Assembly (NCBI GenBank): GCA_040757775.1
Contig: JBFLWQ010000007.1
Span: 65,728 to 129,727, forward strand
Direction of reading: 5' to 3'
Length of the DNA stretch: 64,000 nt
Source: Thermodesulfobacteriota bacterium
Lineage (GTDB): Bacteria; Desulfobacterota; UBA8473
The notes below the pieces were generated by a model, which saw only the letters and a program-made list of their open reading frames with translations, was not told where the DNA came from and did no database searches. The translations under genes and the position numbers were made by a program. Positions 1 to 64,000 of this stretch are shown piece after piece. Every line of letters begins with the position of its first letter. The first letter of the stretch is position 1.

Positions 1-1
1 G

Positions 2-943
2 GGAATAAAAGAAGGAAAGATGGTGCTGTTAGCTAAAAAGACCCTCGAAATAGTTAGGGAACTGCCAGAAGAAAAGGTGTCTTTAAAATTAAAAGAATCT
101 TCTCAAGGAGGAGGGAGTATAGAGATTGTTTGCGGGAAATTTGTATTTAATCTTACTAGTATGGACCCCAAAGAATTTCCTTCTTTGCCGACATACGAAG
201 ATGTTAATTTATTTCCTGTAGATATTGAGAAGGTTAGGGAGATGATTAAAAAGACAATATTTGCCGCTTCATTAGATGAAAAAAGGCACAATCTGAATGG
301 GGTGTTCTTTGAAAAGGATGAAAGAATAATTAGGATGGTTGCAACAGATGGACATAGACTTTCTATGATAGAAAAAGAAGAAGAGGAGACAGCAGATTTC
401 AGATTAGACAAAGGAATTATATTTCCGAGAAAGGGACTCAATGAGCTTAAGAGGATATTAGAAGATGATAAGGAAAATAAAAAGGTATATATTGGAATAA
501 AAGAAAATAATTGCGTTTTTAAGATAGGCCGGCTATCTATGATAATGAGATTGCTGGAGGGAGAATTCCCTGATTATAGGATGTTAATACCTAAGGATAA
601 CGACAAAAAGTTTGTAGTTAACAAAAGCAGATTTATAAATTCCTTAAGAAGGGTATCGCTGGTTTCTGAAGAAAGATTGAAACCAGTTAAGTTTTATATT
701 TCTACAGGAAAGATAGAATTGAGAGCAAGCAATGCGGATTATGGAGAGGCATATGAGGAAATGGAATTAGACTATGGAGGTCCGGATTTAATGATGGCTT
801 TTAATGCAGGTTATTTTATCGAAGCCCTGAATATTTTAGATGGAGATGACGCATTAATAGAGTTAAAAGATGCTTTAAGCCCGGCCGTATTAAAAACGAA
901 TGATAGTAGCCATATAAGCATAATAATGCCAATGAGGGCATAA
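2..943 (+). CDS. dnaN: DNA polymerase III beta sliding clamp, 5'-truncated at window edge (about 60 N-terminal residues missing)
   Basis: The ORF is open to position 2 with no upstream stop. The translation shows DnaN domain 2/3 architecture and ends ...IIMPMRA. Confidence 0.8.
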   Translation, partial: GIKEGKMVLLAKKTLEIVRELPEEKVSLKLKESSQGGGSIEIVCGKFVFNLTSMDPKEFPSLPTYEDVNLFPVDIEKVREMIKKTIFAASLDEKRHNLNGVFFEKDERIIRMVATDGHRLSMIEKEEEETADFRLDKGIIFPRKGLNELKRILEDDKENKKVYIGIKENNCVFKIGRLSMIMRLLEGEFPDYRMLIPKDNDKKFVVNKSRFINSLRRVSLVSEERLKPVKFYISTGKIELRASNADYGEAYEEMELDYGGPDLMMAFNAGYFIEALNILDGDDALIELKDALSPAVLKTNDSSHISIIMPMRA

Positions 944-1005
944 AAAGATTTGGGGGGTTAAAATATAGGACGTATATATGTAAATATGATAATGGCAAGA
1001 AAATA

Positions 1006-1485
1006 ATGATAGAAAAGATAAAAGACACTGAGACATATAGAGGGGAGGCAGTTAAATTGATAAGTTTAAATTATACACTATTTATTCAGATTATAGTTTT
1101 TCTTACAGTTTTGTGGATATTAACCAGATTTCTTTTTAAACCGGTTATTAATATTTTAGATGAAAGGTTAGAAAAGACAGAGGGCTTAAATAAAAAGGGA
1201 AAGGAAATAGAAGAAGAGGCTAAAAAGAAAAAAGAGGAGTATGAACAGAGACTTAAGGATGTGAGACGCAGGGCGCTGGAAATAAGAGATGGTTTGAAAA
1301 AAGATGGAGTAGAGGAAGAAAAAAATATACTAAAGGCCGTTACAAAAGAGGCAAAAGACAGTATAGAAGAGAAGAAGGGGGGGATATATAGAGATATAGA
1401 CCGGGTAAAAAGCGAGCTGGAGAAACGAATGGAAGAAAATTCCCGAGATATAGCAGAAAAGGTTTTTGGAAGGAGAATAGAGTAA
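1006..1485 (+). CDS. atpF2: F0F1 ATP synthase subunit b' (second b-type subunit)
   Basis: N-terminal transmembrane helix followed by a long charged coiled coil (EEEAKKKKEEYEQRLKD...). It sits immediately 5' of a second b-type gene. The true start may be an internal codon. Confidence 0.65.
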   Translation: MIEKIKDTETYRGEAVKLISLNYTLFIQIIVFLTVLWILTRFLFKPVINILDERLEKTEGLNKKGKEIEEEAKKKKEEYEQRLKDVRRRALEIRDGLKKDGVEEEKNILKAVTKEAKDSIEEKKGGIYRDIDRVKSELEKRMEENSRDIAEKVFGRRIE

Positions 1486-1979
1486 TGGATAAAGAGATAT
1501 GGAGTTTAATATGGAAAATTGCGAACTTTACAATTTTGGTTGTACTTCTTTATAAACTTCTGGCCAATCGGGTAAAGACCTTTTTTGAAAATAGAAGAAT
1601 GAGTATAGAAAATGCTATAAAAGAAGCAGAGAAAATAAAGAATGAAGCGGAAAAGAAGTATGAAGAATTAAAAGAAAAGCTGCAAAATATAGACAAAGAG
1701 GCAGAAAAGATTACGGAGCTTTTTAGAAAGGAAGGGTTGGCCGAAAAAGAGAGGATAATAGAGAATGCAAAAAAAGAGGCAGAGAAGATAAAAAAGCAGG
1801 CCGTCCAAACAATAGAGCAGGAAGCAATAAAGGCAAGATTGATGATTAGAAAAGAGTTTGCAGAATTAATGGTTAAAATGGCAGCCGACCTGATAAGTAA
1901 AAAGCAAAACGACAACGATAATGAGAGAATTGTAAAAGAATACATAGAAAACATAGAAAAGGTGGTAGAATTAAATTGA
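1485..1979 (+). CDS. atpF: F0F1 ATP synthase subunit b
   Basis: One transmembrane segment plus a KEAEKI-rich coiled coil. ATGA overlap with the upstream gene. Position within the atp operon. Confidence 0.8.
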   Translation: MDKEIWSLIWKIANFTILVVLLYKLLANRVKTFFENRRMSIENAIKEAEKIKNEAEKKYEELKEKLQNIDKEAEKITELFRKEGLAEKERIIENAKKEAEKIKKQAVQTIEQEAIKARLMIRKEFAELMVKMAADLISKKQNDNDNERIVKEYIENIEKVVELN

Positions 1980-2527
1980 TAAGCACTAGCATTACAAGAC
2001 GATATGCGGAAGCCCTAATCAGTATTGGAGTAGAGGAAGACAGTTGTGAAAAATTCGAGTCCGAACTCACAAAAATAAATAATACTCTAGATGAAAATAT
2101 TGAATTAAGAAATGTTATATATAGCTCCGTATATCCAATTAAAGACAGAAAAGGGATATTGAAGGAAATTATTAAACGACAGGAAGTTTCAAAAAACGTT
2201 GAGAACTTTTTGAATCTTCTAATAGACAAGAAAAGAATAGAGTTTCTCCCTCATATCTTAAAGAGGTATAGGGAAATACTTGACCAGATTGTTGGCAGAG
2301 TTAGGGCTAAAGTCATTGTAGCAAAAGATATGCCAGAAGATCTGATTTCTAAGCTGAAAGAATCCCTGGAAAGATATTCTGGCAAGGAAGTATTGTTAGA
2401 AATACAAGAGGATCCAGCCATTATAGGTGGTGTAATAACGAAATTGGGGAATGTTATCTTTGATGGCAGCATTATGACACAGCTTGAAAAAGTGAAAAAA
2501 TCAATAGTAAGGGGGGAAGAGGGTTAA
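1976..2527 (+). CDS. atpH: F0F1 ATP synthase subunit delta (OSCP)
   Basis: N-terminus RRYAEALISIG is typical of delta/OSCP. It is followed directly by atpA. Confidence 0.85.
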   Translation: MISTSITRRYAEALISIGVEEDSCEKFESELTKINNTLDENIELRNVIYSSVYPIKDRKGILKEIIKRQEVSKNVENFLNLLIDKKRIEFLPHILKRYREILDQIVGRVRAKVIVAKDMPEDLISKLKESLERYSGKEVLLEIQEDPAIIGGVITKLGNVIFDGSIMTQLEKVKKSIVRGEEG

Positions 2528-4036
<1,509 letters not shown>

Positions 4037-4050
4037 GAGGTTGAGTTGAT

Positions 4051-4914
4051 ATGGCAACATTAAGAGATATAAGAAGAAGGATAGGCAGTGTTAAGAATAC
4101 ACAGACAATAACTCGGGCTATGCAGATGGTTGCTGCAGCCAAATTGAGACGGGCACAGGATAGCGCGTTAAAAGCCCGACCCTATGCAGAAAAGATGGGG
4201 GAGGTATTAAGCAGCTTGGCTCTGAGGACGCGAGGAGAAGCCCACCCACTCCTTGAAAGAAGGGAGTCAAAGAGGGTTAGAATTATAGTAATTACGGCAG
4301 AACGGGGGCTTTGCGGGGCATTTAACAATAATGTGCTCTCTAAGGCAGAAGGTATTATAAAAGAGAACAAAGAGAGGTCTTTAGAGACATCGCTGGTAGT
4401 GATTGGCATAAAGGGAAGGGATTACTTTAAAAGGAGAAAATATAATAGACATCAAGAGTACACAAATGTCCTCGGTGATTTAAAATACAGCCTTGCTTCT
4501 AATATTGGAAGGGACATTGTAGAATCCTACGGGGACAGAGAAGTCGACGAGATCAGTTTGGTCTATACAAAATTTCGCTCCACTATGAGACAAGAGGTAG
4601 TCGCAGAAACCCTTTTACCAATTAAGCCTATGGAAATAGAACCAGGGGAATCGGTTATAGATTATATCTATGAACCCGACGAAGAGAGGATACTGAAAGA
4701 GATACTTCCACGATACATTGAGGTTCAGATATTCAAGGCATTGTTGGAATCAGTGGCAAGTGAATACGCAGCAAGGATGATGGCTATGGAGGCGGCAACT
4801 AAAAATGCCGGCGAATTGATTAACAGCCTTACCTTATCCTACAATAAAGCAAGGCAGGCAACTATTACAAAAGAGATGATGGATATTGTAGGTGGATCGG
4901 AAGCATTAAAATAA
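4051..4914 (+). CDS. atpG: F0F1 ATP synthase subunit gamma
   Basis: Start MATLRDIRRRI...TQTITRAMQMVAAAKLRRAQ is the canonical gamma N-terminus. Confidence 0.95.
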   Translation: MATLRDIRRRIGSVKNTQTITRAMQMVAAAKLRRAQDSALKARPYAEKMGEVLSSLALRTRGEAHPLLERRESKRVRIIVITAERGLCGAFNNNVLSKAEGIIKENKERSLETSLVVIGIKGRDYFKRRKYNRHQEYTNVLGDLKYSLASNIGRDIVESYGDREVDEISLVYTKFRSTMRQEVVAETLLPIKPMEIEPGESVIDYIYEPDEERILKEILPRYIEVQIFKALLESVASEYAARMMAMEAATKNAGELINSLTLSYNKARQATITKEMMDIVGGSEALK

Positions 4915-4919
4915 GTTAG

Positions 4920-6359
<1,440 letters not shown>

Positions 6360-6380
6360 CGAATTGAGGGAGAAATATCT

Positions 6381-6791
6381 GTGGAAGGGAAAATTCTTTT
6401 GGATATAGTTACACCAGAAAGGTCTGTAATAACGGAGGAGGTTAATGAAGTAACCGCCCCTGGGGAAGAGGGCGAATTCGGGGTTCTTCCCGGACACACC
6501 CCCTTTATTACAACATTGAAAATTGGAGAAATTAGATACCGGAAAAATGGAAACCCAAGCTATCTTGCAGTGAACTGGGGTTTTGCAGAAGTGACAGCCA
6601 ATAGAGTTTATATCCTGGTTGAGACTGCTGAAAAAGCTGAGCAGATAGATTTAAAAAGGGCTGAAGCAGCCAGAGCCAGAGCAGAAGAGAGAATTAAAAA
6701 GGCAGGCAAGGAAGAAATAGACCATGCAAGAGCCCAGGCGGCTTTGAGCAGGGCACTAGCGAGGATCCAGGTTGCTTCAAGGGCGAGATAA
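6381..6791 (+). CDS. atpC: F0F1 ATP synthase subunit epsilon
   Basis: GTG start with an SD. The sequence LDIVTPERSV...VLPGH is the epsilon beta-sandwich and is followed by a C-terminal helix. Confidence 0.9.
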   Translation: MEGKILLDIVTPERSVITEEVNEVTAPGEEGEFGVLPGHTPFITTLKIGEIRYRKNGNPSYLAVNWGFAEVTANRVYILVETAEKAEQIDLKRAEAARARAEERIKKAGKEEIDHARAQAALSRALARIQVASRAR

Positions 6792-6812
6792 GCCTGAGGC
6801 TATATCCCTTAA

Positions 6813-6848
6813 AGGGGGACGGGTTTAAAAACCCTGTCCCTTTTTTAT
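6813..6848 (+). terminator. Rho-independent terminator of the atp operon
   Basis: GGGGGACGGGTTTaaaaACCCTGTCCC hairpin followed by TTTTTTATTTT. Confidence 0.7.
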
Positions 6849-6891
6849 TTTGGTAAGTAGCAAGGGGAATTTTTTTCAGAGAAGGATTGGT

Positions 6892-8247
6892 GTGAGAGAA
6901 ATAGTCACAGTAATTCTGGCTGCTGGTAAGGGCACAAGGATGAAGTCCAATCTTGTGAAGGTACTTCATCCATTGATGGGTGAGCCCATGTTGTCCTTCC
7001 CTATAGAGGTGGCCAGAAAGATAAATTCTAAGGATATTATACTGGTAACAGGGTATCAGGCAGAGCTTATAAGGGAGCGGTTTAAAGAGGAAGGTCTGAC
7101 TTTTGTCGAACAGAAAGAGCAACTAGGTACAGGGCATGCTGTTTTGTGTACAAAGGACACCCTGAAGGATTTTAAAGGAGACATATTAATACTATGTGGC
7201 GATGTGCCCCTAATTAAGGAAGGTACCGTCAGAGCATTGATAGCCGTTCACCGGAAAGAAAATTCTAAGATTACCGTTTTAACAACGAATCTCCCGAGTC
7301 CTGAGGGTTATGGAAGAATAATAAGAGGTAATGACCGCGAGATTTTAAGGATTGTGGAAGAAAAAGATGCTACTGATGTGGAGAAAGAAATGAAGGAAGT
7401 CAACACGGGGATATACTGTGCAAAAGCCAGCTATTTATTTCGTGCTCTGCAAATGGTTGGCAGAGAAAATAGGCAGTATGAGTATTATTTGACCGATGTC
7501 GTAGCGATAGCCACAGAGGTTGAAGAGAAGGCAAAGGGCTTTTTAGCAGAGGACTCTTTTGAGGTTATGGGGATAAACAATAGAGAAGAACTGGCAAAGG
7601 CGAACGAGGTCATTAGAAAAGGTATTCTCTATAAACTAATGATGGAGGGGGTAAGTATTATAGATCCCCGGACGACATTCATAGAAAGGAACGTCAGGAT
7701 AGGAAGAGACACGGTGATTTATCCCAATTGCTATATACAAGGCAACTCACAAATAGGGAGAGAATGTACAATCGAACCCGGATCCATGATTACCAATTCT
7801 ATAATTGGTGATAATGTGACCATAAAGACCTGTTGTGTTATCAGTGATAGTAAGATAGCCAATAGAGTTGTAATTGGCCCTTTTGCCCATTTGAGACCCG
7901 ATACAGAGTTAGAGGACAGAGTTAAGATAGGAAATTTTGTGGAGGTTAAGAAGTCAAGGATTGGAGAAGGGAGCAAGGCAGCTCACCTCAGCTATTTAGG
8001 AGATGCCATACTGGGTAAGGGGGTAAATGTTGGGGCAGGGACCATTACATGTAACTACGATGGATTCAAAAAACATCAGACAATCATAGAAGACAATGTA
8101 TTTATAGGGAGTGATACCCAATTTATAGCACCCGTTAAGATTGGTGAAGGGGCATACATCGGAGCAGGGTCAACTATCACAGAGGATGTCCCCTCGGGCA
8201 ACTTGGCATTAGGCCGGGCAAAACAGGTGACCAAGAAGAGGAAGTAA
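6892..8247 (+). CDS. glmU: Bifunctional GlmU (UDP-GlcNAc pyrophosphorylase / GlcN-1-P acetyltransferase)
   Basis: VILAAGKGTRM nucleotidyltransferase motif and C-terminal left-handed beta-helix hexapeptide repeats. GTG start with an AAGGA SD. The six-frame ORF extends upstream to 6850. Confidence 0.9.
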   Translation: MREIVTVILAAGKGTRMKSNLVKVLHPLMGEPMLSFPIEVARKINSKDIILVTGYQAELIRERFKEEGLTFVEQKEQLGTGHAVLCTKDTLKDFKGDILILCGDVPLIKEGTVRALIAVHRKENSKITVLTTNLPSPEGYGRIIRGNDREILRIVEEKDATDVEKEMKEVNTGIYCAKASYLFRALQMVGRENRQYEYYLTDVVAIATEVEEKAKGFLAEDSFEVMGINNREELAKANEVIRKGILYKLMMEGVSIIDPRTTFIERNVRIGRDTVIYPNCYIQGNSQIGRECTIEPGSMITNSIIGDNVTIKTCCVISDSKIANRVVIGPFAHLRPDTELEDRVKIGNFVEVKKSRIGEGSKAAHLSYLGDAILGKGVNVGAGTITCNYDGFKKHQTIIEDNVFIGSDTQFIAPVKIGEGAYIGAGSTITEDVPSGNLALGRAKQVTKKRK

Positions 8248-8262
8248 AATAGAGACATAATT

Positions 8263-10092
8263 ATGTGCGGCATAATTGGCTACATAGGAAAGAGGAAGAG
8301 CACACCTATCCTGTTAGAGGGACTTAAGAGACTTGAGTACAGGGGATACGACTCGGCAGGAATCGCTGTTTTTGATAATGGTGGCATTGAAGTGCGCCGT
8401 TGTAAGGGAAAAATAAAAAATCTGGAGGATTCTATAAGAAACGAGGTTTTTTGTGGAAGCGTTGGCATAGGGCATACACGGTGGGCAACCCATGGTAGAC
8501 CATCTGAGGAAAATGCCCACCCCCATAAAGCCGGCGGGGTGGCAGTTGTACATAATGGAATAATAGAGAACTATGTTGAGTTGAAAGAGATATTGATCTC
8601 CGAAGGATGTAAGTTTCAATCCGAGACAGATACTGAGATTATATCCCATCTCATAGACAGGTTTATTGCTTCAGGGCAAGACATTGAGTCTGCCGTTAGA
8701 AAGGCTATGAAAAAGCTGAAGGGGTCATATGCCATAGCGGTTCTCTATGAGAAAGAACCAAGAAAGCTTATTGCTGCTAAAAAGGAAAGCCCACTAGTGA
8801 TAGGGTTAGGAGAGGATGAATTCTTTGTGGCGTCTGACATCCCTGCAATTCTGAACCACACAAGAAGGGTAATCTTCTTAGATGACAATGAGATGGCAGT
8901 TCTATCGGACAATGGGGCAAGGATAATTTCTCTTGAAGGCAAGGAGATTAACAGGGAGCCCAAAAAGATTCTCTGGGACCCTGTTATGGCGGAAAAAGAA
9001 GGCTATAAGCACTTTATGCTAAAGGAGATATTTGAACAGCCCCGGTCTATAACCGATACTATAAGAGGGAGGATTTTCAAGGGCAGAGGTGAGGTTTCCC
9101 TGGAAGAGATGAATATCTCTCCTGGAGAATTGGGCAAGATAAACCGCATACTCCTGATTGCCTGCGGTACATCTTTCCATGCTGCCCTGGTAGGGGAATT
9201 TATGATTGAGGAATTTTGTCGGATTCCTGTTGAAGTAGACCTAGGGTCGGAGTTTCGCTATCGAGATCCAATAATAGATGAGGCAACACTCTCGATCTTT
9301 ATTTCCCAATCCGGGGAGACAGCAGACACTCTGGCGGCATTAAGAGAGACTAAGAGAAAAGGGGGAAGAACCCTCTCAATCTGTAATGTGTTGGATAGCA
9401 GCATCGTTCGTGAATCCCACGGGGTAATATATACCCATGCCGGGCCAGAGATAGGCGTAGCATCTACCAAAGCATTTACTACTCAACTGGCGGCACTTTA
9501 TCTTCTGACTCTTTATCTGGCCAAAATCAAGAAGAGTACCACTGCGAGAAGAACAAAGAATATTCTGGGAGAGCTAGCCAAGATCCCCCATAATATTGAA
9601 GATATTCTGGAACGGGAAGGGGAGATCAAGGAGATAGCCAAGAAGTATTTCCGTTGCCAAAATTTTCTATACTTAGGAAGGGGGATAAATTATCCTCTTG
9701 CTTTAGAAGGGGCATTGAAGCTAAAGGAGATTTCGTATATCCATGCAGAAGGTTACCCGGCAGGTGAAATGAAGCACGGCCCCATCGCACTAATCGACAA
9801 TGATATGCCCGTGGTGGTCCTGGTATCAAACGATATATCTTATGAAAAGATTGTAGGCAACATTGAAGAGGTAAAGGCGAGGCGGGGGAAAATAATAGCA
9901 ATAGCAAGCATATCCCGCAGGGAGATTGCAAAGAAGGTCGACGATGTGTTTTTTATTCCTCAAACAATACCATCCTTAAGCCCCATTTTGTTTGCTATCC
10001 CCCTCCAGCTTTTGGCATATCATATTGCAGTGCTGAGGGGAACAGACGTTGATCAGCCCAGAAACCTGGCAAAAAGCGTGACAGTGGAGTAA
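8263..10092 (+). CDS. glmS: Glutamine--fructose-6-phosphate aminotransferase
   Basis: MCGIIGY N-terminal nucleophile, two SIS domains, and C-terminal ...AKSVTVE. Confidence 0.97.
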
Positions 10093-10114
10093 GGTTTTAA
10101 GATAGGACAAGGGT

Positions 10115-10402
10115 ATGAAGATAACCAAGGAAGAGGTTGATAAGGTAGCAAGATTGGCACGTCTGGGATTCACAGAGGAGGAAAAGGAAAAGTTTGCCAG
10201 CCAACTTAACACTATACTCGTTTATTTTGACAAGTTAAGAGAATTGGATACAAGAGGAGTTGAAGCTACCTCCCATGCCAGCACCATAAGCAATGTATTC
10301 AGGGATGATAAGGTTGAATCGTCCATCTCGAAAGAAGAGTCCCTGATGAATGCCCCTGATGGTAAGAGAGGCTGCTTCAGGGTTCCCAGGATTATAGAGT
10401 GA
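10115..10402 (+). CDS. gatC: Glu/Asp-tRNA amidotransferase subunit C
   Basis: 95 aa. VARLARLGFTEEE motif. Sits immediately upstream of gatA. Confidence 0.85.
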   Translation: MKITKEEVDKVARLARLGFTEEEKEKFASQLNTILVYFDKLRELDTRGVEATSHASTISNVFRDDKVESSISKEESLMNAPDGKRGCFRVPRIIE

Positions 10403-10419
10403 ATGAGGACTGAGCAGAT

Positions 10420-11895
10420 ATGGAATTGTATAGGTTGACTATACACGAATTACAAGAGATGTTGGGAAAAGGGGAAGTTACTTCAAAGGAGATAACAGAG
10501 TCTGTATTCAGAAGAATAGAGGATGTTGAAGGAAAAACAAGGGCATTTATCACGATAATGAAGGAGCAGGGATTGAGGCAAGCAGAAATTGCCGACATGA
10601 GAATCAAAGAAGGTAAGCCGAGCAGACTGACGGGTATTCCTCTGGCGATAAAGGACAACATGTGTATAAAAGGGATAAAGACTACCTGTGGTTCAAAGAT
10701 ACTGGAGAATTACATACCTCCATATAATGGGAGTGTAATTGAGAGATTAAAGGAACACCTGCCGGTTTTTATTGGCAAGACCAATATGGATGAGTTTGCT
10801 ATGGGGTCGTCTACGGAAACATCGTACTTTGGTGCAACCCGCAATCCCTGGGATCTGGAAAGAATACCGGGGGGGTCCAGCGGCGGTTCTGCAAGCGCGG
10901 TTGCTGCAGATGAGAGTATTGCAGCCCTGGGGTCTGATACCGGAGGGTCCATCAGGCAGCCAGCAGCATGCTGTGGCATAGTTGGTCTAAAGCCAACTTA
11001 CGGGCGGGTGTCCCGTTTTGGACTGGTGGCATTTGCCTCTTCCCTGGACCAGATTGGTCCTATGACAAAGGACGTCAGAGATTGTAGTATCCTGTTGTCC
11101 GTTATAAGTGGTCATGATAAATTGGATTCCACCTCTATAAACGTTGAGGTGTCTGATTATGAAAAGAGCCTTGGGAGAGATATAAAGGGGGTAAAGATAG
11201 GCATTCCCAAGGAGTATTTTATAGAAAGGATTGCCCCTGATGTAGACAAGTCTTTATGGAGTGCGGTAAAAGAGATGGAGAAGCTGGGGGCAACTTACAA
11301 AGAGGTCTCCCTGCCCCATAGTGAGCACGCAGTAGCGGTCTATTATCTGATTGCACCGGCAGAGGCGAGTTCTAATCTTGCCCGTTATGACGGTGTAAAA
11401 TACGGATATAGAGTTCAGGGGGCTAAAGGATTAATGGAGATGTATACACAGACCAGATCTCAGGGATTTGGTCAAGAGGTTAAACGGAGAATCATGCTCG
11501 GCACCTATGCACTTTCTGCAGGGTATTACGATGCCTATTATAAAAAAGCGTCGCAGGTTAGAACCCTTATAAAGAGGGACTTTGATGAAGCATTTAAAGA
11601 GTGCGATGTGCTGCTCACTCCTACCGCGCCGACTCCTGCCTTCAAGATTGGAGAAAAGACAGATGATCCCTTGCAGATGTACCTTTCCGATATATTTACA
11701 ATCCCGGCAAATCTAGCTGGCATTCCTGGCATATCCATCCCCTGTGGTTTTAGCAGAGAGGGATTGCCTATAGGATTACAGCTTTTGGGAAGACATTTTG
11801 ATGAAGAAAGACTTCTGCAGGTGGCATATGCCTTCGAACAGCATACCGATTATCATTTAAAAAAGCCGGTTATTGGGTCTGTGAACAAAAGATAA
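10420..11895 (+). CDS. gatA: Glu/Asp-tRNA amidotransferase subunit A (amidase)
   Basis: Amidase signature [12 protein letters not shown] and the catalytic Ser-cisSer-Lys context. Confidence 0.95.
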
Positions 11896-12042
11896 AAACC
11901 TGAGTCAAAATCAGTCGAATAGAGAATACACTTCCAATAGAGACAAAGAAGAACAGGATGCCAGATAGAAGACAGGTAGGGGTATGCTTTTTTGAAGGAG
12001 GGTCTGACAAAGCAACAGAGTGTGTAATTACCAGAGATTCAT

Positions 12043-13359
12043 TTAATTGGATGAAGCAGGCTGAAGTTTAGCAGTTATATTGTCTTTAATCCAATGAGAA
12101 TCCCACCATTCTTTGGGATTAACAAAAGTACCTTGGACCAGCATACTAAAGTGGAGATGGTCTCCTCCGGCGAGTCCAGTAGTACCTGTATTACCAATAA
12201 CATCCCCTTTCTGCACTTCTACCCCGGGTTTTACCTTGAAACTACTGAGATGGGAATACAGACTAAAGATGCCCTGGCCGTGGTCTATAATTACGGTATT
12301 CCCATAAATCCCTAAATAATCAGCAAATACTATTATCCCATTATTAGCTGCCTTCACCGGGAATTGTTCCAATGCAGCGATGTCTACCCCAAGATGCACC
12401 TGTTTATCAATTTCTCTACCCTGATAGTAGTAAGTCCTATTCTCGGCAAATTGTGCTTTAGGCGAACCTTCGGTCCTCAAAAATGGCCCCCCGTCCCATA
12501 ATCTCTTAGGATTTGATTTGCTGCAGACAGCCTTTATTTTTCTGTCGCATTCTTTACGCAACCAGCCATTTACCTTCAAATATATATCAAGGTTCTCCCC
12601 CCGAAGGTTATCATATCTGGCACTGAATTCTGGCATCTTTTGATTTAGAAAACTATCTGAGATATCCATTTTGGCTTCTATAAATTTTTTACTGATAATC
12701 AAGTGGGGGAAGGATATTTTAGTTGTGTTCCCGGCGCTATCCTGAGCCATAAGCATAATTGGGAGTGGATTAACGGCATCCCAGGGGAGGGCAAAGTAAG
12801 CTACATGCGCCCCGTCAGGGGTAACGGGATAGCCGCCAAAGAAAAGGTCTCCTACCAGGATGCCACTCTTTAGGGCATCTTTGGAAACACTGTAGAGCAC
12901 TAAACAACTGCCTCCCACGTTTATATTATGATTCAAGCTAGTAAGACCTATTTGTGGTGGAAGGGTATCAACGACAACCTCCTTTTCCAATCGGGACTCA
13001 TTTTTAAACAGGAAACTATTACGGGCTGAAATTATTAGAGTTGCCTTTCCATCTTTTAATCCCAATACAAGAGGTTTTATAGAGAGTTTTATATCCTGTT
13101 TATGTTCTCCCTTCGTGGGAAAGTCAAGGTTTGAAATTTTTTTCTCGCTATCCCCCTGTTTTATTGATACCTGAACATACACTATTTTGCTCTTCTGGTC
13201 CTCTACCGAAAACCCAAGTTCCTGGTTTTGGCCAAGGAACCCTATATCTTTCCCGAAGATTATTTTTGGTGGAGTAAGGTCTCCTTTAATTACAACCCAT
13301 ATCCCTATCAACACAAATACCAAAATTAATGCTGTAAGAAAAAAGAATCTTTTAGACAT
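12043..13359 (-). CDS. M23 family metallopeptidase with N-terminal membrane anchor
   Basis: C-terminal HLGVDIAA...GNTGTTGLAGGDHLHF is the LytM/M23 motif. N-terminal transmembrane helix. Confidence 0.8.
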   Translation of the reverse strand: MSKRFFFLTALILVFVLIGIWVVIKGDLTPPKIIFGKDIGFLGQNQELGFSVEDQKSKIVYVQVSIKQGDSEKKISNLDFPTKGEHKQDIKLSIKPLVLGLKDGKATLIISARNSFLFKNESRLEKEVVVDTLPPQIGLTSLNHNINVGGSCLVLYSVSKDALKSGILVGDLFFGGYPVTPDGAHVAYFALPWDAVNPLPIMLMAQDSAGNTTKISFPHLIISKKFIEAKMDISDSFLNQKMPEFSARYDNLRGENLDIYLKVNGWLRKECDRKIKAVCSKSNPKRLWDGGPFLRTEGSPKAQFAENRTYYYQGREIDKQVHLGVDIAALEQFPVKAANNGIIVFADYLGIYGNTVIIDHGQGIFSLYSHLSSFKVKPGVEVQKGDVIGNTGTTGLAGGDHLHFSMLVQGTFVNPKEWWDSHWIKDNITAKLQPASSN

Positions 13360-13382
13360 TTACCCTATATCCTCCTGCCGCC

Positions 13383-14423
13383 TTACGGTTTTGTCTCTTT
13401 CATATGAACCGTTCTAATTGGAAATGGAATTTCAATACCCTCTTTCTTATATCGTTTGTGTAATTTCTTCACTAATTCATGTGTCAGGATGTATTGGTCA
13501 ATAAATTCCCTGCCACGCATTATTACAGTAAAGTTTATGCTGAAGTCGGCAAAGGTATGGTAACGAATAAAAGGCTCAAAAGACAGCTCATTCCCCACAA
13601 TGTCTTCCATTACCTCTTTTGCCACTTCGATTGTTACTTTTTCCACGTGTTCAAGATCACTATCGTAGCTTACCCCAACCTGAACACGCACTGAAAGTTC
13701 TCTCTCTGGAAGATTGTAATTTGTGGTAATAGCGGATGCCAGTTTAGAATTTGGAACAATTATGATGTTGTTGGGAAGGGCCTTTAAGGTTGTATTTCGC
13801 CAGTTAATGTCTACTACATAACCTTCGTTTCCTGTATCAAGCTTTATGTAATCCCCTGCCTTTACCTGTCTTGAGGCGATAATATAAAATCCGGAGAACA
13901 GATTGGAGAGAGTATCCTGAAGCGCCAAAGCAATGGCAATCCCCCCGACTCCCAGGGCAGTAATTATGGGGGTAATGGAGATGCCGAGGGTCTGTAGAAT
14001 AATTAAGCCCCCCACAATAAAAATCAGTATCCTTGCCACGTTCGTAAAGATCGATGTCGATATTAATGCCCCCTCTGTTTTATTGGTGTATATCTTTACT
14101 ACACCGACCGCTATTTTTGCCAATACCCATGTTATAGAGAAAATAACAACAATCAGCAGGACTTTCTGAAACATATTTGAAAGTTTTGCGGACAGCGGGA
14201 TGCTGGGGAGGGCTGAATATATCCCGGCAATAAGGAACCAAAGCAATATCATACCCTTAAGAGGTTCTATTACAACATTATATCCTTCCCACTTTGTTTT
14301 ATGGGCTAGTTTGATAATCCTTGAAAAGATTATTTTTTGTAAGATTACCCCTGCAAGCACCCAACCCAAAATAATGCTTATGGGGATAATAAACGATGAA
14401 ATCTTTGAAAACTCAAAGGACAT
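13383..14423 (-). CDS. mscS: Small-conductance mechanosensitive channel (MscS family)
   Basis: Multiple transmembrane helices followed by an MscS beta-domain. Start chosen at MSFEFSK. The ORF track extends 26 codons further to 14501. Confidence 0.75.
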   Translation of the reverse strand: MSFEFSKISSFIIPISIILGWVLAGVILQKIIFSRIIKLAHKTKWEGYNVVIEPLKGMILLWFLIAGIYSALPSIPLSAKLSNMFQKVLLIVVIFSITWVLAKIAVGVVKIYTNKTEGALISTSIFTNVARILIFIVGGLIILQTLGISITPIITALGVGGIAIALALQDTLSNLFSGFYIIASRQVKAGDYIKLDTGNEGYVVDINWRNTTLKALPNNIIIVPNSKLASAITTNYNLPERELSVRVQVGVSYDSDLEHVEKVTIEVAKEVMEDIVGNELSFEPFIRYHTFADFSINFTVIMRGREFIDQYILTHELVKKLHKRYKKEGIEIPFPIRTVHMKETKP

Positions 14424-14435
14424 ATAAAACCCCGA

Positions 14436-14512
14436 CCTAGCGCACCTTCGGTGCGAACCTGTAAGGGTTCGATAAATCGAACCCGCAAAGACGGGCATCA
14501 TAAATGCCGTCC
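14436..14512. other. Three consecutive stable hairpins in the divergent mscS / fmdB intergenic region (possible sRNA or cis-regulatory leader)
   Basis: CGCAC-CTTCG-GTGCG, then GGGTTCGA-TAAA-TCGAACCC (perfect 8-bp stem), then GACGGGCAT-CATAA-ATGCCGTC. Confidence 0.3.
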
Positions 14513-14646
14513 TTACAAGGAGGCTACCAAATATTTAAGAGATGTCAAGAAAAAAGTCCGCCATTAGGCGGATTAAATTTCTTGACAATAAACCTAAATT
14601 ACTGTAGTTTTACCGTTTATACAACCAAGTTCAGGGGAGGATGTGT

Positions 14647-14985
14647 ATGCCGATATACGAGTACCAGTGTAATCAATGTCAGAGGGTGATGAGTTTTTTG
14701 ATATTGAAGATTTCAGAGGCATCTACACTGAAATGCAAGGGTTGTGGAAGCAAGGAATTGAACCGACTGTTGTCCCGAGTTGCGTACCACAAATCAGAAA
14801 GTGACAGGATGGCAGAGTTCAGCACTAGCAAGCCCCGGGGAGAGGAATTCTATAAGGATTCCCGCAATGTTGGTCTATGGGCAAAGAAGAGGGCCCAAGA
14901 ATTGGGGGCAGATCTTGGGCCAGAGTTTGATGAAGTGGTAGACAGGGCCCGGACAGGTAAGATACTGGAAGACTACGACCTATAA
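14647..14985 (+). CDS. FmdB-family zinc-ribbon regulatory protein
   Basis: MPIYEYQCNQC...CKGCGSK gives two CxxC pairs with FmdB spacing. A GGGGAGG SD lies 6 nt upstream. Confidence 0.7.
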   Translation: MPIYEYQCNQCQRVMSFLILKISEASTLKCKGCGSKELNRLLSRVAYHKSESDRMAEFSTSKPRGEEFYKDSRNVGLWAKKRAQELGADLGPEFDEVVDRARTGKILEDYDL

Positions 14986-15109
14986 GGTTAATGAAGAAGC
15001 CTTTTTTATTACCGGCAGGTGAAGGTTGGGGAATGTTGATCTCAAAAGCGCCCTTAGCCTTTAGGATGCCGGTTTTTTTGTATAGGAGAGGTATAAAAAA
15101 TAATAGTGT

Positions 15110-16693
15110 ATGTCTGAAAATAAAGGTATCGCAAAAGCAGCGGGAGTGGTCGGAGCATCTACCTTCTTGAGCAGGATTTTAGGCTTCATCAGGGATATGG
15201 TGGTTGCCAGATATTTTGGCGCAGGGTTATCTGCCGATGCCTTTTTTGTGGCTTTTCGAATACCTAACCTGCTCAGGAGGCTGCTTGCCGAAGGAGCATT
15301 AACTGTCTCTTTTGTTCCTGTTTTTACCGAATACTTAACCAAAAAGTCCAAAAGGGATGCCCTTGAACTGGCAAATATATCCTTTACTGTTCTTTCAATG
15401 ATCCTCGTAGTTATATCAATAATGGGCGTAATCCTTTCTCCTCTGATCATAAGAATTATAGCCCCAGGGTTTATTCACACCCCTGAAAAGTTGGAACTAA
15501 CCATTTTTCTTAATCGCATAATGTTCCCTTACATATTTTTTATCGGTCTTACTGCCCTCTGTATGGGGGTACTAAATTCCCTAAGGCATTTTGCCGCCCC
15601 TGCCCTATCCCCGGTTTTACTCAATATCTCTATGATAATTACAGTCCTGTGCTTTTCCCGGTATTTTGATCCGCCGGTATTCAGCCTGGCTGTTGGGGTC
15701 ATTATTGGAGGGGGCCTACAGCTTATCTTCCAGGTTCCATTTTTAAGAGGCAAGGGGGTGAGGTTAAGGATAAACTTCAACTTTTCTCACCCTGCCGTAA
15801 AAAGGATTGGCATTCTCATGCTCCCTGCTGTCTTTGGGGTAGCGGTATATCAGTTTAATATCTTTGTTAGTACCCTTATTGCCTCCTTCCTCCCCGAAGG
15901 CAGCATATCATATCTTTATTATGCTGACAGGCTCATTGAATTTCCACTTGGGATATTTGCCGTAGCTGTGGGAACAGCCGTTTTGCCTGCCATGTCCCGG
16001 CACGCAGCCATGAAAAACTACGATGAGCTAAAGGGTTCCCTTTCCTTTGCTTTAAGGTTAGTGCTGTTTTTGACTATTCCCGCAATGGTTGGACTGATAG
16101 TCCTCAGGGTCCCCATCATTAGCATCCTTTTCCAGAGGGGAGAATTCGACTACCAGACTACTCTTTTGACTGCAAACGCCCTTCTCTATTATTCCCTTGG
16201 TCTGTGGGCAATTGCCGGGGGAAGAATTGTTGTCCCAACATTCTATTCTCTCCAGGATACGAGGACGCCTGTAAAGATCGCAATACTCACCCTTTTTGCT
16301 GACATCATCCTCAGCATTATTTTAGCCTTTCCTTTAGGGTTGAAACACGGAGGGATAGCCCTTGCCATGTCTATTTCTTCTACCATAAATATAGCGCTGT
16401 TGCTGATGGTCCTCAGGAAAAGACTGGGTAGTATAGGGGCAAGGAAAATACTTTTATCGGTATTAAAGGTTTCTGTCTCTTCAACAGCAATGGGGATTGT
16501 GGTCTATCTCTTTTGTTTCAGGATACCGTGGGATATGGTTTTGGGTATTAAAGAAAAAATCTTCACCCTAAGTGGTAGCATAATAATAGGGGCTGCCGTC
16601 TTTTTCTTATGTTCATATCTTCTTAAGTGTCAGGAATCCTATGCTTTTATTAAGATAATAAAAGAGAGAATAAGGAGGGACAGAAAGATATGA
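15110..16693 (+). CDS. murJ: Lipid II flippase MurJ
   Basis: N-terminus ...GFIRDMVVARYFGAG...AFFVAFRIPN and a 14-TM MOP-superfamily profile. Confidence 0.92.
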   Translation: MSENKGIAKAAGVVGASTFLSRILGFIRDMVVARYFGAGLSADAFFVAFRIPNLLRRLLAEGALTVSFVPVFTEYLTKKSKRDALELANISFTVLSMILVVISIMGVILSPLIIRIIAPGFIHTPEKLELTIFLNRIMFPYIFFIGLTALCMGVLNSLRHFAAPALSPVLLNISMIITVLCFSRYFDPPVFSLAVGVIIGGGLQLIFQVPFLRGKGVRLRINFNFSHPAVKRIGILMLPAVFGVAVYQFNIFVSTLIASFLPEGSISYLYYADRLIEFPLGIFAVAVGTAVLPAMSRHAAMKNYDELKGSLSFALRLVLFLTIPAMVGLIVLRVPIISILFQRGEFDYQTTLLTANALLYYSLGLWAIAGGRIVVPTFYSLQDTRTPVKIAILTLFADIILSIILAFPLGLKHGGIALAMSISSTINIALLLMVLRKRLGSIGARKILLSVLKVSVSSTAMGIVVYLFCFRIPWDMVLGIKEKIFTLSGSIIIGAAVFFLCSYLLKCQESYAFIKIIKERIRRDRKI

Positions 16694-17229
16694 GTAAAAC
16701 GGTTTATTCTGCATTCGATACAAATTTTGGCTGGTGCGGTATTGTTGGAAAAGAAGGAAGGCTTTTAGAGATACTCCCCTTCTTACCTACAGAAGAAAGC
16801 GTCTATTCGCGTATGATTTCAAAATACACAGGTATCGCTCTTTGTTCAGATTGTCTTAAGGAGACTAAAGAGGCTATCGAGAGGTACCTTGCAGGGGAGA
16901 TGGTGGATTTTGAATTTTCTTTGGATCTTTCTAGTTATACTGAATTCCAGAGAGAGGTTTGGGAGATAACAAAATCCATTCCTTATGGAGAGGTACGAAC
17001 CTATGGGTGGGTAGGTAAAGAGTTGGGTAATTCCATGTCTTCTAGGGCAGTGGGGGCCGCACTTGCCAAAAATCCATTGCCGATAGTTGTGCCATGTCAT
17101 CGGGTTATAAGATGCAATGGTGATTTAGGTGGATATTCAGCGGATGGTGGCATAGAGATTAAGGCTAAATTATTAAAGATGGAAGGACATAAATTTGACT
17201 CTAAGGGAAGACTATATATTTCTTATTGA
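16690..17229 (+). CDS. ogt: Methylated-DNA--protein-cysteine methyltransferase (Ogt/MGMT) with N-terminal extension
   Basis: PCHRVI active-site motif (IVVPCHRVIRCNGDLGGY). ATGA overlap with the murJ stop. Confidence 0.85.
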   Translation: MSKTVYSAFDTNFGWCGIVGKEGRLLEILPFLPTEESVYSRMISKYTGIALCSDCLKETKEAIERYLAGEMVDFEFSLDLSSYTEFQREVWEITKSIPYGEVRTYGWVGKELGNSMSSRAVGAALAKNPLPIVVPCHRVIRCNGDLGGYSADGGIEIKAKLLKMEGHKFDSKGRLYISY

Positions 17230-17268
17230 TTGCTTGACCAAAGGGCTTAGATTAGTTATATTATACGA

Positions 17269-18204
17269 ATGGAAAGTTTAATCAAAAATTTCTCACTGTA
17301 TCTGCAAATAGAGAAGAACGTATCAGAGAATACCTGCCGGAATTACATGAGCGATCTGAGGCAGTTTTTAAACTTCTTAAAAACCCAAAGGCTCTGTATG
17401 GGTAAGGGCAATAAGAAGATAGGTGTAACAAAGATAGACCATATTGTTATAAGAGCCTATTTAATGGAGTTGTATGGCAAAAATAAAAAGACTTCCATTG
17501 CAAGAAAACTCGCCTCCCTTCGGACATTCTTCAAATTCTTGATTAAGGAAGAAATACTCTCAATGAATCCAGCTGCTATGGTTACCACCCCTAAACAGGA
17601 AAAACATATCCCTGCTTTTTTGTCTGTTGATGAGATGTTCAGACTGGTTGAAAAACCTGTTAAATCATCCATCTTAGAATGTAGAGACAGGGCAATATTG
17701 GAGGTTTTGTACTCATGTGGTATTAGAGTAAGCGAGTTGGTGGGGCTGAATATTGATGATCTGGACTTTAGTTTGGGTATTATTAAGGTAAGAGGGAAAG
17801 GGAGAAAAGAGAGGATTGTTCCCATCGGGGGAAAGGCAATAGAAGCCCTGAAGAATTACCTTGAACATGTAAGTGAGCTGGAAGGAAAGCTCCCTGAAAG
17901 GTACTCTCAGGGAGAATTGGTAAGCCCTGTTTTCCTGAATTTCAGGGGTGAAAGGTTAAGCTCCAGAAGTGTTGCCAGGATAGTTAAAAAGTACGTCTTT
18001 CAATGCGGTATAATGAGAGATATCAGTCCGCACTCTATACGCCATAGCTTTGCCACTCATCTTTTAGATGCAGGAGCTGATTTGCGGGCAATTCAGGAGC
18101 TTTTAGGGCATAAGAGCCTGGGAACGACCCAAAAATATACCCATATAAGTATTGACAAATTAATGGAGGTCTATGACAAGGCACACCCCAGAAGTAAACT
18201 TTAG
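17269..18204 (+). CDS. Tyrosine site-specific recombinase XerC/XerD family
   Basis: R...HxxR...Y catalytic set: HSIRHSFATHLL, LGHKSLGTTQKYTHIS. Confidence 0.88.
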   Translation: MESLIKNFSLYLQIEKNVSENTCRNYMSDLRQFLNFLKTQRLCMGKGNKKIGVTKIDHIVIRAYLMELYGKNKKTSIARKLASLRTFFKFLIKEEILSMNPAAMVTTPKQEKHIPAFLSVDEMFRLVEKPVKSSILECRDRAILEVLYSCGIRVSELVGLNIDDLDFSLGIIKVRGKGRKERIVPIGGKAIEALKNYLEHVSELEGKLPERYSQGELVSPVFLNFRGERLSSRSVARIVKKYVFQCGIMRDISPHSIRHSFATHLLDAGADLRAIQELLGHKSLGTTQKYTHISIDKLMEVYDKAHPRSKL

Positions 18205-18250
18205 GAGAGGCGATGTGCCTCTTCCACAGGTTTTGGACATTTGGGAATTT

Positions 18251-18301
18251 CAACAGCGCGTTCAACAGCGGGCTTAAGCCCGCTGTTATGGTGCGCTGTT
18301 G
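18251..18301. promoter_or_regulatory. Nested palindrome upstream of hslV (candidate operator or structured leader)
   Basis: Perfect 24-bp palindrome AACAGCGGGCTTAAGCCCGCTGTT (18264-18287), enclosed by a 9-bp outer stem CAACAGCGC/GCGCTGTTG. Confidence 0.35.
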
Positions 18302-18332
18302 GCAATACCGTGAACAATAGAAGGATGTAGTT

Positions 18333-18860
18333 ATGTTTAAAGGGACTACCATTTTGTGTGTCAGGCATAAAGGGAAGATTGCCCTTGGTGGTGATGGGCA
18401 GGTAACCCTTAACGATACCATTATGAAACATGGTGCAAGGAAGGTTAGGCGTTTATACAACGATAATGTCCTTGCCGGCTTTGCCGGAACAACTGCGGAT
18501 GCCTTTACCCTGTTTGAGAAGTTTGAGGGTAAACTGGAACAGTATCATGGCAATCTGACCAGGGCAGCTGTGGAGCTGGCGAAAGATTGGCGGACAGACA
18601 AGATACTCCGCAGATTGGAAGCTCTACTGATTGTGGCTGACAAGGAGCATACCCTGATTATATCGGGTAACGGGGATGTTATTGAGCCCGATGAAGGGGC
18701 AATTGCTATAGGTTCAGGGGGAGCATATGCCTTAGCTTCTGCAAAGGCTCTCATAAAGCATTCTGATCTGGATGTAAAGAGTATAGTCGAAGAGTCCATG
18801 AGAATTGCAGCAGGCATCTGTGTTTACACCAATGACAGGATATTTATAGAAGAATTGTAA
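18333..18860 (+). CDS. hslV: ATP-dependent protease subunit HslV
   Basis: The Thr nucleophile follows Met at [21 protein letters not shown]. Confidence 0.95.
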
Positions 18861-18914
18861 CCGGAAGACAACTTATATTGAACGTCTTTAAATAAGTAGA
18901 CATTCAACCGAAAT

Positions 18915-18988
18915 GTCATTCCGAGCGAAGCGAGGAATCTCATAAAGATTGCCACGTCGTTCGCCTGTGGCGAACTCCTCGCAATGAC
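18915..18988. repeat. MITE-like repeat copy A (74 bp) with GTCATT..GAG / CTCGCAATGAC inverted termini, inserted between hslV and hslU
   Basis: Shares its termini and the internal blocks AATCTCATAA and AGATTGCCACGTCG with the element at 62670-62761, in opposite orientation. Confidence 0.6.
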
Positions 18989-19071
18989 TACCTTCTGATG
19001 TTATTTACTATGGTAGAATGGTTCCAAAATGACATGTTAGACGAAAGATTAATTAGTTGCTTTGAGGAGGA

Positions 19072-20436
19072 TTGATGTCAATTTTCAAGCCTAGAGAGAT
19101 TGTTGCAGAACTGGATAAATATATAATAGGACAGAAAAATGCAAAGAGGGCGGTAGCTATTGCATTAAGAAACAGATGGAGGAGACAACAGGTCCCGGAG
19201 GATCTTAAAGATGAAATTGCCCCCAAAAATATTATTATGATTGGACCTACAGGGGTCGGTAAAACAGAGATAGCCAGAAGGCTTGCTAAGCTTGCCCAGT
19301 CACCCTTCCTGAAGATCGAGGCGTCCAAATTTACAGAAGTCGGATATGTTGGGAGAGATGTAGAGTCTATGATTCGCGACCTTACAGAACTGGCAGTTAA
19401 TATGGTAAAAGGTGAAGAAGCAGAAAAGGTTCGCAGCAAGGCCAGGGAGATTGCGGAGGAGAGGGTTTTAGACCTATTACTGCCTTACCAAACGGGAATG
19501 AGAGGCGTTGGTGAGAAATTAACAAACGGGACAGATATTGAAGCTAAAAGTAATCAAATAGGCACCAGGGAAAAGCTAAGGGAGTTACTGCGAAAAGGGA
19601 AGCTGGATGAAAGAATTGTAGATCTAGAAGTAACTCACAGGAATATTCCTGTCATAGAGGTCTTCTCTGCATACGGCATGGAAGAGATGGATATAAACCT
19701 TAAGGATGTATTCAGCAACCTCTTTCCTGAAAAGACAAAGAAGAGAAAGCTTAAAGTCCCCGATGCGGTAAGCATCCTCTTCCAGGAAGAAGAGCAAAAG
19801 TTAATAGATATGGACAATGTCAGTAAGCTTGCTAAAAAGAGGGTGGAGCAATCAGGTATAATCTTCATAGATGAGATTGATAAAATTGCCGGAAGAGAAT
19901 CAGGCCATGGCCCTGACGTATCCAGAGAAGGGGTTCAGAGAGATATTTTGCCCATTGTTGAGGGAACAACAGTAACGACCAAGTATGGAATGGTAAAAAC
20001 TGATCACATACTGTTCATTGCTGCGGGGGCGTTCCATATTTCAAAACCTTCCGATCTTATTCCGGAGCTTCAGGGAAGATTCCCGATAAGGGTGGAATTG
20101 GATTCTCTTGGCAAAGAGGAGTTTATCAGGATTCTGACAGAGCCTCAAAATGCCCTGATAAAACAGTACACTGCCTTACTGAAGACCGAAGATATAAACA
20201 TGATTTTTAAAGATGATGCCATTGGTGAGATTGCCGAAATCGCCAGCTTAGTTAACGAGAGAACAGAGAATATTGGTGCCAGAAGACTGTACACGATTAT
20301 GGAAAAACTATTGGATGATATCTCCTTCGACGCCCCAGATTTAAATGATAAAGACATTGTTATAGATACTGACTATGTTAAAGGAAAATTGTTAGATTTT
20401 GTTAAAGATGAAGACCTGAGCAGATATATCCTTTAA
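19072..20436 (+). CDS. hslU: ATP-dependent protease ATPase subunit HslU
   Basis: [15 protein letters not shown], Walker [16 protein letters not shown], and a ClpX-like AAA+ module. Confidence 0.95.
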
Positions 20437-20462
20437 GGTTTTCAGTCTGAAGAGAACTGGTT

Positions 20463-21344
20463 ATGGAAAAATTGATAGACAAGGCAGAGGTGTTAATAGA
20501 GGCACTCCCGTATATCCGAAGGTTTTATAATAAGACAATAGTTATAAAGTACGGTGGTCATGCAATGGTTGATAACGACCTGAAAGTTAATTTTGCCCTC
20601 GACGTCATCCTGATGAAGTATGTTGGTTTTAACCCGGTCATCGTTCACGGGGGAGGCCCACAGATCGGCAAGGTTCTTGAAAAGATGGGCAAACCCTCAA
20701 CATTTATCGATGGTATGAGGGTTACCGATCTGGAGACAATGGATGTAGTAGAGATGGTGTTGGTAGGAAAGATAAACAAGGAGATAGTAGGACTGATTAA
20801 TCATCACGGTGGTCAGGCAGTGGGGCTAAGCGGAAAGGATGGTCAGCTGATTAAAGCCAAAAAGCTTGATATAATAAAGCAAAAGGACGGTACAGATGCC
20901 CCTGAGATTATAGATATAGGGATGGTCGGGGAGGTGGAATCCATTAACCCCAATGTTATTGAAGCTCTGGACAGGAACAAATTTATCCCCGTTATTGCAC
21001 CTGTAGGTATAGGCAGCCAGGGAGAAACCTACAATATTAATGCTGACCTTGTAGCAGGGAAAATAGCCTCTGCTTTAAGGGCAGAAAAACTGGTATTGCT
21101 TACCGATGTAGAAGGCCTGCTGGATGAAAACAAAAGGTTAATTTCAACTATAGATTCAAAGAAGGTCAGAAAATATATCAAGGACAGTATAATCTCAGAA
21201 GGTATGATACCAAAGGTAACCTGCTGTCTGGATGCTCTGACAGAAGGGGTTGTAAAAACCCATATTATAGATGGCAGGGTAAAACATGCACTTCTTCTTG
21301 AGGTGTTTACCGACGTAGGTGTAGGGACAGAGATAGTTATGTAG
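20463..21344 (+). CDS. argB: Acetylglutamate kinase
   Basis: [10 protein letters not shown]...VHGGGPQI amino-acid-kinase motifs. Confidence 0.9.
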
Positions 21345-21362
21345 AAAGTGGGGAGGATAAAG

Positions 21363-22028
21363 ATGGAACTTAAAGACGCCATAAGGAAAAGGCAGAGCAT
21401 TAGAGCATTTAAACCCAATCCCGTCCCAAGAGATATCCTGGTCAAGATAATGGAAGATGCCATTTTGGCCCCATCTTGGGGAAACACTCAGCCATGGGAG
21501 TTTACGATAGTTGGGGGTGATACGGCAAAGAGGCTTGCTGAAGAATTATCTAATAACCACGTGAATAAGGTTCCTTACAACCCGGATATTGGGATGCCTG
21601 AACAGTGGCCAGATTCTAATATGAATAGATACAGAGAGGTAGGTAAAGGGCTTTTTGAGGCCCTGTCGATAGAGAGAGAAGACAAGATAAAAAGGGATCA
21701 ACACTACGTAAATATGTTCAGGTTCTTTGGTGCCCCAAACGTGATCTACATATATATCGATAAAGAACTGGGAACCTATTCGGTCCTTGACGTTGGGATA
21801 ATTACCCAGAACATCTCGTTACTTGCAACTGATTATAGCCTTGGGACCTGTATCGAGGCCGCCGCAGCGAGATATCCTGACATAGTTAGGAAACACCTGA
21901 ATATCCCCAATTCTAAAAAGATTGTTCTTGGGATAGCCATTGGTTACCCCGACTGGGACTCTCCGTATAACAAGTTCAGAAGCAGCAAAGAAAATCTGGA
22001 TGCCCTTGTGAAATGGGTTGATGTGTAA
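21363..22028 (+). CDS. Nitroreductase family protein
   Basis: RQSIRAFKPNPVP...APSWGNTQPW motif. A GGAGG SD lies before ATG 21363. Confidence 0.8.
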   Translation: MELKDAIRKRQSIRAFKPNPVPRDILVKIMEDAILAPSWGNTQPWEFTIVGGDTAKRLAEELSNNHVNKVPYNPDIGMPEQWPDSNMNRYREVGKGLFEALSIEREDKIKRDQHYVNMFRFFGAPNVIYIYIDKELGTYSVLDVGIITQNISLLATDYSLGTCIEAAAARYPDIVRKHLNIPNSKKIVLGIAIGYPDWDSPYNKFRSSKENLDALVKWVDV

Positions 22029-22201
22029 TGCCAATTCAGACACTGGACTCCAGACGCTAGAGACCAAACTGATCTTCCCTCCTTTTAGTGGTTACATCGA
22101 AGAGCTTAAAGATGTTTGCATGCCTATACAACACCATCACCCCCTATCAACGACACCTCAGGGTTTTATACGATTCGAAAAAAGACTCTTGAAGGATATG
22201 C

Positions 22202-25200
22202 ATGAAAAACTTTATTACAAACAACAGCGAAACTAATCTAAGAAAACGCTTGATAGAATTGATTAAGAAAAGCGATGAATTAAAATTTTTGGTAGGGTTT
22301 TTCTATTTTTCCGGAATAAGAGAGTTATATGAGGGTTTAAAAGAAAAACCAGATATAACCATCAAGGTTTTAGTAGGGTTAAATGTCGATAAAACAAATT
22401 TCGGGCTTCTCGAATTTGCTGACCAGGATAAGCAGTTATCAGATGAAGAAAGAAGTTATAAATTTTTACAATCAGTTAAAAAATCGATTAATTCAGAAGA
22501 TTTTGATACACAGGAATTTTATCAGCAGGTGAGATTTTTTATTAAACTCATAAGCGATGGCAAACTAATCATTCGGAAGACATATAACCCGAATCACGCG
22601 AAAATTTATTTGTTTAAATTAGAAGAAGGCCAAGTCAAAAGGAACTTATTTATTACCGGAAGCAGTAATTTGACAAAAGCCGGAATCACAACCCAGGAGG
22701 AGTTTAATGTTGAGATAAGCGACTTTGGCTTTGATGATGCAGAAGAATATTTTGATAGATTATGGGATGAGGCAGTAAAGATAACCGAAGATGATGTCAC
22801 TAAAAGGAAATTAATAGAGACAGTTGAAAAAGAGACCCTTGTTAAAGATATTACGCCCTTTGAGGCTTTTGTTTTAGTCCTTAAAACCTATCTTGACTCA
22901 TTTGAACAAAAAGAGGTTGGGCAGTCGCTGATTAAAATATTAGAAGAAAACGGCTACACTACTTATCAATATCAGATTGACGCAGTAAAACAGGCGCTTG
23001 CAATTATAGAGAAAAACAACGGGGTTATCATTGCTGATGTTGTTGGTTTGGGCAAGACAATCATTGCCTGTGCCGTAGCAAGAGAATTAAAAAAACGTGG
23101 TGTTGTCATTTGTCCGCCAGGCATTGTAGGTGATAAGAACAAGAACTCCGGATGGATGAAATACACCGAAGAATTTCGGCTATATGATTGGGAAGTCAGG
23201 TCGCTCGGTGATTTAGAGAATATAGCCGATTTTGTGTATAAGGCAAGAGACATTGAAGTAGTGATTATAGACGAGGCGCATCGTTTCAGAAATCAGGACA
23301 TAAAGAACTATGAATATTTAAAAAACATCTGCCGCAATAAAATTGTTATTTTGCTCACCGCTACACCATTTAATAACAGGCCCGGCGATATCCTGTCTTT
23401 ACTAAAGCTCTTTATTACCCCAAAGAAATCGTCAATAACTTTAGAAAATAATCTTGTTGATAGATTCAGGGTTTTCAAAGGAACCTTTGATAGACTTGCT
23501 TACATAAGAAAGTATCATAGCTCTCCAAACGAATACAAAAGGAGAAAAGCAGAAGATTACTATAAGGGTCTTTTTGAAGAAGCATCTATAAATCTGTATA
23601 AAGTAAAACAGAGAGCACATTATCTTGCCAGACAAATCAGAGATGTGATAGAGCCTGTTACTATCCGGCGCAACCGCCTTGACCTGCAAAACAATCCTTT
23701 TTACAAAGATGAAGTCAAAAACCTCTCTAAGGTTAAAGACCCAAATGAATGGTTTTTTGAATTAACCAAAAAGCAGTCAGAATTTTACGACCAGATTGTC
23801 AGCCATTATTTTGGCGACCCTGATGAAGGCGGGCAATTCAATGGCGCAATCTATCGGCCATTTGAATACGAAGTTGAGCGTGAAAAAGTTATTGGTGAGA
23901 AACTAACTGAGAGAGAAAATTTTCAGTTTATCCAACAGCGCAACCTGTATGACTTTATGCGGAGGTTGATAGTCAAACGTTTTGAGAGTTCTTTCGGGTC
24001 CTTTGAACAGAGTATTAAGAACTTTAAAGAAATTACTGAGATTGCCCTTCAGTTTATCAATAAAACCCAGAAGTATATCCTTGACCGCTCTCTTTTATAC
24101 AAAATTTATGATTTGGATCTAGACCAGATTGAAGAATACCTGAAAGATTATTCTGAAAAGATAAGAAATGGAGATTACCCTAAAAACCATAAGATTTATG
24201 ATTTGAATAAATTGAAATACAAAGACGATTTCCTTGCCCACATAAACGCAGATTTGACTCTTTTTGATAATATTTTGAAAGAACTATCAGCCTTAAATTT
24301 GGTTAAAAACGACCCAAAGGCTGAATGCCTGTTGAAAAATATCAAGGATGTATTAAAACAAAAGCCCAAAAAGGGTGAGCCTAAGAGAAAAATTATAATC
24401 TTTTCTGAATATCTTGATACAGTCAGATATCTTGAGCCAATTTTGAAAAAACAGTTCTGCGAAAGATTGCTGGTAATAGGCGGAGACCTGTCGTCATCAA
24501 AGATAATGAATATAAATAAGAATTTTGATGCCTCATATGGCAGACGGGAAGATGAATATGATATCCTCCTTGCCTCTGACAGAATCTCCGAGGGCTTTAA
24601 CTTAAACCGTGCCGGCATGGTGATTAATTATGACATCCCATGGAACCCTGTCAGGGTAATCCAGCGCGTGGGCCGCATAAACCGTATCAGCAAAAAGGTC
24701 TTTGACGAGCTTTATATAGTGAATTTCTTTCCTACGGAAAAAGGTGCAGAGCTTGTAAAATCACGGGAGATTGCCAGCAATAAGATGTTTTTAATTCATA
24801 ACACCCTCGGTGAAGACGCAAAGATATTTGATATTGACGAAGAGCCGACCCCTTCAGGATTGTATGAGAGAATACAACAAAACCCGGACAATTTGGAACA
24901 GGAAGGCTTTTATACCAAAATGCTGACAAAATATCTGGAAATCAAAAGAGGAAATCCAGCACTTATTAAAGATTTAAAGAATTATCCGTCTCGTATAAAG
25001 GTTGCCAAAAAATATGGTGAAAATGAGCTTTTAGTCTTTCTTAAAAAAGGAAAACTATATATTCATAGCGTTAAATATAATGCTGAGAAAGACAACTGCC
25101 TGTCTGCAGTGCCTACGGCACAGGCGGGGATATATCAGCCAACCTTTGAGGAAGTCTTTGATAAAATCGTTTGTGATAAAGATGAAGAAAAACTTCCTTT

Positions 25201-25585
25201 AAGCAATGTGTTCTGGGATTGCTATGAAAAGGTAAAGAAATTCAGGGAACATCGTACCGTGCCTGTGAGTGAGCAAAGTCTGGAACAGAAGGCGTTGAAT
25301 AATCTCAACACATTCATAAAAAATCCATGGGAAGAATTGTTGCCGTACATGGATTTTTTAAGAACCCTGCGCGAGGACATAATTGATTACGGCACACTCT
25401 CTGACTACACCCTGCGTCGCATCGCCAATCTTCTAAATTCAAATGATAACAATCGTAAAAAAGCAATTATCGAAATATCAGCCCTGAAAGATGAGATTGG
25501 AGAAGACTATCTCCAAAAAGAGAAGGACAAGCAGAAAGATTTATCTAAAGAAATAATTATTGCAATAGAAAATCAGAAAATATAA
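22202..25585 (+). CDS. Fusion protein: N-terminal PLD-family (HKD) nuclease domain + SNF2-family helicase (DEAH) + uncharacterised ~270-aa C-terminal domain
   Basis: Single HxK...GSxN motif (NHAKIYLF...ITGSSNLT) at residues ~130-160. SNF2 motif I ADVVGLGKT, motif II VVIIDEAHRF, TATPFNN, and helicase-C QRVGRINRI. AAGGA SD. AT-rich codon usage. Confidence 0.85.
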   Translation: MKNFITNNSETNLRKRLIELIKKSDELKFLVGFFYFSGIRELYEGLKEKPDITIKVLVGLNVDKTNFGLLEFADQDKQLSDEERSYKFLQSVKKSINSEDFDTQEFYQQVRFFIKLISDGKLIIRKTYNPNHAKIYLFKLEEGQVKRNLFITGSSNLTKAGITTQEEFNVEISDFGFDDAEEYFDRLWDEAVKITEDDVTKRKLIETVEKETLVKDITPFEAFVLVLKTYLDSFEQKEVGQSLIKILEENGYTTYQYQIDAVKQALAIIEKNNGVIIADVVGLGKTIIACAVARELKKRGVVICPPGIVGDKNKNSGWMKYTEEFRLYDWEVRSLGDLENIADFVYKARDIEVVIIDEAHRFRNQDIKNYEYLKNICRNKIVILLTATPFNNRPGDILSLLKLFITPKKSSITLENNLVDRFRVFKGTFDRLAYIRKYHSSPNEYKRRKAEDYYKGLFEEASINLYKVKQRAHYLARQIRDVIEPVTIRRNRLDLQNNPFYKDEVKNLSKVKDPNEWFFELTKKQSEFYDQIVSHYFGDPDEGGQFNGAIYRPFEYEVEREKVIGEKLTERENFQFIQQRNLYDFMRRLIVKRFESSFGSFEQSIKNFKEITEIALQFINKTQKYILDRSLLYKIYDLDLDQIEEYLKDYSEKIRNGDYPKNHKIYDLNKLKYKDDFLAHINADLTLFDNILKELSALNLVKNDPKAECLLKNIKDVLKQKPKKGEPKRKIIIFSEYLDTVRYLEPILKKQFCERLLVIGGDLSSSKIMNINKNFDASYGRREDEYDILLASDRISEGFNLNRAGMVINYDIPWNPVRVIQRVGRINRISKKVFDELYIVNFFPTEKGAELVKSREIASNKMFLIHNTLGEDAKIFDIDEEPTPSGLYERIQQNPDNLEQEGFYTKMLTKYLEIKRGNPALIKDLKNYPSRIKVAKKYGENELLVFLKKGKLYIHSVKYNAEKDNCLSAVPTAQAGIYQPTFEEVFDKIVCDKDEEKLPLSNVFWDCYEKVKKFREHRTVPVSEQSLEQKALNNLNTFIKNPWEELLPYMDFLRTLREDIIDYGTLSDYTLRRIANLLNSNDNNRKKAIIEISALKDEIGEDYLQKEKDKQKDLSKEIIIAIENQKI

Positions 25586-25731
25586 ATCTGCTAGAATGCT
25601 TTGGTATCTGTGGCAGAAAAAATTAAATTTCAAAATCTACAACAAACCCCCTATCATTGCAGACTATTGACATAATTGCCGAAATGGAGCAATATCCAAT
25701 TTAGTTAAACTAAAATGGAGGTTATTCCAGA

Positions 25732-25824
25732 ATGAAAATATTCGATAGAATCCTTAATATCAAACTCCCACCCAAACAATCTGCTTTCTTATGGGGCGCA
25801 AGAAAGACAGGGAAGAATGCCTGA
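25732..25824 (+). pseudogene. 30-codon remnant of the N-terminus of a COG1373-type AAA+ ATPase
   Basis: MKIFDRILNIKLPPKQSAFLWGARKTGKNA* retains an SD and a Walker-A-like FLWGARKTGK, but terminates just before the methyltransferase gene. Confidence 0.4.
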
Positions 25825-25855
25825 TTAAGGTTTATCCTTATCATTGAGGAGTTAC

Positions 25856-28800
25856 ATGCCAGAATTGTATAACAATGCAAGAAAAATATTATATGACATA
25901 ATTGAAGATTTTAGCCCCGATAAATTTATTCGCTTTTTCCGTGAGAAAAGCCGTGCCTTCACTCCAAGAGAAGAAGAGTTGTTCCAATATGACGATGATA
26001 ATTTCAGGAACGGTGTAAATCTTGGTGAAATTCAGTTTGCACAGGATGAGAAGATGCTTGTCTGTGCATTCGAGGCAAGCCAGCCACTTTCAGAACGAAG
26101 CGGCAAGAAGGCGCAGTATGAGAAGGGAAAGAAAATCCTTAAAGAAAGTCAGTCAGAAGCGGGCATTTTTATCTTCTATGACCCCCGGGGTAATTTCCGT
26201 TTTTCTCTGATTTATGCCAATTATCTTGGAACCCGCAGAGACTGGAGCGCCTTTCGACGGTTTACTTATTTTGTAAACCCGGAATTTACCAACAAAACCT
26301 TTCTACAAAGAATTGGAGGTGAAGATAACGATGATAGTTTTTCGTCTTTAGAAAAAATCAAAGACGTGTTTTCTGTAGAGAAAGTTACTAATAAGTTCTT
26401 TGACGATTTTAGAGTAATTTTTGAGCGGACCAAACATGAATTTGAGAAACAAAATAAAAATACAGTTTGCCTTTGGCTAAAGGACAGATATACAGATGAA
26501 GAATATAAAGAACAGATAAATAGATTTGTTTATACTTTTCTGGGTAGGATTGTTTTTGTGTATTTCTTACAGCGTAAAGGTTGGATAGAAAATCAAGTTA
26601 ATTATATTAGAAAAACGCTTGAGAATAATAGCAATACAAGTCTTTACTTAAGTTTTTTCCAGCCTTTATTTTTTGATGTCTTTGCCAAGAAAGAAAGCGA
26701 ACGGCCAGCAGAAATAAAAAAACAGTATAAAGATACCCCTTATCTTAATGGCGGTCTTTTTGAAAGAAGTGAACTAGAAAACAATTTACAAGAAAAAGGC
26801 ATTTTTATTTTTTTTGATGATAAGTTTATCCGAGATATTATTCTAAATTTCTTTGAAAATTATAACTTTACCATAGATGAAAATTCACCGGATGACCAAG
26901 AAGTTTCAATTGATCCAGAAATGTTGGGCAAGGTTTTTGAGAATACCCTAGCTGAAGAAGAACGAGGCAAAAAAGGGACTTTTTACACGCCAAGAGAAGT
27001 TGTTCACTTTATGGTAAAGGATTCTTTGTGGCAGTTTTTGCAAAATGAAACAAAAATTAACAAAGAAAAACTCCATCAGTTAATTTACGATAAAGAAGAA
27101 ATAGAACCTCTTACCCTAAAAAAAGAAGAAATTAGATTGCTTGATGACAAATTGGAGCATATTAAAGTTCTGGATCCCGCAGTCGGCTCCGCGGCTTTCC
27201 CGGTAGAGATGATGCAGGTTTTGGTTAATTTACGGAAACGGCTTAATGTAAATGTCGGCAAAAATATAAATGAAGTGTCGCTCAAAAAACATTTTATAAA
27301 AGAAAATCTTTATGGCGTGGATATTGACCCTGGCGCTATTGAAATTGCCAAGCTTCGTTTGTGGCTGGCATTGATAGTAGATTATGAAAAATCCGAAGCC
27401 GAACCGCTCCCTAATTTGGATTTTCAATTCCGCGTTGGCAACTCGTTACAAGAAAAAATTGATGATATTGATATTTTCCAAGAAGAAATGGTTGGCCAAT
27501 ATGGTTTATTTAAGAGCGAGTCAGAATATGAAAAAATGAAGGATAGAATGATTGCTATAAAAGATAAATTTTACCTTTCAGATAATGAAAATGAAAAAAA
27601 GAGATTAAAAAAACAGTTTGATAATTTGGAACATGAATTAATTCAAGCAGTTTTAAAAAATTATGGCAATCAGTTTAAATCTCAAATTGATAATGTTGAT
27701 ACTTTAGTAAAGGGGCAAAGGAAAGTAAAAGTTCAAAAGGAAATTGAGAAAACATTAAAAATAATCGCGAAATTGGAACAAAAAATTAAAGACGGCACTT
27801 ATAAATTATTCAAACCTGATTTTCATTTTTCCGAAGTATTTGATCGTAAAGATAACAATAATAATAAAATCGGCGGTTTTGATATTGTTATCGGTAATCC
27901 GCCCTATGGTGTTAAAGTAGAAAATGATATTAAAGAATGGCACGGTCTTGGAAGCAAAGACAGTTATGGTATTTTTATTTCAACGGCACTAAAAAGATTT
28001 CTCAAGCCGGGTGGGATTTTATCTTTTATCGTTTCTGATACTTGGTTAACGATTAAAACCCATAAACCATTGCGGGAGCAGGTATTGGGAAAGCAATTAC
28101 ATAAAATAATTCGTGTACACCAGGATTGTTTTGAGGCGACTGTCAATGCCTGCATAATGAGCGTGACGAACAGATCAGATAACGACAGCAAATTGATAAC
28201 AGCTGATTTTACAAATATTTCAACCCGAAAAGAAATAGAAGAATTACGGGAAAAACTTTATCATTTAGATGATTTTATCGGTCAATCCACGTCCAAGCTA
28301 GCCGTATATGAATATAATCAAGGATTGATTAAAACCAATTCTAATCTGCCGATTTTTGTCGGCAGCCCAAAATTGTTTCAGTTTATGTCTTACCCTCATG
28401 GAGTATCTTCTCTATATCCCAATTTTGCGGATGTAAAAAAGGGTATAGATACAGGGGAAAACGATTATTTTTTGTATCAGAATCCTGTGGCCAGAGGTAA
28501 CTACAGACCGGTTCCGCAGGAAAGAATCCTTAATGAATATGAGATATCTCTACTTACAATTGATGAACGACTTCACGGAATAGATCCCCAAAAACATAAA
28601 GGGAAATACATTATTCCATATGACAAAGGGGGAGAATCTGACACTGATGAGGGTTGGTTGCCGAATTATTTTGTTCCAACAGATTATTTTATAGACTGGT
28701 CGCGAGTATCTGTCAAAGAATTAAGAAGCAGAACACAGCGAGATTCAGGAAAAAATAAGGCATCTATCAGAAATGAAGACTCTTGGTTTAAAAAAGGAAT

Positions 28801-29227
28801 TACCTTTTCTTTGACTGGACAATATGCTCCTACTGTTAGATTAAACTCTACTGCGTTATTTGATAACAATGGGTCAACCATCTTTCCAAATGAAGAATTG
28901 AAAACACATTTATTATTGGGGTTGCTTGCATCAAAGTTAATGAAATATTTTTTTAAGAATTTTATTGATCATACCGTGCACGCACAAGTTAATGATTTTA
29001 AAGGTTTGCCAATAGTAATTAGTTTTAATCCTGCGGTTGATAAACTTGTTCGCCAAATTTTTGTAAAACAAAAACAAAATCCCCGCTATGATTATATGAG
29101 CAACGAGCAGAAAGAAATTGATAAATTGGTTTATGAAATGTACGGCTTGAACGCCGAAGATATTCGCGAAGTGGAAACTTGGTATGCCCGCCGATATCCA
29201 AAATTGGCGAGATTTTGCGAAGTGTAA
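25856..29227 (+). CDS. MmeI/PglX/Eco57I-like gamma-class N6-adenine DNA methyltransferase with TRD, no recognisable PD-ExK nuclease; frame terminates one nt before its conserved C-terminal helix
   Basis: PYLNGGLF (~aa 300), GTFYTPREVV, motif I LDPAVGSAAF, motif IV GNPPYG. GAGGAG SD before ATG 25856 (the ORF track starts at TTG 25844). The +1 frame from 29229-29308 encodes KQIDQMVYNLYELTEDEIKIVEGKG*. Confidence 0.85.
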   Translation: MPELYNNARKILYDIIEDFSPDKFIRFFREKSRAFTPREEELFQYDDDNFRNGVNLGEIQFAQDEKMLVCAFEASQPLSERSGKKAQYEKGKKILKESQSEAGIFIFYDPRGNFRFSLIYANYLGTRRDWSAFRRFTYFVNPEFTNKTFLQRIGGEDNDDSFSSLEKIKDVFSVEKVTNKFFDDFRVIFERTKHEFEKQNKNTVCLWLKDRYTDEEYKEQINRFVYTFLGRIVFVYFLQRKGWIENQVNYIRKTLENNSNTSLYLSFFQPLFFDVFAKKESERPAEIKKQYKDTPYLNGGLFERSELENNLQEKGIFIFFDDKFIRDIILNFFENYNFTIDENSPDDQEVSIDPEMLGKVFENTLAEEERGKKGTFYTPREVVHFMVKDSLWQFLQNETKINKEKLHQLIYDKEEIEPLTLKKEEIRLLDDKLEHIKVLDPAVGSAAFPVEMMQVLVNLRKRLNVNVGKNINEVSLKKHFIKENLYGVDIDPGAIEIAKLRLWLALIVDYEKSEAEPLPNLDFQFRVGNSLQEKIDDIDIFQEEMVGQYGLFKSESEYEKMKDRMIAIKDKFYLSDNENEKKRLKKQFDNLEHELIQAVLKNYGNQFKSQIDNVDTLVKGQRKVKVQKEIEKTLKIIAKLEQKIKDGTYKLFKPDFHFSEVFDRKDNNNNKIGGFDIVIGNPPYGVKVENDIKEWHGLGSKDSYGIFISTALKRFLKPGGILSFIVSDTWLTIKTHKPLREQVLGKQLHKIIRVHQDCFEATVNACIMSVTNRSDNDSKLITADFTNISTRKEIEELREKLYHLDDFIGQSTSKLAVYEYNQGLIKTNSNLPIFVGSPKLFQFMSYPHGVSSLYPNFADVKKGIDTGENDYFLYQNPVARGNYRPVPQERILNEYEISLLTIDERLHGIDPQKHKGKYIIPYDKGGESDTDEGWLPNYFVPTDYFIDWSRVSVKELRSRTQRDSGKNKASIRNEDSWFKKGITFSLTGQYAPTVRLNSTALFDNNGSTIFPNEELKTHLLLGLLASKLMKYFFKNFIDHTVHAQVNDFKGLPIVISFNPAVDKLVRQIFVKQKQNPRYDYMSNEQKEIDKLVYEMYGLNAEDIREVETWYARRYPKLARFCEV

Positions 29228-29231
29228 AAAA

Positions 29232-29299
29232 CAGATTGACCAGATGGTCTATAACCTCTATGAGCTGACAGAAGATGAGATAAAGATTGTGGAGGGGAA
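29232..29299 (+). repeat. 68-bp direct repeat copy 1 (3' end of MTase gene plus SD)
   Basis: 66/68 identical to 29867-29934. Ends in GTGGAGGGGAA immediately before the ATG of the next gene. Confidence 0.85.
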
Positions 29300-29308
29300 G
29301 GGGTAACA

Positions 29309-29590
29309 ATGCAAATTAAATATTCAAAGCACATTGAGGCAAGGATTGTCATGAGAAAGATTGAATACAGCCTGCCAAAAGAAATCTTCAAAAATGCAGA
29401 AGAGCGATTCATAGATGCAGAAACAGGGCATACAATAGCTGTTAAGAAGGCAGTATTATATGGAAAAGAAAGAGATATAATGGTAGCATATAGATATGAA
29501 GATATAGATGTTAAGCTATTAACTATACATCCCTTAAAAGAAGGACAAAAAGAAAACCGAGTTAAATCAGGAAGATGGAGGAAAATCTAA
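29309..29590 (+). CDS. DUF4258-family protein (putative toxin of a DUF4258/DUF2283 TA pair)
   Basis: 93 aa. MQIKYSKHIEARIVMRKIEY... matches DUF4258 size and pattern. Its stop overlaps the downstream start (TAATG). Confidence 0.6.
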   Translation: MQIKYSKHIEARIVMRKIEYSLPKEIFKNAEERFIDAETGHTIAVKKAVLYGKERDIMVAYRYEDIDVKLLTIHPLKEGQKENRVKSGRWRKI

Positions 29591-29799
29591 TGGACGATTT
29601 CAAGGTTTTTTATGATGAAGAAGAGGATATCCTTTACCTTGCAAAAGAAGGTGAGGAAGCCGAAGTTGTAGAAGTATCTCCGGGTGTGAATATGGAACTT
29701 GACAGTAACGGTAATCTTATGGGTATTGAACTCTTCAAAGCCTCTCATATGTTTAAAAATGTTCTTAAACCAATGGAGAAGAAACTTCAATTTGCATAA
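29589..29799 (+). CDS. DUF2283-family protein (putative antitoxin)
   Basis: About 70 aa, ...FYDEEEDILYL...VNMELDSNGNLMGIELFKAS, the typical DUF2283 pattern. Translationally coupled to the upstream ORF. Confidence 0.6.
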
Positions 29800-29866
29800 C
29801 TGCTGCCCCCAAATCCTCACTGCCCAAAAGAAAGACCCCAATACCTACACATCGGCACTGGAAAGG

Positions 29867-29934
29867 CAGATTGACTAGATGGTCTATAACCTCTATGGGC
29901 TGACAGAAGATGAGATAAAGATTGTGGAGGGGAA
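29867..29934 (+). repeat. 68-bp direct repeat copy 2 (decayed: in-frame TAG)
   Basis: CAGATTGACTAGATGGTCTATAACCTCTATGGGCTGACAGAAGATGAGATAAAGATTGTGGAGGGGAA. Confidence 0.85.
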
Positions 29935-29937
29935 AAG

Positions 29938-30300
29938 ATGAAATATAACCCTGATATTCTGACATTCACCACCACCGTTCTATACGATTAAAAGGATATG
30001 ATTATTCAAAGGCAGGGGCATATTTTGTAACGATATGCACACAAAACAGGGAATGTTTGTTAGGCGATGCAGTAGATGGTGAAATGAGATTGAACGAAAT
30101 GGGTAAAAGAATAATGGCATGTTGGCAGGGAATACCTGAACATTTTAGAGATGTTGAAATTGAGGAATTTATTGTAATGCCAAATCATGTTCATGGGATT
30201 ATTGTTATAAATCATATGTAGGGGCGCAATTTATTGCGCCCGATAGAACAGATACGTCATTACAGGGGAATCAGGACGTGATGAATCAGGGAGATGGATG
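29938..30300 (+). pseudogene. RAYT / IS200-like (Y1) tyrosine transposase pseudogene, frameshifted and 3'-truncated
   Basis: MKYNPD... then after a frame change HHHRSIRLKGYDYSKAGAYFVTICTQNRECL...IVMPNHVHGIIVI* (HuH-type IMPNHVH). A second frame change follows, then truncation at the thiL stop. Confidence 0.6.
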
Positions 30301-30304
30301 AAGT

Positions 30305-31315
30305 TTACAAAAAATGATCGAAGCCTTTTTTTTCAACTGTGTATCTCTTCCCACTATCATCTAAAACCGTAATCCCTTCCTCTGGTTCTACAATCTCTCC
30401 AATATGGGTAACCTTAGTCTTAAATCTGTTTTTCATCCTGTTAAATAAGTTAATATTACCCTTATCAACGGTGAATAAAAGCTCATAGTCCTCTCCGCCA
30501 CCGAGGGCTAAATCTATTGGTCTGTCGGTAAATTCACGGGAGACCTTTTGAAAGGCTTCCGAAGCAGGGAGTTTTTCCAACCAGATTTTTGCCCCCACTT
30601 TGCTTTGTTCACAGATATGCCCAAGGTCAGAGATAAGACCGTCGCTAATATCAATCATGGCCGAGGCAATGCGGTTCTCTGCAATCAACCTGCCTTCGGC
30701 TACCCTGGGAGTGGGGTTACAGTGCCTTTCCACTAAATCCTTAAATCTTTCCTCAATCCTGGATAGTTCTTTTCTATTCATGAGAATTTCAAACCCCAGA
30801 GCCGAATCTCCCAGCGTCCCCGTTACAAATACTTGATCTCCAACATGGGCATTATCACGATAGATTACATTGCCAGGAAAGGCTTCTCCCAGTAAAGTAA
30901 TGTTAATGTTGAGCTTTTCTGGAGAAAAAGAGGTGTCGCCACCAACGACATGAGTTTGGAAGGAATTAGCGGTCTCCTTAATGCCATCTGCAAATTCATC
31001 GATAAATTCTACAGATATCTTTGGGGGAATGGCAAGGGAGACCAAGAAGAACTTTGGGGTTCCTCCCATAGCAGCGATATCACTAATATTAACTGCCAGG
31101 GACTTCTTTCCTAAATTATATGCAGATATAAACCTCAGGTCAAAATGAACATCTTCAATAAGGGAATCACTGGTGGAGAGCAGTAATCTTCCTTTTTGAA
31201 TCTCAATAGCACAGGCATCATCGCCTATACCTTTAATGATATCTTGATGGGGGAAAGCGAGCTTAGTTTTTATTCTCTCTATCAGCCCGAATTCTCCCAC
31301 CTCTTTGATTTCCAA
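30305..31315 (-). CDS. thiL: Thiamine-monophosphate kinase
   Basis: [16 protein letters not shown]...GDDACAI AIR-synthase-related fold. Confidence 0.9.
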
Positions 31316-33665
31316 CTCTACTTCCCTTTAGAAGCGCTGCCTCTAGCACGTCATCCATCTTTTTAGCGAAAACAAAAGTAATCTTCTTTTTTATGTAGTT
31401 AGGGATATCATCCAGGTCTTTCCTGTTTCTCTCAGGAATAATTACAGTCCCAATCTTTGCCCGCAATGCAGCTAAAGTCTTCTCTTTCAACCCTCCAATT
31501 GGAAGCACTCTTCCTCTCAGGGTTATTTCACCTGTCATAGCTATATCCTTATTGACAGGGGTTTTTGAAAGGGCAGAGATTAAGGCAGTAGCCATAGTTA
31601 CCCCTGCTGATGGACCGTCTTTGGGGATAGCCCCTGCCGGAATATGGATATGGGCATCCTGTTTTTTGTAGAAATCTTCGTCTAATTTCAACTCCTTTGC
31701 CTTTGAACGGGCATAGCTCAGGGCAGCCTGTGCAGATTCTTTCATTACATCTCCCAGTTGTCCGGTAAGGATTAAGTCCCCTTTCCCTTTCATGGTGGAT
31801 GCTTCTATGTGCAAGATTTCCCCGCCTGCCTGTGTCCAGGCAAGGCCAGTCGCAACTCCAGCCTCACTTATTGCTTGCTCCTCTTCAGGCAGGTACACAG
31901 GTGTGCCCAGGTATTTGTGCAGGTTTCCTCTATTAACCCTGGAAACCCCTTTTTTCCCTTCAGCGATCCTTCGGGCTACTTTTCTACATATACTCGCAAT
32001 CTCCCGTTCAAGGTTTCTAAGTCCGGCTTCTTGAGTATAGTGGGAAATTATCTGTAATATAGCTTCATTCGACATCTTCATATCTTTTTCTGTAATTCCG
32101 TTTTCTTCTAACTGTAGAGGGAGTAAAAACTTTAGCGCTATCTTTAACTTTTCTTCTTCTGTGTATCCTGAGAGAGTAATGACCTCCATTCGGTCTTTCA
32201 AGGCAGGGATGATTGGGTCTACGAGATTTGCAGTGGTAATAAACATAACATTTGAAAGATCAAAAGGGACATTCAGATAGTGGTCACTAAAAGCAAAGTT
32301 CTGCTCGGGATCCAAAACTTCTAAAAGGGCGGCAGAAGGGTCTCCCCGGAAATCTGCCCCCACTTTATCTATTTCATCCATCATGAAAACCGGATTATTT
32401 GATCCTGCTTGTTTGATGCTCTGAATTATCCGCCCTGGCAGTGCTCCTACATAGGTTCTTCTGTGTCCTCTAATCTCTGCTTCGTCTCTAACACCACCAA
32501 GGGATATCCTTGTAAACTTACGCCCTAAAGCCCTGGCAATGGATTTGCCCAACGATGTTTTTCCCACTCCTGGTGGGCCAACAAAGCAAAGGATAGGGCC
32601 TTTCTTCTTTTTGCTCAGCTTGCGGACACCCAGGTATTCCAGTATCCTTTCTTTAACCTTTTCTAAATTATAATGATCCTCATCCAGTACTTTTTTAGCA
32701 GCCTTTATATCGAGGTTGTCTTCGGTAATTATCTTCCAGGGAAGCTCTACCAGCCAATCAAGATAGGTTCTAACTATAGATGCCTCTGCTGCATCAGGGT
32801 GCATCTGTTCCAGCCTGTCCATCTGTTTGTTGGCTTCTTTCTCAACCTCTTTAGGCATCTTTGCCTTTTTGATCTTCTTCTTGAAGTCTATTATTTCTTT
32901 TGTCCTTTCATCTACATCTCCCAGTTCATTCTTGATTGCCCGAAGCTGTTCCCTCAGGAAGTAATCTCGCTGTGTCTTGGTCATTTCTTCTTTAGCCTGG
33001 GACTGTATCTTTGCCTGCATGCTTGAGAGCTCTACTTCTTTGCTTAAAAGCTCATTAACCTTTATGAGGCGATCAATAGGGTTAAAAATCTCCAGGACCT
33101 GCTGAGCTTCCTCAATCTTCAAATTCAGGTTTGAAGCCACCAGATCTGCCAGTCTTCCCGGGTCTTCAATATTATTAAGGATCATTACAACATCTGAAGA
33201 CAACAAGCCTCTTAAAGAAAGTACCTTCTCACTGTGTTCCTTAACACTTCGCATCAGGGCTTCTGCCTCCAGGGGCAGTTCAGGCATAATCGGTTCCTTG
33301 ATCGTATCGATATTCACCATGTAACAAGGTTTCTGTTGTATGTACTCAATTATACGCCCTCTCATTAAACCCTGAACCAGAATCTTTACCCTTCCGTCAG
33401 GGAGTTTTAGCATTCTCATAACCGTAGCCACCGTTCCCACAGAATAGATACTCTCGGGTTTCGGATCTTCAACCGTCGGGTCCTTCTGAGTAGCTAAGAA
33501 TATCAAACGGTTTTTTGATAATGCCTCATCAACGGCCTTGATGGACCCTTCTCTACCTACAAACAATGGTACAATCATGTATGAAAATATGACGACGTCT
33601 CTGACAGGCAATAAGGGCAGGGTATCCGGAATCTCAACATCTTCTCTCTTTATATCATAATCCAT
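31263..33665 (-). CDS. lon: ATP-dependent protease Lon (paralogue 1)
   Basis: LON N-domain, AAA+ GPPGVGKTS, and S16 protease PKDGPSAG. The 3' end overlaps the thiL start by about 50 nt. Confidence 0.95.
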
Positions 33666-33756
33666 GCTTCTCTCCGTTTAATCTCAGGGTATATGGGAAT
33701 TGTCTGAAAAATCTGACGTACAGCAACTTGTATAGTAACCGGGCGCAACTTTCACC

Positions 33757-33786
33757 TATATATAATGATACTATCGGCAAAGTCAA
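33757..33786 (-). promoter_or_regulatory. Candidate sigma-70 promoter for lon-1
   Basis: Minus strand TTGACT-16 nt-TATATA, about 95 nt upstream of the lon start. Confidence 0.4.
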
Positions 33787-33787
33787 G

Positions 33788-35689
33788 CTAATTGAAAAAT
33801 TTTTTGATGTCATCTAAATTGTTTGTTATGGGACAATTGGGCAAATTATTGATAAATATTTCTCCGTACTCCCTTGTTAATATACGATTATCCAATATAG
33901 AAATAACCCCTCTGTCTTTTTTGTTTCTAATTAACCTGCCTATTCCCTGTTTCAATGTTATAATGGCCGATGGTAATTGATAATCAAGAAAGGGGGACCC
34001 TCCACTTCTTATGATATTTTCGATTCTGGCTTCAACTACGGGTTCCGAAGGGGAGGCGAAGGGTAACCTATCAATAATAACACAGCTCAGTGCCTCACCC
34101 TGAACATCCACCCCTTCCCAGAAACTATGGGTGGCTAATAATACAGAGTTGACGTCTCTTTTAAATTCCATAAGCAAATGAGACTTTGGCTTTTCCCCCT
34201 GGAGTAAAAGCAAAAAGTCCAGTCGTTCCCTTAACCTTTCATAGACCTCTTTCATGTTCTTATAACTTGTAAATAAAACAAATGCCCTTCCGGAGCTGAT
34301 AGTCAGTATCTTTTCAATCTCCTCAGATATAGCATCAACAAATTTGGATGTATTCGGGTCAGGTATCCCTTTCGGCAGATAGAGAATAGCCTGTCTTTCA
34401 TAATCGAAGTGGGAACTCAGGGATAATTCGTTGATATCCCCATGAAGCCCCAGGCGATTTTTAAAGTAACTAAAACTCTTATTGGTAGAAATCGTAGCAG
34501 AGGTGAAAATGATACATTTGAGGTTGCTGAACAGTCGGGTATTCAGCTCATAGGATACGTCAATGGGTGATGCATGGAGAAATATGCCCTTCCCTCTGTT
34601 TTCACACCAATAGACATACAGGGGGCTTTGAAGGGTAACAATAAAGGTTAATTGGTCTTTTATGTCTGATACCCTTTTGCTGCAAGCCCTGATTTCATCG
34701 GTTTTGTTCTCCAGACTGTTAAGCCTGGCAGAGATCAGATCCAGGCTATTTAAAATCTCGCCAAACTGCTTTAAGGTATTGTCATTAAGAATATCTTCCT
34801 TCAATCGGTATCTCGTTACAGTGCTTCCGAAGCTGTTAAAGAATTTCTCTTGTCTCTGCATTAAAGAATCCAGTCTTTGATTTATCCCTTTATCATTGAT
34901 TTTACCCAATCCCAGCTTTCTCTGAATATCTCTGATCAGCTCTGCAAATCTAAAATTACTTATCATTATACCAAAGTAATTGGTAACCACATCTTCCAGT
35001 TGATGTGCCTCATCGAAGATTACTGCATCGTAGCCGGGTATTATTTCTCCAAAGCCGGACTTCTTTACCGCTAAATCTGCAAAGAAGAGATGGTGGTTTA
35101 CGATAATAATGTCAGCAGCAGCAGCATGTTGTCGCATACGGGTAATAAAACAGGTGTCGAAAGTTTCACACTTTTGTCCTAAGCAAAGGTCACTCTTTGA
35201 ACAGATATCATCCCAGAGGGGATAATCATCAGGCAGATTGTCAATTTCTGAGCGGTCTCCCGTCTCCGTGGTTGTTGCCCATTTTTTGATCTCTTCATGA
35301 TGAGACAAATCTCCATCGAATCTCAGAAAGGGCTGGGCAGTGTATTGCCTGAAACGCCTCAGACAGAGATAGTTATTCCTTCCTTTCATATAGATAGCAT
35401 TGAAATCAACAGGAAGGATCTCTTTTAAGAGAGGGATGTCTTTGAAATAGATTTGCTCCTGGAGGTTCTTTGTCCCAGAAGAGACAATAATCTTTTTGCC
35501 GCTTAAAATAGCAGGGATAAGGTACGCAATAGTCTTGCCAATCCCTGTTTCCGCTTCAACAAGCAGGTATTTATTGTTTTTTAAGGCATCGTTGGTAGCC
35601 TCAGACATCCTTATCTGCTCCGGACGGGACTCATAATTCGCTAACTTTTTAGAGAGGATACCCCAGGGCTCTAAGATTGAAACCGTCAT
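33788..35689 (-). CDS. dinG: DinG/XPD-family Fe-S ATP-dependent DNA helicase
   Basis: Walker A ETGIGKT, DEAH-like FDEAHQLED, and a Cys cluster CLGQKCETFDTC in the helicase-1 insertion. Confidence 0.85.
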   Translation of the reverse strand: MTVSILEPWGILSKKLANYESRPEQIRMSEATNDALKNNKYLLVEAETGIGKTIAYLIPAILSGKKIIVSSGTKNLQEQIYFKDIPLLKEILPVDFNAIYMKGRNNYLCLRRFRQYTAQPFLRFDGDLSHHEEIKKWATTTETGDRSEIDNLPDDYPLWDDICSKSDLCLGQKCETFDTCFITRMRQHAAAADIIIVNHHLFFADLAVKKSGFGEIIPGYDAVIFDEAHQLEDVVTNYFGIMISNFRFAELIRDIQRKLGLGKINDKGINQRLDSLMQRQEKFFNSFGSTVTRYRLKEDILNDNTLKQFGEILNSLDLISARLNSLENKTDEIRACSKRVSDIKDQLTFIVTLQSPLYVYWCENRGKGIFLHASPIDVSYELNTRLFSNLKCIIFTSATISTNKSFSYFKNRLGLHGDINELSLSSHFDYERQAILYLPKGIPDPNTSKFVDAISEEIEKILTISSGRAFVLFTSYKNMKEVYERLRERLDFLLLLQGEKPKSHLLMEFKRDVNSVLLATHSFWEGVDVQGEALSCVIIDRLPFASPSEPVVEARIENIIRSGGSPFLDYQLPSAIITLKQGIGRLIRNKKDRGVISILDNRILTREYGEIFINNLPNCPITNNLDDIKKFFN

Positions 35690-35812
35690 TTATTATGCCT
35701 GACCTTTAATAAAATCTTTGGAATTTAGAGATAATTATGCTACAAATAATCCTAATTGAATTCTTACCTTTGTCAAGTTTTTTCCATTTTAGGCAGGAGT
35801 AGGGAGGGAGCC

Positions 35813-36226
35813 ATGTCAGTAAACAAGGTAATACTAATTGGAAGATTGGGAGCCGACCCGGAAGTAAGATATACCAGCGACGGGACGGCTGTAGCTACTT
35901 TCCGCATAGCCACCACTAAGAGATGGTCCAATCAACAGGGGGAAAAGGAAGAGAAAACGGAGTGGCACCGTATCGTAGCATGGAGAAGACTGGGAGAGAT
36001 ATGCGGGGAATACCTGTCAAAAGGCAAGCAGGTTTATATTGAAGGCGAGTTGCAGACCCGTTCATGGGAAGATAAAGACGGCAACAAGAGATGGGCAACC
36101 GAAGTTGTTGCTTCCAACATGCAGATGTTAGGAAGCCCTGCTGACCAGGATAGAACCAGGAAGGATTTTGAGGGGAGTCCTAAACAGGATGCGGGTTTTG
36201 ATACTGAGGATGATATACCTTTTTAA
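35813..36226 (+). CDS. ssb: Single-stranded DNA-binding protein
   Basis: [22 protein letters not shown]-fold start, acidic C-terminal DDIPF tail, GGGAGGG SD. Confidence 0.95.
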
Positions 36227-36381
36227 GTTGATCTGTTGACTGTTCACCGACGCAGTATTGTTAATTTTTTGGAATTAAAGCGGTACATTTAGTTAAATTT
36301 TGCAATAATTTTAATAATTGCCTGCCTTTGTGTTTTCTATCTGATGGTGTTCGCACATACGAAGGCATTTGTGAATTGGTA

Positions 36382-39033
36382 ATGACTGGCAGTGAAATAA
36401 GACAAAGATTTTTGAAGTACTTTGAGAAAAAGGGACATGCGATAGTCGGCAGCTCCTCATTGATCCCCAAACAGGACCCGACCCTGCTCTTTACCAACGC
36501 GGGTATGGTTCAGTTTAAAGGGGTGTTTTTGGGGGAAGAGAAGATGGAATACCCCCGGGCAGTAACATCTCAAAAATGTGTTCGTGCAGGAGGCAAACAC
36601 AATGATCTGGAAAACGTAGGAGTAACCGCCCGCCATCATACCTTCTTTGAAATGTTAGGCAACTTTTCTTTTGGTGATTATTTTAAGGAAGAGGCCATTG
36701 ATATGAGCTGGGAGTTCCTGACCGGGGAATTGGGTCTTCCTCATGATGAGATGTGGATTACCGTGTTTAAGGATGATGATGAGGCTTCTGATATCTGGAG
36801 AGCTAGGGTTGGGGTACCAGATAGTAAGATTGTCAGGATGGGAGAAGAAGATAACTTCTGGGCAATGGGAGAGACGGGCCCCTGTGGTCCTTGTTCAGAG
36901 ATCCTGATAGACCAGGGAGAGGGTGTGGGATGTGGAAAATCCACCTGTAAGGTGGGGTGTGATTGTGATAGATTCTTGGAGCTATGGAATTTAGTATTCA
37001 TGCAATTTGACCGCAACTCAGAGGGAATATTGACTCCTCTTCCCAAGCCCAGCATTGATACAGGTATGGGACTGGAGAGGATAAGTGCTGTTGTTCAGGG
37101 GGTAAAGACCAACTATGACACCGACCTGTTTAAGGCATTGATTGGCATTGTGGAAGGACTTTCTGGCAGAAAATATGGTGACAACGAGAGGGATGATATT
37201 TCCATAAAGGTTATAGTAGATCATAGCCGGGCTATAACCTTCCTCATAGGGGACGGGGTACTACCTTCCAATGAGGGCAGAGGATATGTTCTCAGGCGTA
37301 TTATGAGGAGGGCTGCCCGTCATGGGAAGCTGCTTGGTCTGGATAAACCCTTCTTGTATAAGGTCTCAGGTACTGTGGTGGATGTTATGAGGGAGGCTTA
37401 TCCTGAACTTGCAGATGCAAGGAATTACATAGCCAAACTCACCCATAATGAAGAAGAACATTTCTCCCAAACCCTGAATAGCGGTCTTGCTATATTGAAT
37501 GAAGAAATGGAAAGGTTAAGAGGCAGTGAGGAGAAACAAATTCCAGGCCATTTGCTTTTTAAACTCTACGATACTTACGGATTCCCGGCAGATCTGGCAT
37601 ATGAGGCGGCGAAGGATGCAGGATTTGTCCTAGATGAAAAAGGCTTTCAAAGTGCCATGAATGAACAGAGGCAAAGGGCAAAAGAATCCTGGAAGGGATC
37701 GGGAGAAGAAGAGATTTCTGAGATATATAAAAAGCTTGTCAAGAATAAGATTGAATCTTCCTTCTCCGGCTATGAAAGCAAAGGCTTCGACATATCAGGC
37801 TCCGTGTTGGCCATTATTAAGGATGGCAGGGAAGTGGAATCCGCCTATGAGGGGGATTATATTGAAGTTGTGACAAAACACACCCCTTTTTATGGGGAAT
37901 CAGGGGGACAGATTGGGGATACCGGGGCAATCATAAACGATGTCCTTTTTTTTGAAGTAGAGGATACTTTGAGGCCCCTGCCAAATTTAATTGTTCATAG
38001 AGGTAAAATCAAAAAGGGTTCCGTTAAGAAGGATGACAGGGTATCTTTTAATCTTAATAAAGATAGGCGACAAAAGATTGCCCTCAATCACACAGCGACC
38101 CACCTACTCCACACTGCCTTACGGGAGGTAATGGGAGACCATGTGAAACAGTCAGGATCTCTTGTCGCTCCCGAAAGGCTTCGATTTGACTTTACTCACT
38201 TCTCTCAACTAACTAAGAGAGAGCTTCTTAGGATAGAGGAACTTGTCAACCAAAAGATTAGGGAAAACGTAGAGGTTGAAACCCATGTGATGCCAGTAAC
38301 GAAGGCTTTAGAGAGCGGGGCTATAGCCCTTTTCGGGGAGAAATACAGCGGTGAGGTAAGGGTTGTAAACATACATGGTTATAGCAAAGAGCTCTGCGGG
38401 GGTACCCATACAAGGCGCACAGGGGATATTGGTATTTTTAAGATAATCAATGAGTCCGGTGTTGCCGCTGGTGTGAGGAGAATAGAAGCATTAACAGGTG
38501 AGGAGGCATTAGGGCATATAAACAAGGAAGAAGATACATTAAAAGAAGTCGGATTAATCCTGAAAGTCAGGAAAGATGAGATAATCGACAAATTAGAGAA
38601 GCTGCTCCGGCATAACAAAAATCTGGAGAAGGAAATAGAGTCTCTTCAAGGCAGATTCGCAAGCAGGCAATCAGAAGACCTGTTAGATCTGGTTAAGGAT
38701 GTTGAAGGGATTAGGGTATTGTCTGCAAAGGTAAATATAGATAACCCAAAAGGCTTAAGGGAGTTGGCTGATAAATTGAAATGTCGGTTGAAATCAGGAA
38801 TCATCCTCCTTGCCGGGCAAAAGGATAAAGATGTCATGTTAGTTCTTGTGGTTACAAAGGATATTACCAATAGATTTGATGCAGGCAGCATAATGAAAGA
38901 GATTGCCAAAATGGTTGGTGGTAGTGGTGGTGGTAGACCAGATATGGCTCAGGCCGGGGGAAACAAACTAAAAGGTCTCGATAAAGCACTGGGGAGTATT
39001 TATGAGATAGTTAAGAAAACTGTTTCTACCTGA
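36382..39033 (+). CDS. alaS: Alanine--tRNA ligase
   Basis: MTGSEIRQRFLKYFEKKGH, the class II core, the HxxxH...CGGTH editing domain, and the C-terminal GGG...DMAQAGG motif. Confidence 0.97.
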   Translation: MTGSEIRQRFLKYFEKKGHAIVGSSSLIPKQDPTLLFTNAGMVQFKGVFLGEEKMEYPRAVTSQKCVRAGGKHNDLENVGVTARHHTFFEMLGNFSFGDYFKEEAIDMSWEFLTGELGLPHDEMWITVFKDDDEASDIWRARVGVPDSKIVRMGEEDNFWAMGETGPCGPCSEILIDQGEGVGCGKSTCKVGCDCDRFLELWNLVFMQFDRNSEGILTPLPKPSIDTGMGLERISAVVQGVKTNYDTDLFKALIGIVEGLSGRKYGDNERDDISIKVIVDHSRAITFLIGDGVLPSNEGRGYVLRRIMRRAARHGKLLGLDKPFLYKVSGTVVDVMREAYPELADARNYIAKLTHNEEEHFSQTLNSGLAILNEEMERLRGSEEKQIPGHLLFKLYDTYGFPADLAYEAAKDAGFVLDEKGFQSAMNEQRQRAKESWKGSGEEEISEIYKKLVKNKIESSFSGYESKGFDISGSVLAIIKDGREVESAYEGDYIEVVTKHTPFYGESGGQIGDTGAIINDVLFFEVEDTLRPLPNLIVHRGKIKKGSVKKDDRVSFNLNKDRRQKIALNHTATHLLHTALREVMGDHVKQSGSLVAPERLRFDFTHFSQLTKRELLRIEELVNQKIRENVEVETHVMPVTKALESGAIALFGEKYSGEVRVVNIHGYSKELCGGTHTRRTGDIGIFKIINESGVAAGVRRIEALTGEEALGHINKEEDTLKEVGLILKVRKDEIIDKLEKLLRHNKNLEKEIESLQGRFASRQSEDLLDLVKDVEGIRVLSAKVNIDNPKGLRELADKLKCRLKSGIILLAGQKDKDVMLVLVVTKDITNRFDAGSIMKEIAKMVGGSGGGRPDMAQAGGNKLKGLDKALGSIYEIVKKTVST

Positions 39034-39784
39034 GCTTTGCCAAAAGCTTCTTGGCTTTACTGTAATGCTCACTATTGGGGTAGTTTTCTACCAGATGAGT
39101 AAGCGCAGTTTTTGCTTTTTCTTTCTCCTCTAAGGACAGATAGGACTCTCCAATATAGAAGTATACCTTGTCTTTAATGCTGGATTTAGGAAAATTTTCC
39201 AAAATTCCATTGAGCCTGTAGAGGGCTGATTTGTACTTCTTTCTTTTAAAATAGAGATGCCCCACATAAAACTCACGCTGTGCCAACTTCTCTTTACATA
39301 TTTCCAGTTCCTTCTGAGCTGAGCTTGCATAAGTGGTGGAAGGGTACCTGGAGATAAGATATTCAAATTGTTTGACAGCGTTTTCAGTGAATGTCTGATC
39401 CCTGTCTATGGGTAGAGTCTGTTTAAAATAAGACATGCCAGTCTGATATATGACGTAAGGGATAACGGGATTGGTGGGATGAAGTTTTCTGAAATCTTCA
39501 TAATGAGCTATTGCCTCACCGTATTCCTTTTCGTGATAATAGGAGTCAGCTATCCTCAGCTCTGCTACAATGGAATATTTACTTAAAGGGTAATTGTCTC
39601 TCAGTTCCTCAAATGCCTCCCGTGCTTTTCTGTATTTTTCCTCTTGATAGTAAGTAAAAGCTTGATTAAACAACCCCTCAACGGTATTAACTTTCCTTTC
39701 TTTTGTCCAAAAACAGCTGGTTATCGATAATGATAGGGATAAGAACACGAACAAAAGGAGCCGTTTTCCAATTAATGCCTTCAT
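39026..39784 (-). CDS. bamD: TPR-repeat outer-membrane assembly lipoprotein (BamD/YfiO-like)
   Basis: Lipobox SITSC after a signal peptide, followed by TPR repeats throughout. Confidence 0.7.
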   Translation of the reverse strand: MKALIGKRLLLFVFLSLSLSITSCFWTKERKVNTVEGLFNQAFTYYQEEKYRKAREAFEELRDNYPLSKYSIVAELRIADSYYHEKEYGEAIAHYEDFRKLHPTNPVIPYVIYQTGMSYFKQTLPIDRDQTFTENAVKQFEYLISRYPSTTYASSAQKELEICKEKLAQREFYVGHLYFKRKKYKSALYRLNGILENFPKSSIKDKVYFYIGESYLSLEEKEKAKTALTHLVENYPNSEHYSKAKKLLAKLR

Positions 39785-40092
39785 GAATCTCCCTTCCTCC
39801 ACCCAGTCTTTAGTCTGTCAATTAATCCAATGGGGTTTTATTGTATATATAGTTTGTTTGTAATAAAGTCAATACTAATTAAAGTTCATCCTGAAAAGTG
39901 AAAAAATTCCATTTGAAGCGAGCATCTGCCTGTGCTTTACCTGCCTGCTGCACCGGCGGGGCAGGCACACTCACAGGTAAACAAAGTTTTTTATTCAAGG
40001 CTCAATGGATGGTTATGGGGGTATTAAGTTTGCAACTAATCGAAAATACAGGCAAATTAATTTATTGAAATTTTAACTGCCGCCAGATTCTG

Positions 40093-40120
40093 ATTGACAA
40101 AAATATTTATAGGTTTAGAA
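40093..40120 (+). promoter_or_regulatory. Candidate sigma-70 promoter upstream of the acyltransferase gene
   Basis: TTGACA-16 nt-TAGAAT. Confidence 0.4.
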
Positions 40121-40284
40121 TTTCTACAAAATATAAACGCAGTTTAATTGTCGTTATGCAGAAAATAAATGTCTGCCCTTCTAAAGAGGGAAAAGGACTC
40201 TGATCGGAAAACTAATTCTCTGCCAAAGGGCTTTTTCTACGGGCTCGTTAAGTATTAATCAATGTTGAAGGAGAGAAAGAGATA

Positions 40285-41172
40285 ATGCTGAGTTTCTTGC
40301 CAGGTTTAGTTCGTGGGGTTTTGTCGATCTTAATGTATTTTATCAATACGGTTTTGGTTCCGATTCAGCTGGTTCCGCTAGCGCTTTTAAAACTGATTGT
40401 GCCTATCAATGCCTGGCGTAAGCTCTGTAACAGAATGCTGAACGGCATTGCCGGCAATTGGGTTTCTTTAAACAAGCTCAATCTACGGCTCATGAATAAA
40501 ATTAACTGGGATGTAAGCGGTGTTGAAGACCTGAAACCCAATGAATGGTATCTTGTTGTAGCCAATCATCAGTCGTGGGTTGATATCCTCATTTTGCAAA
40601 ATATATTTCACCGCAAGATCCCGTTCCTGAAATTCTTTGCGAAGAAACAAATGATCTGGGTACCGCTTGTCGGACTTGCCTGCTGGGCATTGGATTTCCC
40701 ATTCATGAGACGTTATTCTGAGGACTACCTTCAAAAGCGCCCACATCTAAGGGGCAAGGATATGGAAATAACCCGGAGAGCCTGCGAAAAGTTCAAAACG
40801 ATCCCTGTGTCCGTTATGAACTTTCTGGAAGGGACTCGCTTCACGGCAGAAAAACATCGAAAACAACAATCGCCGTATACCAACCTGTTAAAACCCAGGG
40901 CTGGAGGCATTGCTTTTGTGCTTGCTGCCATGGGGGAGCAGCTGCATCGCATCTTAGATGTAACCATCGTGTATCCACAAAATACTAAGAGCCTCTGGGC
41001 ATTTCTCTGCGGCAAAGTCGATGAAATTAAAGTAAGGGTTCAATCATTCCCAATTCGTAAAGAAACAATAGGGGATTATTCCCAAGACATGGAATTCCGC
41101 AAACTATTCCAGAACTGGCTAAATACATTTTGGGCTGAAAAAGACAAATGTATAAACGCCTTGCTTCATTAG
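40285..41172 (+). CDS. Lysophospholipid (PlsC-family) acyltransferase
   Basis: HX4D motif VANHQSWVDILIL and FLEGTRF. Confidence 0.75.
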   Translation: MLSFLPGLVRGVLSILMYFINTVLVPIQLVPLALLKLIVPINAWRKLCNRMLNGIAGNWVSLNKLNLRLMNKINWDVSGVEDLKPNEWYLVVANHQSWVDILILQNIFHRKIPFLKFFAKKQMIWVPLVGLACWALDFPFMRRYSEDYLQKRPHLRGKDMEITRRACEKFKTIPVSVMNFLEGTRFTAEKHRKQQSPYTNLLKPRAGGIAFVLAAMGEQLHRILDVTIVYPQNTKSLWAFLCGKVDEIKVRVQSFPIRKETIGDYSQDMEFRKLFQNWLNTFWAEKDKCINALLH

Positions 41173-41401
41173 CCTCTGAATCATGTCCTGAAATTGCCGC
41201 CCGTCGAGGCTTTCCACAGAAGAAAGAAAAAGATGCCTCAAATTCTATATGCCGAAATATCTCAAGTATGATTGTAGCTATTCCGCGAGGTTTTTGGAGT
41301 ACCAAATTTAACCTTGCTTTTTCACTGATTTTAGGCTATAAAAGATGCCAATAAGAAGGCTTGTTTGGTTTCAAAAACCTTAATAATACCAATGAGATAT
41401 C

Positions 41402-41977
41402 TTGATGAAACCCTGTCGTTCTGCTCAAGCGTGTGTAGTCATTATACTACTGATCATTCTTTTTCTCCCAGCGAATGCCCTTTGTAAAAAAGCAAGAATT
41501 AAAGATGTAATTGTAACTAACACACCTAAGGACCTTCTGATCTATTTCTCTGTGGAAGGCTGTTTTACCAAAAAAATGGAAGAGGCAATCCTCAATGGTA
41601 TCTCAACTACCTTTACGTTTTTTATTGATTTATATCACCCTCGTAGTTTCTGGTTTGATAAAACCCTTGCAACGATTACTGTTAGACACACTATTGTTTA
41701 TAATAACCTTAGGAATGAATTCATAGTTACTCTCAATTCAAAAGATAAAAAAGAGTTAATTTTAAAAGACTTTTTAGAAGCCAAAAAGGCAATGGCAGAG
41801 GTGGATGGGATTACTGTTATACCTATGAGTTCTTTAAAAAAGAACAATAAATATTATGTGAGGATAAAGGCAAAACTGGACACTATAAGACTTCCATTTT
41901 TTCTCGATTATGTGTTATTCTTTGTTTCTCTGTGGGACTTTGAGACCGACTGGTATACTGAGTCGTTTATTTATTGA
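41402..41977 (+). CDS. DUF4390-like secreted protein preceding a two-component system
   Basis: Signal peptide, about 190 aa, directly upstream of the NtrY-like kinase. The family assignment is from memory. Confidence 0.5.
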   Translation: MMKPCRSAQACVVIILLIILFLPANALCKKARIKDVIVTNTPKDLLIYFSVEGCFTKKMEEAILNGISTTFTFFIDLYHPRSFWFDKTLATITVRHTIVYNNLRNEFIVTLNSKDKKELILKDFLEAKKAMAEVDGITVIPMSSLKKNNKYYVRIKAKLDTIRLPFFLDYVLFFVSLWDFETDWYTESFIY

Positions 41978-42061
41978 GAAATAATGTAACTATTCAGGTT
42001 CAAAGTTCCAAGATTCACGGCTCAAGGTTAGAGAGTGATGAAATAAACCTAGGGTGAGCAA

Positions 42062-44293
42062 ATGGTAAATAGAGATTCTTCAAGGATTAACATTCAGGAA
42101 TTGAAAAGGCGAAAACGCGAACGTTATATAATTTTGTTTACAACCGTTCTGGTTATCTTCCTTACATTTCTGGGAATATACTCATCAAAAATAAGCAATC
42201 AACTTCCCATTGCCAATAATATATTGGTCTTCGGGTTAATAAATATAAATGTGATTTTGCTGCTCCTTATAGCTTTTCTGGTTGTAAGGAACATTGTAAA
42301 ACTGGTTTTCGAAAGAAAGAAAAACATACTCGGTTCGAAACTGCGCACCAAATTTGTTGTAGCCTTCGTTAGTCTGTCTATCGTCCCAACTGTTCTATTG
42401 TTTTTTGTGGCAGCCGGGTTCATAACCAACAGCATTGAAAACTGGTTTAGTATTCAAGTTGAAAACTCTCTTCAAGAGTCTCTTACAGTCGCGCAGGCAT
42501 ATTATCAGAATTCTGGGAATAACGCCGTATATTATGCAAAACAGATAAGTCAGGGTATAGCAGAAAATAGACTTTTAGCCCGGGGAGAACAGGAGTCTCT
42601 GGGGAGGTTTATCAAATCCAAACTGGGTCAATACAACCTGGGAGCAATAGAGGTGTTTTCAGACAAAAAAGAAGGGTTGGCAAAGGCAGTTAATAATGAA
42701 ATACCTTTTGAAAATTTCCCTATGGAAGACTCAAAACTGGTACAGGAAGGATTGAAAGGAGAGAGTACTACCAAGATTCAATCAGCAGGTAAGGGGGAAC
42801 TGATCAGAGGGGTAGTCCCTGTCTATCTTGCAGGGAAAGATGAAAAACCTGTCGGAGTGGTAATAGTAAATTATTTTGTGCCTCTGAGCCTGGTTGCTAA
42901 AATGGCAGAGATATCTTCAACCTTTGCAGAATATAAACAGCTTAAAATGCTAAAAAATCCTATCAAGACAAGTTACTTTATAACCCTCTCAATAGTTACT
43001 CTACTTATAATATTTTCAGCTATATGGTTTGGTTTTTACCTGGCAAAAGAGATTACAGTGCCAGTCCAAAAATTAGCAAATGGGATACACGAGGTTGCGA
43101 ATGGGAATCTGGACCTGCATATAGAAGCTGGCACCGATGATGAGATTGGAAGTTTAATGAACTCGTTTAACAAGATGACGCTTGATCTCAAGGCCAGTAA
43201 ATCAATGCTTGAAGAAGCAAATATTGGATTGAAAAACACCAATATAGAACTTGATCAACGTAGAATATACATGGAGATACTATTAAAAAATGTAGGCGCT
43301 GGTGTTATTTCTATTGACAAGGAAGACAGGGTTAGTACCATAAACAAATCGGCAGAAAAGATGTTTGGAATAAAGGCTGAACGTGCAATAAACAGACCAT
43401 ATAATGAGGTGTTTGCTTCCGAATATCTGAATGAGGTGAAAAAACTGTTGGAAGAGGTAACTGGCTCTATCGGCGGGACTATTAAGAGACAGATAAGATT
43501 GTCTTTGCCAGAGGAAACCTTGACTTTACTGATAAGTGTTGCTGTGCTAAAAGATGAGGATAGAAACTATATGGGGTTGGTGGTGGTCTTTGATGATTTG
43601 ACCCGACTACAAAAAGCACAAAGAGCAGAAGCATGGCGGGAGGTGGCTCGGCGCATAGCCCATGAGATTAAGAATCCCCTTACCCCTATAAAACTCTCTG
43701 CCCAGCGATTAAGGAAAAGGTATTTAAATAAATTTTCTGAGAATGGTAAGGTTTTTGATGAATGCACAAAGACAATAATTGACCAAGTGGAAGACTTAAA
43801 AGGCTTGGTAAATGAGTTTTCGAATTTTGCCCGCTTGCCCTCAACCAACCTTTACCCAAATGATATAAATAAGATAATTAAAGATACCCTGGTTCTGTAT
43901 CAGGAAGCCCATAGTAATATAAAATTTGAATTTAAAGAGGGTAAGCATGTTCCGATCTTTGATATGGACAGAGAACAGATTAGAAGAGTAATAATTAACC
44001 TACTGGATAATTCTGTTGATTCTATTGAAAAAAAGGGAACGGTTGTCATAGAGACATTTTATGATGATGCCCTTCAGGTAGCCAGGATAGAAATTGCTGA
44101 TACCGGTTGTGGAATTCCTCAAGAGGAAAAGTCAAGACTATTTGAACCTTATTTTTCTACAAAGAAGTCAGGAACTGGATTAGGTTTATCGATAGTCAAT
44201 ACGATAGTTTCTGACCATAACGGGTATATAAGGGTAAAAGAAAACTACCCTAAGGGATCAAGGTTTATAGTTGAGTTGCCAATTAGGGTTTAA
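42062..44293 (+). CDS. NtrY-like sensor histidine kinase (TM-HAMP-PAS-HisKA-HATPase)
   Basis: H-box HEIKNPLTPIKLSAQRL and G-box GTGLGLSIV. Confidence 0.85.
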   Translation: MVNRDSSRINIQELKRRKRERYIILFTTVLVIFLTFLGIYSSKISNQLPIANNILVFGLININVILLLLIAFLVVRNIVKLVFERKKNILGSKLRTKFVVAFVSLSIVPTVLLFFVAAGFITNSIENWFSIQVENSLQESLTVAQAYYQNSGNNAVYYAKQISQGIAENRLLARGEQESLGRFIKSKLGQYNLGAIEVFSDKKEGLAKAVNNEIPFENFPMEDSKLVQEGLKGESTTKIQSAGKGELIRGVVPVYLAGKDEKPVGVVIVNYFVPLSLVAKMAEISSTFAEYKQLKMLKNPIKTSYFITLSIVTLLIIFSAIWFGFYLAKEITVPVQKLANGIHEVANGNLDLHIEAGTDDEIGSLMNSFNKMTLDLKASKSMLEEANIGLKNTNIELDQRRIYMEILLKNVGAGVISIDKEDRVSTINKSAEKMFGIKAERAINRPYNEVFASEYLNEVKKLLEEVTGSIGGTIKRQIRLSLPEETLTLLISVAVLKDEDRNYMGLVVVFDDLTRLQKAQRAEAWREVARRIAHEIKNPLTPIKLSAQRLRKRYLNKFSENGKVFDECTKTIIDQVEDLKGLVNEFSNFARLPSTNLYPNDINKIIKDTLVLYQEAHSNIKFEFKEGKHVPIFDMDREQIRRVIINLLDNSVDSIEKKGTVVIETFYDDALQVARIEIADTGCGIPQEEKSRLFEPYFSTKKSGTGLGLSIVNTIVSDHNGYIRVKENYPKGSRFIVELPIRV

Positions 44294-44302
44294 AAAAAGG
44301 AT

Positions 44303-45679
44303 ATGGACAAGCTTACCATGAAAAAGAGTATCTTGATAGTTGACGATGAAGAAGGTATAAGGAAATCTTTAAGCGGGATATTAAAAGACGAGGGTTTCAA
44401 TGTGTCTCTGGCTAGCGATGGAATGGAGGCTATCCAGAAGGTTGATAAGGAGAGGCCTGATTTAGCGCTTCTCGACATCTGGATGCCTGGACTTGATGGT
44501 ATCGAGGTTTTGAAAAGGATAAAAGCAATGTCTCCGAAGCTGGTGGTTATTATGATTTCAGGACACGGTACGATAGAGACGGCAGTTAAGGCGACAAAAC
44601 TAGGGGCATATGACTTTATTGAGAAACCACTATCCCTGGAGAAAGTCGTCTTAACAATAAACCATGCCCTCAGTTTCCAGCGATTGGAAAAGGAAAATGA
44701 GATTCTGCGCGAGAAGATTCACAAGGGGTATGAAATAATAGGCAACAGTGAAGCGATTACAAAACTAAAACAGCAGATTGCAGTAGCTGCCCCAACCAAT
44801 GGGTGGATTTTAATATCAGGAGAAAATGGAACAGGAAAGGAATTGGTAGCCCGTTCAATCCACAGGAAGAGTCTCAGGGCCGATAATCCATTTGTTGAAG
44901 TAAACTGTGCTGCAATTCCGGAAGAATTGATTGAAAGCGAGTTGTTTGGCCACGAAAAAGGTGCCTTCACAGGGGCGTCTTTTCAAAAGAAGGGTAAGTT
45001 CGACCTGGCCAATGGAGGCACTATCTTTCTGGATGAGATAGCTGATATGAGTTTGAAAACTCAGGCAAAGATACTGAGGATTCTCCAGGAACAGAAGTTT
45101 GAACGGGTAGGTGGAACTAAGAGCATCAGCATAGATGTTAGGGTAATCGCTGCTACCAATAAGGATTTAAAGAAAGAGATGGATACTGGAACCTTTAGGG
45201 AAGACCTCTATTATAGGTTGAATGTTATTCCCCTCGAGGTTCCTCCTCTTAGGGAAAGAAGGGAAGATATACCCCTGTTGGTATCGCAATTTTTCAGGGA
45301 GTTTTGTACAGAGAATGGGAAAGAGCCAAAAGAGATTTCAAAGGAAGCTTTAGATATACTGATAGGGTATGACTGGCCCGGTAATGTTCGGGAATTAAAA
45401 AATGTTATTGAGAGGCTAGTGATTATGACCCCCGGGATAGTAATCGTGGCAGAAGACATCCCAGCTTCGATAACAGGAGAGTTAAGGACAGAGGGGAAGG
45501 ATTTGCTTTTTCAGCATAAGTCCTTGAAGGTTGCAAGGGATGAATTTGAAAGACTATTTATTAAAGAAAAGCTGAAGAGCTTTGGTGATAATGTGTCCGA
45601 AACAGCCCATGCTATAGGTATTGAAAGAACCCACCTGCACAGAAAAATCAAAAGCCTGGGCATAGAGATGGAAAGATAG
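44303..45679 (+). CDS. Sigma-54-dependent response regulator (NtrC/NtrX family)
   Basis: Receiver DDEEGIR...D, AAA+ GENGTGKE, GAFTGA, and a C-terminal HTH. Confidence 0.9.
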   Translation: MDKLTMKKSILIVDDEEGIRKSLSGILKDEGFNVSLASDGMEAIQKVDKERPDLALLDIWMPGLDGIEVLKRIKAMSPKLVVIMISGHGTIETAVKATKLGAYDFIEKPLSLEKVVLTINHALSFQRLEKENEILREKIHKGYEIIGNSEAITKLKQQIAVAAPTNGWILISGENGTGKELVARSIHRKSLRADNPFVEVNCAAIPEELIESELFGHEKGAFTGASFQKKGKFDLANGGTIFLDEIADMSLKTQAKILRILQEQKFERVGGTKSISIDVRVIAATNKDLKKEMDTGTFREDLYYRLNVIPLEVPPLRERREDIPLLVSQFFREFCTENGKEPKEISKEALDILIGYDWPGNVRELKNVIERLVIMTPGIVIVAEDIPASITGELRTEGKDLLFQHKSLKVARDEFERLFIKEKLKSFGDNVSETAHAIGIERTHLHRKIKSLGIEMER

Positions 45680-45734
45680 CATAAAGTTGTTCTGCAGACC
45701 CCGCTAGAAAAAATGAAGGATTGGAGGACCTAAA

Positions 45735-47396
45735 ATGGATTCTGGACATTCAGATTTAAGAAAAGAACTTGGCATATGGAATGCTGAAGTAGAGAAGACT
45801 ATCAGTAAATCTCCGGAAAGGAAGGGAAAATTTGAGAGTACTTCTGGTATTGAACTTAAAAGAATCTTTACCCCTCTTGACATAGAGGATATAAATTACA
45901 TTAATGATATAGGGTTCCCTGGCGGATATCCATTCACAAGAGGGGTTCAGCCTACAATGTACCGTGGAAGATTCTGGACCATGAGGCAGTATGCAGGATT
46001 TGGCACTGCAGAGGATACAAATAAACGTTATAAGTATTTACTGGAGCAAGGCCAAACCGGGTTAAGTGTTGCCTTTGACTTACCCACCCAAATAGGTTAT
46101 GACTCAGATCACCCGTTGAGTTTAGGTGAAGTGGGCAAATGTGGCGTTGCGATTGACTCTTTGGCAGATATGGAGACCCTGTTTGATGGGATTCCCCTGG
46201 ATAAGGTGAGTACCTCCATGACTATCAACTCTACGGCGGCTGTTCTGCTGGCTATGTACATAGGAGTAGCTGAGAAACAGGGTGTAGCTTTAGACAAACT
46301 AAACGGTACTATCCAAAATGATATTCTAAAGGAGTACGTAGCCAGAGGGACATATATATATCCACCAAAAGAGTCGATGAGGATAATTACAGACATATTT
46401 GCATTTTGTAAAAATACTGTGCCGCGTTGGAACACCATTAGTATCAGCGGTTACCATATCAGGGAAGCCGGGTCTTCAGCGGTTCAAGAAGTTGCCTTTA
46501 CGTTAGCAAATGGTATAACTTATGTAGAAGCGGCTATTCAGGCTGGCCTCAACGTGGACGATTTTGCTTCTCGCCTGTCCTTCTTCTTCAATTCCCACAA
46601 CAATATCATTGAAGAAGTAGCTAAGTTCAGGGCAGCAAGGAAGCTATGGGCAAAGATAATGAAGGAGAGGTTTAAGGCTAAGAAAGATAAATCATGCACT
46701 CTAAGATTTCACACCCAGACAGCCGGTTGCACCCTTACTGCTCAGCAACCAATCAATAATATAGTCAGGGTTGCATTTCAGGCATTAGCCGCTGTTTTAG
46801 GAGGAACCCAATCTCTTCATACCAATTCCTTCGACGAGGCACTGGCATTACCATCTGAAGACGCAGTTCGGACTGCCCTTCGAACCCAGCAGATTATTGC
46901 CTATGAGAGCGGTGTAGCTGATATAGTGGATTGTCTGGCTGGTTCTTATGCCGTTGAATCGTTAACAGAAACTATTGAGAAAAAAGCCTCAGAATATATT
47001 GAGAAGATAGATTCCATTGGTGGGGCAATAAAGGCGATAGAAGCAGGATATATGCAAAAAGAGATAAGCGATAGCGCCTATCATTATCAGATGGATGTAG
47101 AAAAGAAAGAGAGTATAATTGTTGGATTAAATCAATTCGTAATAGAAGATAAAGCGCCAACCAATCTCTTAAGGGTTAATCCAGAGGTGGGAAGGATACA
47201 ACAGGAGAAATTAGAGAAAGTAAAGACCAGCAGGGACAACACAATAGTTAATAAAACACTCAAAGACTTAGAAGATGCCGCAAAGGGGGAAGAAAATTTA
47301 ATGCCAATCATACTGGATGCTGTGAGGAACTATGCCACCCTGGGTGAAATTGCGGATATTTTCAGGGGTGTTTTTGGTGAATATCGTGAGGCATAA
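45735..47396 (+). CDS. Methylmalonyl-CoA mutase-family large subunit (substrate-binding TIM barrel only, no B12 domain)
   Basis: [53 protein letters not shown]. Confidence 0.85.
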
Positions 47397-47414
47397 TAAT
47401 AGACAGGCACTTGC

Positions 47415-48206
47415 TCAAAGGGATTTCCGTTTGGGCAATAGCCTGTTAACTTTTTTTAACCATTCAAGGGCACCATTGATTGCTCTTTCATCTGTTCTAA
47501 TTCTGTGAATAGCCCCTTCAATTATTGATATATCTTTGGGGTCTTTGGCTTTTTCATAGAGCCTTTTTGCATGGCTTATATCAAGCAGTTCGTCATCAGT
47601 TCCATGGATTATAAGCACATGCCTGGGGGAAATCCTGCCAACCCATTTTAGGGGGCTGATCTCATTAAAACCAGTTAGCCATTCCTTAACAGAGGGGGGA
47701 TAATCTTTATCACGTATTATCCCAACTTCCCTAGCTTGGTTTAAGAACAATAGGGCATCTTCTGGTTTTGAGATAAATCTGAAGTCTGACGGACATGCGC
47801 ATGTTACTAAAGAGAAAATCCGCGGATCATGAGCAGTCACATAAACAGCGACTGCTGCACCCCCACTGAACCCCATTAATGATACATGTTTTTTGTTTAC
47901 CCCAGGATGATCAAAGAATAAATCTATCATAGAAGTTAAGTCTCGGGTCCAGCCAAGGATGTCAAAATTACCATCGCTTTCGCCCGTACCTCTGAAATTA
48001 AAGATTAGGGAAGCAAAGCCCTCCATACAGAATCTTTCTGCAAGGAGTTGATAACCTCTGTCTGTTGGATCCTTGATCCGTCCAGGGATGCCATGACACA
48101 GGCAAATAGCTGGATAGTGTGTCTTTTGGTTGGCTTTGGGAAGATAAACCTCTCCCCTTATACGCAGGCCGTCCACAATCCGGCAAACTTTCTCTTTGAT
48201 CATCAT
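47415..48206 (-). CDS. Alpha/beta hydrolase (dienelactone hydrolase / S9-like)
   Basis: Nucleophile elbow GFSGGA with a distal D and H. Confidence 0.7.
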   Translation of the reverse strand: MMIKEKVCRIVDGLRIRGEVYLPKANQKTHYPAICLCHGIPGRIKDPTDRGYQLLAERFCMEGFASLIFNFRGTGESDGNFDILGWTRDLTSMIDLFFDHPGVNKKHVSLMGFSGGAAVAVYVTAHDPRIFSLVTCACPSDFRFISKPEDALLFLNQAREVGIIRDKDYPPSVKEWLTGFNEISPLKWVGRISPRHVLIIHGTDDELLDISHAKRLYEKAKDPKDISIIEGAIHRIRTDERAINGALEWLKKVNRLLPKRKSL

Positions 48207-48326
48207 GTTGTACCTTCCATTTTCCGTTCGATATGATTTTCGTTTAGCCCAATAATTCTGTCGATTCACGGTAAGCCACTTCCGACGGTCTCATTTTCCC
48301 CTCCCGTATTGGCACTTATCGTTCTT

Positions 48327-48725
48327 CTACTTTATTATAACCTTATGTCCTGTCAAGTGCAATAATATGACAACCAGTATAGCTATCACAAGAATTGCAA
48401 TCACCACACCGAGACCATCACCACCGACCTTCAGATCATCAAGCTGAAGGGCAAGCTTATGTATCTGATAGTCACTGAGCTGCGAGAGCCTGTTACTAAT
48501 TTCATCCTGTGTGAAGCCCAATTTTTCAAGTCTTTCCTTTATTATCTTTGTTTCCAAAACCTTCTGTACACCCTCCATATCTGAGGCTCTAGCAGCCTTT
48601 GTAATGACCACTGCCTCTGAGGAAGCAAAAGAAGCCTCAACCCTGGGAACAATACCAATAATAAACATGGCAAAAACAAGATACCATACGACCTGCTTCA
48701 TGAATGGCATTCTCATCATTCTCAT
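48327..48725 (-). CDS. Hypothetical protein with signal peptide and C-terminal TM anchor
   Basis: ORF with N-terminal and C-terminal hydrophobic segments. No recognisable motif. Confidence 0.4.
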   Translation of the reverse strand: MRMMRMPFMKQVVWYLVFAMFIIGIVPRVEASFASSEAVVITKAARASDMEGVQKVLETKIIKERLEKLGFTQDEISNRLSQLSDYQIHKLALQLDDLKVGGDGLGVVIAILVIAILVVILLHLTGHKVIIK

Positions 48726-49261
48726 TTTTCTATTATCCTTTCATCGTTTAGTTTTTTTAGTTCTTCTATTCTTTTTAACGTATCCCTGTAAATATTATCT
48801 CTTGAGGGATTGATATCCATAGCCTTCAAAACAAGTCTTTCAGCCTCCTCGAGATTCTCTTTCTTCGTGTAGTAAAGCCAGGCCAGATTATTATAGGCAT
48901 CAGCGTTTTGGATGTCTTTTCTGATTGCTTCACGATAATTTTTCTCTGCCTTATAAAGTTCTCCCTTCTGAAAATAGACATTTCCGAGATAGAGATATGC
49001 TAGGGGCAGTTTTTTTGCTGCCAGCTTGTATTCCTTTATCGCGGGATCAAGTTCACCTTTCTTCTCATAGGCAACTCCTAGAGTTAGGTGTTCCTCCGGC
49101 GCAAGTGGATCATCGAGCACGATGATTCTTGGTAGGCTGCAACCGGGAAAAACTATAAAATAGCAGGCAGCAAACAACAGGGAGACAAATACATAATTTC
49201 TGTGGCTTACGGTGCTTGTTTTGGCTTTATCAGTAACGCCCAAAAATCTGTCCTTTCCCAT
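48722..49261 (-). CDS. TPR-repeat lipoprotein
   Basis: Lipobox FPGC, then TPR repeats (YLYLGNVYFQKGELYKAEKNYREAI). Confidence 0.65.
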   Translation of the reverse strand: MGKDRFLGVTDKAKTSTVSHRNYVFVSLLFAACYFIVFPGCSLPRIIVLDDPLAPEEHLTLGVAYEKKGELDPAIKEYKLAAKKLPLAYLYLGNVYFQKGELYKAEKNYREAIRKDIQNADAYNNLAWLYYTKKENLEEAERLVLKAMDINPSRDNIYRDTLKRIEELKKLNDERIIEK

Positions 49262-49496
49262 AATTTCAGAAAATCTTCTTCTCGGATAAATTTATGCCAG
49301 TTCCTCCCTGAATTGACGATTACACAATTTTCATTATAGCCTACTATTACCATAAAATGGTTCTGTTAGTACACCCAAAATCCGTAATCCACAAGGACTA
49401 TGACCGGATACCCCAGATCAATATTCTCTTTAATAGATTTGATGTTACCCTTGGACTGGACAACATCCAGCTTGTTTTTCATAAGAAGCTGGGAAA

Positions 49497-49530
49497 AAGG
49501 GGGCACACCCTCCGGTAAGCCCCCCTCCCA
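49497..49530 (-). terminator. Candidate terminator downstream of the OmpA-family gene
   Basis: Minus strand GGGGGC-loop-GCCCCC followed by TTTTT. Confidence 0.4.
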
Positions 49531-49591
49531 TTAAGATCGAACAGATTTGCGTGGATCAATTGAGTTCCTACTGATTATCCGGGAATCTCCC

Positions 49592-50935
49592 TTATTTCTT
49601 GATTACTAGTATAGTATCAAAGTTGGCTTCTATGCGCCGGTTTTTCTTGCGCCCTTCAGCAGTCTTGTTATCTGCAATCGGCATGGTCTCTCCATATCCC
49701 TTTGCCGAAAGGCGGGAACGATTAATACTGAATTTCTGCACAAGATAATTCACAACGCTCTCGGCACGCCGCCGGGAAAGGTCCTCATTCATTGCGGCTT
49801 TCCCGACATTGTCGGTGTGTCCTTCAATGGTACCGGTAGCCTTGGGATATTTTTTCAGAAAATCCGCAATCTTGGCGATTTCTTCATGATATTGGCTCTT
49901 GATGTCAGCCTTGGCCGTGTCAAACTCAATCGCAAGGGTTATAGATACCTTTTCCTTTTGCAGTGGTATCGGACAGCCATCTTTGTCAACAACAGTACCT
50001 ATCGGTGTTCCAGGACACTTGTCAAGGTAGTCCGCTACACCGTCCTTATCAGAATCGAGCGGGCAACCATCCTTATCAACAGTAACATCTTCCGGTGTTC
50101 CAGGACACTTGTCAAGATAGTCCGCTACACCGTCCTTATCAGAATCAAGCGGACAACCATCCTTATCAACAGTAACATCTTCCGGTGTTCCAGGACACTT
50201 GTCAAGGTAGTCCGCTACACCGTCCTTATCAGAATCAAGCGGGCAACCATCCTTATCAACAGTAACACCTTCCGGTGTTCCAGGACACTTGTCAAGGGAA
50301 TCTACTACACTGTCATGGTCTGAATCTTGTTCTACCGGTGGTGCCGCCTCCTCCTGTTTTTTAGGTTCCTCGGCTTGTTTAGCCACGACAACAGGGGCCG
50401 CAGCACGCTTGGCACCTCCGAAGTAAAAGGTCAAACCCAGGGTGGATTCCAGGTTGTTGTAAACACTGCCGATACCTAAAACATGCCGTACATCAGCCCG
50501 GAGTGCCAGCCAGTCCGTGAAAAAATATTTCAAACCAGCCCCGTATGCAGGGGTGAACCGCGAGTCATCCTTGATACCGTCGTAGTCGATGCTCATGCCT
50601 CCGACTCCGGCAGCCAGGAAGGGGACCAACCTGCTGTCCGGCATAAAATGGTATAGCGCCTCAATCCGATAATTGTAGACGTCGGTACCAGAGTCCGTGG
50701 GTTTGTACTTGGTGTCCACATAGTTGAAAACCAACTCGGTACCCCAGTTTTTGGTTAAATCGTAACCGACACGCAAGCCGTAGACTGGCTTATCTCTCAG
50801 GTCCTGGTTGCCCTCGAACAAAAACCAACCCGCGAAGGGAGAAATGGAAAAGGCGCCGGGCTTGATTTCACCAAGTGCCGGTTTACTGAGAAGTATCAAG
50901 AGAATGATAGCGAGAAAAAAATGAATTTTCTTCAT
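49592..50935 (-). CDS. OmpA-family outer-membrane protein with thrombospondin type-3 (TSP3) Ca-binding repeats
   Basis: N-terminal beta-barrel, 4 x 30-aa DSDKDGVADYLDKCPGTPEDVTVDKDGCPL repeats, and a C-terminal OmpA domain (TGTIEGHTDNVG...NRR). Confidence 0.85.
   Translation of the reverse strand: MKKIHFFLAIILLILLSKPALGEIKPGAFSISPFAGWFLFEGNQDLRDKPVYGLRVGYDLTKNWGTELVFNYVDTKYKPTDSGTDVYNYRIEALYHFMPDSRLVPFLAAGVGGMSIDYDGIKDDSRFTPAYGAGLKYFFTDWLALRADVRHVLGIGSVYNNLESTLGLTFYFGGAKRAAAPVVVAKQAEEPKKQEEAAPPVEQDSDHDSVVDSLDKCPGTPEGVTVDKDGCPLDSDKDGVADYLDKCPGTPEDVTVDKDGCPLDSDKDGVADYLDKCPGTPEDVTVDKDGCPLDSDKDGVADYLDKCPGTPIGTVVDKDGCPIPLQKEKVSITLAIEFDTAKADIKSQYHEEIAKIADFLKKYPKATGTIEGHTDNVGKAAMNEDLSRRRAESVVNYLVQKFSINRSRLSAKGYGETMPIADNKTAEGRKKNRRIEANFDTILVIKK
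49967..50326. repeat. 4 x 90-bp tandem repeat (TSP3 units) inside the OmpA-family gene; middle units near-identical
   Basis: Repeating CCGGTGTTCCAGGACACTTGTCAAGGTAGTCCGCTACACCGTCCTTATCAGAATC... blocks. Confidence 0.85.
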
Positions 50936-51114
50936 TAATAAATACCTCCTTTCAATTTAGAGAAATATCAGCCTTCGATTTCGCCAACCTTAGGGATTTA
51001 CTCCGTCGGGTCAGTGGCTTTCAGCCCTCAGATTGGCAGAAGTTGAAATCTACATTTTTTATCCGAAACATGATAATCGAAAAAGTTCATCACAACGGGT
51101 TCTATTCCACATCT

Positions 51115-51594
51115 TCATTTCTTTCCTTTGCCTTTCATTTTGTCTATGATATCCATGCCTCTGCCTTTATCCTTGCCCTTGTCCTTATCTTTGCCCTTGT
51201 CCTTATCCTTGCCTTTGTCAAGATCATGGCCGCGCTTCAGGGCATGGAATTCCTCTGATCCAGGTTTGATACCCAGGCTCTTAGCAATTACACCCCAGCC
51301 CTTACCCTTGTTGGATTTGTATTTTTGAATAACATATTCTGGTGGATGGTTTGACATTTCTCCAAGGCGGAAAACCATATAAGCGTCCGCAGGTCTTTCA
51401 ACATTGCCTAGCACAGCATTGACTTGCACAGGGCCGATATTGAAACGCGTTGCAATTTGTGCCCTGAATCCTGACTGGTCTGCTTCAGCTCTGATATTAA
51501 GATTTTGCATCCAATCAAAATCACCTGCTACTGCTGCTGATGGAACAAGTAAAATCAGAATCGAGATCACAAAAAACATTTTTTGTAGTCTCAT
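51115..51594 (-). CDS. Secreted hypothetical protein with a C-terminal (KDKG)n low-complexity tail
   Basis: Signal peptide MRLQKMFFVISILILLVPSAAVA. The tail DKGKDKDKGKDKDKGKDKG is encoded by 12-bp tandem repeats at about 51160-51222. Confidence 0.6.
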   Translation of the reverse strand: MRLQKMFFVISILILLVPSAAVAGDFDWMQNLNIRAEADQSGFRAQIATRFNIGPVQVNAVLGNVERPADAYMVFRLGEMSNHPPEYVIQKYKSNKGKGWGVIAKSLGIKPGSEEFHALKRGHDLDKGKDKDKGKDKDKGKDKGRGMDIIDKMKGKGKK

Positions 51595-51852
51595 AAATCC
51601 TCCTTTCTTGCCTCTATGGCATTAACAATAAATTCTTTCATTCTGGTTAATAATCTATTTTTATTCTTTATATTAGTTATTTGTCAAGATTAAATTAATT
51701 ATTAGGAGACCATGGAAACTATATGGGTATCATTAAATATGTTGTATTCCCAAGATTTCAGGAGATTTCTCAATGCAACAGATACCAATAGATATTAAAC
51801 TCTCTTGAAGGTTTCCCCTTTTCTCCATTTTTTTATGTTTTTTGCATTTGGT

Positions 51853-53331
51853 TCATATTTTTTTCGCTATCTTACGGAAGTGGTGTCCGTAAACCATAAG
51901 GGTCACGGCCTCGGGAAAGGATTTTCTATAAAATATCATTGAGTTGAACAGCATTTTCCAATAATACCATTGAGATGCACCATTTCCTAAAATACCAAGA
52001 TAAAAGACGGATTTAAAGAATGCCTTAATCTGCACATACTTTATTCTTCTTTTCCTGGAAGGCTTATAATGTTCTAGAAACTTGCAAACCCGTTGATAAT
52101 ACTGCCGGGGGCTGTAGATAGTTCTGACTATCCTTCTGTAACCCTCAATAAGTTTTGCCCTGTCCATCCTGGGGATGAAGTTGATACTACCATCAGTGTT
52201 ATCGCCTGATGAGCATAAGTCAAGACGGTGCTCATCTTTCAGTCGATGCCAGAGTCTGGTGTTCGGCAAAGCGTTTAACAGACCCACCATAGCGGTTACC
52301 ACCCCTGTTTCCTGGATAAATTTTATCTGTCTTGCAAAGATGCCTTCATTATCGTTGTCAAATCCGACAATATAGCCCCCGAGAACCTGTAGACCTTTTA
52401 CCTGCAACTTTTTTATCGCAGCCCTCATGTCAAGCCTGTAGTTTTGGTGCTTTGCGCATTCTTTCAAGCTATCCTCATCAGGTGTCTCTATCCCGATAAA
52501 GACACTGTCAAAGCCGGCTTCAACCATCAGATGGATTAATTCTTCGTCACCGGCAATGTTAATCGAAGCTTCCGTTAAAAACCCGAAGGGATAATTGTGT
52601 ACCTTCATCCAGTTGATCACCTCGGGCAACATATTTTTGATTGCCTTTTTATTGCCGATAAAGTTGTCGTCAACAATAAAGACACTGCCACGCCAGCCCG
52701 TATTATAAATTGCCTGTAGTTCATTCAAAAACTGATCAACGCTCTTCAAACGCGGGTTGTGGCCAAACATTGCCGTAACATCACAAAATTCGCAATTGAA
52801 GGGACAACCCCGCGAATGCTGAATCATCAGGGAAGCATAATTTTTAACATTAATCAGCTCCCAATTGGGAAGAGGTGTTAATATTAATGCAGGAAAGTCG
52901 GGAGAGTGATAAATTTTCTTTGGGGTACCGTTTTTAAGGTCAGCCAGAAATGGAGGCAGGGCGTTTTCCGCCTCATTCAAGATCAGATGATCTACCAGAT
53001 GCATATATTCCTCTGGTGTCCCATTGAAGAGAGGTCCCCCGGCAATTACCTTTTTCCCCATGCGCTGGCAGCGGTGGAGAATTTCGTGAACAGATTCTTT
53101 CTGGACTAGCATAGCACTGATCATCACATAGTCGGCCCATTCAAGATGTTTATCCCTGAGCTTTTTTACATTTAAATCAATAAGGCAAACATTCCACTCA
53201 TCAGGGAGCATAGCCGCTACAGTCATTAACCCTAGGGGGGGAAAGGCAGCTTTCTTGGATATATACTTCAAGATATATTTAAAACTCCAGAACGTAACCG
53301 GATACTGCGGATAGGTCATTAAAATGTTCAT
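51853..53331 (-). CDS. B12-binding-domain radical SAM protein (class B)
   Basis: N-terminal cobalamin-binding fold and the CxxxCxxC cluster CPFNCEFC. Confidence 0.8.
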   Translation of the reverse strand: MNILMTYPQYPVTFWSFKYILKYISKKAAFPPLGLMTVAAMLPDEWNVCLIDLNVKKLRDKHLEWADYVMISAMLVQKESVHEILHRCQRMGKKVIAGGPLFNGTPEEYMHLVDHLILNEAENALPPFLADLKNGTPKKIYHSPDFPALILTPLPNWELINVKNYASLMIQHSRGCPFNCEFCDVTAMFGHNPRLKSVDQFLNELQAIYNTGWRGSVFIVDDNFIGNKKAIKNMLPEVINWMKVHNYPFGFLTEASINIAGDEELIHLMVEAGFDSVFIGIETPDEDSLKECAKHQNYRLDMRAAIKKLQVKGLQVLGGYIVGFDNDNEGIFARQIKFIQETGVVTAMVGLLNALPNTRLWHRLKDEHRLDLCSSGDNTDGSINFIPRMDRAKLIEGYRRIVRTIYSPRQYYQRVCKFLEHYKPSRKRRIKYVQIKAFFKSVFYLGILGNGASQWYYWKMLFNSMIFYRKSFPEAVTLMVYGHHFRKIAKKI

Positions 53332-53536
53332 GATAATCTCCTTTTATGTCTCTTATTATCACACTTATCACCGAAAGAGCTTTCCTAATACTGCGACCTG
53401 TCCGGTAACCGGAGTGTGTTAAGATTGGTTGGAATTTTGTATAGGGGATACTAAAATAGTTGTAGTATTAAATAATACCACACAAATACTATAAGTTGCA
53501 AGTTAAAGTAATATTTTGTTGGGGAAATGTCCGAAA

Positions 53537-53576
53537 ACAAAGGGGTTAGCCGCAATTGGCTAACCCCTTTGTTTTA
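53537..53576 (-). terminator. Rho-independent terminator after the tRNA-Val/tRNA-Asp pair
   Basis: AAAGGGGTTAGCC-loop-GGCTAACCCCTTTG followed by TTTT on the minus strand. Confidence 0.6.
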
Positions 53577-53577
53577 A

Positions 53578-53654
<77 letters not shown>

Positions 53655-53693
53655 TTATTTATACAACTCTGATTTTGCCAATGCAAAATCAGA

Positions 53694-53769
53694 TGGTAGG
53701 CGGAACAGGGCTCGAACCTGTGACCCCCGGCTTGTAAGGCCGATGCTCTCCCAACTGAGCTATCCGCCC
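53694..53769 (-). tRNA. tRNA-Val (TAC)
   Basis: GGGCGGATAGCTCAGTTGGGAGAGC...CTTACAA anticodon loop, with CCA encoded. Confidence 0.9.
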
Positions 53770-53791
53770 AAAGAAATACTGGCTTCTCATT

Positions 53792-56242
53792 TTAATTTAC
53801 AGATTGGTTTGTAACCTCCTGGATTCTTTCTTGTTCATAGAACTCCTCAGTAATCCCTTCATCCTCTTTCTTTTTCATAAAATTGTCAGGGTCATCCAGT
53901 ATCAAAGCCCTTTTCAAGACCTCATCCATATGCTCTACCATCACAATATATACTGTCTTTAAAATCTTGACAGGGACTTCCTTAATATCCTTTTCGTTCT
54001 CCTTAGGAATAATGATTGTCTTTATACCACCCCTGTGAGCAGCCAAAACCTTCTCTTTAAATCCACCAATGGGAAGGACCCTGCCTCTAAGGGTTATTTC
54101 CCCTGTCATAGCTATATCCTTCCTCACAGGTTTCCTAATCAACGCAGAGGTTATAGAGGTTGCTATGGTAATGCCAGCCGAAGGCCCATCTTTTGGTATA
54201 GCCCCTTCTGGAACATGTATATGTATATCAATGTTTTGATAAAAATTCCTTTCTAAACCAAAGAGTTCTGCCCTTGACCGAACATAACTCAGAGCAGCAT
54301 GGGCAGATTCCTGCATAACATCACCCAGTTTTCCAGTAACAGTCAGTTTTCCCTTGCCCGGCATAACTGTTACCTCTATAGCAAGTAATTCTCCCCCCAG
54401 TTCGGTCCAGGCAAGGCCAGTTGCAAGCCCCACTGTGTCATCATCTTCCGCTTTACCATATCTGTATTTAGGAACCCCCAAATACTTCTGAAGACTACTT
54501 GACTGAATCCTGACTTTTGTATTCTTCCCTTTTTTGGCGACCTCTTTTGCTACTTTCCGACAAATAGATGCTATCTCGCGTTCAAGGTTCCTGACACCTG
54601 CTTCCCTGGTATATCTACGGATTACGCCGAGAATAGAATGAAGTGAGAAAACAACATTTTTATCAGCCAGACCATGGGCTTCTATCTGTTTTGGAATCAA
54701 AAACTTTTTAGCTATATTCAATTTTTCTAATTCTGTATAACCAGCAATACGAATAACTTCCATACGGTCCTGCAGAGGGAGAGGGATTGAAAACAAAGTA
54801 TTTGCTGTAGTAATGAACATCACCTTAGAAAGATCATAATCTACATCTATATAGTGGTCGTTGAATGCCTGATTCTGTTCAGGATCCAATACTTCCATCA
54901 ATGCAGCTGATGGGTCTCCTCTAAAATCAGTGCTCATCTTGTCCACTTCGTCTAACAGGAATACAGGGTTATTTGAGCCCGCCTTCTTTATAGACTGGAT
55001 GATCTTACCAGGCATTGAACCAATATAAGTTCTACGATGCCCTCTTATCTCAGCTTCATCACGGACTCCACCAAGTGAACACCTTACAAACTTCCTTCCG
55101 GTTGCTCTTGCAATAGATTTGGCCAAAGAGGTTTTACCCACCCCAGGAGGACCCACGAGACAAAGGATTGGTCCCTTCATCTTCTTAACCAAGCTTTGAA
55201 CAGCAAGATATTCTACTATTCGTTCCTTAACCTGTTTTAACCCATAGTGATCCTCATCTAAAATTTTCTCAGCTTCTGTTATGTCCAATTTATCTTCAGT
55301 TTCATCATACCAGGGAAGGGAGATCAACCAATCTATATAATTGCGTACCACTGTGGCTTCAGCAGACATAGGGGCCATCATTTTAAGCTTTTTAAACTCT
55401 TTTTCGACCTTTGTTGTTGCCTCCTTTGACATCCTTTTCTTTTTAATATTTTCTTCTAGTTCCTTAAGCTCAGTCTTAAACTCATCCTTTTCCCCCATCT
55501 CTTTTTGAATTGCCCGCATCTGTTCGCTGAGGTAGTACTCTTTTTGGCTCTTCTCCATCTGCTTTCTAACTCTGGTCTTAATCTTCTTTTCTATCTGGAG
55601 GATTTCAATTTCAGACTCAATTAGTTGGAACAGTTTCTCTAATCTCTCTGCGGTATTGAAAGTTTCTAAAATATCTTGTTTATCCTCCAACTTAATATTT
55701 ACATGAACAACAATAGTATCGGCTAATCGACTCGGGTCATCAATGGACAATACGGAAGATAGCATATCCTGGGAGATTTTTTTATTCAGTCTGACGAAAA
55801 TCTCAAAGGAATCTTTAAGATTCCGCATCAATGCCTCAATTACATTGGTTATTTTCTGAAAATCATTTACCTCCTCAACACTCACCTGCAAGAACTGTGT
55901 ATTGGGAATAATTCTCCTTATCACTGCCCTTTTTTTACCCTCAATAAGAACCTTAACTGTTCCATCCGGTAGTTTTAAAAGCTGAAGGATGGTGCTCAAA
56001 GTCCCAACCCTGTAAATATCATCATCTGAAGGGTTGTTAACCTTAGCATCCTTTTGGGTAGTCAGGAACAAGCTTTTTTCATTCTTTAGAGCATATTCCA
56101 ATGCATCTATCGACTTTTCCCTACCAACAAACAGTGGCACCACCGAATAAGGAAATACTACAATATCCCTAAGGGGCAGCAAAGGATATATACTTTCAAC
56201 ACTAGGTGCGTTATTAGAGCCTTTGGAAAGTTTGAACAACAT
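53792..56242 (-). CDS. lon: ATP-dependent protease Lon (paralogue 2, in the tig-clpP-clpX-lon cluster)
   Basis: GPPGVGKTS and PKDGPSAG. About 55% identity to lon-1 by eye. Confidence 0.95.
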
Positions 56243-56303
56243 TATTCTGCATCCTCTTGATCAGATGTGTCCTTTATGAAACAACAACGTACAGTCTATA
56301 AAA

Positions 56304-57557
56304 TTACGCAGATTCTGCTTTCTTTTCGTATACAAGTATAGGATTTTCTTTTTTTTGAACTACTTCTTCGGTTATAACACATTCCCGGATGTTCGATTGA
56401 GATGGCAGTTCGTACATAATGTCCAGCATAATATTTTCCATAATCGACCTCAGTCCTCTTGCCCCTGACCTCCGCTTCTGAGCCTCTTTTGCTATTGCTA
56501 CCAGAGCATCATTGGTAAAATTAAGACCAACTTTTTCAAATTCAAATAGCTTTCTATATTGCTTCACCAGAGCATTTCTTGGTTCCTTTAATATCCTTAC
56601 CAGGTATTCCTCAGACAGGTCACTTAAAGTAGCTATTACTGGTAATCTTCCAATAAATTCCGGGATTAAACCATATTTTAATAGATCCTCTGGCTGAACC
56701 TTTATCAGAATATCACTAACCTGTTTTCCCTCATTACTCCTGATCTCTGATCCAAAACCAATTGAACTTCCCCTTATTCGTCTCTGGATAATCTCCTCTA
56801 TACCATGAAATGCCCCCCCACAGATAAAAAGGATGTTGGTTGTATCTACTTGAAGAAATTCCTGTTGAGGGTGTTTTCTACCACCTTTAGGGGGAACACT
56901 GGCTACTGTACCTTCGATGATTTTCAGAAGGGCCTGTTGTACCCCTTCTCCTGATACATCCCTGGTAATGGAAGGACTGTCAGATTTCCGGGAGATTTTA
57001 TCAATCTCATCTATGTACACAATACCCTTTGATGCCTTTTCAACATCATAATCCGCAGCCTGCAATAAAGCAAGTATAATATTTTCTACATCCTCCCCAA
57101 CATATCCAGCCTCGGTAAGGCTTGTAGCATCTGCAATAGCAAAAGGAACATGGAGAATTTTAGCAAGAGTCTGCGCTAACAGGGTTTTGCCGCAACCTGT
57201 AGGCCCGATAAGTATAATGTTGCTCTTTTGAAGTTCAACGCCGTTCAGATCTATCTTGGAGTTTATCCTCTTGTAGTGGTTATGTACTGCAACAGAAAGA
57301 ATCTTTTTTGCCCTTTCCTGTCCTATAACGTATTCGTCCAGGAATTTCTTTATCTCAAAGGGTTTCGGAACCATGAAGCGCCCATCGTAACTCTCTTCTT
57401 TTTCAAACTCCTCGGCAATAATATCATTGCAAAGTTCAATACATTCATCACAGATGTAGACGGTAGGACCAGCTATCAGCTTTTTTACTTCCTTTCTTCC
57501 TTTGCCACAAAATGAGCAGCTTAAATTCTCAACTATATCATCATCTTTCCTATCCAC
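56304..57557 (-). CDS. clpX: ATP-dependent Clp protease ATP-binding subunit ClpX
   Basis: C4 zinc finger CSFCGK...CDEC, Walker A GPTGCGKT, and an IGF-like loop. Confidence 0.97.
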
Positions 57558-57644
57558 TTATTTCCTCCCTATTGTCTACCACCCACCCCCTCAGCCCCCC
57601 CTTTGGAAAAGGAGGGCTTGGGGGTTCAAATGGAATAACACCTA

Positions 57645-58235
57645 CTACACAGATGCCTTCTTTTTAATAACTTCATCAATAATTCCGTATTCCTTAGCTT
57701 CCTCGCTGCTCATAAAAAAATCTCGCTCTGTCTCTCTTTGTATTTTTTCTAAAGGCTGCCCAGTGTGATAAACCAATATCTCATTTAACCTCTCTCTTAT
57801 CTGGAGAATCTCCTTAGCATGGATCTCTATATCTGTAGCCTGTCCCTGGAATGCACCCAGAGGCTGGTGTAGCAATATTCGGGAATGGGGAAGGGCATAT
57901 CTCTTACCCGGTTCTCCTGCTGCCAAAAGCAACGCTCCCATACTTGCAGCCTGTCCCATACATAATGTTGAAACCTTGGGTTTTATGTACTGCATGGTGT
58001 CATAGATAGCAAGGCCAGAAGTGACTATACCGCCCGGCGAATTAAGATAAAGGTGAATATCCTTGTCAGGATCCTCAGACTCTAAAAATAACATTTGGGC
58101 AATAACCAGATTAGCCACTGTGTCATCTATAGGAGTGGCTATGAATATAATCCTCTCTTTTAGCAAACGGGAATAAATATCATAAGCCCGCTCTCCACGG
58201 CCAGTCTGTTCAATCACTATTGGAATCAGTGTCAT
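57645..58235 (-). CDS. clpP: ATP-dependent Clp protease proteolytic subunit ClpP
   Basis: GQAASMGA Ser nucleophile context, with His and Asp present. Confidence 0.97.
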
Positions 58236-59529
58236 TTTTCCTTCTTTCTATTTCTTTTATGTTAGCCTTTTCAATTATAAAATCAAGGGTTTTTTCTGTT
58301 TTAAGTCCACTCTTCAATCTCTCTCTAGCTTCGTCTCCTTTGTAATGATTTCTAACAACTTCAACATTATGCCCGGAATTTTCTGCAATTTCAAGTATCT
58401 TATCTTCAATATATCTTTCGTCTACCTCTATGGATTCCTTTTTTGCAATCTCTTCAAGGAGGAAACCGACTTTCACCTCTTTTTCAGCCTGGTCTTTATA
58501 GCTTTCTCTAATGCTATTAGCAGATATACCAACCTGCTCCATACTTACCCCCTGAAGAGACAGCCGCATCTGTGTTTCTTTTATCTTATCCTGAAGATGT
58601 TGATTGACTAATGAAGGCGGAACTTCAAAGGCATTTACCTCAACCAATTTATTTAAAAGTTGGTCTCTAAGGTTAGCTTCTATTCTGATTTTATCTAGCC
58701 TTTCTAAATTTTCTCTTATCTTTTGTTTAAGTTTCTCTAATGTCTCAAATTCTCCTAAATCCTTGGCAAAGTCATCATTTAACTCAGGTAGAATCTTCTC
58801 TTTTATCCCTTTTATTTTGACTTTAAAGGTTACCTCTTTACCCGCTAAATCCTTTTTACTGTATTCCTCTGGCAGGGTTATCTGAATATTTCTTTCATCC
58901 CCTTTTTTTAGTCCAGGCAACTGCTCTTCGAAATCCGGGGAAAAGGATCCAGACCCCACCTCTAGCAAATGATCGGCAACCTTTTCCCCATCAATTGCTT
59001 TCACATCCCAAAACCCCTCATAATCAATAACAACAAAATCCCCAACCTTAATGGGGCGAGATTCCTCTACCTCTCGTAACTGTGCGTTTGATCGCTGCAA
59101 CTCTGCAAGTTTTTTATCTATATCTTCTTCGGATATATTTATTTTACCCTTCTCTAACTCTATACCTATATAACCCCTGACATCTATCTCAGGTTTAACT
59201 TCAACTTTGGCAGAATAGGTAAATTCCTTACCTATCTCCAAAACATTATTGTCTATCAATGGCTGTGAAACAGGTGTTATATTTTTTTCTTCCAGTATTT
59301 TAAAGTAAGAATCATTTACAAGCTTTATGATAACCTCGCCTTCCACCTCTCTCTTATAGTATCTTTCAAGAATACTTCTGGGAACCCTGCCCTGACGGAA
59401 ACCTTTTACCTTAGCCTTCCTTCGTAAATCCTCATAGGCAGAATTCAACTCACTTGTAACCAATTCTTTTGGCAGGGTAACACTAAACTTTTTTTCGACA
59501 GGGCTTATCTCTTCTATTTCTATCTTCAT
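58210..59529 (-). CDS. tig: Trigger factor
   Basis: N-terminal ribosome-binding GFRxGxxP (KGFRQGRVP) and an FKBP-like middle domain. Confidence 0.93.
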
Positions 59530-59559
59530 CTAATCCTCGGGTAAAGAAATAAATAAACT

Positions 59560-59647
59560 TGGTGCGAGAGGGGGGATTTGAACCCCCACCCGACTGAGGC
59601 GGGCTGGATCCTAAGTCCAGTGCGTCTGCCAGTTCCGCCACTCTCGC
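59560..59647 (-). tRNA. tRNA-Leu (TAG), long variable arm
   Basis: GCGAGAGTGGCGGAACTGGCAGAC...CTTAGGA loop. Confidence 0.85.
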
Positions 59648-59721
59648 TAGGACATCGGGGACAGGTTTAAAATCTGCCTCTATTGTCTTTCCAATTACAG
59701 AGCGAAAAGTGCCTAAGTTTA

Positions 59722-59797
59722 TGGTGGGCCGTGTAGGGATCGAACCTACGACCTACTGATTAAGAGTCAGTTGCTCTACCAATTGAGCTAACGGCCC
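59722..59797 (-). tRNA. tRNA-Lys (CTT)
   Basis: GGGCCGTTAGCTCAATTGGTAGAGC...CTCTTAA loop. Confidence 0.85.
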
Positions 59798-59803
59798 TTT
59801 GTT

Positions 59804-59880
59804 TGGTACGCCCGGTCCGACTCGAACGGACGACCTGCGGATTCGAAGTCCGACGCTCTATCCAACTGAGCTACGGGCGC
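59804..59880 (-). tRNA. tRNA-Arg (TCG)
   Basis: GCGCCCGTAGCTCAGTTGGATAGAGC...CTTCGAA loop. Confidence 0.8.
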
Positions 59881-59881
59881 A

Positions 59882-59959
59882 TGGGGTGAGTGAAGGGATT
59901 CGAACCCTCGACCACTGGAGCCACAATCCAGTGCTCTAACCAACTGAGCTACACTCACC
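59882..59959 (-). tRNA. tRNA-His (GTG) with G-1
   Basis: GGTGAGTGTAGCTCAGTTGGTTAGAGC...TTGTGGC loop. Confidence 0.85.
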
Positions 59960-59987
59960 ATAGTAATTAAATTATAAGACTAGTTTC

Positions 59988-60064
<77 letters not shown>

Positions 60065-60082
60065 CCGTATTTACAACCTTAA

Positions 60083-60161
<79 letters not shown>

Positions 60162-60199
60162 TCAAAAAGATTGTTAAATAGCACATAACCAAAAATATT

Positions 60200-60808
60200 T
60201 CAACCTTTTTCTATCCTTTTTAGATACTCTTTCAGCACAACTCTCAGCTTTTCCATAGCCTTTGCCCGATGGCTGATTTTGTTCTTTATCCCTGGTGGTA
60301 ACTCTGCAAAGGTTTTTCCATACTCAGGAACAAAAAATAGAGGGTCATACCCGAAACCAAATTTACCTCTTTCCTCAAATTGAATTATTCCCCTACATTC
60401 ACCCTCAACAATATCTTCCTTTCCCTCAGGTGCAACAACAGCGATTACACACCTGAACGTAGCACCCCTTTTGTAGAGTGGAACACCCTCAAGTCTTATA
60501 AGTAACTCCTTGTTGTTTGCATCATCATTGGCATTTTCCCCGGCAAACCTGGCAGAATAGACCCCTGGCTTTCCATTAAGGAAATCCACCTCTAATCCTG
60601 AATCATCAGCAACCGTAATCTTTTTGGTTAAAGAAGCTATGGCTTTTGACTTTATTAAGGCATTTTCTCGAAAGGTTGAGCCACTTTCCTGTATAGCAAG
60701 CACTTCGGGGATATCTTTAAGGGATAAAACCTTAAGATTTAGTCCCTTAATCAATTCTTTAATCTCTCGTAACTTCCCTTCATTCCTGGTTGCCAGAACA
60801 ATTTCCAT
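60200..60808 (-). CDS. rdgB: Non-canonical purine NTP pyrophosphatase (RdgB/HAM1)
   Basis: MEIVLATRNEGKLREI...GFGYDPLF. Confidence 0.9.
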   Translation of the reverse strand: MEIVLATRNEGKLREIKELIKGLNLKVLSLKDIPEVLAIQESGSTFRENALIKSKAIASLTKKITVADDSGLEVDFLNGKPGVYSARFAGENANDDANNKELLIRLEGVPLYKRGATFRCVIAVVAPEGKEDIVEGECRGIIQFEERGKFGFGYDPLFFVPEYGKTFAELPPGIKNKISHRAKAMEKLRVVLKEYLKRIEKG

Positions 60809-61531
60809 TTAGAAAAGATACCCTATCATCTCTCTTTGTTTTGCAATCAGTTCTCCTATTCCTTTGGATGCAAGCTCAGTCATTTTATCTATCTGGTCTT
60901 TTGAAAAAGCCTTCCTCTCTGCAGTACCCTGTATTTCAACAAACAAACCGCTACCAGTCATTACAAAATTCATATCTACTTCAGCATTAGAATCTTCCTT
61001 ATAATTTAGATCAAGAAGCATCTGTCCATCCACCATGCCTACACTGAGGGCAGCTACGTAATCTAAAATTGGCATTTTGTCAATCTCCCCCTTTGCTTTC
61101 AGTGTATGGAATGCTTCAGCCAAGGCGATAAAGGCTCCTGTAATGGATACCGTCCTTGTACCACCATCTGCTTCTATAACATCACAATCCAGCAAGATGG
61201 TTCTTTCACCAAATCTCTTCAGGTCGGTAACGACCCTCATAGAACGGCCAATCAATCTCTGTATTTCATGAGTTCTGCCTCCTTTTTTTCCAGTAGATGA
61301 CTCCCTAACTGTACGCACCATAGTTGATCTTGGTAACATTGAATATTCAGCAGTTATCCAACCCTGATTTGCATTCTGTAAAAAAGGGGGGACCCTGTTT
61401 TCTACAGTAGCGGTACATATTACTCTGGTATTACCCATCTCAATCAAGACCGAGCCTTCTGCGTGTTTTATGTAATCTTTTGTTATAGCTACCTTACGTA
61501 TTTCATCGGGCATACGCCCATCATTTCTCAT
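60809..61531 (-). CDS. rph: Ribonuclease PH
   Basis: RxDGR start ([12 protein letters not shown]) and an RNase PH fold. Abuts rdgB. Confidence 0.93.
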
Positions 61532-61731
61532 TGTCTCTCCTGACTTTTTAGGATGTGATACATTCTTGATACCTTTGGAGCCAACTGTTTCAAGGTCTCT
61601 TCCCTCATACTCTGGATCAATTATAACCGCATATAAGTTTCAGGGAGGCACTAAAAAGAAAAAGACGTGAATGAACAAGTCCCGTACTATAAAAGTACGG
61701 GACAGGCAACTATTTAATTTCCTCAAATCAT

Positions 61732-62083
61732 TGGTGGAGGCGGCGGGAATCGAACCCGCGTCCGAAGATATTCCACTTAAGCATCTACATACTTAGCCTG
61801 TATTTTAGTTTCGCATTTTAAAGCCCCTACAGGCAGGGTCATTAAAACACTAGCTTATTTTTGGTTTGCCCCCTTTATATAAGCATCAAAAGGAGACTAT
61901 CCTGCTAGTCGGCGCTCCATCCAGCCCCGCAGGAAAGACTGGGGGAACGTTAGCCGCTTTAAGCGGCTAAGGCATATTCGTAGTTGTCTGCGATTATGTT
62001 TAGATCCTATTGTTTTACGAGTGAATAGGACCTCGGTATGCAGCTCAGGCTTCAACTATCCCCGTCGAAACCATGTCGCCCCC
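61732..62083 (-). ncRNA. ssrA: tmRNA (ssrA), tag peptide ADNYEYALAA
   Basis: 5' GGGGGCGACAUGGUUUCGACGGGG, a tag ORF GCAGACAACUACGAAUAUGCCUUAGCCGCUUAA, and a 3' tRNA-like end ...GGUUCGAUUCCCGCCGCCUCCACCA. Confidence 0.9.
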
Positions 62084-62163
62084 TAAATTATTCTTGCCAG
62101 TACAAATAATTAATAATGTAGAAAAACGGAGGGGTTTTATTTAACTTATTTCAAAGAGCCTGG

Positions 62164-62634
62164 TTACTTATTGAACCTTAATGACCTTTCTAAATCTCTT
62201 TTTTCCGTTTCCTTTTTTATGCTTTCCCTCTTATCGTAGAGTTTCTTGCCCCTTGCCAGTCCTAGTTCTACTTTTGCCTTTCCATTTTTTAAATACATAC
62301 TCAGAGGGATAAGAGTCATCCCCCTCTCATTAATCTTTCCAATCAACCGCTTTATTTCTACCTTATGCAGGAGCAACTTGCGCTCTCGGAGTGGGTCATG
62401 ATTGAATTGATTGGCATGTTCATAAGGAGAAATGTGTGTATTTATTAAAAACAGCCCTCCATTCTTTATCTTAGCATAGCTGTCTTTTAGACTTACTTTT
62501 CCCAGCCTGCATGATTTTATCTCACTGCCTTTAAGCACAATACCTGCTTCGTATTTCTCATCAATAGAATAATCATGCCATGCCTTTCTATTTTTACATA
62601 TCATTTTTTCAGAGAATGATTTCTTTGCTACCAT
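62164..62634 (-). CDS. smpB: SsrA-binding protein SmpB
   Basis: NRKAWHDYSIDEKYEAGIVLKGSEIKS is canonical SmpB. Confidence 0.95.
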   Translation of the reverse strand: MVAKKSFSEKMICKNRKAWHDYSIDEKYEAGIVLKGSEIKSCRLGKVSLKDSYAKIKNGGLFLINTHISPYEHANQFNHDPLRERKLLLHKVEIKRLIGKINERGMTLIPLSMYLKNGKAKVELGLARGKKLYDKRESIKKETEKRDLERSLRFNK

Positions 62635-62669
62635 CTACCATCTTAGACCTTTGAAAATTTATACAAACT

Positions 62670-62761
62670 GTCATTGCGAGGACCAGAGCGACGTGGCAAT
62701 CTCTTTGATAATCAGCCCGTTATGAGATTGCTTCATCCGCCTCTGGCGGATTCGCAATGAC
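62670..62761. repeat. MITE-like repeat copy B (92 bp), GTCATTGCGAG ... TTCGCAATGAC inverted termini
   Basis: 10/11-bp TIR. Internal blocks are shared with copy A (18915-18988). Confidence 0.6.
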
Positions 62762-62931
62762 AAATTGGGCATTCTTCAAAGCTCTCCATCTATATCGGGG
62801 AACTATACTAAAACATAATCAAAAAATGAATGCTGAAGCGAAAAGAGATATTTTTTGTATTGTAATACAGAGACGAAAAGATGTCAAGAGAACACACTAT
62901 CCGGTAGTGTCCTAATTTAAACCTTGAACAA

Positions 62932-63201
62932 TTGGAGATTATATTATATATTATAATAAATGGTGACAAGATGGATTTTGTTTATATTAAATGGTTAGAT
63001 TCTAAAAGTGCTTCTAATGAATGGGAATATTTAGAAGAGATTGAGTCATTAAAACCTGTATTTTGTGAATCTATTGGGTTTTTAATAGAAAGCAATGAAG
63101 AATATAAAACATTGGCTTCCACTATTAGTGAAAGCCAAGTTTTGGGCAGGATAACCATTCCTTCTTGCTCAATTGTTAATTATCGGGTATTATCCCAATA
63201 A
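62932..63201 (+). CDS. Hypothetical small protein in an AT-rich region next to the IS
   Basis: ORF only. No motif recognised. Confidence 0.25.
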   Translation: MEIILYIIINGDKMDFVYIKWLDSKSASNEWEYLEEIESLKPVFCESIGFLIESNEEYKTLASTISESQVLGRITIPSCSIVNYRVLSQ

Positions 63202-63373
63202 TTATTATCTTTTCTTTTTTTTGTCAGGGCGTTGCGTTAGGGCTGAACCAGCAACGCTCTTGACTTTTTGGGGCGTCTTAGGGTCTTTAAGAAGTTTGGA
63301 AGCAATTGTTCCAACTTTCTTAGATGTTCTTTCATTTTTTGCCATTCTATCACCTCCCTTCTAATAAATTTGG

Positions 63374-64000
63374 TTATCCTGCCCAATTTAGAATTTCTTC
63401 AAAAGACCAAATATGATCTGTAATCCCTGCTGCCATTGAAGGCGTAATCCTCAGTGTAGTATGAATTCTCACAAAATTGTAATGTGCAAAGTGTAATGCC
63501 ACGGCTGCTTTCAGGTTTTTGATCTTTTTACTGAAAGCATTGGTTAAACGAGTGAAGCGTCTGCTTTGCATCCTCACAGTGAGATTTTGCCTTTCCACGT
63601 ATGAAGTGCAAATCTTAGCTGGATTGGGATTTCCTATAATATATTGTTTCGTTGTGGAAATGACTTTTGGTGTGCTATACTTACCAGCACTGATCGGCTC
63701 CGCTTCATACGATTTTACAATTTGTGCATAATCGACATTGCCGCCAAAAGCGAAATCTATCGCATCTACATACGCCCTCAATTTATCCGAACTTATTTGA
63801 ACTCTATTAGTAAGGCGTGATTCTAAGTCGGTAATAAACGCATACGCTGTAGCAAAATCACGTTTTCCAACTTTGTATGCTGGAATTAATTTGGTGTCTG
63901 GATCAAGCGCAACAAATGTGTAAAAATCGCCAACCTCATTAGGATTGTCAGTTGTCTTAATGTGGCGCTGTTTTTTGCCGACGTATGCCCATAACTCATC
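63374..64000 (-). mobile_element. IS1-family-like DDE transposase gene, 5' part beyond window end
   Basis: The open frame reaches the window edge. Residues ...DELWAYVGKKQ... and C-terminal ...HYNFVRIHTTLRITPSMAAGITDHIWSFEEIL resemble IS1 InsB-like transposases. Family assignment is from memory. Confidence 0.55.

Follow-up and report, generated by a model that had tools for sequence, protein, structure and literature searches.

The window, by which we mean the whole 64-kb stretch of DNA analysed here, carries two short inverted hairpin doublets that lie between genes and have no strand of their own. The source organism is an uncultured groundwater bacterium of the Thermodesulfobacteriota / "Deltaproteobacteria CG" group. 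Copy A (positions 18915-18988) is a 74-nt doublet whose two hairpin arms are separated by a spacer of 7 nt, located between hslV (18333-18860, + strand; Pfam Proteasome, E 1.2e-26) and hslU (19075-20436, + strand), whose ribosome-binding region (GAGGAGGATTG-ATG) is untouched. Copy B (positions 62670-62761) is a 92-nt doublet that lies in the upstream region of smpB (62164-62634, - strand), 35 bp 5' of its start codon. The first-pass annotation had placed two repeat copies at exactly these coordinates, and both are correct. Our analysis confirmed the assignments of hslV, hslU, smpB, and tmRNA, as well as the weak one of the IS1-like gene. The hslV-hslU spacer, earlier given as 210 bp, is about right in length but measures 211 bp if counted to a TTG and 214 bp if counted to an ATG at 19075; this ATG is likely the hslU start, since close homologues are 453 aa long. 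Similarly, copy B does lie between smpB and the IS1-like gene, but about 600 bp, occupied by small open reading frames (ORFs), separate it from the end of the IS1-like ORF.

The four ends of the two copies account for every occurrence of their terminus in the window. Specifically, GTCATTGCGAG at up to one mismatch was found at four sites in 64 kb, which are exactly the four ends of copies A and B. By chance, 0.49 sites would be expected, and four were not reached in any of 100 shuffles. A structure-aware regular expression run over the window likewise recovered four arms, i.e., two doublets, with no other credible match. The termini had been described as common to both copies, which holds in that all four ends are GTCATTGCGAG-like (within one mismatch); however, the left end of copy A reads GTCATTCCGAG rather than GTCATTGCGAG, and the right end of copy B reads TTCGCAATGAC. 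The internal blocks AATCTCATAA and AGATTGCCACGTCG are indeed common to the two copies, in opposite orientation. In contrast, the suggestion that copy A is a deletion derivative of copy B has to be given up: the copies are different combinations of arm subtypes and align with a mean column identity of about 66%.

The left arm of copy A (18914-18941, + strand) consists of a TGTC tag, an ATTCC stem, the insert GA-GC-GAA-GC-GA, GGAAT, and CTC, and its predicted DNA hairpin is ....(((((..((...))..))))).... Its best match outside the window is an arm in locus L206 (96% over 27 nt). We also considered that this arm had decayed, which is ruled out by its compensated stem variant, ATTCC...GGAAT. The right arm of copy A (18945-18989, - strand) has an AGTC tag followed by ATTGC, GAGGAG, a TTCGCC-ACA-GGCGAA inner hairpin, CGACGTG, GCAAT, and C. 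In copy B, the left arm (62669-62703, + strand) is a long-insert "type 2" arm, with a TGTC tag, ATTGC, GAGGACCAGAGCGACGTG, GCAAT, and CTC, and the right arm (62724-62762, - strand) has a TGTC tag, ATTGC, GA, an ATCCGCC-AGA-GGCGGAT inner hairpin, GAA, GCAAT, and CTC. Thus, three of the four tags in the window are TGTC and one is AGTC, and the arm tails read CTC or CTT.

The predicted folds of the complete copies are stable, as RNA (-29.3 kcal/mol, z -3.1, for copy A; -43.6/-45.2 kcal/mol, z -5.2, for copy B) and as DNA (-17.7 kcal/mol, z -3.5, and -24.4 kcal/mol, z -4.5, respectively). Among single arms, the GC-rich inner-hairpin arms, of which the window has two, reach a DNA fold z of about -4 (right arm of A: -11.2 kcal/mol, z -4.0; right arm of B: -10.3 kcal/mol, z -4.1), whereas plain arms are weak by standard nearest-neighbour energies (about -2.7 kcal/mol, z near 0).

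Close relatives differ in the presence of copy A, by insertion or deletion. In the closest of these (loci L126 and L127, from two samples; HslU 97% identical), the hslV-hslU spacer is 28 bp long, and the window carries an extra 186-bp segment (18861-19046, + strand) that begins directly after the hslV stop codon and is absent from both. The gap is clean, with about 97% identity on either side, and copy A lies near the centre of the segment; the flanks within it (54 bp and 58 bp) match nothing in the sequences compared. A 29-mer adjacent to hslU had no match in a metagenome scan. Where HslU is 91-95% identical, the spacers are unrelated in sequence, 103 or 124 bp long, and free of termini; they are too diverged to align, such that only their lengths and the absence of termini are usable. 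The spacers of 28, 103, and 124 bp in relatives without the element also contradict the notion that hslV and hslU normally abut, at least in this lineage. No target duplication is present at copy A relative to the closest relatives, and none of the relatives offers an empty site that differs by only the 74-nt element, as the missing segment is 186 bp.

Copy A had further been proposed as a possible terminator, attenuator, or promoter that decouples the two genes. We found neither a terminator-like site nor a + strand promoter-like site in the hslV-hslU spacer; over positions 18300-19300, no terminator-like site was detected, and the sequence 3' of copy A (TACCTTCTGATG) has no U-tract. Since the insertion damages neither coding sequence, leaves the hslU ribosome-binding site whole, and brings no U-tract, copy A is probably in essence a passenger at this locus, with a slight effect. 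At most, it would form a stable stem-loop in the bicistronic mRNA and might thereby alter the HslV:HslU ratio, an effect known from REP hairpins in Escherichia coli operons.

The copy B site is also polymorphic among close relatives. A relative with 94% identical SmpB has no copy B block, which in the window forms an insertion directly at the smpB start, bordered by nAGATGG repeats; three copies of this repeat surround the larger inserted block. Relatives with 92% identical SmpB retain a decayed remnant that shares the local outer arms and is inverted relative to smpB. These outer arms (AGACCTTTGAA... and ...TTCAAAGCTCT) form an extended imperfect palindrome around copy B (62645-62785, no strand), and for the outer arm, the sole match is the orthologous site of loci L138-L143, in inverted orientation. 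The outer arms are local sequence that lies outside the dispersed family. Among the relatives, no empty site that differs by only the 92-nt element was found; the missing segment is about 160 bp and includes flanks that are not part of the family. At the end of the IS1-like element that falls within the window (63200-64000), there is no GTCATTGCGAG-like terminus; the far end of this element lies outside the window.

To place the two copies in a wider context, we scanned one genome per species across 185,579 species with the pattern GTCATTSCGA-N46-76-TCGCAATGAC. At least 120 stretches in the species-representative genomes match this doublet pattern, as do at least 120 in IMG/VR. Among the matches listed, the hosts include Bradyrhizobium, sphingomonads, Mucilaginibacter, Pedobacter, Flavobacterium, Nostoc, and Microcoleus, and the groups represented are Alpha- and Gammaproteobacteria, Bacteroidota, Cyanobacteria, Chloroflexi, Patescibacteria, Planctomycetota, Nitrospirota, and others. 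The elements in these listed matches occupy every genomic context and both strands and are two-fold symmetric. As such, the first-pass description of a dispersed non-coding repeat with inverted termini is borne out by very many further copies with conserved termini in both collections. In 890 kb of element-bearing loci, we counted 140 short-range terminus pairs and 27 solo or degenerate termini, in a sample that was selected on dimers and therefore biases this ratio upward; within the same 890 kb, drawn from the matches listed, no long element bounded by the termini was found.

Every element listed is an inverted doublet of a single hairpin unit. This unit comprises a (C/T)GTC tag, a 5-bp ATTGC/GCAAT stem, a GA/GNN internal loop, a variable inner stem of 2-9 bp, a GNA triloop, and a trailing C. 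The GTC of the tag is fixed by the search pattern in the doublet scan and is also invariant beside the GIY-YIG nuclease genes described below. Among 250 half-elements, the base 5' of GTC is mostly C (69%) or T (27%), and near the GIY-YIG genes, it is T in 288 cases, C in 75, A in 18, and G in 12. The first base of the arm tail is C in about 97% of arms, and the tail reads CCA in 123 of 238 (52%).

The arms vary in ways expected of a folded structure. Across 510 arms, the outer stem covaries (ATTGC/GCAAT, 457; ATTCC/GGAAT, 5; ATTCT/AGAAT, 5; ATTAC/GTAAT, 1), with all compensated variants retaining ATT/AAT. A perfect inner stem of at least 5 bp occurs in 28% of long inserts compared to 3% of shuffles; the inner-stem sequences are numerous and mutually unrelated, and the loops are mostly GNA. 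Furthermore, a frequent 12-nt insert, GAGCGNAGCGAA, is free to vary at no position other than N, the centre of the loop. Altogether, the compensated changes in the outer stem, the excess of inner stems over shuffles, and the restriction of freedom to N in GAGCGNAGCGAA show that each arm folds on itself.

Outside the arms, the flanks of 125 elements are random in composition and complementarity past position -2, which is occupied by a pyrimidine. We also considered a larger mobile unit with conserved outer arms, and rejected it: the flanks of copy A match nothing, the outer arms of copy B match the orthologous site only, and the flanks of the 125 elements are random past this position. Rfam gave no match at the gathering threshold for the window and 10 further loci, and no meaningful match for copies A and B at an E-value threshold; an exact-string search of the literature for the termini and core returned only primers. 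As a side observation, the palindromes underlie countless spurious mini-ORFs of the "ARND / LAMT / EIASLRSQ" kind across many phyla.

A candidate for the associated enzyme emerged from one of the loci listed (L109), in which a GIY-YIG ORF lies 84 nt from an element. The encoded protein family is about 95 aa long and matches Pfam GIY-YIG with E 5.8e-18; its members from Cyanobacteria, Dehalococcoidia, Deltaproteobacteria, and Aerophobetes share about 75% identity. There is no specific model for this family in NCBIfam, and its nearest sequence in the PDB is UPF0213 BH0048 (1ZG2, E 3.8e-6). A GIY-YIG regular expression and a jackhmmer search detected only one adjacent gene in 1.15 Mb, which is about what is expected if a genome holds one cassette and hundreds of doublets. 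The association between arms and gene became clear only when the protein was used as the starting point. Specifically, we collected 80 metagenomic loci starting from the GIY-YIG protein alone and found GTCATTGCGA termini at 79 of them. Where enough flank was available (67 loci), arms with outward-facing tags lie on both sides within 150 nt in 54 cases. The density of termini is 7.17 per kb within 300 nt of the GIY-YIG gene and 0.53 per kb beyond this distance, corresponding to a 13-fold enrichment. Moreover, the gene is placed between ...GCAATCTC and GAGATTGC..., which is the exact position of the doublet spacer, and the spacer of copy B ends in ...GTTATGAGATTGC, as the 3' ends of the cassettes do.

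This family resembles a characterized nuclease. SsnA is a small single-domain GIY-YIG nuclease, specific for single-stranded DNA (ssDNA), that binds and cuts the Neisseria repeat NTS (CGTCATTCCCGCGMAVGCGGGAATCYRG) (Chenal et al., Nat Commun 2025, PMC11893778). The 95-aa family is 44.6% identical to a Neisseria gonorrhoeae ORF over 97% of its length (E 2e-19). This ORF carries Y6, Y17, and E64, the residues that were mutated in SsnA, and sits among 16 NTS repeats; on these sequence features, it is presumably the SsnA orthologue. Neither the 64-kb window nor about 200 kb of contigs from relatives contains a GIY-YIG gene, and we assume that the cognate Ssn nuclease is encoded elsewhere in the source genome.

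We therefore consider it very likely that the two copies are gene-less doublets of the recognition hairpins of an Ssn-type GIY-YIG nuclease, the full-length unit of which carries the ~95-aa gene between its arms. Since the termini bracket the GIY-YIG gene exactly at the position of the doublet spacer, the window copies are best regarded as gene-less, non-autonomous, MITE-like derivatives of such a unit. The label "MITE-like" used in the first-pass annotation thus applies quite literally, with full-length units having the same termini around a small gene and the window copies having the termini without that gene.

The alternatives fare considerably worse against the same data. A chance resemblance of two unrelated palindromes, which might be entertained given that the window has only two copies, is a negligible prospect in view of the 0/100 shuffles, the at least 120 matching stretches in each of two collections, and the common internal design; it had been anticipated that an absence of further copies and unconserved termini would point to chance, and the scans refute this, with copies abundant and termini conserved. 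An element that acts in cis as RNA (a terminator, attenuator, stabilizer, or promoter) and was selected to uncouple hslV from hslU would draw support from the stability of the predicted RNA hairpins (-29 to -45 kcal/mol, z -3 to -5) and from the fact that REP hairpins stabilize upstream mRNA in E. coli. Nevertheless, this explanation is very unlikely. In addition to the lack of terminator-like or + strand promoter-like sites in the spacer and of an Rfam match, the element is two-fold symmetric and occurs in all genomic contexts and on both strands, relatives with 91-97% identical HslU do without it, which argues against conserved hslVU regulation, and the substrate of SsnA is ssDNA rather than RNA.

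Two further explanations retain the idea of a mobilized repeat and assign it to a different enzyme. The first-pass annotation called for a comparison with the inverted repeats of the adjacent insertion sequence, and the copies could be MITEs of this IS1-like element or another DDE insertion sequence that were moved by its transposase. Inverted termini, a nearby IS1-like ORF with a weak Pfam match (DDE_Tnp_IS1, E 4.2e-5), and the short ATGG-containing direct repeats that flank the insertion at smpB speak for such an origin. However, we regard it as scarcely credible, given that GTCATTGCGAG-like termini are confined to the two copies within the window and do not occur at that end of the IS1-like element which the window covers, copy A has no target duplication, short-range pairs predominate over solo or degenerate termini (140 versus 27 in 890 kb) with no long element bounded by them, and flank composition is random past position -2. 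The termini are conserved across phyla and travel with a GIY-YIG gene, not with a DDE transposase, and the parent is accordingly placed in a GIY-YIG (Ssn-type) nuclease cassette rather than in the IS1-like element or any DDE insertion sequence. A REPIN, i.e., a classical REP doublet mobilized in trans by a RAYT (a Y1 HUH transposase of the IS200/IS605 type), has the same architecture of two inverted hairpin units and a spacer, the same high copy number, and the same intergenic location, yet it too is highly improbable here: the tag is (C/T)GTC and not GTAG, the gene bracketed by the arms encodes a GIY-YIG nuclease at 79/80 loci, and among CGTC-tagged REPs, Di Nocera, De Gregorio, and Rocco (BMC Genomics 2013, PMC3733652) did not find any tyrosine transposase with CGTC repeats at its flanks.

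Returning to gene-less doublets of an Ssn-type nuclease as the preferred reading, the mechanism can be outlined as follows. The Ssn nuclease would bind the unit hairpin only in single-stranded DNA and cut just 5' of the tag. New copies may then be generated by some copy or repair process during ssDNA events that require an Ssn nuclease from another locus of the genome and, if the nuclease is present, the sites at copies A and B would be cut whenever they become single-stranded. A more far-reaching proposal is that the Ssn nuclease mobilizes an unrecognized class of transposable element, consisting of a gene between two ssDNA hairpins with outward-facing tags, for which the gene-less doublets of 70-95 nt serve as MITEs. 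Under this proposal, doublets would spread within genomes and, together with the conserved nuclease, between phyla by single-strand cleavage at the outer edges of the arms. The copy polymorphism, the placement of the gene in the doublet spacer, and the ~75% identity of the nuclease across phyla all support it; even so, we advance it tentatively and consider it rather unlikely.

These findings place the odd palindromes behind the "ARND / LAMT / EIASLRSQ" mini-ORFs within the world of CGTC-REPs and Ssn motifs. To this world, they add a subtype of the repeat that escapes the published search pattern, a nuclease subfamily whose conservation across phyla (about 75% identity) is striking, and a clear relationship between full-length and gene-less forms, together with presence or absence among near-identical strains. 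Observations of these kinds are what a test of the mobility of Ssn cassettes requires. For annotation, intergenic hairpin pairs and the short ORFs that run across them can be flagged as repeat-derived. For the window itself, the doublets are unrelated to the IS1-like neighbour and are not a dedicated hslVU regulator, and the consequence for the hslVU operon is probably small.

Among known systems, bacterial MITEs such as Correia, Nezha, and Chunjie are also short, non-coding, intergenic elements with inverted termini and hairpins that derive from a longer gene-bearing unit. The doublets described here differ from them in having no DDE transposase parent and, as far as the sites examined show, no consistent target-site duplication, and in a target that is defined only by the pyrimidine at -2. 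The likeness to REPIN-RAYT systems (Bertels and Rainey 2011; Nunvar 2010) extends to an inverted hairpin doublet that can fold as one long hairpin, to short non-autonomous units, and to a cognate enzyme gene bracketed by the same units. Compared to these systems, the enzyme here is a GIY-YIG nuclease instead of a Y1/HUH transposase and the tag is GTC instead of GTAG; in addition, REPINs are lineage-specific, whereas the unit described here, like its nuclease, hardly varies from phylum to phylum.

The CGTC-tagged REPs are closer still in sequence. Di Nocera et al. (PMC3733652) described these repeats as having a CGTC/TGTC tag (with TGTC/CCTC variants), stems with initial A-T pairs, and a CCA tail, as being mostly dimers in several phyla with no transposase or associated gene found, and as forming a super-family that includes Neisseria dRS3 and Rickettsia RPE-4/RPE-6. 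Our elements share the CGTC/TGTC tag, a stem that opens with A-T and T-A, the CCA-type tail, the predominance of inverted dimers, spacers of about 4-46 nt, and an abundance in alphaproteobacteria with presence in other phyla. However, the four published families have continuous stems of 8-9 bp and loops of 4-5 nt, whereas the arms here have an interrupted stem with a 5-bp outer part. The published peptides (VIPAKAGI, VIAGLDPAIH, and VIPWLDHGI) are other sequences, and ARND, LAMT, and VIAS, the peptides expected from the window subtype, do not appear in the intragenic list of that study. Lastly, a GIY-YIG gene is associated with the repeats here, in contrast to the absence of any associated gene there.

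The most informative comparison is with the Ssn system itself. Chenal et al. (PMC11893778) reported that cleavage is governed by the three bases 5' of the palindrome and binding by the C that follows it, and that SsnA homologues across bacteria are flanked by related motifs, with an NTS-ssnA-NTS arrangement. In agreement with the NTS and the Ssn-related motifs (SRM), our unit is a hairpin that carries (C)GTC as its 5' tag, has a C after the palindrome, and is present in hundreds of copies, often as doublets with outward-facing tags; likewise, these repeats flank a small single-domain GIY-YIG gene whose product is 44.6% identical to the gonococcal ORF with Y6/Y17/E64. The two differ in the stem, which is ATTGC/GCAAT with a GA/GNN loop and an inner GNA-triloop hairpin here and a continuous ATTCCCGC/GCGGGAAT in NTS, as well as in the placement of the gene, which usually lies inside one doublet with tags outward here (54/67 loci), while at the gonococcal locus the tags of the nearest arms face the gene. 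The published SRM pattern, HGTCWYN(0-2)YYVSBRHN(0-5)WNVSBRGN(0-2)RNCYNB, matches the NTS control but none of the four window arms and neither of the two consensus arms. Since the arms fail this pattern and lack a continuous 8-9-bp stem, the window doublets are, as far as their sequence tells, a new sequence variant within the known CGTC-REP / Ssn-motif kind, and no new kind of element. The IS-like idea put forward by Chenal et al. fits with the relationship between full-length and gene-less units and with the polymorphism among close relatives described here.

Compared with L134, a relative whose SmpB is 94% identical, the copy B block sits inserted at the smpB start codon (62600-62660, minus strand), flanked by nAGATGG once distally and twice proximally (three copies). 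The resulting decoy ATG lies 7 nt upstream of the true smpB start and is out of frame with it. The local outer arm adjoining copy B (62645-62785), CTTTGAAAATTTATACAAAC, recurs at the orthologous site in L138-L143, the relatives with 92% identical SmpB. There, the arm is oriented relative to smpB opposite to that of the window, and it encloses a decayed remnant (TGTCAC...TCGAAATGACG). Together, the opposite orientation and the decayed remnant suggest that the palindromic block near smpB was either inverted in situ or inserted independently at the same spot.

The content upstream of smpB also differs among close relatives (L138-L143, L134, and the window). Specifically, some relatives carry a tyrosine integrase together with toxin-antitoxin or TIR genes, another carries an NTP-transferase gene, and the window carries an IS1-like element and small ORFs. 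Judged from these gene neighborhoods, the region upstream of smpB behaves like an integration hot spot.

Within the 186-bp segment that holds copy A, there is a weak outer inverted repeat, with GACATTCAACC on the left (18899-18909) and GGTTCCAAAATGAC on the right (19020-19033). The pair resembles degenerate GTCATT/AATGAC termini and may represent an older, decayed doublet enclosing copy A. In the ORF listing, short minus-strand ORFs run across copy A (18824-18955, …FLASLGMTF…) and copy B (62671-62772, …KEIATSLWSSQ). Their peptides are repeat-derived motifs (ARND, LAMT, and EIASLRSQ*), which hairpins of this type can yield as spurious gene calls.

The repeat finder's list contains further repeats in the window, namely, tandem arrays with periods of 90 nt (49970-50326) and 18 nt (51150-51221), a 73-nt repeat pair of 95% identity (29227-29299 and 29862-29934), and two stretches that lie 22.6 kb apart, are 74-84% alike, and are probably paralogous genes (31468-32039 and 54039-54613).

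Beyond the window, contigs in the viral collection IMG/VR, which may be true phages, prophages, or host fragments, also match the doublet pattern (L276-L355, among the matches listed). This collection has fewer close relatives of the nuclease, the best being 51-57% identical. At a separate locus on a Planktothrix agardhii plasmid (NZ_LR882964.1, 17350-20613), one gene is annotated as a GIY-YIG nuclease and shows 65% identity to P0347, a member of the ~95-aa family whose gene is bracketed by hairpin arms. The plasmid gene has an MmeI-type restriction-modification gene on one side and DISARM drmA on the other, and tandem GTCATTCTGAG... arms with the stem variant ATTCT/AGAAT flank it.

In N. gonorrhoeae, a locus on NZ_CP119140.1 (1880778-1884053), which is labelled a plasmid but, at 2.17 Mb, is evidently the chromosome, contains an unannotated 92-aa GIY-YIG ORF with Y6, Y17, and E64. 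Within this 3.3-kb locus, the ORF is surrounded by 16 NTS repeats, the Neisseria hairpins cut by SsnA. Many of these form doublets with their tags facing outward and a span of ~104 nt, the same architecture as that of the window element.

What the first reader, a model, noticed from the sequence alone, without database searches (positions are those of the whole stretch)
22202..29308. Two-gene PLD-nuclease::SNF2-helicase + MmeI/PglX-like N6-adenine methyltransferase cassette: a candidate minimal DISARM-like or type-III-like defence system
The sequence shows two adjacent co-oriented 1127-aa ORFs in an AT-rich island. ORF1 has a single HKD/PLD nuclease motif (NHAKIYLF...GSSNLT) fused to a complete SNF2 ATPase (GLGKT, DEAH, helicase-C QRVGRINRI) and a roughly 270-aa C-terminal domain with no motif I can place. 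ORF2 is a gamma-class adenine MTase of the Eco57I/MmeI/PglX lineage (YLNGGLF, FYTP, LDPAVGSAAF, NPPYG) with a TRD-sized C-terminal half. Its N-terminal domain aligns in pattern to the MmeI nuclease domain but lacks the D...ExK catalytic residues, so any cleavage must come from the PLD partner. By established knowledge, DISARM class 1 uses separate DrmC (PLD), DrmD (SNF2) and DrmMI (Eco57I-like MTase) together with the DrmA/DrmB core. Here PLD and SNF2 are fused and no DrmA/DrmB (DUF1998) is present. This is analogous to Type III (Mod + helicase-nuclease Res) or split Type ISP logic, but built from different domain families. I cannot match this architecture to a named system from memory.
Basis: partly seen in the sequence, partly recalled or inferred. 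Interest (0 to 1): 0.85.

Follow-up and report, generated by a model that had tools for sequence, protein, structure and literature searches.

The report
Two-gene SNF2-nuclease plus methylase restriction system
This is a real, widely spread two-gene bacterial defence cassette: a DNA-motor protein fused to a nuclease, paired with a site-specific DNA methylase. It most likely works as an ATP-driven restriction-modification system; others have seen the gene pair in passing, but I found no name or test for it.

Summary
ORF1 (22202-25585, 1127 aa) carries one HKD/PLD nuclease motif, a complete SNF2 ATPase and an unassigned C-terminal region of about 280 aa. ORF2 (true start 25856, ends 29227, 1123 aa) is an Eco57I/MmeI-type N6-adenine methyltransferase with a C-terminal specificity half. 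The pair sits in a low-GC island between housekeeping genes.

It is not DISARM, BREX or a DUF499 (Hma/BR, probably MANTIS) system. No DrmA/B, PglZ or BrxC/DUF499 gene occurs in the 64 kb window or in about 30 related loci. Only these two gene families recur.

The link between the two genes is strong:
- Every ORF1 homologue with downstream sequence has an ORF2-type gene, and 4 of 4 look-ups starting from the methylase found an adjacent HKD-SNF2 gene.
- The first ~190 aa of ORF2 track ORF1 in identity, while the methylase and specificity parts stay at 24-30%.
- A 97%-identical ORF1 elsewhere pairs with a different methylase, and DNA similarity stops at that domain boundary.

Best reading (about 0.6): a split, Type ISP/III-like, ATP-dependent restriction-modification system with interchangeable methylase cassettes. 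It is a new variant of a known kind, noted in passing before but unnamed in what I could read. Interest is moderate.

The parts
22202..25585 (+). ORF1, the R subunit: HKD/PLD nuclease fused to an SNF2 ATPase, plus an unassigned C-terminal region (1127 aa; MEW6615088.1 'helicase-related protein')
   Evidence: ORF, translation, Pfam. Homologues of 61-97% identity occur in many phyla. Exact match to the deposited protein.
22352..22798 (+). Single HKD (PLD-family) nuclease domain, residues 51-199; HxK...GSxN motif at residues 132-158 (nt 22595-22675)
   Evidence: PLDc_2 at 32 bits and RE_NgoFVII at 30.6 bits. The motif HAKIYLFKLEEGQVKRNLFITGSSNLT is kept even in homologues of 28-39% identity and is at least 90% conserved in alignment A2.
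22949..24688 (+). SNF2-type ATPase core: N-lobe with GLGKT (282), DEAH (357) and TATP; a long inter-lobe insert; C-lobe (Helicase_C, 718-829) with QRVGRINR (821)
   Evidence: SNF2-rel_dom, ResIII and Helicase_C hits. The best solved relative is the Sulfolobus SNF2/Rad54 ATPase 1z63. The motifs are conserved across the family.
24749..25582 (+). ORF1 C-terminal region (residues 850-1127), no known family; candidate docking surface for ORF2
   Evidence: No Pfam hit. The AlphaFold model is poor (pLDDT 60.7), so no fold search was run on it. The region is conserved among close homologues but is lost from the tblastn alignments to distant ones, L031 and L032.
25732..25824 (+). Relic (30 codons) of an AAA_14/DUF4143 ATPase gene between ORF1 and ORF2
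   Evidence: Sequence. The intact 388-aa AAA_14/DUF4143 gene sits at exactly this position in the 97%-identical relatives L033/L034. blastn homology ends at 25816.
25856..29227 (+). ORF2, the M/S subunit: adaptor domain, helical spacer, gamma-class N6-adenine methyltransferase and C-terminal specificity half (1123 aa; MEW6615089.1 'DNA methyltransferase')
   Evidence: PADLOC's best hits are Type IIG models, and none of them covers residues 1-170.
25856..26425 (+). Conserved N-terminal domain of ORF2 (about 190 aa), proposed adaptor to ORF1; an alpha/beta fold weakly like the N-terminal nuclease domain of Type IIG enzymes, without a canonical catalytic motif
26489..26785 (+). Helical spacer (DUF7814 / MmeI_hel-like)
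   Evidence: Pfam DUF7814 at 37.5 bits; MmeI_hel at 18.5 bits, below its cut-off.
26918..28132 (+). Gamma-class N6-adenine methyltransferase domain: motif I DPAVGSAAF (nt 27173-27199) and motif IV NPPY (nt 27896-27907)
   Evidence: Eco57I at 92.8 bits, N6_Mtase at 43.4 and MmeI_Mtase at 33.9. Motifs located. The GSAAF variant is conserved in 13 of 16 members of this methylase sub-clade.
28133..29224 (+). C-terminal half of ORF2, presumed target-recognition domain plus conserved C-terminal tail
   Evidence: It aligns with the C-terminal parts of PglX and Type II MTase models. It is the most variable part between homologues. Its role in specificity is inferred, not shown.
29227..29299 (+). Relic of the 3' end of a different methylase allele (encodes QIDQMVYNLYELTEDEIKIVEGKG*); first copy of a 73-nt direct repeat
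   Evidence: Repeat D1. The translation matches the C-terminal tails of ORF2 homologues in L001, L006 and L008.
29862..29934 (+). Second copy of the methylase-tail relic (95% identical, with an internal stop)

Best explanation
The cassette is a two-subunit, ATP-dependent restriction-modification system.

ORF2 is the recognition and modification subunit. Its C-terminal half reads a short, probably asymmetric, DNA site, and its gamma-class methyltransferase marks an adenine there, possibly on one strand only. That labels host DNA as self.

ORF1 is the restriction subunit. It is an SNF2 double-strand-DNA translocase carrying one HKD nuclease half-site. The conserved ~190-aa N-terminal domain of ORF2 no longer has a recognisable nuclease motif and is weakly similar in fold to the nuclease domain of Type IIG enzymes. 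It serves as the adaptor that holds or activates ORF1, probably through ORF1's unassigned C-terminal region.

On an unmodified site the complex switches ORF1 into ATP-driven translocation. Two HKD domains come together, either because ORF1 is already a dimer or because two complexes collide. They form one active site and cut the DNA.

ORF1 and the adaptor domain form a constant module. The methylase-plus-specificity part is an exchangeable cassette that is swapped by recombination to change specificity.

Shown here (computationally): the domain content, the intact and conserved catalytic motifs, the strict two-gene linkage, co-variation of the adaptor domain with ORF1, and the recombination breakpoints.

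Inferred: physical contact between the two proteins, translocation, cleavage by HKD dimerisation, strand-specific methylation, and the defence phenotype.
For: 1. Parts. ORF1 has a single HKD motif and a complete SNF2 motif set. ORF2 has intact motifs I and IV of a gamma-class N6A methyltransferase. These motifs are conserved down to 28% identity.

2. Linkage. Clustering all ORFs of 27 loci gives only two recurrent families: ORF1 in 27 loci and ORF2 in 23. The other four loci are cut short. No third conserved gene exists. Four look-ups starting from the methylase all find an adjacent HKD-SNF2 gene. Even 137-146-aa fragments of the N-terminal domain lie just downstream of ORF1 homologues. Distant pairs (28-39% identity) with the same architecture occur in Synechocystis pSYSX, Parabacteroides, Prevotella and Allomeiothermus.

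3. Coupling. The ORF2 N-terminal domain tracks ORF1 in identity: ORF1 / N-terminal domain = 83/62, 78/66, 77/69, 76/68, 39/33, 33/28 %. The spacer, methylase and C-terminal parts stay at 24-30%.

4. Cassette exchange. An ORF1 that is 96.7% identical in DNA (L033) is followed by a methylase that is 34% identical. DNA similarity ends at 26397, about residue 181 of ORF2. Relics of other alleles' 3' tails lie downstream.

5. Restriction-modification-like genomic behaviour. The ORF1-ORF2 junction collects RhuM/Fic, DUF1016, AbiEi-like, NYN, AAA_21+RloB, AAA_14/DUF4143 and PIN/VapC genes. From my own knowledge, these are the genes usually found embedded in Type I operons.

6. Literature on a distant member. 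In Synechocystis, the 1100-aa Eco57I-type methylase two genes downstream of the HKD-SNF2 gene fits slr6050 by plasmid, length and Pfam domain. It is tentatively assigned GAAGGC m6A, and its knockout could not be fully segregated (PMC6105098). That is what is expected if it protects against a linked nuclease.

7. From established knowledge: single-HKD nucleases (Nuc, BfiI, SauUSI) form their active site by dimerising. Type ISP and Type III enzymes use one-strand methylation of asymmetric sites together with ATP-dependent communication along the DNA.
Against: - No experiment exists for this clade. No methylome, phage challenge or biochemistry is available.
- Contact between ORF1 and the ORF2 N-terminal domain is inferred from co-variation only. 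That pattern could also arise because the two segments are inherited as one linked block.
- The ORF1 C-terminal region could not be modelled.
- In the window the two genes are separated by 270 nt holding a gene relic, and the locus shows recent rearrangement, so this particular copy could be partly decayed.
- The Synechocystis homologue is distant (28%), and its authors did not link the failure to segregate with the helicase gene.
- The MANTIS preprint, which may describe related biochemistry, could not be read.
Confidence: 0.6

Rival explanations
1. ORF2 is an autonomous Type IIG/IIL restriction-modification enzyme whose N-terminal domain is an active, non-canonical nuclease. ORF1 is an accessory: a processivity or fragmentation factor, or a separate helicase-nuclease. 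It is not the sole cutter.
Against: No conserved D...(D/E)xK motif is present, and the strand that should carry ExK has no conserved charged residue. The Type IIG models do not cover residues 1-170. There is no Pfam hit to an MmeI N-terminal domain. The domain is never found without an adjacent HKD-SNF2 gene and co-varies with it. The HKD motif of ORF1 is under strong conservation.
Confidence: 0.15
2. The pair is the visible part of a larger BREX-, DISARM- or BR/Hma-like system. It either needs further unlinked components, or it blocks phage replication without cutting, with SNF2 remodelling or stalling DNA-bound complexes.
For: The domain families are the same as DrmD/DrmC/DrmMI, and as the HKD-Swi2/Snf2 effector plus N6-methylase of Type-2 BR systems (PMC12839542). 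ORF2 aligns with PglX models over 700 residues.
Against: There is no DrmA/B, PglZ, BrxC/DUF499 or DUF3780 in the 64 kb window or in any related locus. All NCBIfam scores lie far below their cut-offs. The pair moves between phyla as a two-gene unit inserted among housekeeping genes. A conserved HKD motif argues for cleavage.
Confidence: 0.12
3. The genes are not a defence system. They would be an epigenetic regulator (possibly phase-variable) plus a DNA-repair or remodelling helicase that merely travel together.
For: Related Type IIG-like methylases are phase-variable and alter gene expression, and some show programmed inversions next to PLD-SNF genes (PMC9881135).
Against: The cassette lies in a low-GC island. 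It shows patchy, cross-phylum distribution at 61-83% identity. Toxin-antitoxin and abortive-infection-type genes are embedded between the two genes. Gabija-like OLD/UvrD genes are neighbours. A nuclease domain is conserved, and specificity cassettes are exchanged. No invertible repeats occur in this locus.
Confidence: 0.05

Closest known systems
Type ISP restriction-modification enzymes (LlaGI, LlaBIII)
   Same: The same four activities are present: a nuclease, an SF2 ATP-driven dsDNA translocase, a gamma-class N6-adenine methyltransferase and a target-recognition domain. The expected logic also matches: an asymmetric site, one-strand methylation, and cleavage after translocation or collision. 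This comparison rests on established knowledge.
   Different: Here the activities are split over two polypeptides. The nuclease is HKD/PLD rather than Mrr/PD-(D/E)xK. The motor is SNF2 rather than Type I HsdR-like. An extra conserved adaptor domain sits on the methylase subunit.
Type-2 BREX-related (BR) systems / Hma, and probably MANTIS
   Same: The effector has the same architecture: an N-terminal HKD nuclease fused to a Swi2/Snf2 helicase, encoded beside an N6-adenine methyltransferase. It is predicted to act like a restriction-modification system (PMC12839542).
   Different: Those systems are built around a DUF499/BrxC-like AAA+ ATPase, and Type 2 also has DUF3780. Neither is present here or in any related locus. 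Their methylase is described as BrxXI-like / COG1743, not an Eco57I/MmeI-type enzyme with a fused specificity half. The PADLOC HmaA hit covers only the helicase C-lobe. The MANTIS text could not be read. Term counts show BrxC 11, AAA+ 13 and PLD 6.
Type IIG / IIL enzymes (MmeI, DrdV, Eco57I, BpuSI; Cj0031 family)
   Same: ORF2 is homologous over the helical spacer, the methyltransferase and the C-terminal part. The N-terminal domain occupies the position of their nuclease domain and has a weak fold resemblance to it.
   Different: The canonical nuclease motif is absent. There is an obligatory HKD-SNF2 partner. ATP dependence is expected.
DISARM class 1 (DrmA, DrmB, DrmC, DrmD, DrmMI)
   Same: The domain families match: SNF2 helicase (DrmD), PLD nuclease (DrmC) and Eco57I-like N6A methylase (DrmMI). 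The best PADLOC hits for the ORF1 C-lobe are DrmD models.
   Different: The defining DrmA/DrmB (DUF1998) core is absent. PLD and SNF2 are fused. The NCBIfam DrmD score is 155.6 against a cut-off of 610.
SauUSI and CglI/NgoAVII (PLD nuclease working with an SF2 ATPase)
   Same: Both combine a single-HKD nuclease with an ATP-hydrolysing helicase-like motor for DNA cleavage. SauUSI dimerises through its PLD domain (PMC7913695 abstract; otherwise my own knowledge).
   Different: SauUSI is modification-dependent (Type IV) and has no methylase. CglI/NgoAVII have PLD and ATPase on separate proteins, with a C5 methylase and a B3-type DNA-binding domain.
Type III restriction-modification (Mod + Res)
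   Same: It is a two-gene layout: a methylase that reads the site, and an SF2 ATPase-nuclease that depends on it. One-strand methylation of asymmetric sites is expected.
   Different: Mod is a beta-class methylase that acts as a dimer. Res is a Rad25-like helicase with a C-terminal PD-(D/E)xK nuclease. The protein families therefore differ throughout.

Membership tests
DISARM class 1 | Core genes drmA (helicase) and drmB (DUF1998) in the locus | tested here: not met
   No such gene among any ORF of 330 aa or more in the 64 kb window. None in the Pfam-annotated neighbourhoods of related loci. There is no third conserved gene family in 27 loci.
DISARM class 1 | ORF1 scores as DrmD and ORF2 as DrmMI above the curated thresholds | tested here: not met
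   NF038317 DrmD scores 155.6 bits against a cut-off of 610, and only over residues 571-854. PADLOC DrmMI scores 66.9 bits against 190.4 for a Type IIG model.
BREX (types 1-6) | PglZ phosphatase and BrxC ATPase together with PglX | tested here: not met
   No PglZ or BrxC in the window or the related loci. PglX NCBIfam NF033452 scores 163 bits against a cut-off of 500.
DUF499-centred BREX-related systems (Hma; Type-2 BR) | DUF499 AAA+ ATPase in the operon | tested here: not met
   Absent from the window and all related loci. The definition comes from PMC12839542.
DUF499-centred BREX-related systems (Hma; Type-2 BR) | Stand-alone DUF3780 gene (Type 2) | tested here: not met
   No DUF3780 appears in Pfam scans of the flanking ORFs or in the precomputed Pfam lists of neighbours.
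DUF499-centred BREX-related systems (Hma; Type-2 BR) | Helicase with an N-terminal HKD nuclease fused to a Swi2/Snf2 core | tested here: met
   PLDc_2 plus SNF2-rel_dom plus Helicase_C. The PADLOC 'HKD+Snf2' model aligns to residues 6-879.
Type IIG / IIL restriction-modification enzymes (Eco57I / MmeI family) | Gamma-class N6A methyltransferase with a helical spacer and a C-terminal specificity domain in one chain | tested here: met
   Eco57I scores 92.8 bits (cut-off 25.3), MmeI_Mtase 33.9 (cut-off 27) and DUF7814 37.5. Motifs I and IV are intact.
Type IIG / IIL restriction-modification enzymes (Eco57I / MmeI family) | N-terminal PD-(D/E)xK nuclease domain with catalytic D...(D/E)xK | tested here: not met
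Type ISP restriction-modification enzymes | Nuclease, motor, methylase and specificity domain in one polypeptide, with an Mrr-family nuclease | tested here: not met
   There are two polypeptides, and the nuclease is HKD/PLD.
Type III restriction-modification | Beta-class Mod methylase, and a Res subunit with a Rad25-like helicase and PD-(D/E)xK nuclease | tested here: not met
   The ORF2 motif order (motif I before NPPY) and its Eco57I/MmeI family membership mark it as gamma-class. ORF1 is SNF2 plus HKD.
ATP-dependent restriction-modification systems in general (functional class) | Methylation protects the host, and unmodified DNA is cut in an ATP-dependent way | not testable with these tools
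   Only indirect support exists: intact motifs, and a Synechocystis methylase knockout that could not be segregated (PMC6105098).

The most novel reading that the evidence does not exclude
This would be a distinct, very widespread and so far unnamed class of NTP-dependent restriction-modification system.

A highly conserved SNF2-HKD motor-nuclease, 61-83% identical across more than ten phyla, is programmed in trans through a dedicated ~190-aa adaptor domain. The programming comes from freely exchangeable methylase-specificity cassettes. It would be a 'Type ISP in two pieces', built from different protein families.

The conserved adaptor-coding sequence and the conserved 3' tail would act as recombination handles for switching specificity.
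Probability: 0.45. Interest if true: 0.7.

Novelty: new variant of a known kind. Interest (0 to 1): 0.55.

Why it matters
If the model is right, three consequences follow.

1. Annotation. Current pipelines split this system in two. PADLOC's best hits call ORF2 a solitary Type IIG enzyme, and the deposited name of ORF1 is a generic 'helicase-related protein'. The profile of the adaptor domain plus the start of the helical spacer finds 353 50%-identity clusters at E <= 1e-30 and 2418 at E <= 1e-10. Defence censuses may therefore mislabel a common system.

2. Comparative mechanism. An SNF2 motor coupled to an HKD nuclease and directed by a Type IIG-like methylase would be a third, independent solution to 'translocate, then cut', alongside Type I/ISP and Type III. 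It would offer a compact two-protein model for how the HKD-SNF2 effectors of DISARM and BREX-related systems are controlled.

3. Specificity switching. The constant-module / swappable-cassette organisation gives a testable route for rapid changes of specificity. A single conserved motor-nuclease accepting many recognition subunits could also be of practical interest as a programmable system.

Tried and rejected
1. DISARM, BREX and BR/Hma membership. Tested with the PADLOC and NCBIfam scores of both proteins, Pfam scans of flanking and large ORFs, and neighbourhood surveys. Rejected, because the defining core genes are absent and all scores fall below their cut-offs.

2. A hidden third component. 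The 270-nt gap between the ORFs holds only a 30-codon relic of an AAA_14/DUF4143 gene. That gene is intact in L033/L034 but absent from most loci. It is an embedded accessory gene, not a core part.

3. Structure of the ORF1 C-terminal region. The AlphaFold model was poor (pLDDT 60.7), so no fold search was run and no fold is claimed.

5. Motif I variant GSAAF as a lesion. Rejected, because it is conserved in 13 of 16 members of this methylase sub-clade.

6. Promoter and terminator scan of the island. Uninformative; fewer promoter-like sites were found than in shuffled sequence.

7. Invertible specificity cassettes, as reported for relatives in PMC9881135. No long inverted repeats occur in this locus.

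8. The MANTIS preprint (10.64898/2026.09.23.753747). It could not be opened, and only term counts were obtained.

9. The word-indexed search with the N-terminal domain alone returned only short fragments. It was used for the alignment, not for counting. The count comes from the exhaustive profile search.

Full report
**What is in the window**

Two co-oriented long ORFs occupy 22202-25585 and 25844-29227. They lie in a stretch where GC falls to 0.32-0.38, against 0.42-0.46 on either side.

The flanks are ordinary chromosomal genes. Upstream are MurJ, Ogt, XerC-type integrase, HslV, HslU, an amino-acid kinase and a nitroreductase. Downstream are an AIR-synthase-related protein, Lon, a DinG-type helicase, SSB and AlaS.

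The sequence comes from a Thermodesulfobacteriota metagenome-assembled genome. The two proteins are deposited as MEW6615088.1 ('helicase-related protein') and MEW6615089.1 ('DNA methyltransferase', 1123 aa). This fixes the ORF2 start at the ATG at 25856.

**ORF1**

Pfam finds one PLD-like/NgoFVII-type HKD domain (residues 51-199), an SNF2/ResIII N-lobe and a Helicase_C lobe (718-829). Nothing is found after about residue 850.

They are at least 90% conserved in 52 homologues and are kept in relatives of only 28-39% identity.

The nearest solved structures are generic SNF2 ATPases. A model of the C-terminal 278 residues was poor (pLDDT 60.7), so that region stays unassigned.

**ORF2**

Pfam finds DUF7814/MmeI_hel (helical spacer), then N6_Mtase, Eco57I and MmeI_Mtase. 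Motif I (DPAVGSAAF) and motif IV (NPPY) are in gamma-class order.

The unusual GSAAF version of motif I is conserved in 13 of 16 members of this methylase sub-clade, so it is not a lesion.

PADLOC's best models are Type IIG enzymes, followed by PglX. None of them covers the first ~170 residues.

**The ORF2 N-terminal domain**

This domain has no Pfam family. It models confidently (pLDDT 90) as an alpha/beta domain.

No D...(D/E)xK motif is conserved. The invariant residues are E58, E80-R-S-G-K84-K85-x-Q-Y, D109 and R115.

I therefore treat it as a probably degenerate relative of the Type IIG nuclease domain, with that assignment marked as weak.

**Is it a named system?**

- DISARM: the NCBIfam DrmD model scores 155.6 bits against a cut-off of 610, and only over the helicase C-lobe.
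- BREX: PglX scores 163 against 500.
- No ORF of 330 aa or more in the 64 kb window is DrmA, DrmB, PglZ, BrxC or DUF499.
- The PADLOC model that covers ORF1 almost end to end is 'C3a139 HKD+Snf2'. The only paper holding that name is a survey of accessory genes next to Type III CRISPR-cas cassettes, so I take it to be a gene cluster from that survey and not a defence system.
- The closest described systems are the DUF499-centred BREX-related (BR, = Hma) systems. Their Type 2 uses exactly this kind of HKD-Swi2/Snf2 effector with an N6-methylase. They are defined by a DUF499 AAA+ ATPase and, for Type 2, by DUF3780 (PMC12839542). An earlier description gives their methylase as COG1743 (PMC7641849).
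- A 2026 preprint on 'MANTIS' could not be opened. Its term counts are BrxC 11, AAA+ 13, DUF499 2, PLD 6 and SNF2 0. These point to an ATPase-containing BREX-related system, not to a two-gene one.

**Is the pair conserved?**

ORF1 has very many relatives. The best 120 are 72-97% identical and carry names from Planctomycetota, Omnitrophota, Patescibacteria and Elusimicrobiota. A genome scan adds Nitrospirota, Cloacimonadota, Armatimonadota, Desantisbacteria, Gammaproteobacteria and a DPANN archaeon.

In every related locus with enough downstream DNA, an ORF2-type gene follows.

Clustering all ORFs of 27 non-redundant loci gives only two families present in more than a handful of loci. The ORF1 family is in 27 and the ORF2 family in 23. 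The other four contigs are cut short. The next clusters are antisense shadows of ORF1 or sporadic accessory genes.

The converse test also holds. Four methylases were picked from the methylase side: P0385 and P0340 from the profile search, and P0417 and P0388 from the search with the methylase body. All four sit next to an HKD-SNF2 gene.

Even 137-146-aa fragments consisting of the N-terminal domain alone lie immediately downstream of ORF1 homologues. One is a gene split from its methylase and one is cut by an IS element.

Distant pairs with the same Pfam architecture occur in cultured organisms:
- Synechocystis PCC 6803 plasmid pSYSX (28% identity);
- Parabacteroides distasonis (32%);
- Prevotella (31%);
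- Allomeiothermus silvanus (39%, with the methylase upstream).

**Evidence that the two proteins work together**

Per-domain comparison shows that the ORF2 N-terminal ~190 residues follow ORF1 in divergence. ORF1 / N-terminal-domain identities are 83/62, 78/66, 77/69, 76/68, 74/61, 68/62, 61/50, 39/33 and 33/28 %. The spacer, methylase and C-terminal parts sit at 24-30% whatever the distance.

A direct example comes from contigs L033/L034, which carry an ORF1 97% identical in protein, in the same chromosomal context with the nitroreductase upstream. DNA identity runs as follows:
- 96.7% from 22178 to 25816;
- a 1.1 kb AAA_14/DUF4143 gene is present there and deleted here, leaving the 30-codon relic at 25732-25824;
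- identity resumes at 85.5% over 25838-26397, the N-terminal domain;
- it then vanishes, and the two methylases are 34% identical overall.

The housekeeping flank is only about 85% identical. ORF1 is thus better conserved than its neighbours, which suggests recent exchange.

Downstream of ORF2, two copies of a 73-nt repeat (29227-29299 and 29862-29934) encode 'QIDQMVYNLYELTEDEIKIVEGKG*'. This is the conserved C-terminal tail of other methylase alleles of the family. I read them as scars of allele replacement.

Together these data show a constant module (ORF1 plus the adaptor domain) and an exchangeable methylase-specificity cassette. The conserved 5' and 3' ends of the methylase gene are the likely recombination handles. 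That last step is inference.

**Restriction-modification-like genomic behaviour**

The junction between the two genes is an insertion hot spot. The inserted genes are:
- RhuM/Fic (L001, L006, L008, L039);
- DUF1016 (L007);
- an AbiEi-like gene (L016);
- NYN (L011, L020);
- AAA_21 + RloB (L004);
- a large ORF that clusters with the one annotated 'RNA-binding domain-containing protein' upstream of the HKD-SNF2 gene in L026 (L009, L032);
- RHH/PIN or VapC (L030, L031);
- AAA_14/DUF4143 (L033).

From my own knowledge, they are the genes typically embedded in Type I operons.

**Literature on relatives**

- In Prevotella intermedia 17F, two Type IIG-like genes lie downstream of an SNF2/RAD54 helicase. 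One of them was assigned GGYGAB m6A (PMC5608340).
- In Synechocystis, slr6050 is a 1100-aa Eco57I-domain protein on pSYSX. By plasmid, length and Pfam domain it fits the gene two places downstream of the HKD-SNF2 homologue. It is tentatively assigned GAAGGC m6A. The complement of that site contains no adenine, so only one strand could carry the mark. Its knockout could not be fully segregated (PMC6105098). That is the behaviour expected of a methylase protecting against a linked nuclease, although the authors did not make this link.
- A 2025 review of restriction-modification biology does not mention SNF2 and mentions PLD only for SauUSI, so it does not describe such a pair.

**Mechanism proposed**

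ORF2 recognises a short site and methylates adenine, marking self DNA. Its N-terminal adaptor domain binds or activates ORF1. On unmodified sites the SNF2 motor translocates double-stranded DNA using ATP.

ORF1 has a single HKD half-site. From established knowledge of Nuc, BfiI and SauUSI, two copies must pair to form an active site. They could do so either as a standing dimer or when two complexes meet. The DNA is then cut.

This is the logic of Type ISP and Type III enzymes, built from other protein families. The architecture, motif conservation, linkage, co-variation and cassette exchange are shown here. The contact between the proteins, translocation, cleavage, strandedness of methylation and the defence phenotype are inferred. 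I put about 0.6 on this model.

The main rival (0.15) is that ORF2 is a self-sufficient Type IIG enzyme with a non-canonical nuclease, and that ORF1 is an accessory.

**Verdict**

The system is a new variant of a known kind. It is widespread: the profile of the adaptor domain plus the start of the helical spacer finds 353 50%-identity clusters at E <= 1e-30 and 2418 at E <= 1e-10. It is conserved across phyla, has been seen before in passing, and is unnamed and untested in the literature I could read.

Interest is 0.55. A restriction-enzyme specialist would not be astonished by the logic. However, the constant motor-nuclease with an adaptor domain and swappable methylase cassettes is a clear, testable and apparently undescribed organisation.

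Noticed in passing
window 25732-25824: A 30-codon ORF (MKIFDRILNIKLPPKQSAFLWGARKTGKNA*) between ORF1 and ORF2 is the 5' relic of an AAA_14/DUF4143 ATPase gene. The intact 388-aa gene sits at exactly this position in the 97%-identical relatives L033/L034. About 1.1 kb has been deleted in the window.
   Followed up: yes
window 29227-29299 and 29862-29934: A 73-nt direct repeat (95% identical) encodes the C-terminal tail (QIDQMVYNLYELTEDEIKIVEGKG*) of a different methylase allele of this family. It is probably a scar of cassette replacement. A similar extra tail lies downstream of the methylase in L006 (19085-19369).
   Followed up: yes
window 29309-29799: Two small abutting ORFs lie between the two tail relics: a 93-aa ORF with no Pfam family (29309-29590) and a 69-aa DUF2283 protein (29590-29799). 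They look like a small toxin-antitoxin-type pair, but this was not tested. A DUF2283 gene also lies near the system in L001.
   Followed up: partly
window 30036-30221: A short ORF with a weak IS200-like Y1 transposase match (E 0.033, '...IVMPNHVHGIIVI') sits at the downstream edge of the island. It is probably a truncated REP-associated or IS200-type transposase.
   Followed up: partly
window 21353-22170 compared with 22178-25816 (against L033/L034): Between these two related genomes the housekeeping nitroreductase flank is about 85% identical in DNA, while ORF1 is 96.7% identical. ORF1 has either been exchanged recently or is under unusually strong constraint.
   Followed up: partly
L035 4639-15079 (same layout in L036): Two different HKD-SNF2 genes (1121 and 1146 aa) flank a single methylase that carries the adaptor domain. 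In L037 the order is methylase, DUF3800, HKD-SNF2. I did not examine whether two motor subunits serve one methylase.
   Followed up: no
junction between the ORF1 and ORF2 homologues in L001, L004, L006-L009, L011, L016, L020, L030-L033, L039: The junction is a hot spot for inserted accessory genes: RhuM/Fic, DUF1016, AbiEi-like, NYN, AAA_21+RloB, a large ORF (L009, L032) that clusters with the 'RNA-binding domain-containing protein' of L026, RHH/PIN or VapC, and AAA_14/DUF4143. From my own knowledge, this is the set usually found inside Type I restriction-modification operons.
   Followed up: partly
L031 (Synechocystis PCC 6803 pSYSX, record 43696-51129): The 1100-aa Eco57I-type methylase at 47827-51129 fits the published slr6050 (M.Ssp6803IV, tentatively GAAGGC) by plasmid, length and domain. 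It lies downstream of an HKD-SNF2 gene, with a VapC pair in between. Its reported failure to segregate may reflect restriction by that neighbour, a link the paper does not draw.
   Followed up: partly
window 31263-33665 and 53792-56242: The window holds two full-length Lon protease paralogues (800 and 816 aa) 20 kb apart on the minus strand.
   Followed up: no
L004 20659-23375 and L011 8438-12468: Gabija-like genes (an OLD-family ATPase/TOPRIM protein plus a UvrD helicase) lie near the system, downstream of the methylase gene(s), in two unrelated loci. This shows that the pair sits in defence islands.
   Followed up: no

Follow-up and report, generated by a model that had tools for sequence, protein, structure and literature searches.

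Fossil methyltransferase tails flank a predicted toxin-antitoxin pair, accompany it in several genomic contexts and recur in arrays elsewhere

The 64-kb stretch of DNA analysed here (the window) carries a small defence islet (positions 22029 to 30304) that comprises just a helicase, a DNA methyltransferase, a toxin-antitoxin (TA) pair and a RAYT pseudogene, with no recombinase among them (Table 1). PADLOC describes the helicase as DrmD-like and as C3a139 "HKD+Snf2", and the methyltransferase, a protein of 1127 aa whose stop codon lies at 29225-29227, as REase_MTase_IIG/PglX-like. The reading frame at the right edge is one that, from its sequence alone, we take to be thiL.

Table 1. Genes and gene remnants of the islet, in window coordinates (asterisks denote stop codons)
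Feature	Coordinates	Strand	Basis and remarks
HKD(PLD)+SNF2 helicase	22202..25585	+	First gene of the islet; Pfam PLDc_2, SNF2-rel_dom, Helicase_C
Intact Eco57I/type IIG-like N6-adenine methyltransferase	25844..29227	+	Pfam Eco57I, N6_Mtase, MmeI_Mtase
Stub 1 (holds copy 1 of the repeat)	29227..29306	+	Last ~23-25 codons of a foreign methyltransferase tail (KKQIDQMVYNLYELTEDEIKIVEGKG*)
Putative toxin, 93 aa	29309..29590	+	RelE/ParE-like predicted fold; no Pfam family
DUF2283 antitoxin, 69 aa	29590..29799	+	Pfam DUF2283, E=6.8e-13
Stub 2 (holds copy 2, 29862-29934)	29800..29941	+	Longer methyltransferase-tail remnant (..QILTAQKKDPNTYTSALERQID*MVYNLYGLTEDEIKIVEGKR*); tail HMM
RAYT/IS200-like Y1 transposase pseudogene	29939..30295	+	Frameshifted and truncated; three-frame translation; weak Pfam Y1_Tnp match, E=0.03
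Putative thiL	30305..31315	-	Right edge of the islet; ORF list; thiL-lon synteny in L003

The TA pair consists of two small co-oriented genes, the ATG of the antitoxin overlapping the stop codon of the toxin (TAATG), and homologous loci carry the same 69-aa antitoxin gene with the same kind of overlap. The best PDB fold matches of the predicted toxin structure (AlphaFold pLDDT 95.7) are the TA toxins HigB2, YoeB, RelE and ParE, at TM scores of about 0.5, and the toxin thus resembles RelE/ParE toxins in its predicted fold. The initial annotation had assigned it to DUF4258, a name that we dropped: the window toxin has no Pfam match at E<=1, DUF4258 was not detected in it, and just one of 32 homologues touched that family (E=0.097). 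Toxin homologues fall into 301 clusters, mostly from Nitrospirae MAGs; exact-protein look-ups of the window toxin, antitoxin and methyltransferase returned no recorded match.

A direct repeat brackets the TA pair. Its core (29232-29299 and 29867-29934) is identical at 66 of 68 positions (97%), exactly as first described, and the match stretches to 73 nt (29227-29299 versus 29862-29934; 69/73, 94.5%), so that a 562-nt TA unit without mobility genes sits between 73-nt direct repeats. There are two copies within the 64-kb window, and no match arose in 100 dinucleotide shuffles. The copies differ at 29230/29231 (AA in copy 1, GG in copy 2), 29241 (C versus T) and 29263 (A versus G), mismatches confined to codon positions 1 and 2; the change at 29241 converts CAG to TAG in copy 2, at 29876-29878. 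Both copies terminate in GTGGAGGGGAA, with an ATG 9 nt past copy 1 (29309) and another 4 nt past copy 2 (29939), within the 3 to 9 nt originally claimed.

Both repeats derive from the conserved C-terminal tail of DNA methyltransferase genes of the Eco57I/type IIG family and survive as pseudogenic stubs. Each copy, when translated, gives the methyltransferase tail motif, and an HMM of the tail matches stub 1 (E=2.9e-15) and also stub 2. A profile of the tail matches 17,016 representative proteins, in which the motif forms the extreme C-terminus of long methyltransferases. A word-indexed protein search had returned short matches only; given the many full-length proteins in the exhaustive profile search, we did not take this to mean that such proteins are lacking. 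Stub 1 begins at the stop codon of the upstream methyltransferase gene and, with respect to that gene, is in the +1 frame; its final codons hold the toxin's SD-like GGAGG/AAGGGG. Copy 2 resembles methyltransferase tails over a further ~65 nt upstream, as far as the antitoxin stop codon, a part that copy 1 lacks. Overall, the stubs cover about the last 23-60 codons of methyltransferase genes; that of the syntenic locus L003 is frameshifted, and window stub 2 is interrupted by the in-frame TAG.

The source of both stubs was an Eco57I/type IIG methyltransferase other than the neighbouring one (..QIDQMVYNLYGLTEDEIKIVEG*). Copy 1 had been regarded as the 3' end of the upstream methyltransferase gene, but that gene ends natively at 29227: its product carries its own tail motif (IDKLVYEMYGLNAEDIREVE, at 29117-29173) and terminates in ..WYARRYPKLARFCEV*, and homologues, at <=61% identity, end likewise in ..WYARRYPKLARFC(E/D).. 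(..KLARFCEIN*, ..RFCDIK*). Its tail belongs to another subfamily than the stubs, with 52-54% nucleotide identity. Programmed +1 frameshifting from the methyltransferase into copy 1 was rejected because the end of the protein is native and no slippery site precedes the stop codon.

A search with a degenerate version of the repeat pattern found matches on only four genome contigs and two metagenome contigs, and tblastn of the tail against plasmids returned three ordinary full-length methyltransferases and no stub arrays. Genes cut off by the end of a contig may account for many of the short "stubs" in metagenomes.

To place the module in other genomes, we used contigs chosen solely for the similarity of their toxins (97%, 94% and 82% amino acid identity). 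All of them carry stubs on either side of the TA pair in surroundings that differ, and the unit made up of stub, toxin, DUF2283 antitoxin and stub is conserved across at least six distinct genomic contexts. Whereas the window has the methyltransferase on the left and RAYT/thiL on the right, the module is followed by thiL in L003, preceded by a gene for a 936-aa ATPase and followed by RhuM in L008 and L009, flanked by a PIN TA pair and VapBC in L015 to L024, flanked by deoC and polA in L025 to L027, and followed by an MNT-type nucleotidyltransferase gene in L028. The upstream junction between stub and toxin has orthologues in L008, L015 and L028 and is eroded in L025; the junction between the antitoxin stop codon and the downstream stub (GCATAAC..) is also found in L003, L009, L015 and L028. 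Since the stubs have positional orthologues elsewhere, both upstream of the toxin and downstream of the antitoxin, the structure predates the window genome. In the sister module of L007/8 and L009, as in L013, the stub on the left and the stub on the right belong to different tail subfamilies, and the 5' limits of the stubs differ between loci.

These comparisons changed the history first proposed for the repeats. The in-frame TAG in copy 2 is real, but both stubs are old and copy 2 is more than a decayed duplicate; the two tail subfamilies of the sister module likewise speak against a simple decayed duplicate of copy 1. Nor did the TA pair insert between pre-existing repeats in the window genome, given that the whole stub-TA-stub unit recurs. 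We found no empty site or excised form of the module: L015, L025 and L028 carry both stubs and the TA pair, and the loci of L003, L008 and L009 are cut by contig ends, which limits the comparison. For this reason, movement of the module is deduced from its differing contexts only, and these could all be independently eroded islands instead of transfers.

Intact methyltransferase genes accompany some of the loci. In L007/L008 an intact, tail-bearing methyltransferase gene is followed by the ATPase gene, a stub and the toxin gene, and the array of L001 also lies downstream of an intact tail-bearing methyltransferase gene; L011 and L025 have no methyltransferase gene nearby. The window excepted, no single contig covers the entire module plus an intact methyltransferase of matching tail type.

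The repeats had also been viewed as the source of the ribosome-binding site for each downstream gene, which is supported for the toxin. In all contexts examined, including those in which the remainder of the stub is eroded, the ribosome-binding region of the toxin lies in the end of the upstream stub, and four "long" toxin gene calls owe their N-terminal extension to the stub 3' end read in another frame. For copy 2, such a role is incidental: the RAYT pseudogene is missing from the syntenic L003, in which the stub adjoins thiL, and the neighbours in other contexts are different or oppositely oriented. The RAYT pseudogene was inserted later, into the interval that separates stub 2 from thiL.

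A cassette-array-like structure, as the initial annotation called it, was evident beyond the window. Arrays of two to four stubs separating different cargo are present in L002, L004/5, L007/8, L010, L011, L013 and L015, the cargo being PIN, PemK, DUF433/DUF5615, DarT-macro and AAA ATPase genes. L010 has four stubs and L011 has three, and L015 has four copies of 123 nt within 2.1 kb. Loci L002 to L014 were collected by a stub search, so the frequency of arrays among them is biased upward. Stubs of the same array differ mostly at third codon positions (e.g., [2,0,8], [4,1,9] and [2,2,8] differences at positions 1, 2 and 3), and we therefore conclude that they diverged while still coding, in separate functional methyltransferase genes.

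Recombination between repeat copies, another expectation of the initial annotation, was seen as a polymorphism among related strains. A 126-nt segment of L015 lies exactly between two AGAGATTGC(A/G)ATTGTGGAGGGG repeats and is missing from L017, L021, L022 and L024, strains in which the content further upstream is unrelated; this is the one such polymorphism, and it is in a related locus rather than in the window. In the window, copy 2 is nearer to copy 1 (94.5% over 73 nt) than to its own positional orthologue in L028 (87.7%), whereas the TA genes of the window and L028 are 94.7% identical and the 3' ends of copy 1 are 97.8% identical, a gene-conversion signal made up of a handful of sites. 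On the strength of the 126-nt indel between stub copies and the mutual closeness of the window copies, we conclude that the stubs do recombine.

Our preferred reading, to which we give a probability of roughly 60%, is that the module arose as methyltransferase-plus-cargo modules were displaced one after another or eroded, addiction keeping the TA pair in place and the stubs providing homology for RecA. In this gene family, small cargo genes such as TA pairs, DarT-macro or ATPase genes lie a few bases beyond the methyltransferase tail. Replacement, displacement or erosion of a module would then remove most of the methyltransferase gene, probably either through deletion or through homologous recombination that uses the conserved tail as its anchor and is completed, at the opposite end, by an illegitimate join. 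The TA pair would be hard to lose because it is addictive, and the last codons of the upstream stub would have to stay because the ribosome-binding site of the toxin lies there. The outcome would be a stub-TA-stub module and, after repeated events, an array in which stubs and cargo alternate. Multiple stubs in one genome would provide short portable homology for RecA-type recombination, which could lead to gene conversion (as between the window copies, at 97%), to deletions and duplications between copies and to exchange of flanks.

The closest parallel to such an origin is found in the orphan arrays of Rhs, CdiA-CT/CdiI and Vibrio cholerae T6SS effector-immunity loci, for which HFIR, homologous recombination in a conserved part combined with illegitimate joining, has been proposed and in which recombination among orphan fragments is possible (PMC5361080, the relevant passage of which cites Jackson 2009 and Koskiniemi 2014). 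There, too, variable small modules follow a conserved coding segment, older modules are displaced downstream along with a piece of that segment, and the protective partner is retained (an immunity gene there, an antitoxin here). Every unit of the stub arrays starts or ends with a methyltransferase-tail fragment, just as orphan units keep a fragment of the main gene. The systems differ in that the anchor is the core of a toxin gene in Rhs, CDI and T6SS loci and the extreme 3' tail of a DNA methyltransferase gene in ours, in that the cargo consists of separate genes past the stop codon of the tail rather than a replaceable C-terminal domain, and in that stub arrays often have no intact methyltransferase nearby (L011, L025). 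Our best reading is that the islet module resembles these orphan arrays and not an integron, and we infer a displacement/HFIR origin, retention by addiction and stub-mediated gain of cassettes.

The minimal mobile elements of Neisseria are also cassettes without mobility functions, swapped by homologous recombination in conserved flanks. In Neisseria, the flanking genes are conserved and intact and their chromosomal site is fixed, whereas the stubs are short and pseudogenic and accompany the cassette to different sites.

It is also conceivable, if rather unlikely, that the stubs are passive fossils of eroded methyltransferase islets, kept because deletions touching the TA pair are lethal, with no role in recombination or in the gain of cassettes. 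Ragged, progressively eroded limits (L025 to L027 retain ~40 nt on the left and ~75 nt on the right), the stop codon and frameshift in the stubs of the window and L003 and the lack of a mobility gene are all compatible with this. However, two stubs around the same TA pair in at least six unrelated surroundings would need repeated independent entry and erosion of islets, and the stub-bounded 126-nt indel and the conversion signal indicate stubs that recombine. Furthermore, the four copies in L015 share one left boundary, and therefore these stubs were copied as stubs.

A one-off local event, in which the TA pair inserted with a ~70-bp long target duplication and the copies are a recent duplicate pair, seems improbable. 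Insertion of restriction-modification units with long target duplications has been described (Nobusato 2000; Furuta, Abe and Kobayashi 2010, PMC2853133), a class that is defined by a single-repeat empty site in a related genome (PMC2853133). Like that class, the module is an addiction-type unit without mobility genes, between direct repeats far longer than the target duplications of transposons (30 to >400 bp in the class, >30 bp here) and with a link to restriction-modification. There are, moreover, just two copies in the window, 97% identical, and their differences (nonsense and missense) look like neutral decay. Nevertheless, both repeats accompany the TA pair and have positional orthologues in other genomes, the stubs can differ in subfamily (L008/L009), copy 2 has the extra ~65 nt of upstream tail and no single-copy empty site was found among related loci.

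A dedicated site-specific cassette system, whether integron-like, shufflon-like or of a new type, with its recombinase encoded elsewhere, appears very improbable. The loci do recall integron arrays (including CALINs and the TA-rich superintegrons of Vibrio) in having compact, co-oriented small cargo, often TA pairs, with a repeat of ~60-140 bp after each cargo, and the cargo begins 0-30 nt from the repeat end. The core also starts with a short imperfect palindrome (ATTGACCAGATGGTCTAT), but it encodes the widely conserved QIDQMVY. The absence of attC features, remarked on from the outset, was confirmed: DNA folds of both copies on both strands gave z-scores of -0.12 to +0.50 relative to shuffles, and the core sites RYYYAAC (R'') and GTTRRRY (R') are absent from both repeats, the two GTTRRRY matches in 29200-29960 both lying inside the toxin gene. 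An Rfam search of the region returned no family. No IntI-type integrase adjoins the array or occurs in the inspected gene tables and ORFs of related loci, roughly 20 in all. The only tyrosine recombinase of the window (17269-18204) is 11 kb from the repeats and, because it sits among murJ, an Ogt-like gene and Proteasome-family/AAA_2 ORFs that we read as hslVU, it looks like a chromosomal Xer-type gene, by context rather than by family assignment. In addition, the repeat is a decayed coding tail whose boundaries vary from locus to locus, and its copies diverge at synonymous sites, which reflects a coding history and not a DNA site.

Maintenance of the stubs for TA operon function (leader, ribosome-binding site, translational coupling from a 40-aa stub ORF, terminator or insulator) is a very doubtful explanation, because, although the last 25-40 nt of the upstream stub precede the toxin ATG in every context, even the most eroded, and the stub ORF (29184-29306) ends 2 nt ahead of the toxin start, it accounts for the 3' end of stub 1 only (the 5' part being dispensable in L025), the neighbours of the downstream stub vary between contexts, the stubs yielded no sigma-70-like promoter, and such a function is compatible with displacement and erosion rather than an alternative to them.

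Few bacterial genes are as mobile as TA pairs and small defence genes, yet for most of these no vehicle of movement is apparent. Because the module and the arrays recur in many uncultured bacteria, gene-tail fossils are probably portable homology for the shuffling of small defence and addiction genes. More tentatively, and as a possibility that we do not favour outright, they may amount to an undescribed recombinase-free cassette system in which a conserved ~70-125-nt tail fossil is the dispersed repeat and homologous recombination through it captures TA or small defence genes, lines them up in arrays, deletes them and carries them from one genome to another. Such a system would be a RecA-driven analogue of the integron, widespread in Nitrospirota and other uncultured lineages. 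If a short tail fossil suffices to nucleate arrays of such genes and their exchange, this would explain how TA-rich genomes, e.g., those of Nitrospirota, build their repertoires without integrases, and would extend the logic of "orphan arrays by displacement" from polymorphic toxin loci to restriction-modification and TA genes. It would also supply an annotation marker, a free-standing ..IDxMVYxLYGLTxEEIxIVEG* mini-ORF that would betray the former position of a methyltransferase gene and a likely hotspot of recombination. What the window itself provides is more modest, namely, a repeat that was correctly seen and whose origin and meaning are other than first proposed.

Two further systems were considered. 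No reverse transcriptase of a diversity-generating retroelement was present among the ORFs from 22 to 35 kb, and the mismatches (AA/GG, C/T and A/G) single out no one adenine-containing template copy. As for a REP/RAYT system, the repeat is not palindromic, the RAYT gene is a pseudogene that L003 lacks, and a REP-like hairpin found in L009, L002 and L010 is absent from the window. An "LHNCCP" junction, conceivably a cassette boundary, is common to the window, L002 and L014. A recurrent breakpoint at CAGATTGACC (L002 stub 2 and L010_b) was considered as a site-specific one and rejected; it is explained by the REP-like hairpin inserted at TTGACC, together with an ATTGACC microhomology deletion relative to L009.

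The direct repeat spans 73 nt (69 of 73 positions identical between 29227-29299 and 29862-29934), and its 68-nt core (29232-29299 versus 29867-29934) agrees at 66 of 68 positions, as the initial annotation had reported. A search of the 64-kb window allowing up to three mismatches found these two copies alone, and the same search of 100 dinucleotide-preserving shuffles of the window found none. The four differences between copy 1 and copy 2 are AA/GG at 29230-31, C/T at 29241, and A/G at 29263; the C/T change is the source of the in-frame TAG in copy 2 (29876-78), which had likewise been recognized. Both copies end in the ribosome binding site (RBS)-like sequence GTGGAGGGGAA, with an ATG 9 nt past copy 1 and 4 nt past copy 2. 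The proposal that each copy supplies an RBS to the gene downstream holds for the toxin but not for the gene after copy 2, which is a pseudogene.

Features at and around the direct repeat in the window
Feature	Position	Size	Remarks
HKD(PLD)+SNF2 helicase	5' of MTase; two-gene module with MTase, 22202-29227		PADLOC C3a139 / DrmD-like
MTase	25844-29227	1127 aa	Pfam Eco57I/N6_Mtase; PADLOC type IIG-like
Putative toxin ORF	29309-29590	93 aa	Between the stubs
DUF2283 protein	29590-29799	69 aa	Pfam E=6.8e-13
RAYT/IS200-like Y1 transposase pseudogene	29939-30295		Between stub 2 and thiL; frameshift after MKYNPD; truncated after ..HVHGIIVI / GAQFIAP

The frame common to both copies reads (K/R)QID(Q/*)MVYNLY(E/G)LTEDEIKIVEGK.* and is the C-terminal tail of Eco57I/type IIG-type N6-adenine methyltransferases. 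At a cutoff of E<=0.001, a profile (A2) built from 20 methyltransferase tails matched 17,016 representative proteins of a library of 1.84 billion, and the matches in long proteins were located at the extreme C terminus. A six-frame scan of the window with A2 detected the two repeat copies and the tail of the intact methyltransferase (MTase) upstream, and nothing else. Copy 1 had been taken for the 3' end of that MTase gene. However, the MTase has its own, different tail (IDKLVYEMYGLNAEDIREVE, 29117-29173), its C terminus (..WYARRYPKLARFCEV*) matches the ends of homologues (..KLARFCEIN*, ..RFCDIK*, and ..RFAEVE*), and copy 1, which starts at the MTase stop codon, is in the +1 frame relative to the MTase. 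Copy 1 is therefore a foreign stub (a pseudogenic tail remnant) of ~25 codons and not the end of the MTase. Nor is it correct to regard copy 2 as a decayed duplicate. Copy 2 is part of a longer stub in which tail-like coding (..QILTAQKKDPNTYTSALERQID..) runs from the antitoxin stop (29799) to a stop at 29939-41. The differences between the two window stubs fall at codon positions 1 and 2 (one nonsense, one missense), as would be expected for near-identical copies under neutral decay. Separately, an N-terminal stretch of ~80 residues of the MTase (residues 106-185, window 26159-26398) is highly similar to that encoded at a related locus (L007:26-260; AGIFIFYDP.GNFRFSL...SSLEKIKD.FSVEKVT), and the rest of the two proteins is only 32% identical, which suggests domain-level mosaicism within the methyltransferase family.

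Between the stubs, the start of the DUF2283 gene overlaps the stop of the 93-aa gene. The latter had been assigned to DUF4258, but a Pfam search of the protein gave no match, DUF4258 included. Its family comprises at least 301 clusters, most of them from Nitrospirae MAGs. The AlphaFold model of the protein (pLDDT 95.7) is closest to RelE/ParE-superfamily toxins (HigB2, YoeB, RelE, and ParE), with a TM of about 0.5 and weak E-values, and the two genes can therefore reasonably be read as a putative toxin-antitoxin (TA) pair.

Using a degenerate DNA pattern of the repeat and protein searches, followed by context look-ups, we collected 28 related loci (L001 to L028), all on short contigs. L003, to which L006 is identical, shares the synteny of the window; its contig begins within the antitoxin gene and has the same antitoxin-stop/stub junction, with a copy 2 that lacks the TAG and carries a frameshift upstream. 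The L003 stub leads straight into thiL-lon, without RAYT, and the RAYT pseudogene of the window is thus a lineage-specific insertion that has since decayed. In L007/L008, an intact MTase that carries the tail is followed by a gene for a 936-aa AAA-ATPase, a stub of 33 codons, and the orthologue of the window toxin, and the stub-toxin junction matches that of the window; L009, from the same sample, begins in the antitoxin and continues into a stub and then RhuM. Three toxin clusters were picked on the sole criterion of resemblance to the window toxin. In L028 (P0318, 97% identity), the TA pair follows the 3' end of stub 1 and precedes stub 2, behind which comes an MNT-type nucleotidyltransferase; in L025-27 (P0319, 94%), both stubs are eroded, one to about 40 nt and the other to about 75 nt, and the module is enclosed by deoC and polA; and L015-24 (P0325, 82%) have four 123-nt stub copies within 2.1 kb, bracketing a PIN-type TA and the DUF2283 TA. 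In four "long" toxin gene calls (120-122 aa), the N-terminal extension (..RDCDCGGEGVT-MQIKY..) is the stub 3' end in another frame. Taken together, these comparisons indicate that the stub-TA-stub unit is an old one, present in at least six distinct surroundings.

Stubs also form arrays with other cargo. Four are interleaved with DUF433, DUF1016/YhcG, and other genes in L010; three separate a DUF2283 pair and DUF2281/PemK pairs from one another, amid housekeeping genes, in L011; and two flank a DUF433/DUF5615 pair in L013 and three ORFs of no known identity in L002. In L004/L005, two 111-nt copies (81-82% identical) flank a DarT-macro gene, and the same DarT sits directly behind an intact MTase in L001. 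Since it was the stub that led to these loci, the frequency of arrays is biased; that such arrays exist is beyond doubt. In the L004 and L005 gene (reverse strand, about 950-2190), DarT (Pfam E=3.5e-42) shares a single 388-codon frame with a macro domain, apparently as a DarT-DarG fusion or by read-through, and a methyltransferase-tail stub lies on each side. At L014:190-400, an unrelated small ORF rich in Cys precedes a third-subfamily stub (..RTPQEQ..IDRLVYELYGLTEDEIKIVES*); L014 shares about 35 nt (ATGGAGAA..TGCATAA.TGCTG.CC, "LHNCCP") with the window antitoxin-stub junction and with L002, which could be either the boundary of a cassette or a nested fragment of a stub.

On the 5' side the extent of the stubs varies by locus, from about 25 to about 85 codons; on the 3' side they run to the natural stop codon, with the next gene beginning 0-30 nt on. 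Left and right stubs come from different tail subfamilies ("..DPNADTSALERQID" versus "..KVKEYE.QID") in L008/L009, L010, and L013. Within arrays, differences by codon position ([2,0,8], [4,1,9], [2,2,8], [4,2,8], and [1,1,5]) are dominated by the third position, which argues that these stubs diverged while coding, in separate genes. Single-strand folds of the repeats were no better than those of shuffles; we found no integron core sites in the repeats, no Rfam family in the repeat region, no promoter-like site in the stubs, and no recombinase in the islet or in the inspected gene tables and ORFs of the related loci. The variable 5' limits, subfamily mixing, and codon-position pattern, together with these negative results, argue against a site-specific cassette system and for remnants of methyltransferase genes. 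The earlier intuition of a cassette array is partly borne out by the arrays at other loci, but with recombination that is homologous and not site-specific. One further element, a REP-like hairpin (CCCC(A/G)TTAGAT..ATCTAACGGGG, flanks TTGACC/TTGAGG) of which the window has no copy, occurs at L009:300-350, at about 2700-2760 of L002 (reverse strand), and at L010:11740-11780. The L010 hairpin interrupts a stub precisely at the TTGACC of CAGATTGACC and is accompanied by what looks like a duplication of 6 nt.

Two lines of sequence evidence, one polymorphism and one conversion pattern, indicate that the stubs recombine. A 126-nt segment distinguishes closely related contigs of different samples; in L015 it lies exactly between two AGAGATTGC(A/G)ATTGTGGAGGGG stub ends, and L017, L021, L022, and L024 have a hybrid single copy. 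Content further upstream is unrelated among these strains (ResIII helicase; TnsA-like + OLD ATPase; ORF6N-GcpE-Gp49/HTH; TaqI_C MTase). In the window, copy 2 is 94.5% identical to copy 1 over 73 nt (97% over 68 nt), and its identity to the positional orthologue in L028 is only 87.7%, whereas window and L028 are 94.7% identical in the TA genes and 97.8% at the copy 1 3' end, the pattern, over few sites, that would be expected from gene conversion between copies. A conserved ~145-nt non-coding element starting GTTTAATGGGACGGTTCTAATTATTTGAGAATGGCT.., with no Rfam match, adjoins truncated stubs and marks the onset of strain-variable content in L015 (2785-2930 and 4604-4658, 98% identical over 55 nt), L017, L021, L022, and L024.

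The mechanism, which we infer at every step, would begin with small cargo genes placed directly behind the tail in the MTase family that is the source of the stubs. MTase-plus-cargo modules, incoming or resident, would use the conserved tail for recombination, while their other side would be joined illegitimately. This route is homology-facilitated illegitimate recombination, for which T6SS effector-immunity arrays and the C-terminal displacement of Rhs provide a published proposal (PMC5361080). Alternatively, the MTase bodies may have been deleted. The TA pair would be kept because its loss would be lethal, and the last codons of the upstream stub, which are present even in the most eroded copy (L025), would be kept because they carry the Shine-Dalgarno region of the toxin. 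Accumulated stubs would then provide short homology for conversion, deletion, and exchange. In its logic the scheme follows orphan arrays that are already known. In purely descriptive terms, the window by itself comes closest to "insertion with long target duplication," a published class for restriction-modification units (PMC2853133). However, neither the empty site that defines this class nor an excision product was found among the contigs of the related loci, and the comparative data make both repeats older than the source genome. In a literature search of incomplete coverage, no paper turned up that describes stubs of methyltransferase tails as recurring TA-cassette boundaries.

The repeat sits on the margin of a defence islet of ~8 kb (22029-30304), in which the helicase and the type IIG-like MTase form a compact module, not a full DISARM or BREX set, between a nitroreductase gene and thiL. 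After stub 2 and RAYT come putative thiL and lon genes on the opposite strand, named from sequence and synteny only. Upstream of the helicase, the Pfam-matched ORFs are MurJ, an Ogt DNA-binding domain, a phage-integrase-family tyrosine recombinase (read as xerC-like), Proteasome and AAA_2 (read as hslVU), an amino-acid kinase (read as argB), and the nitroreductase. Rfam searches also located, in the region 53581-62083, a tmRNA gene on the minus strand (61732-62083) and two clusters, at 53.6 kb and 59.6-60.2 kb, with eight tRNA genes between them; none of these bears on the repeat.
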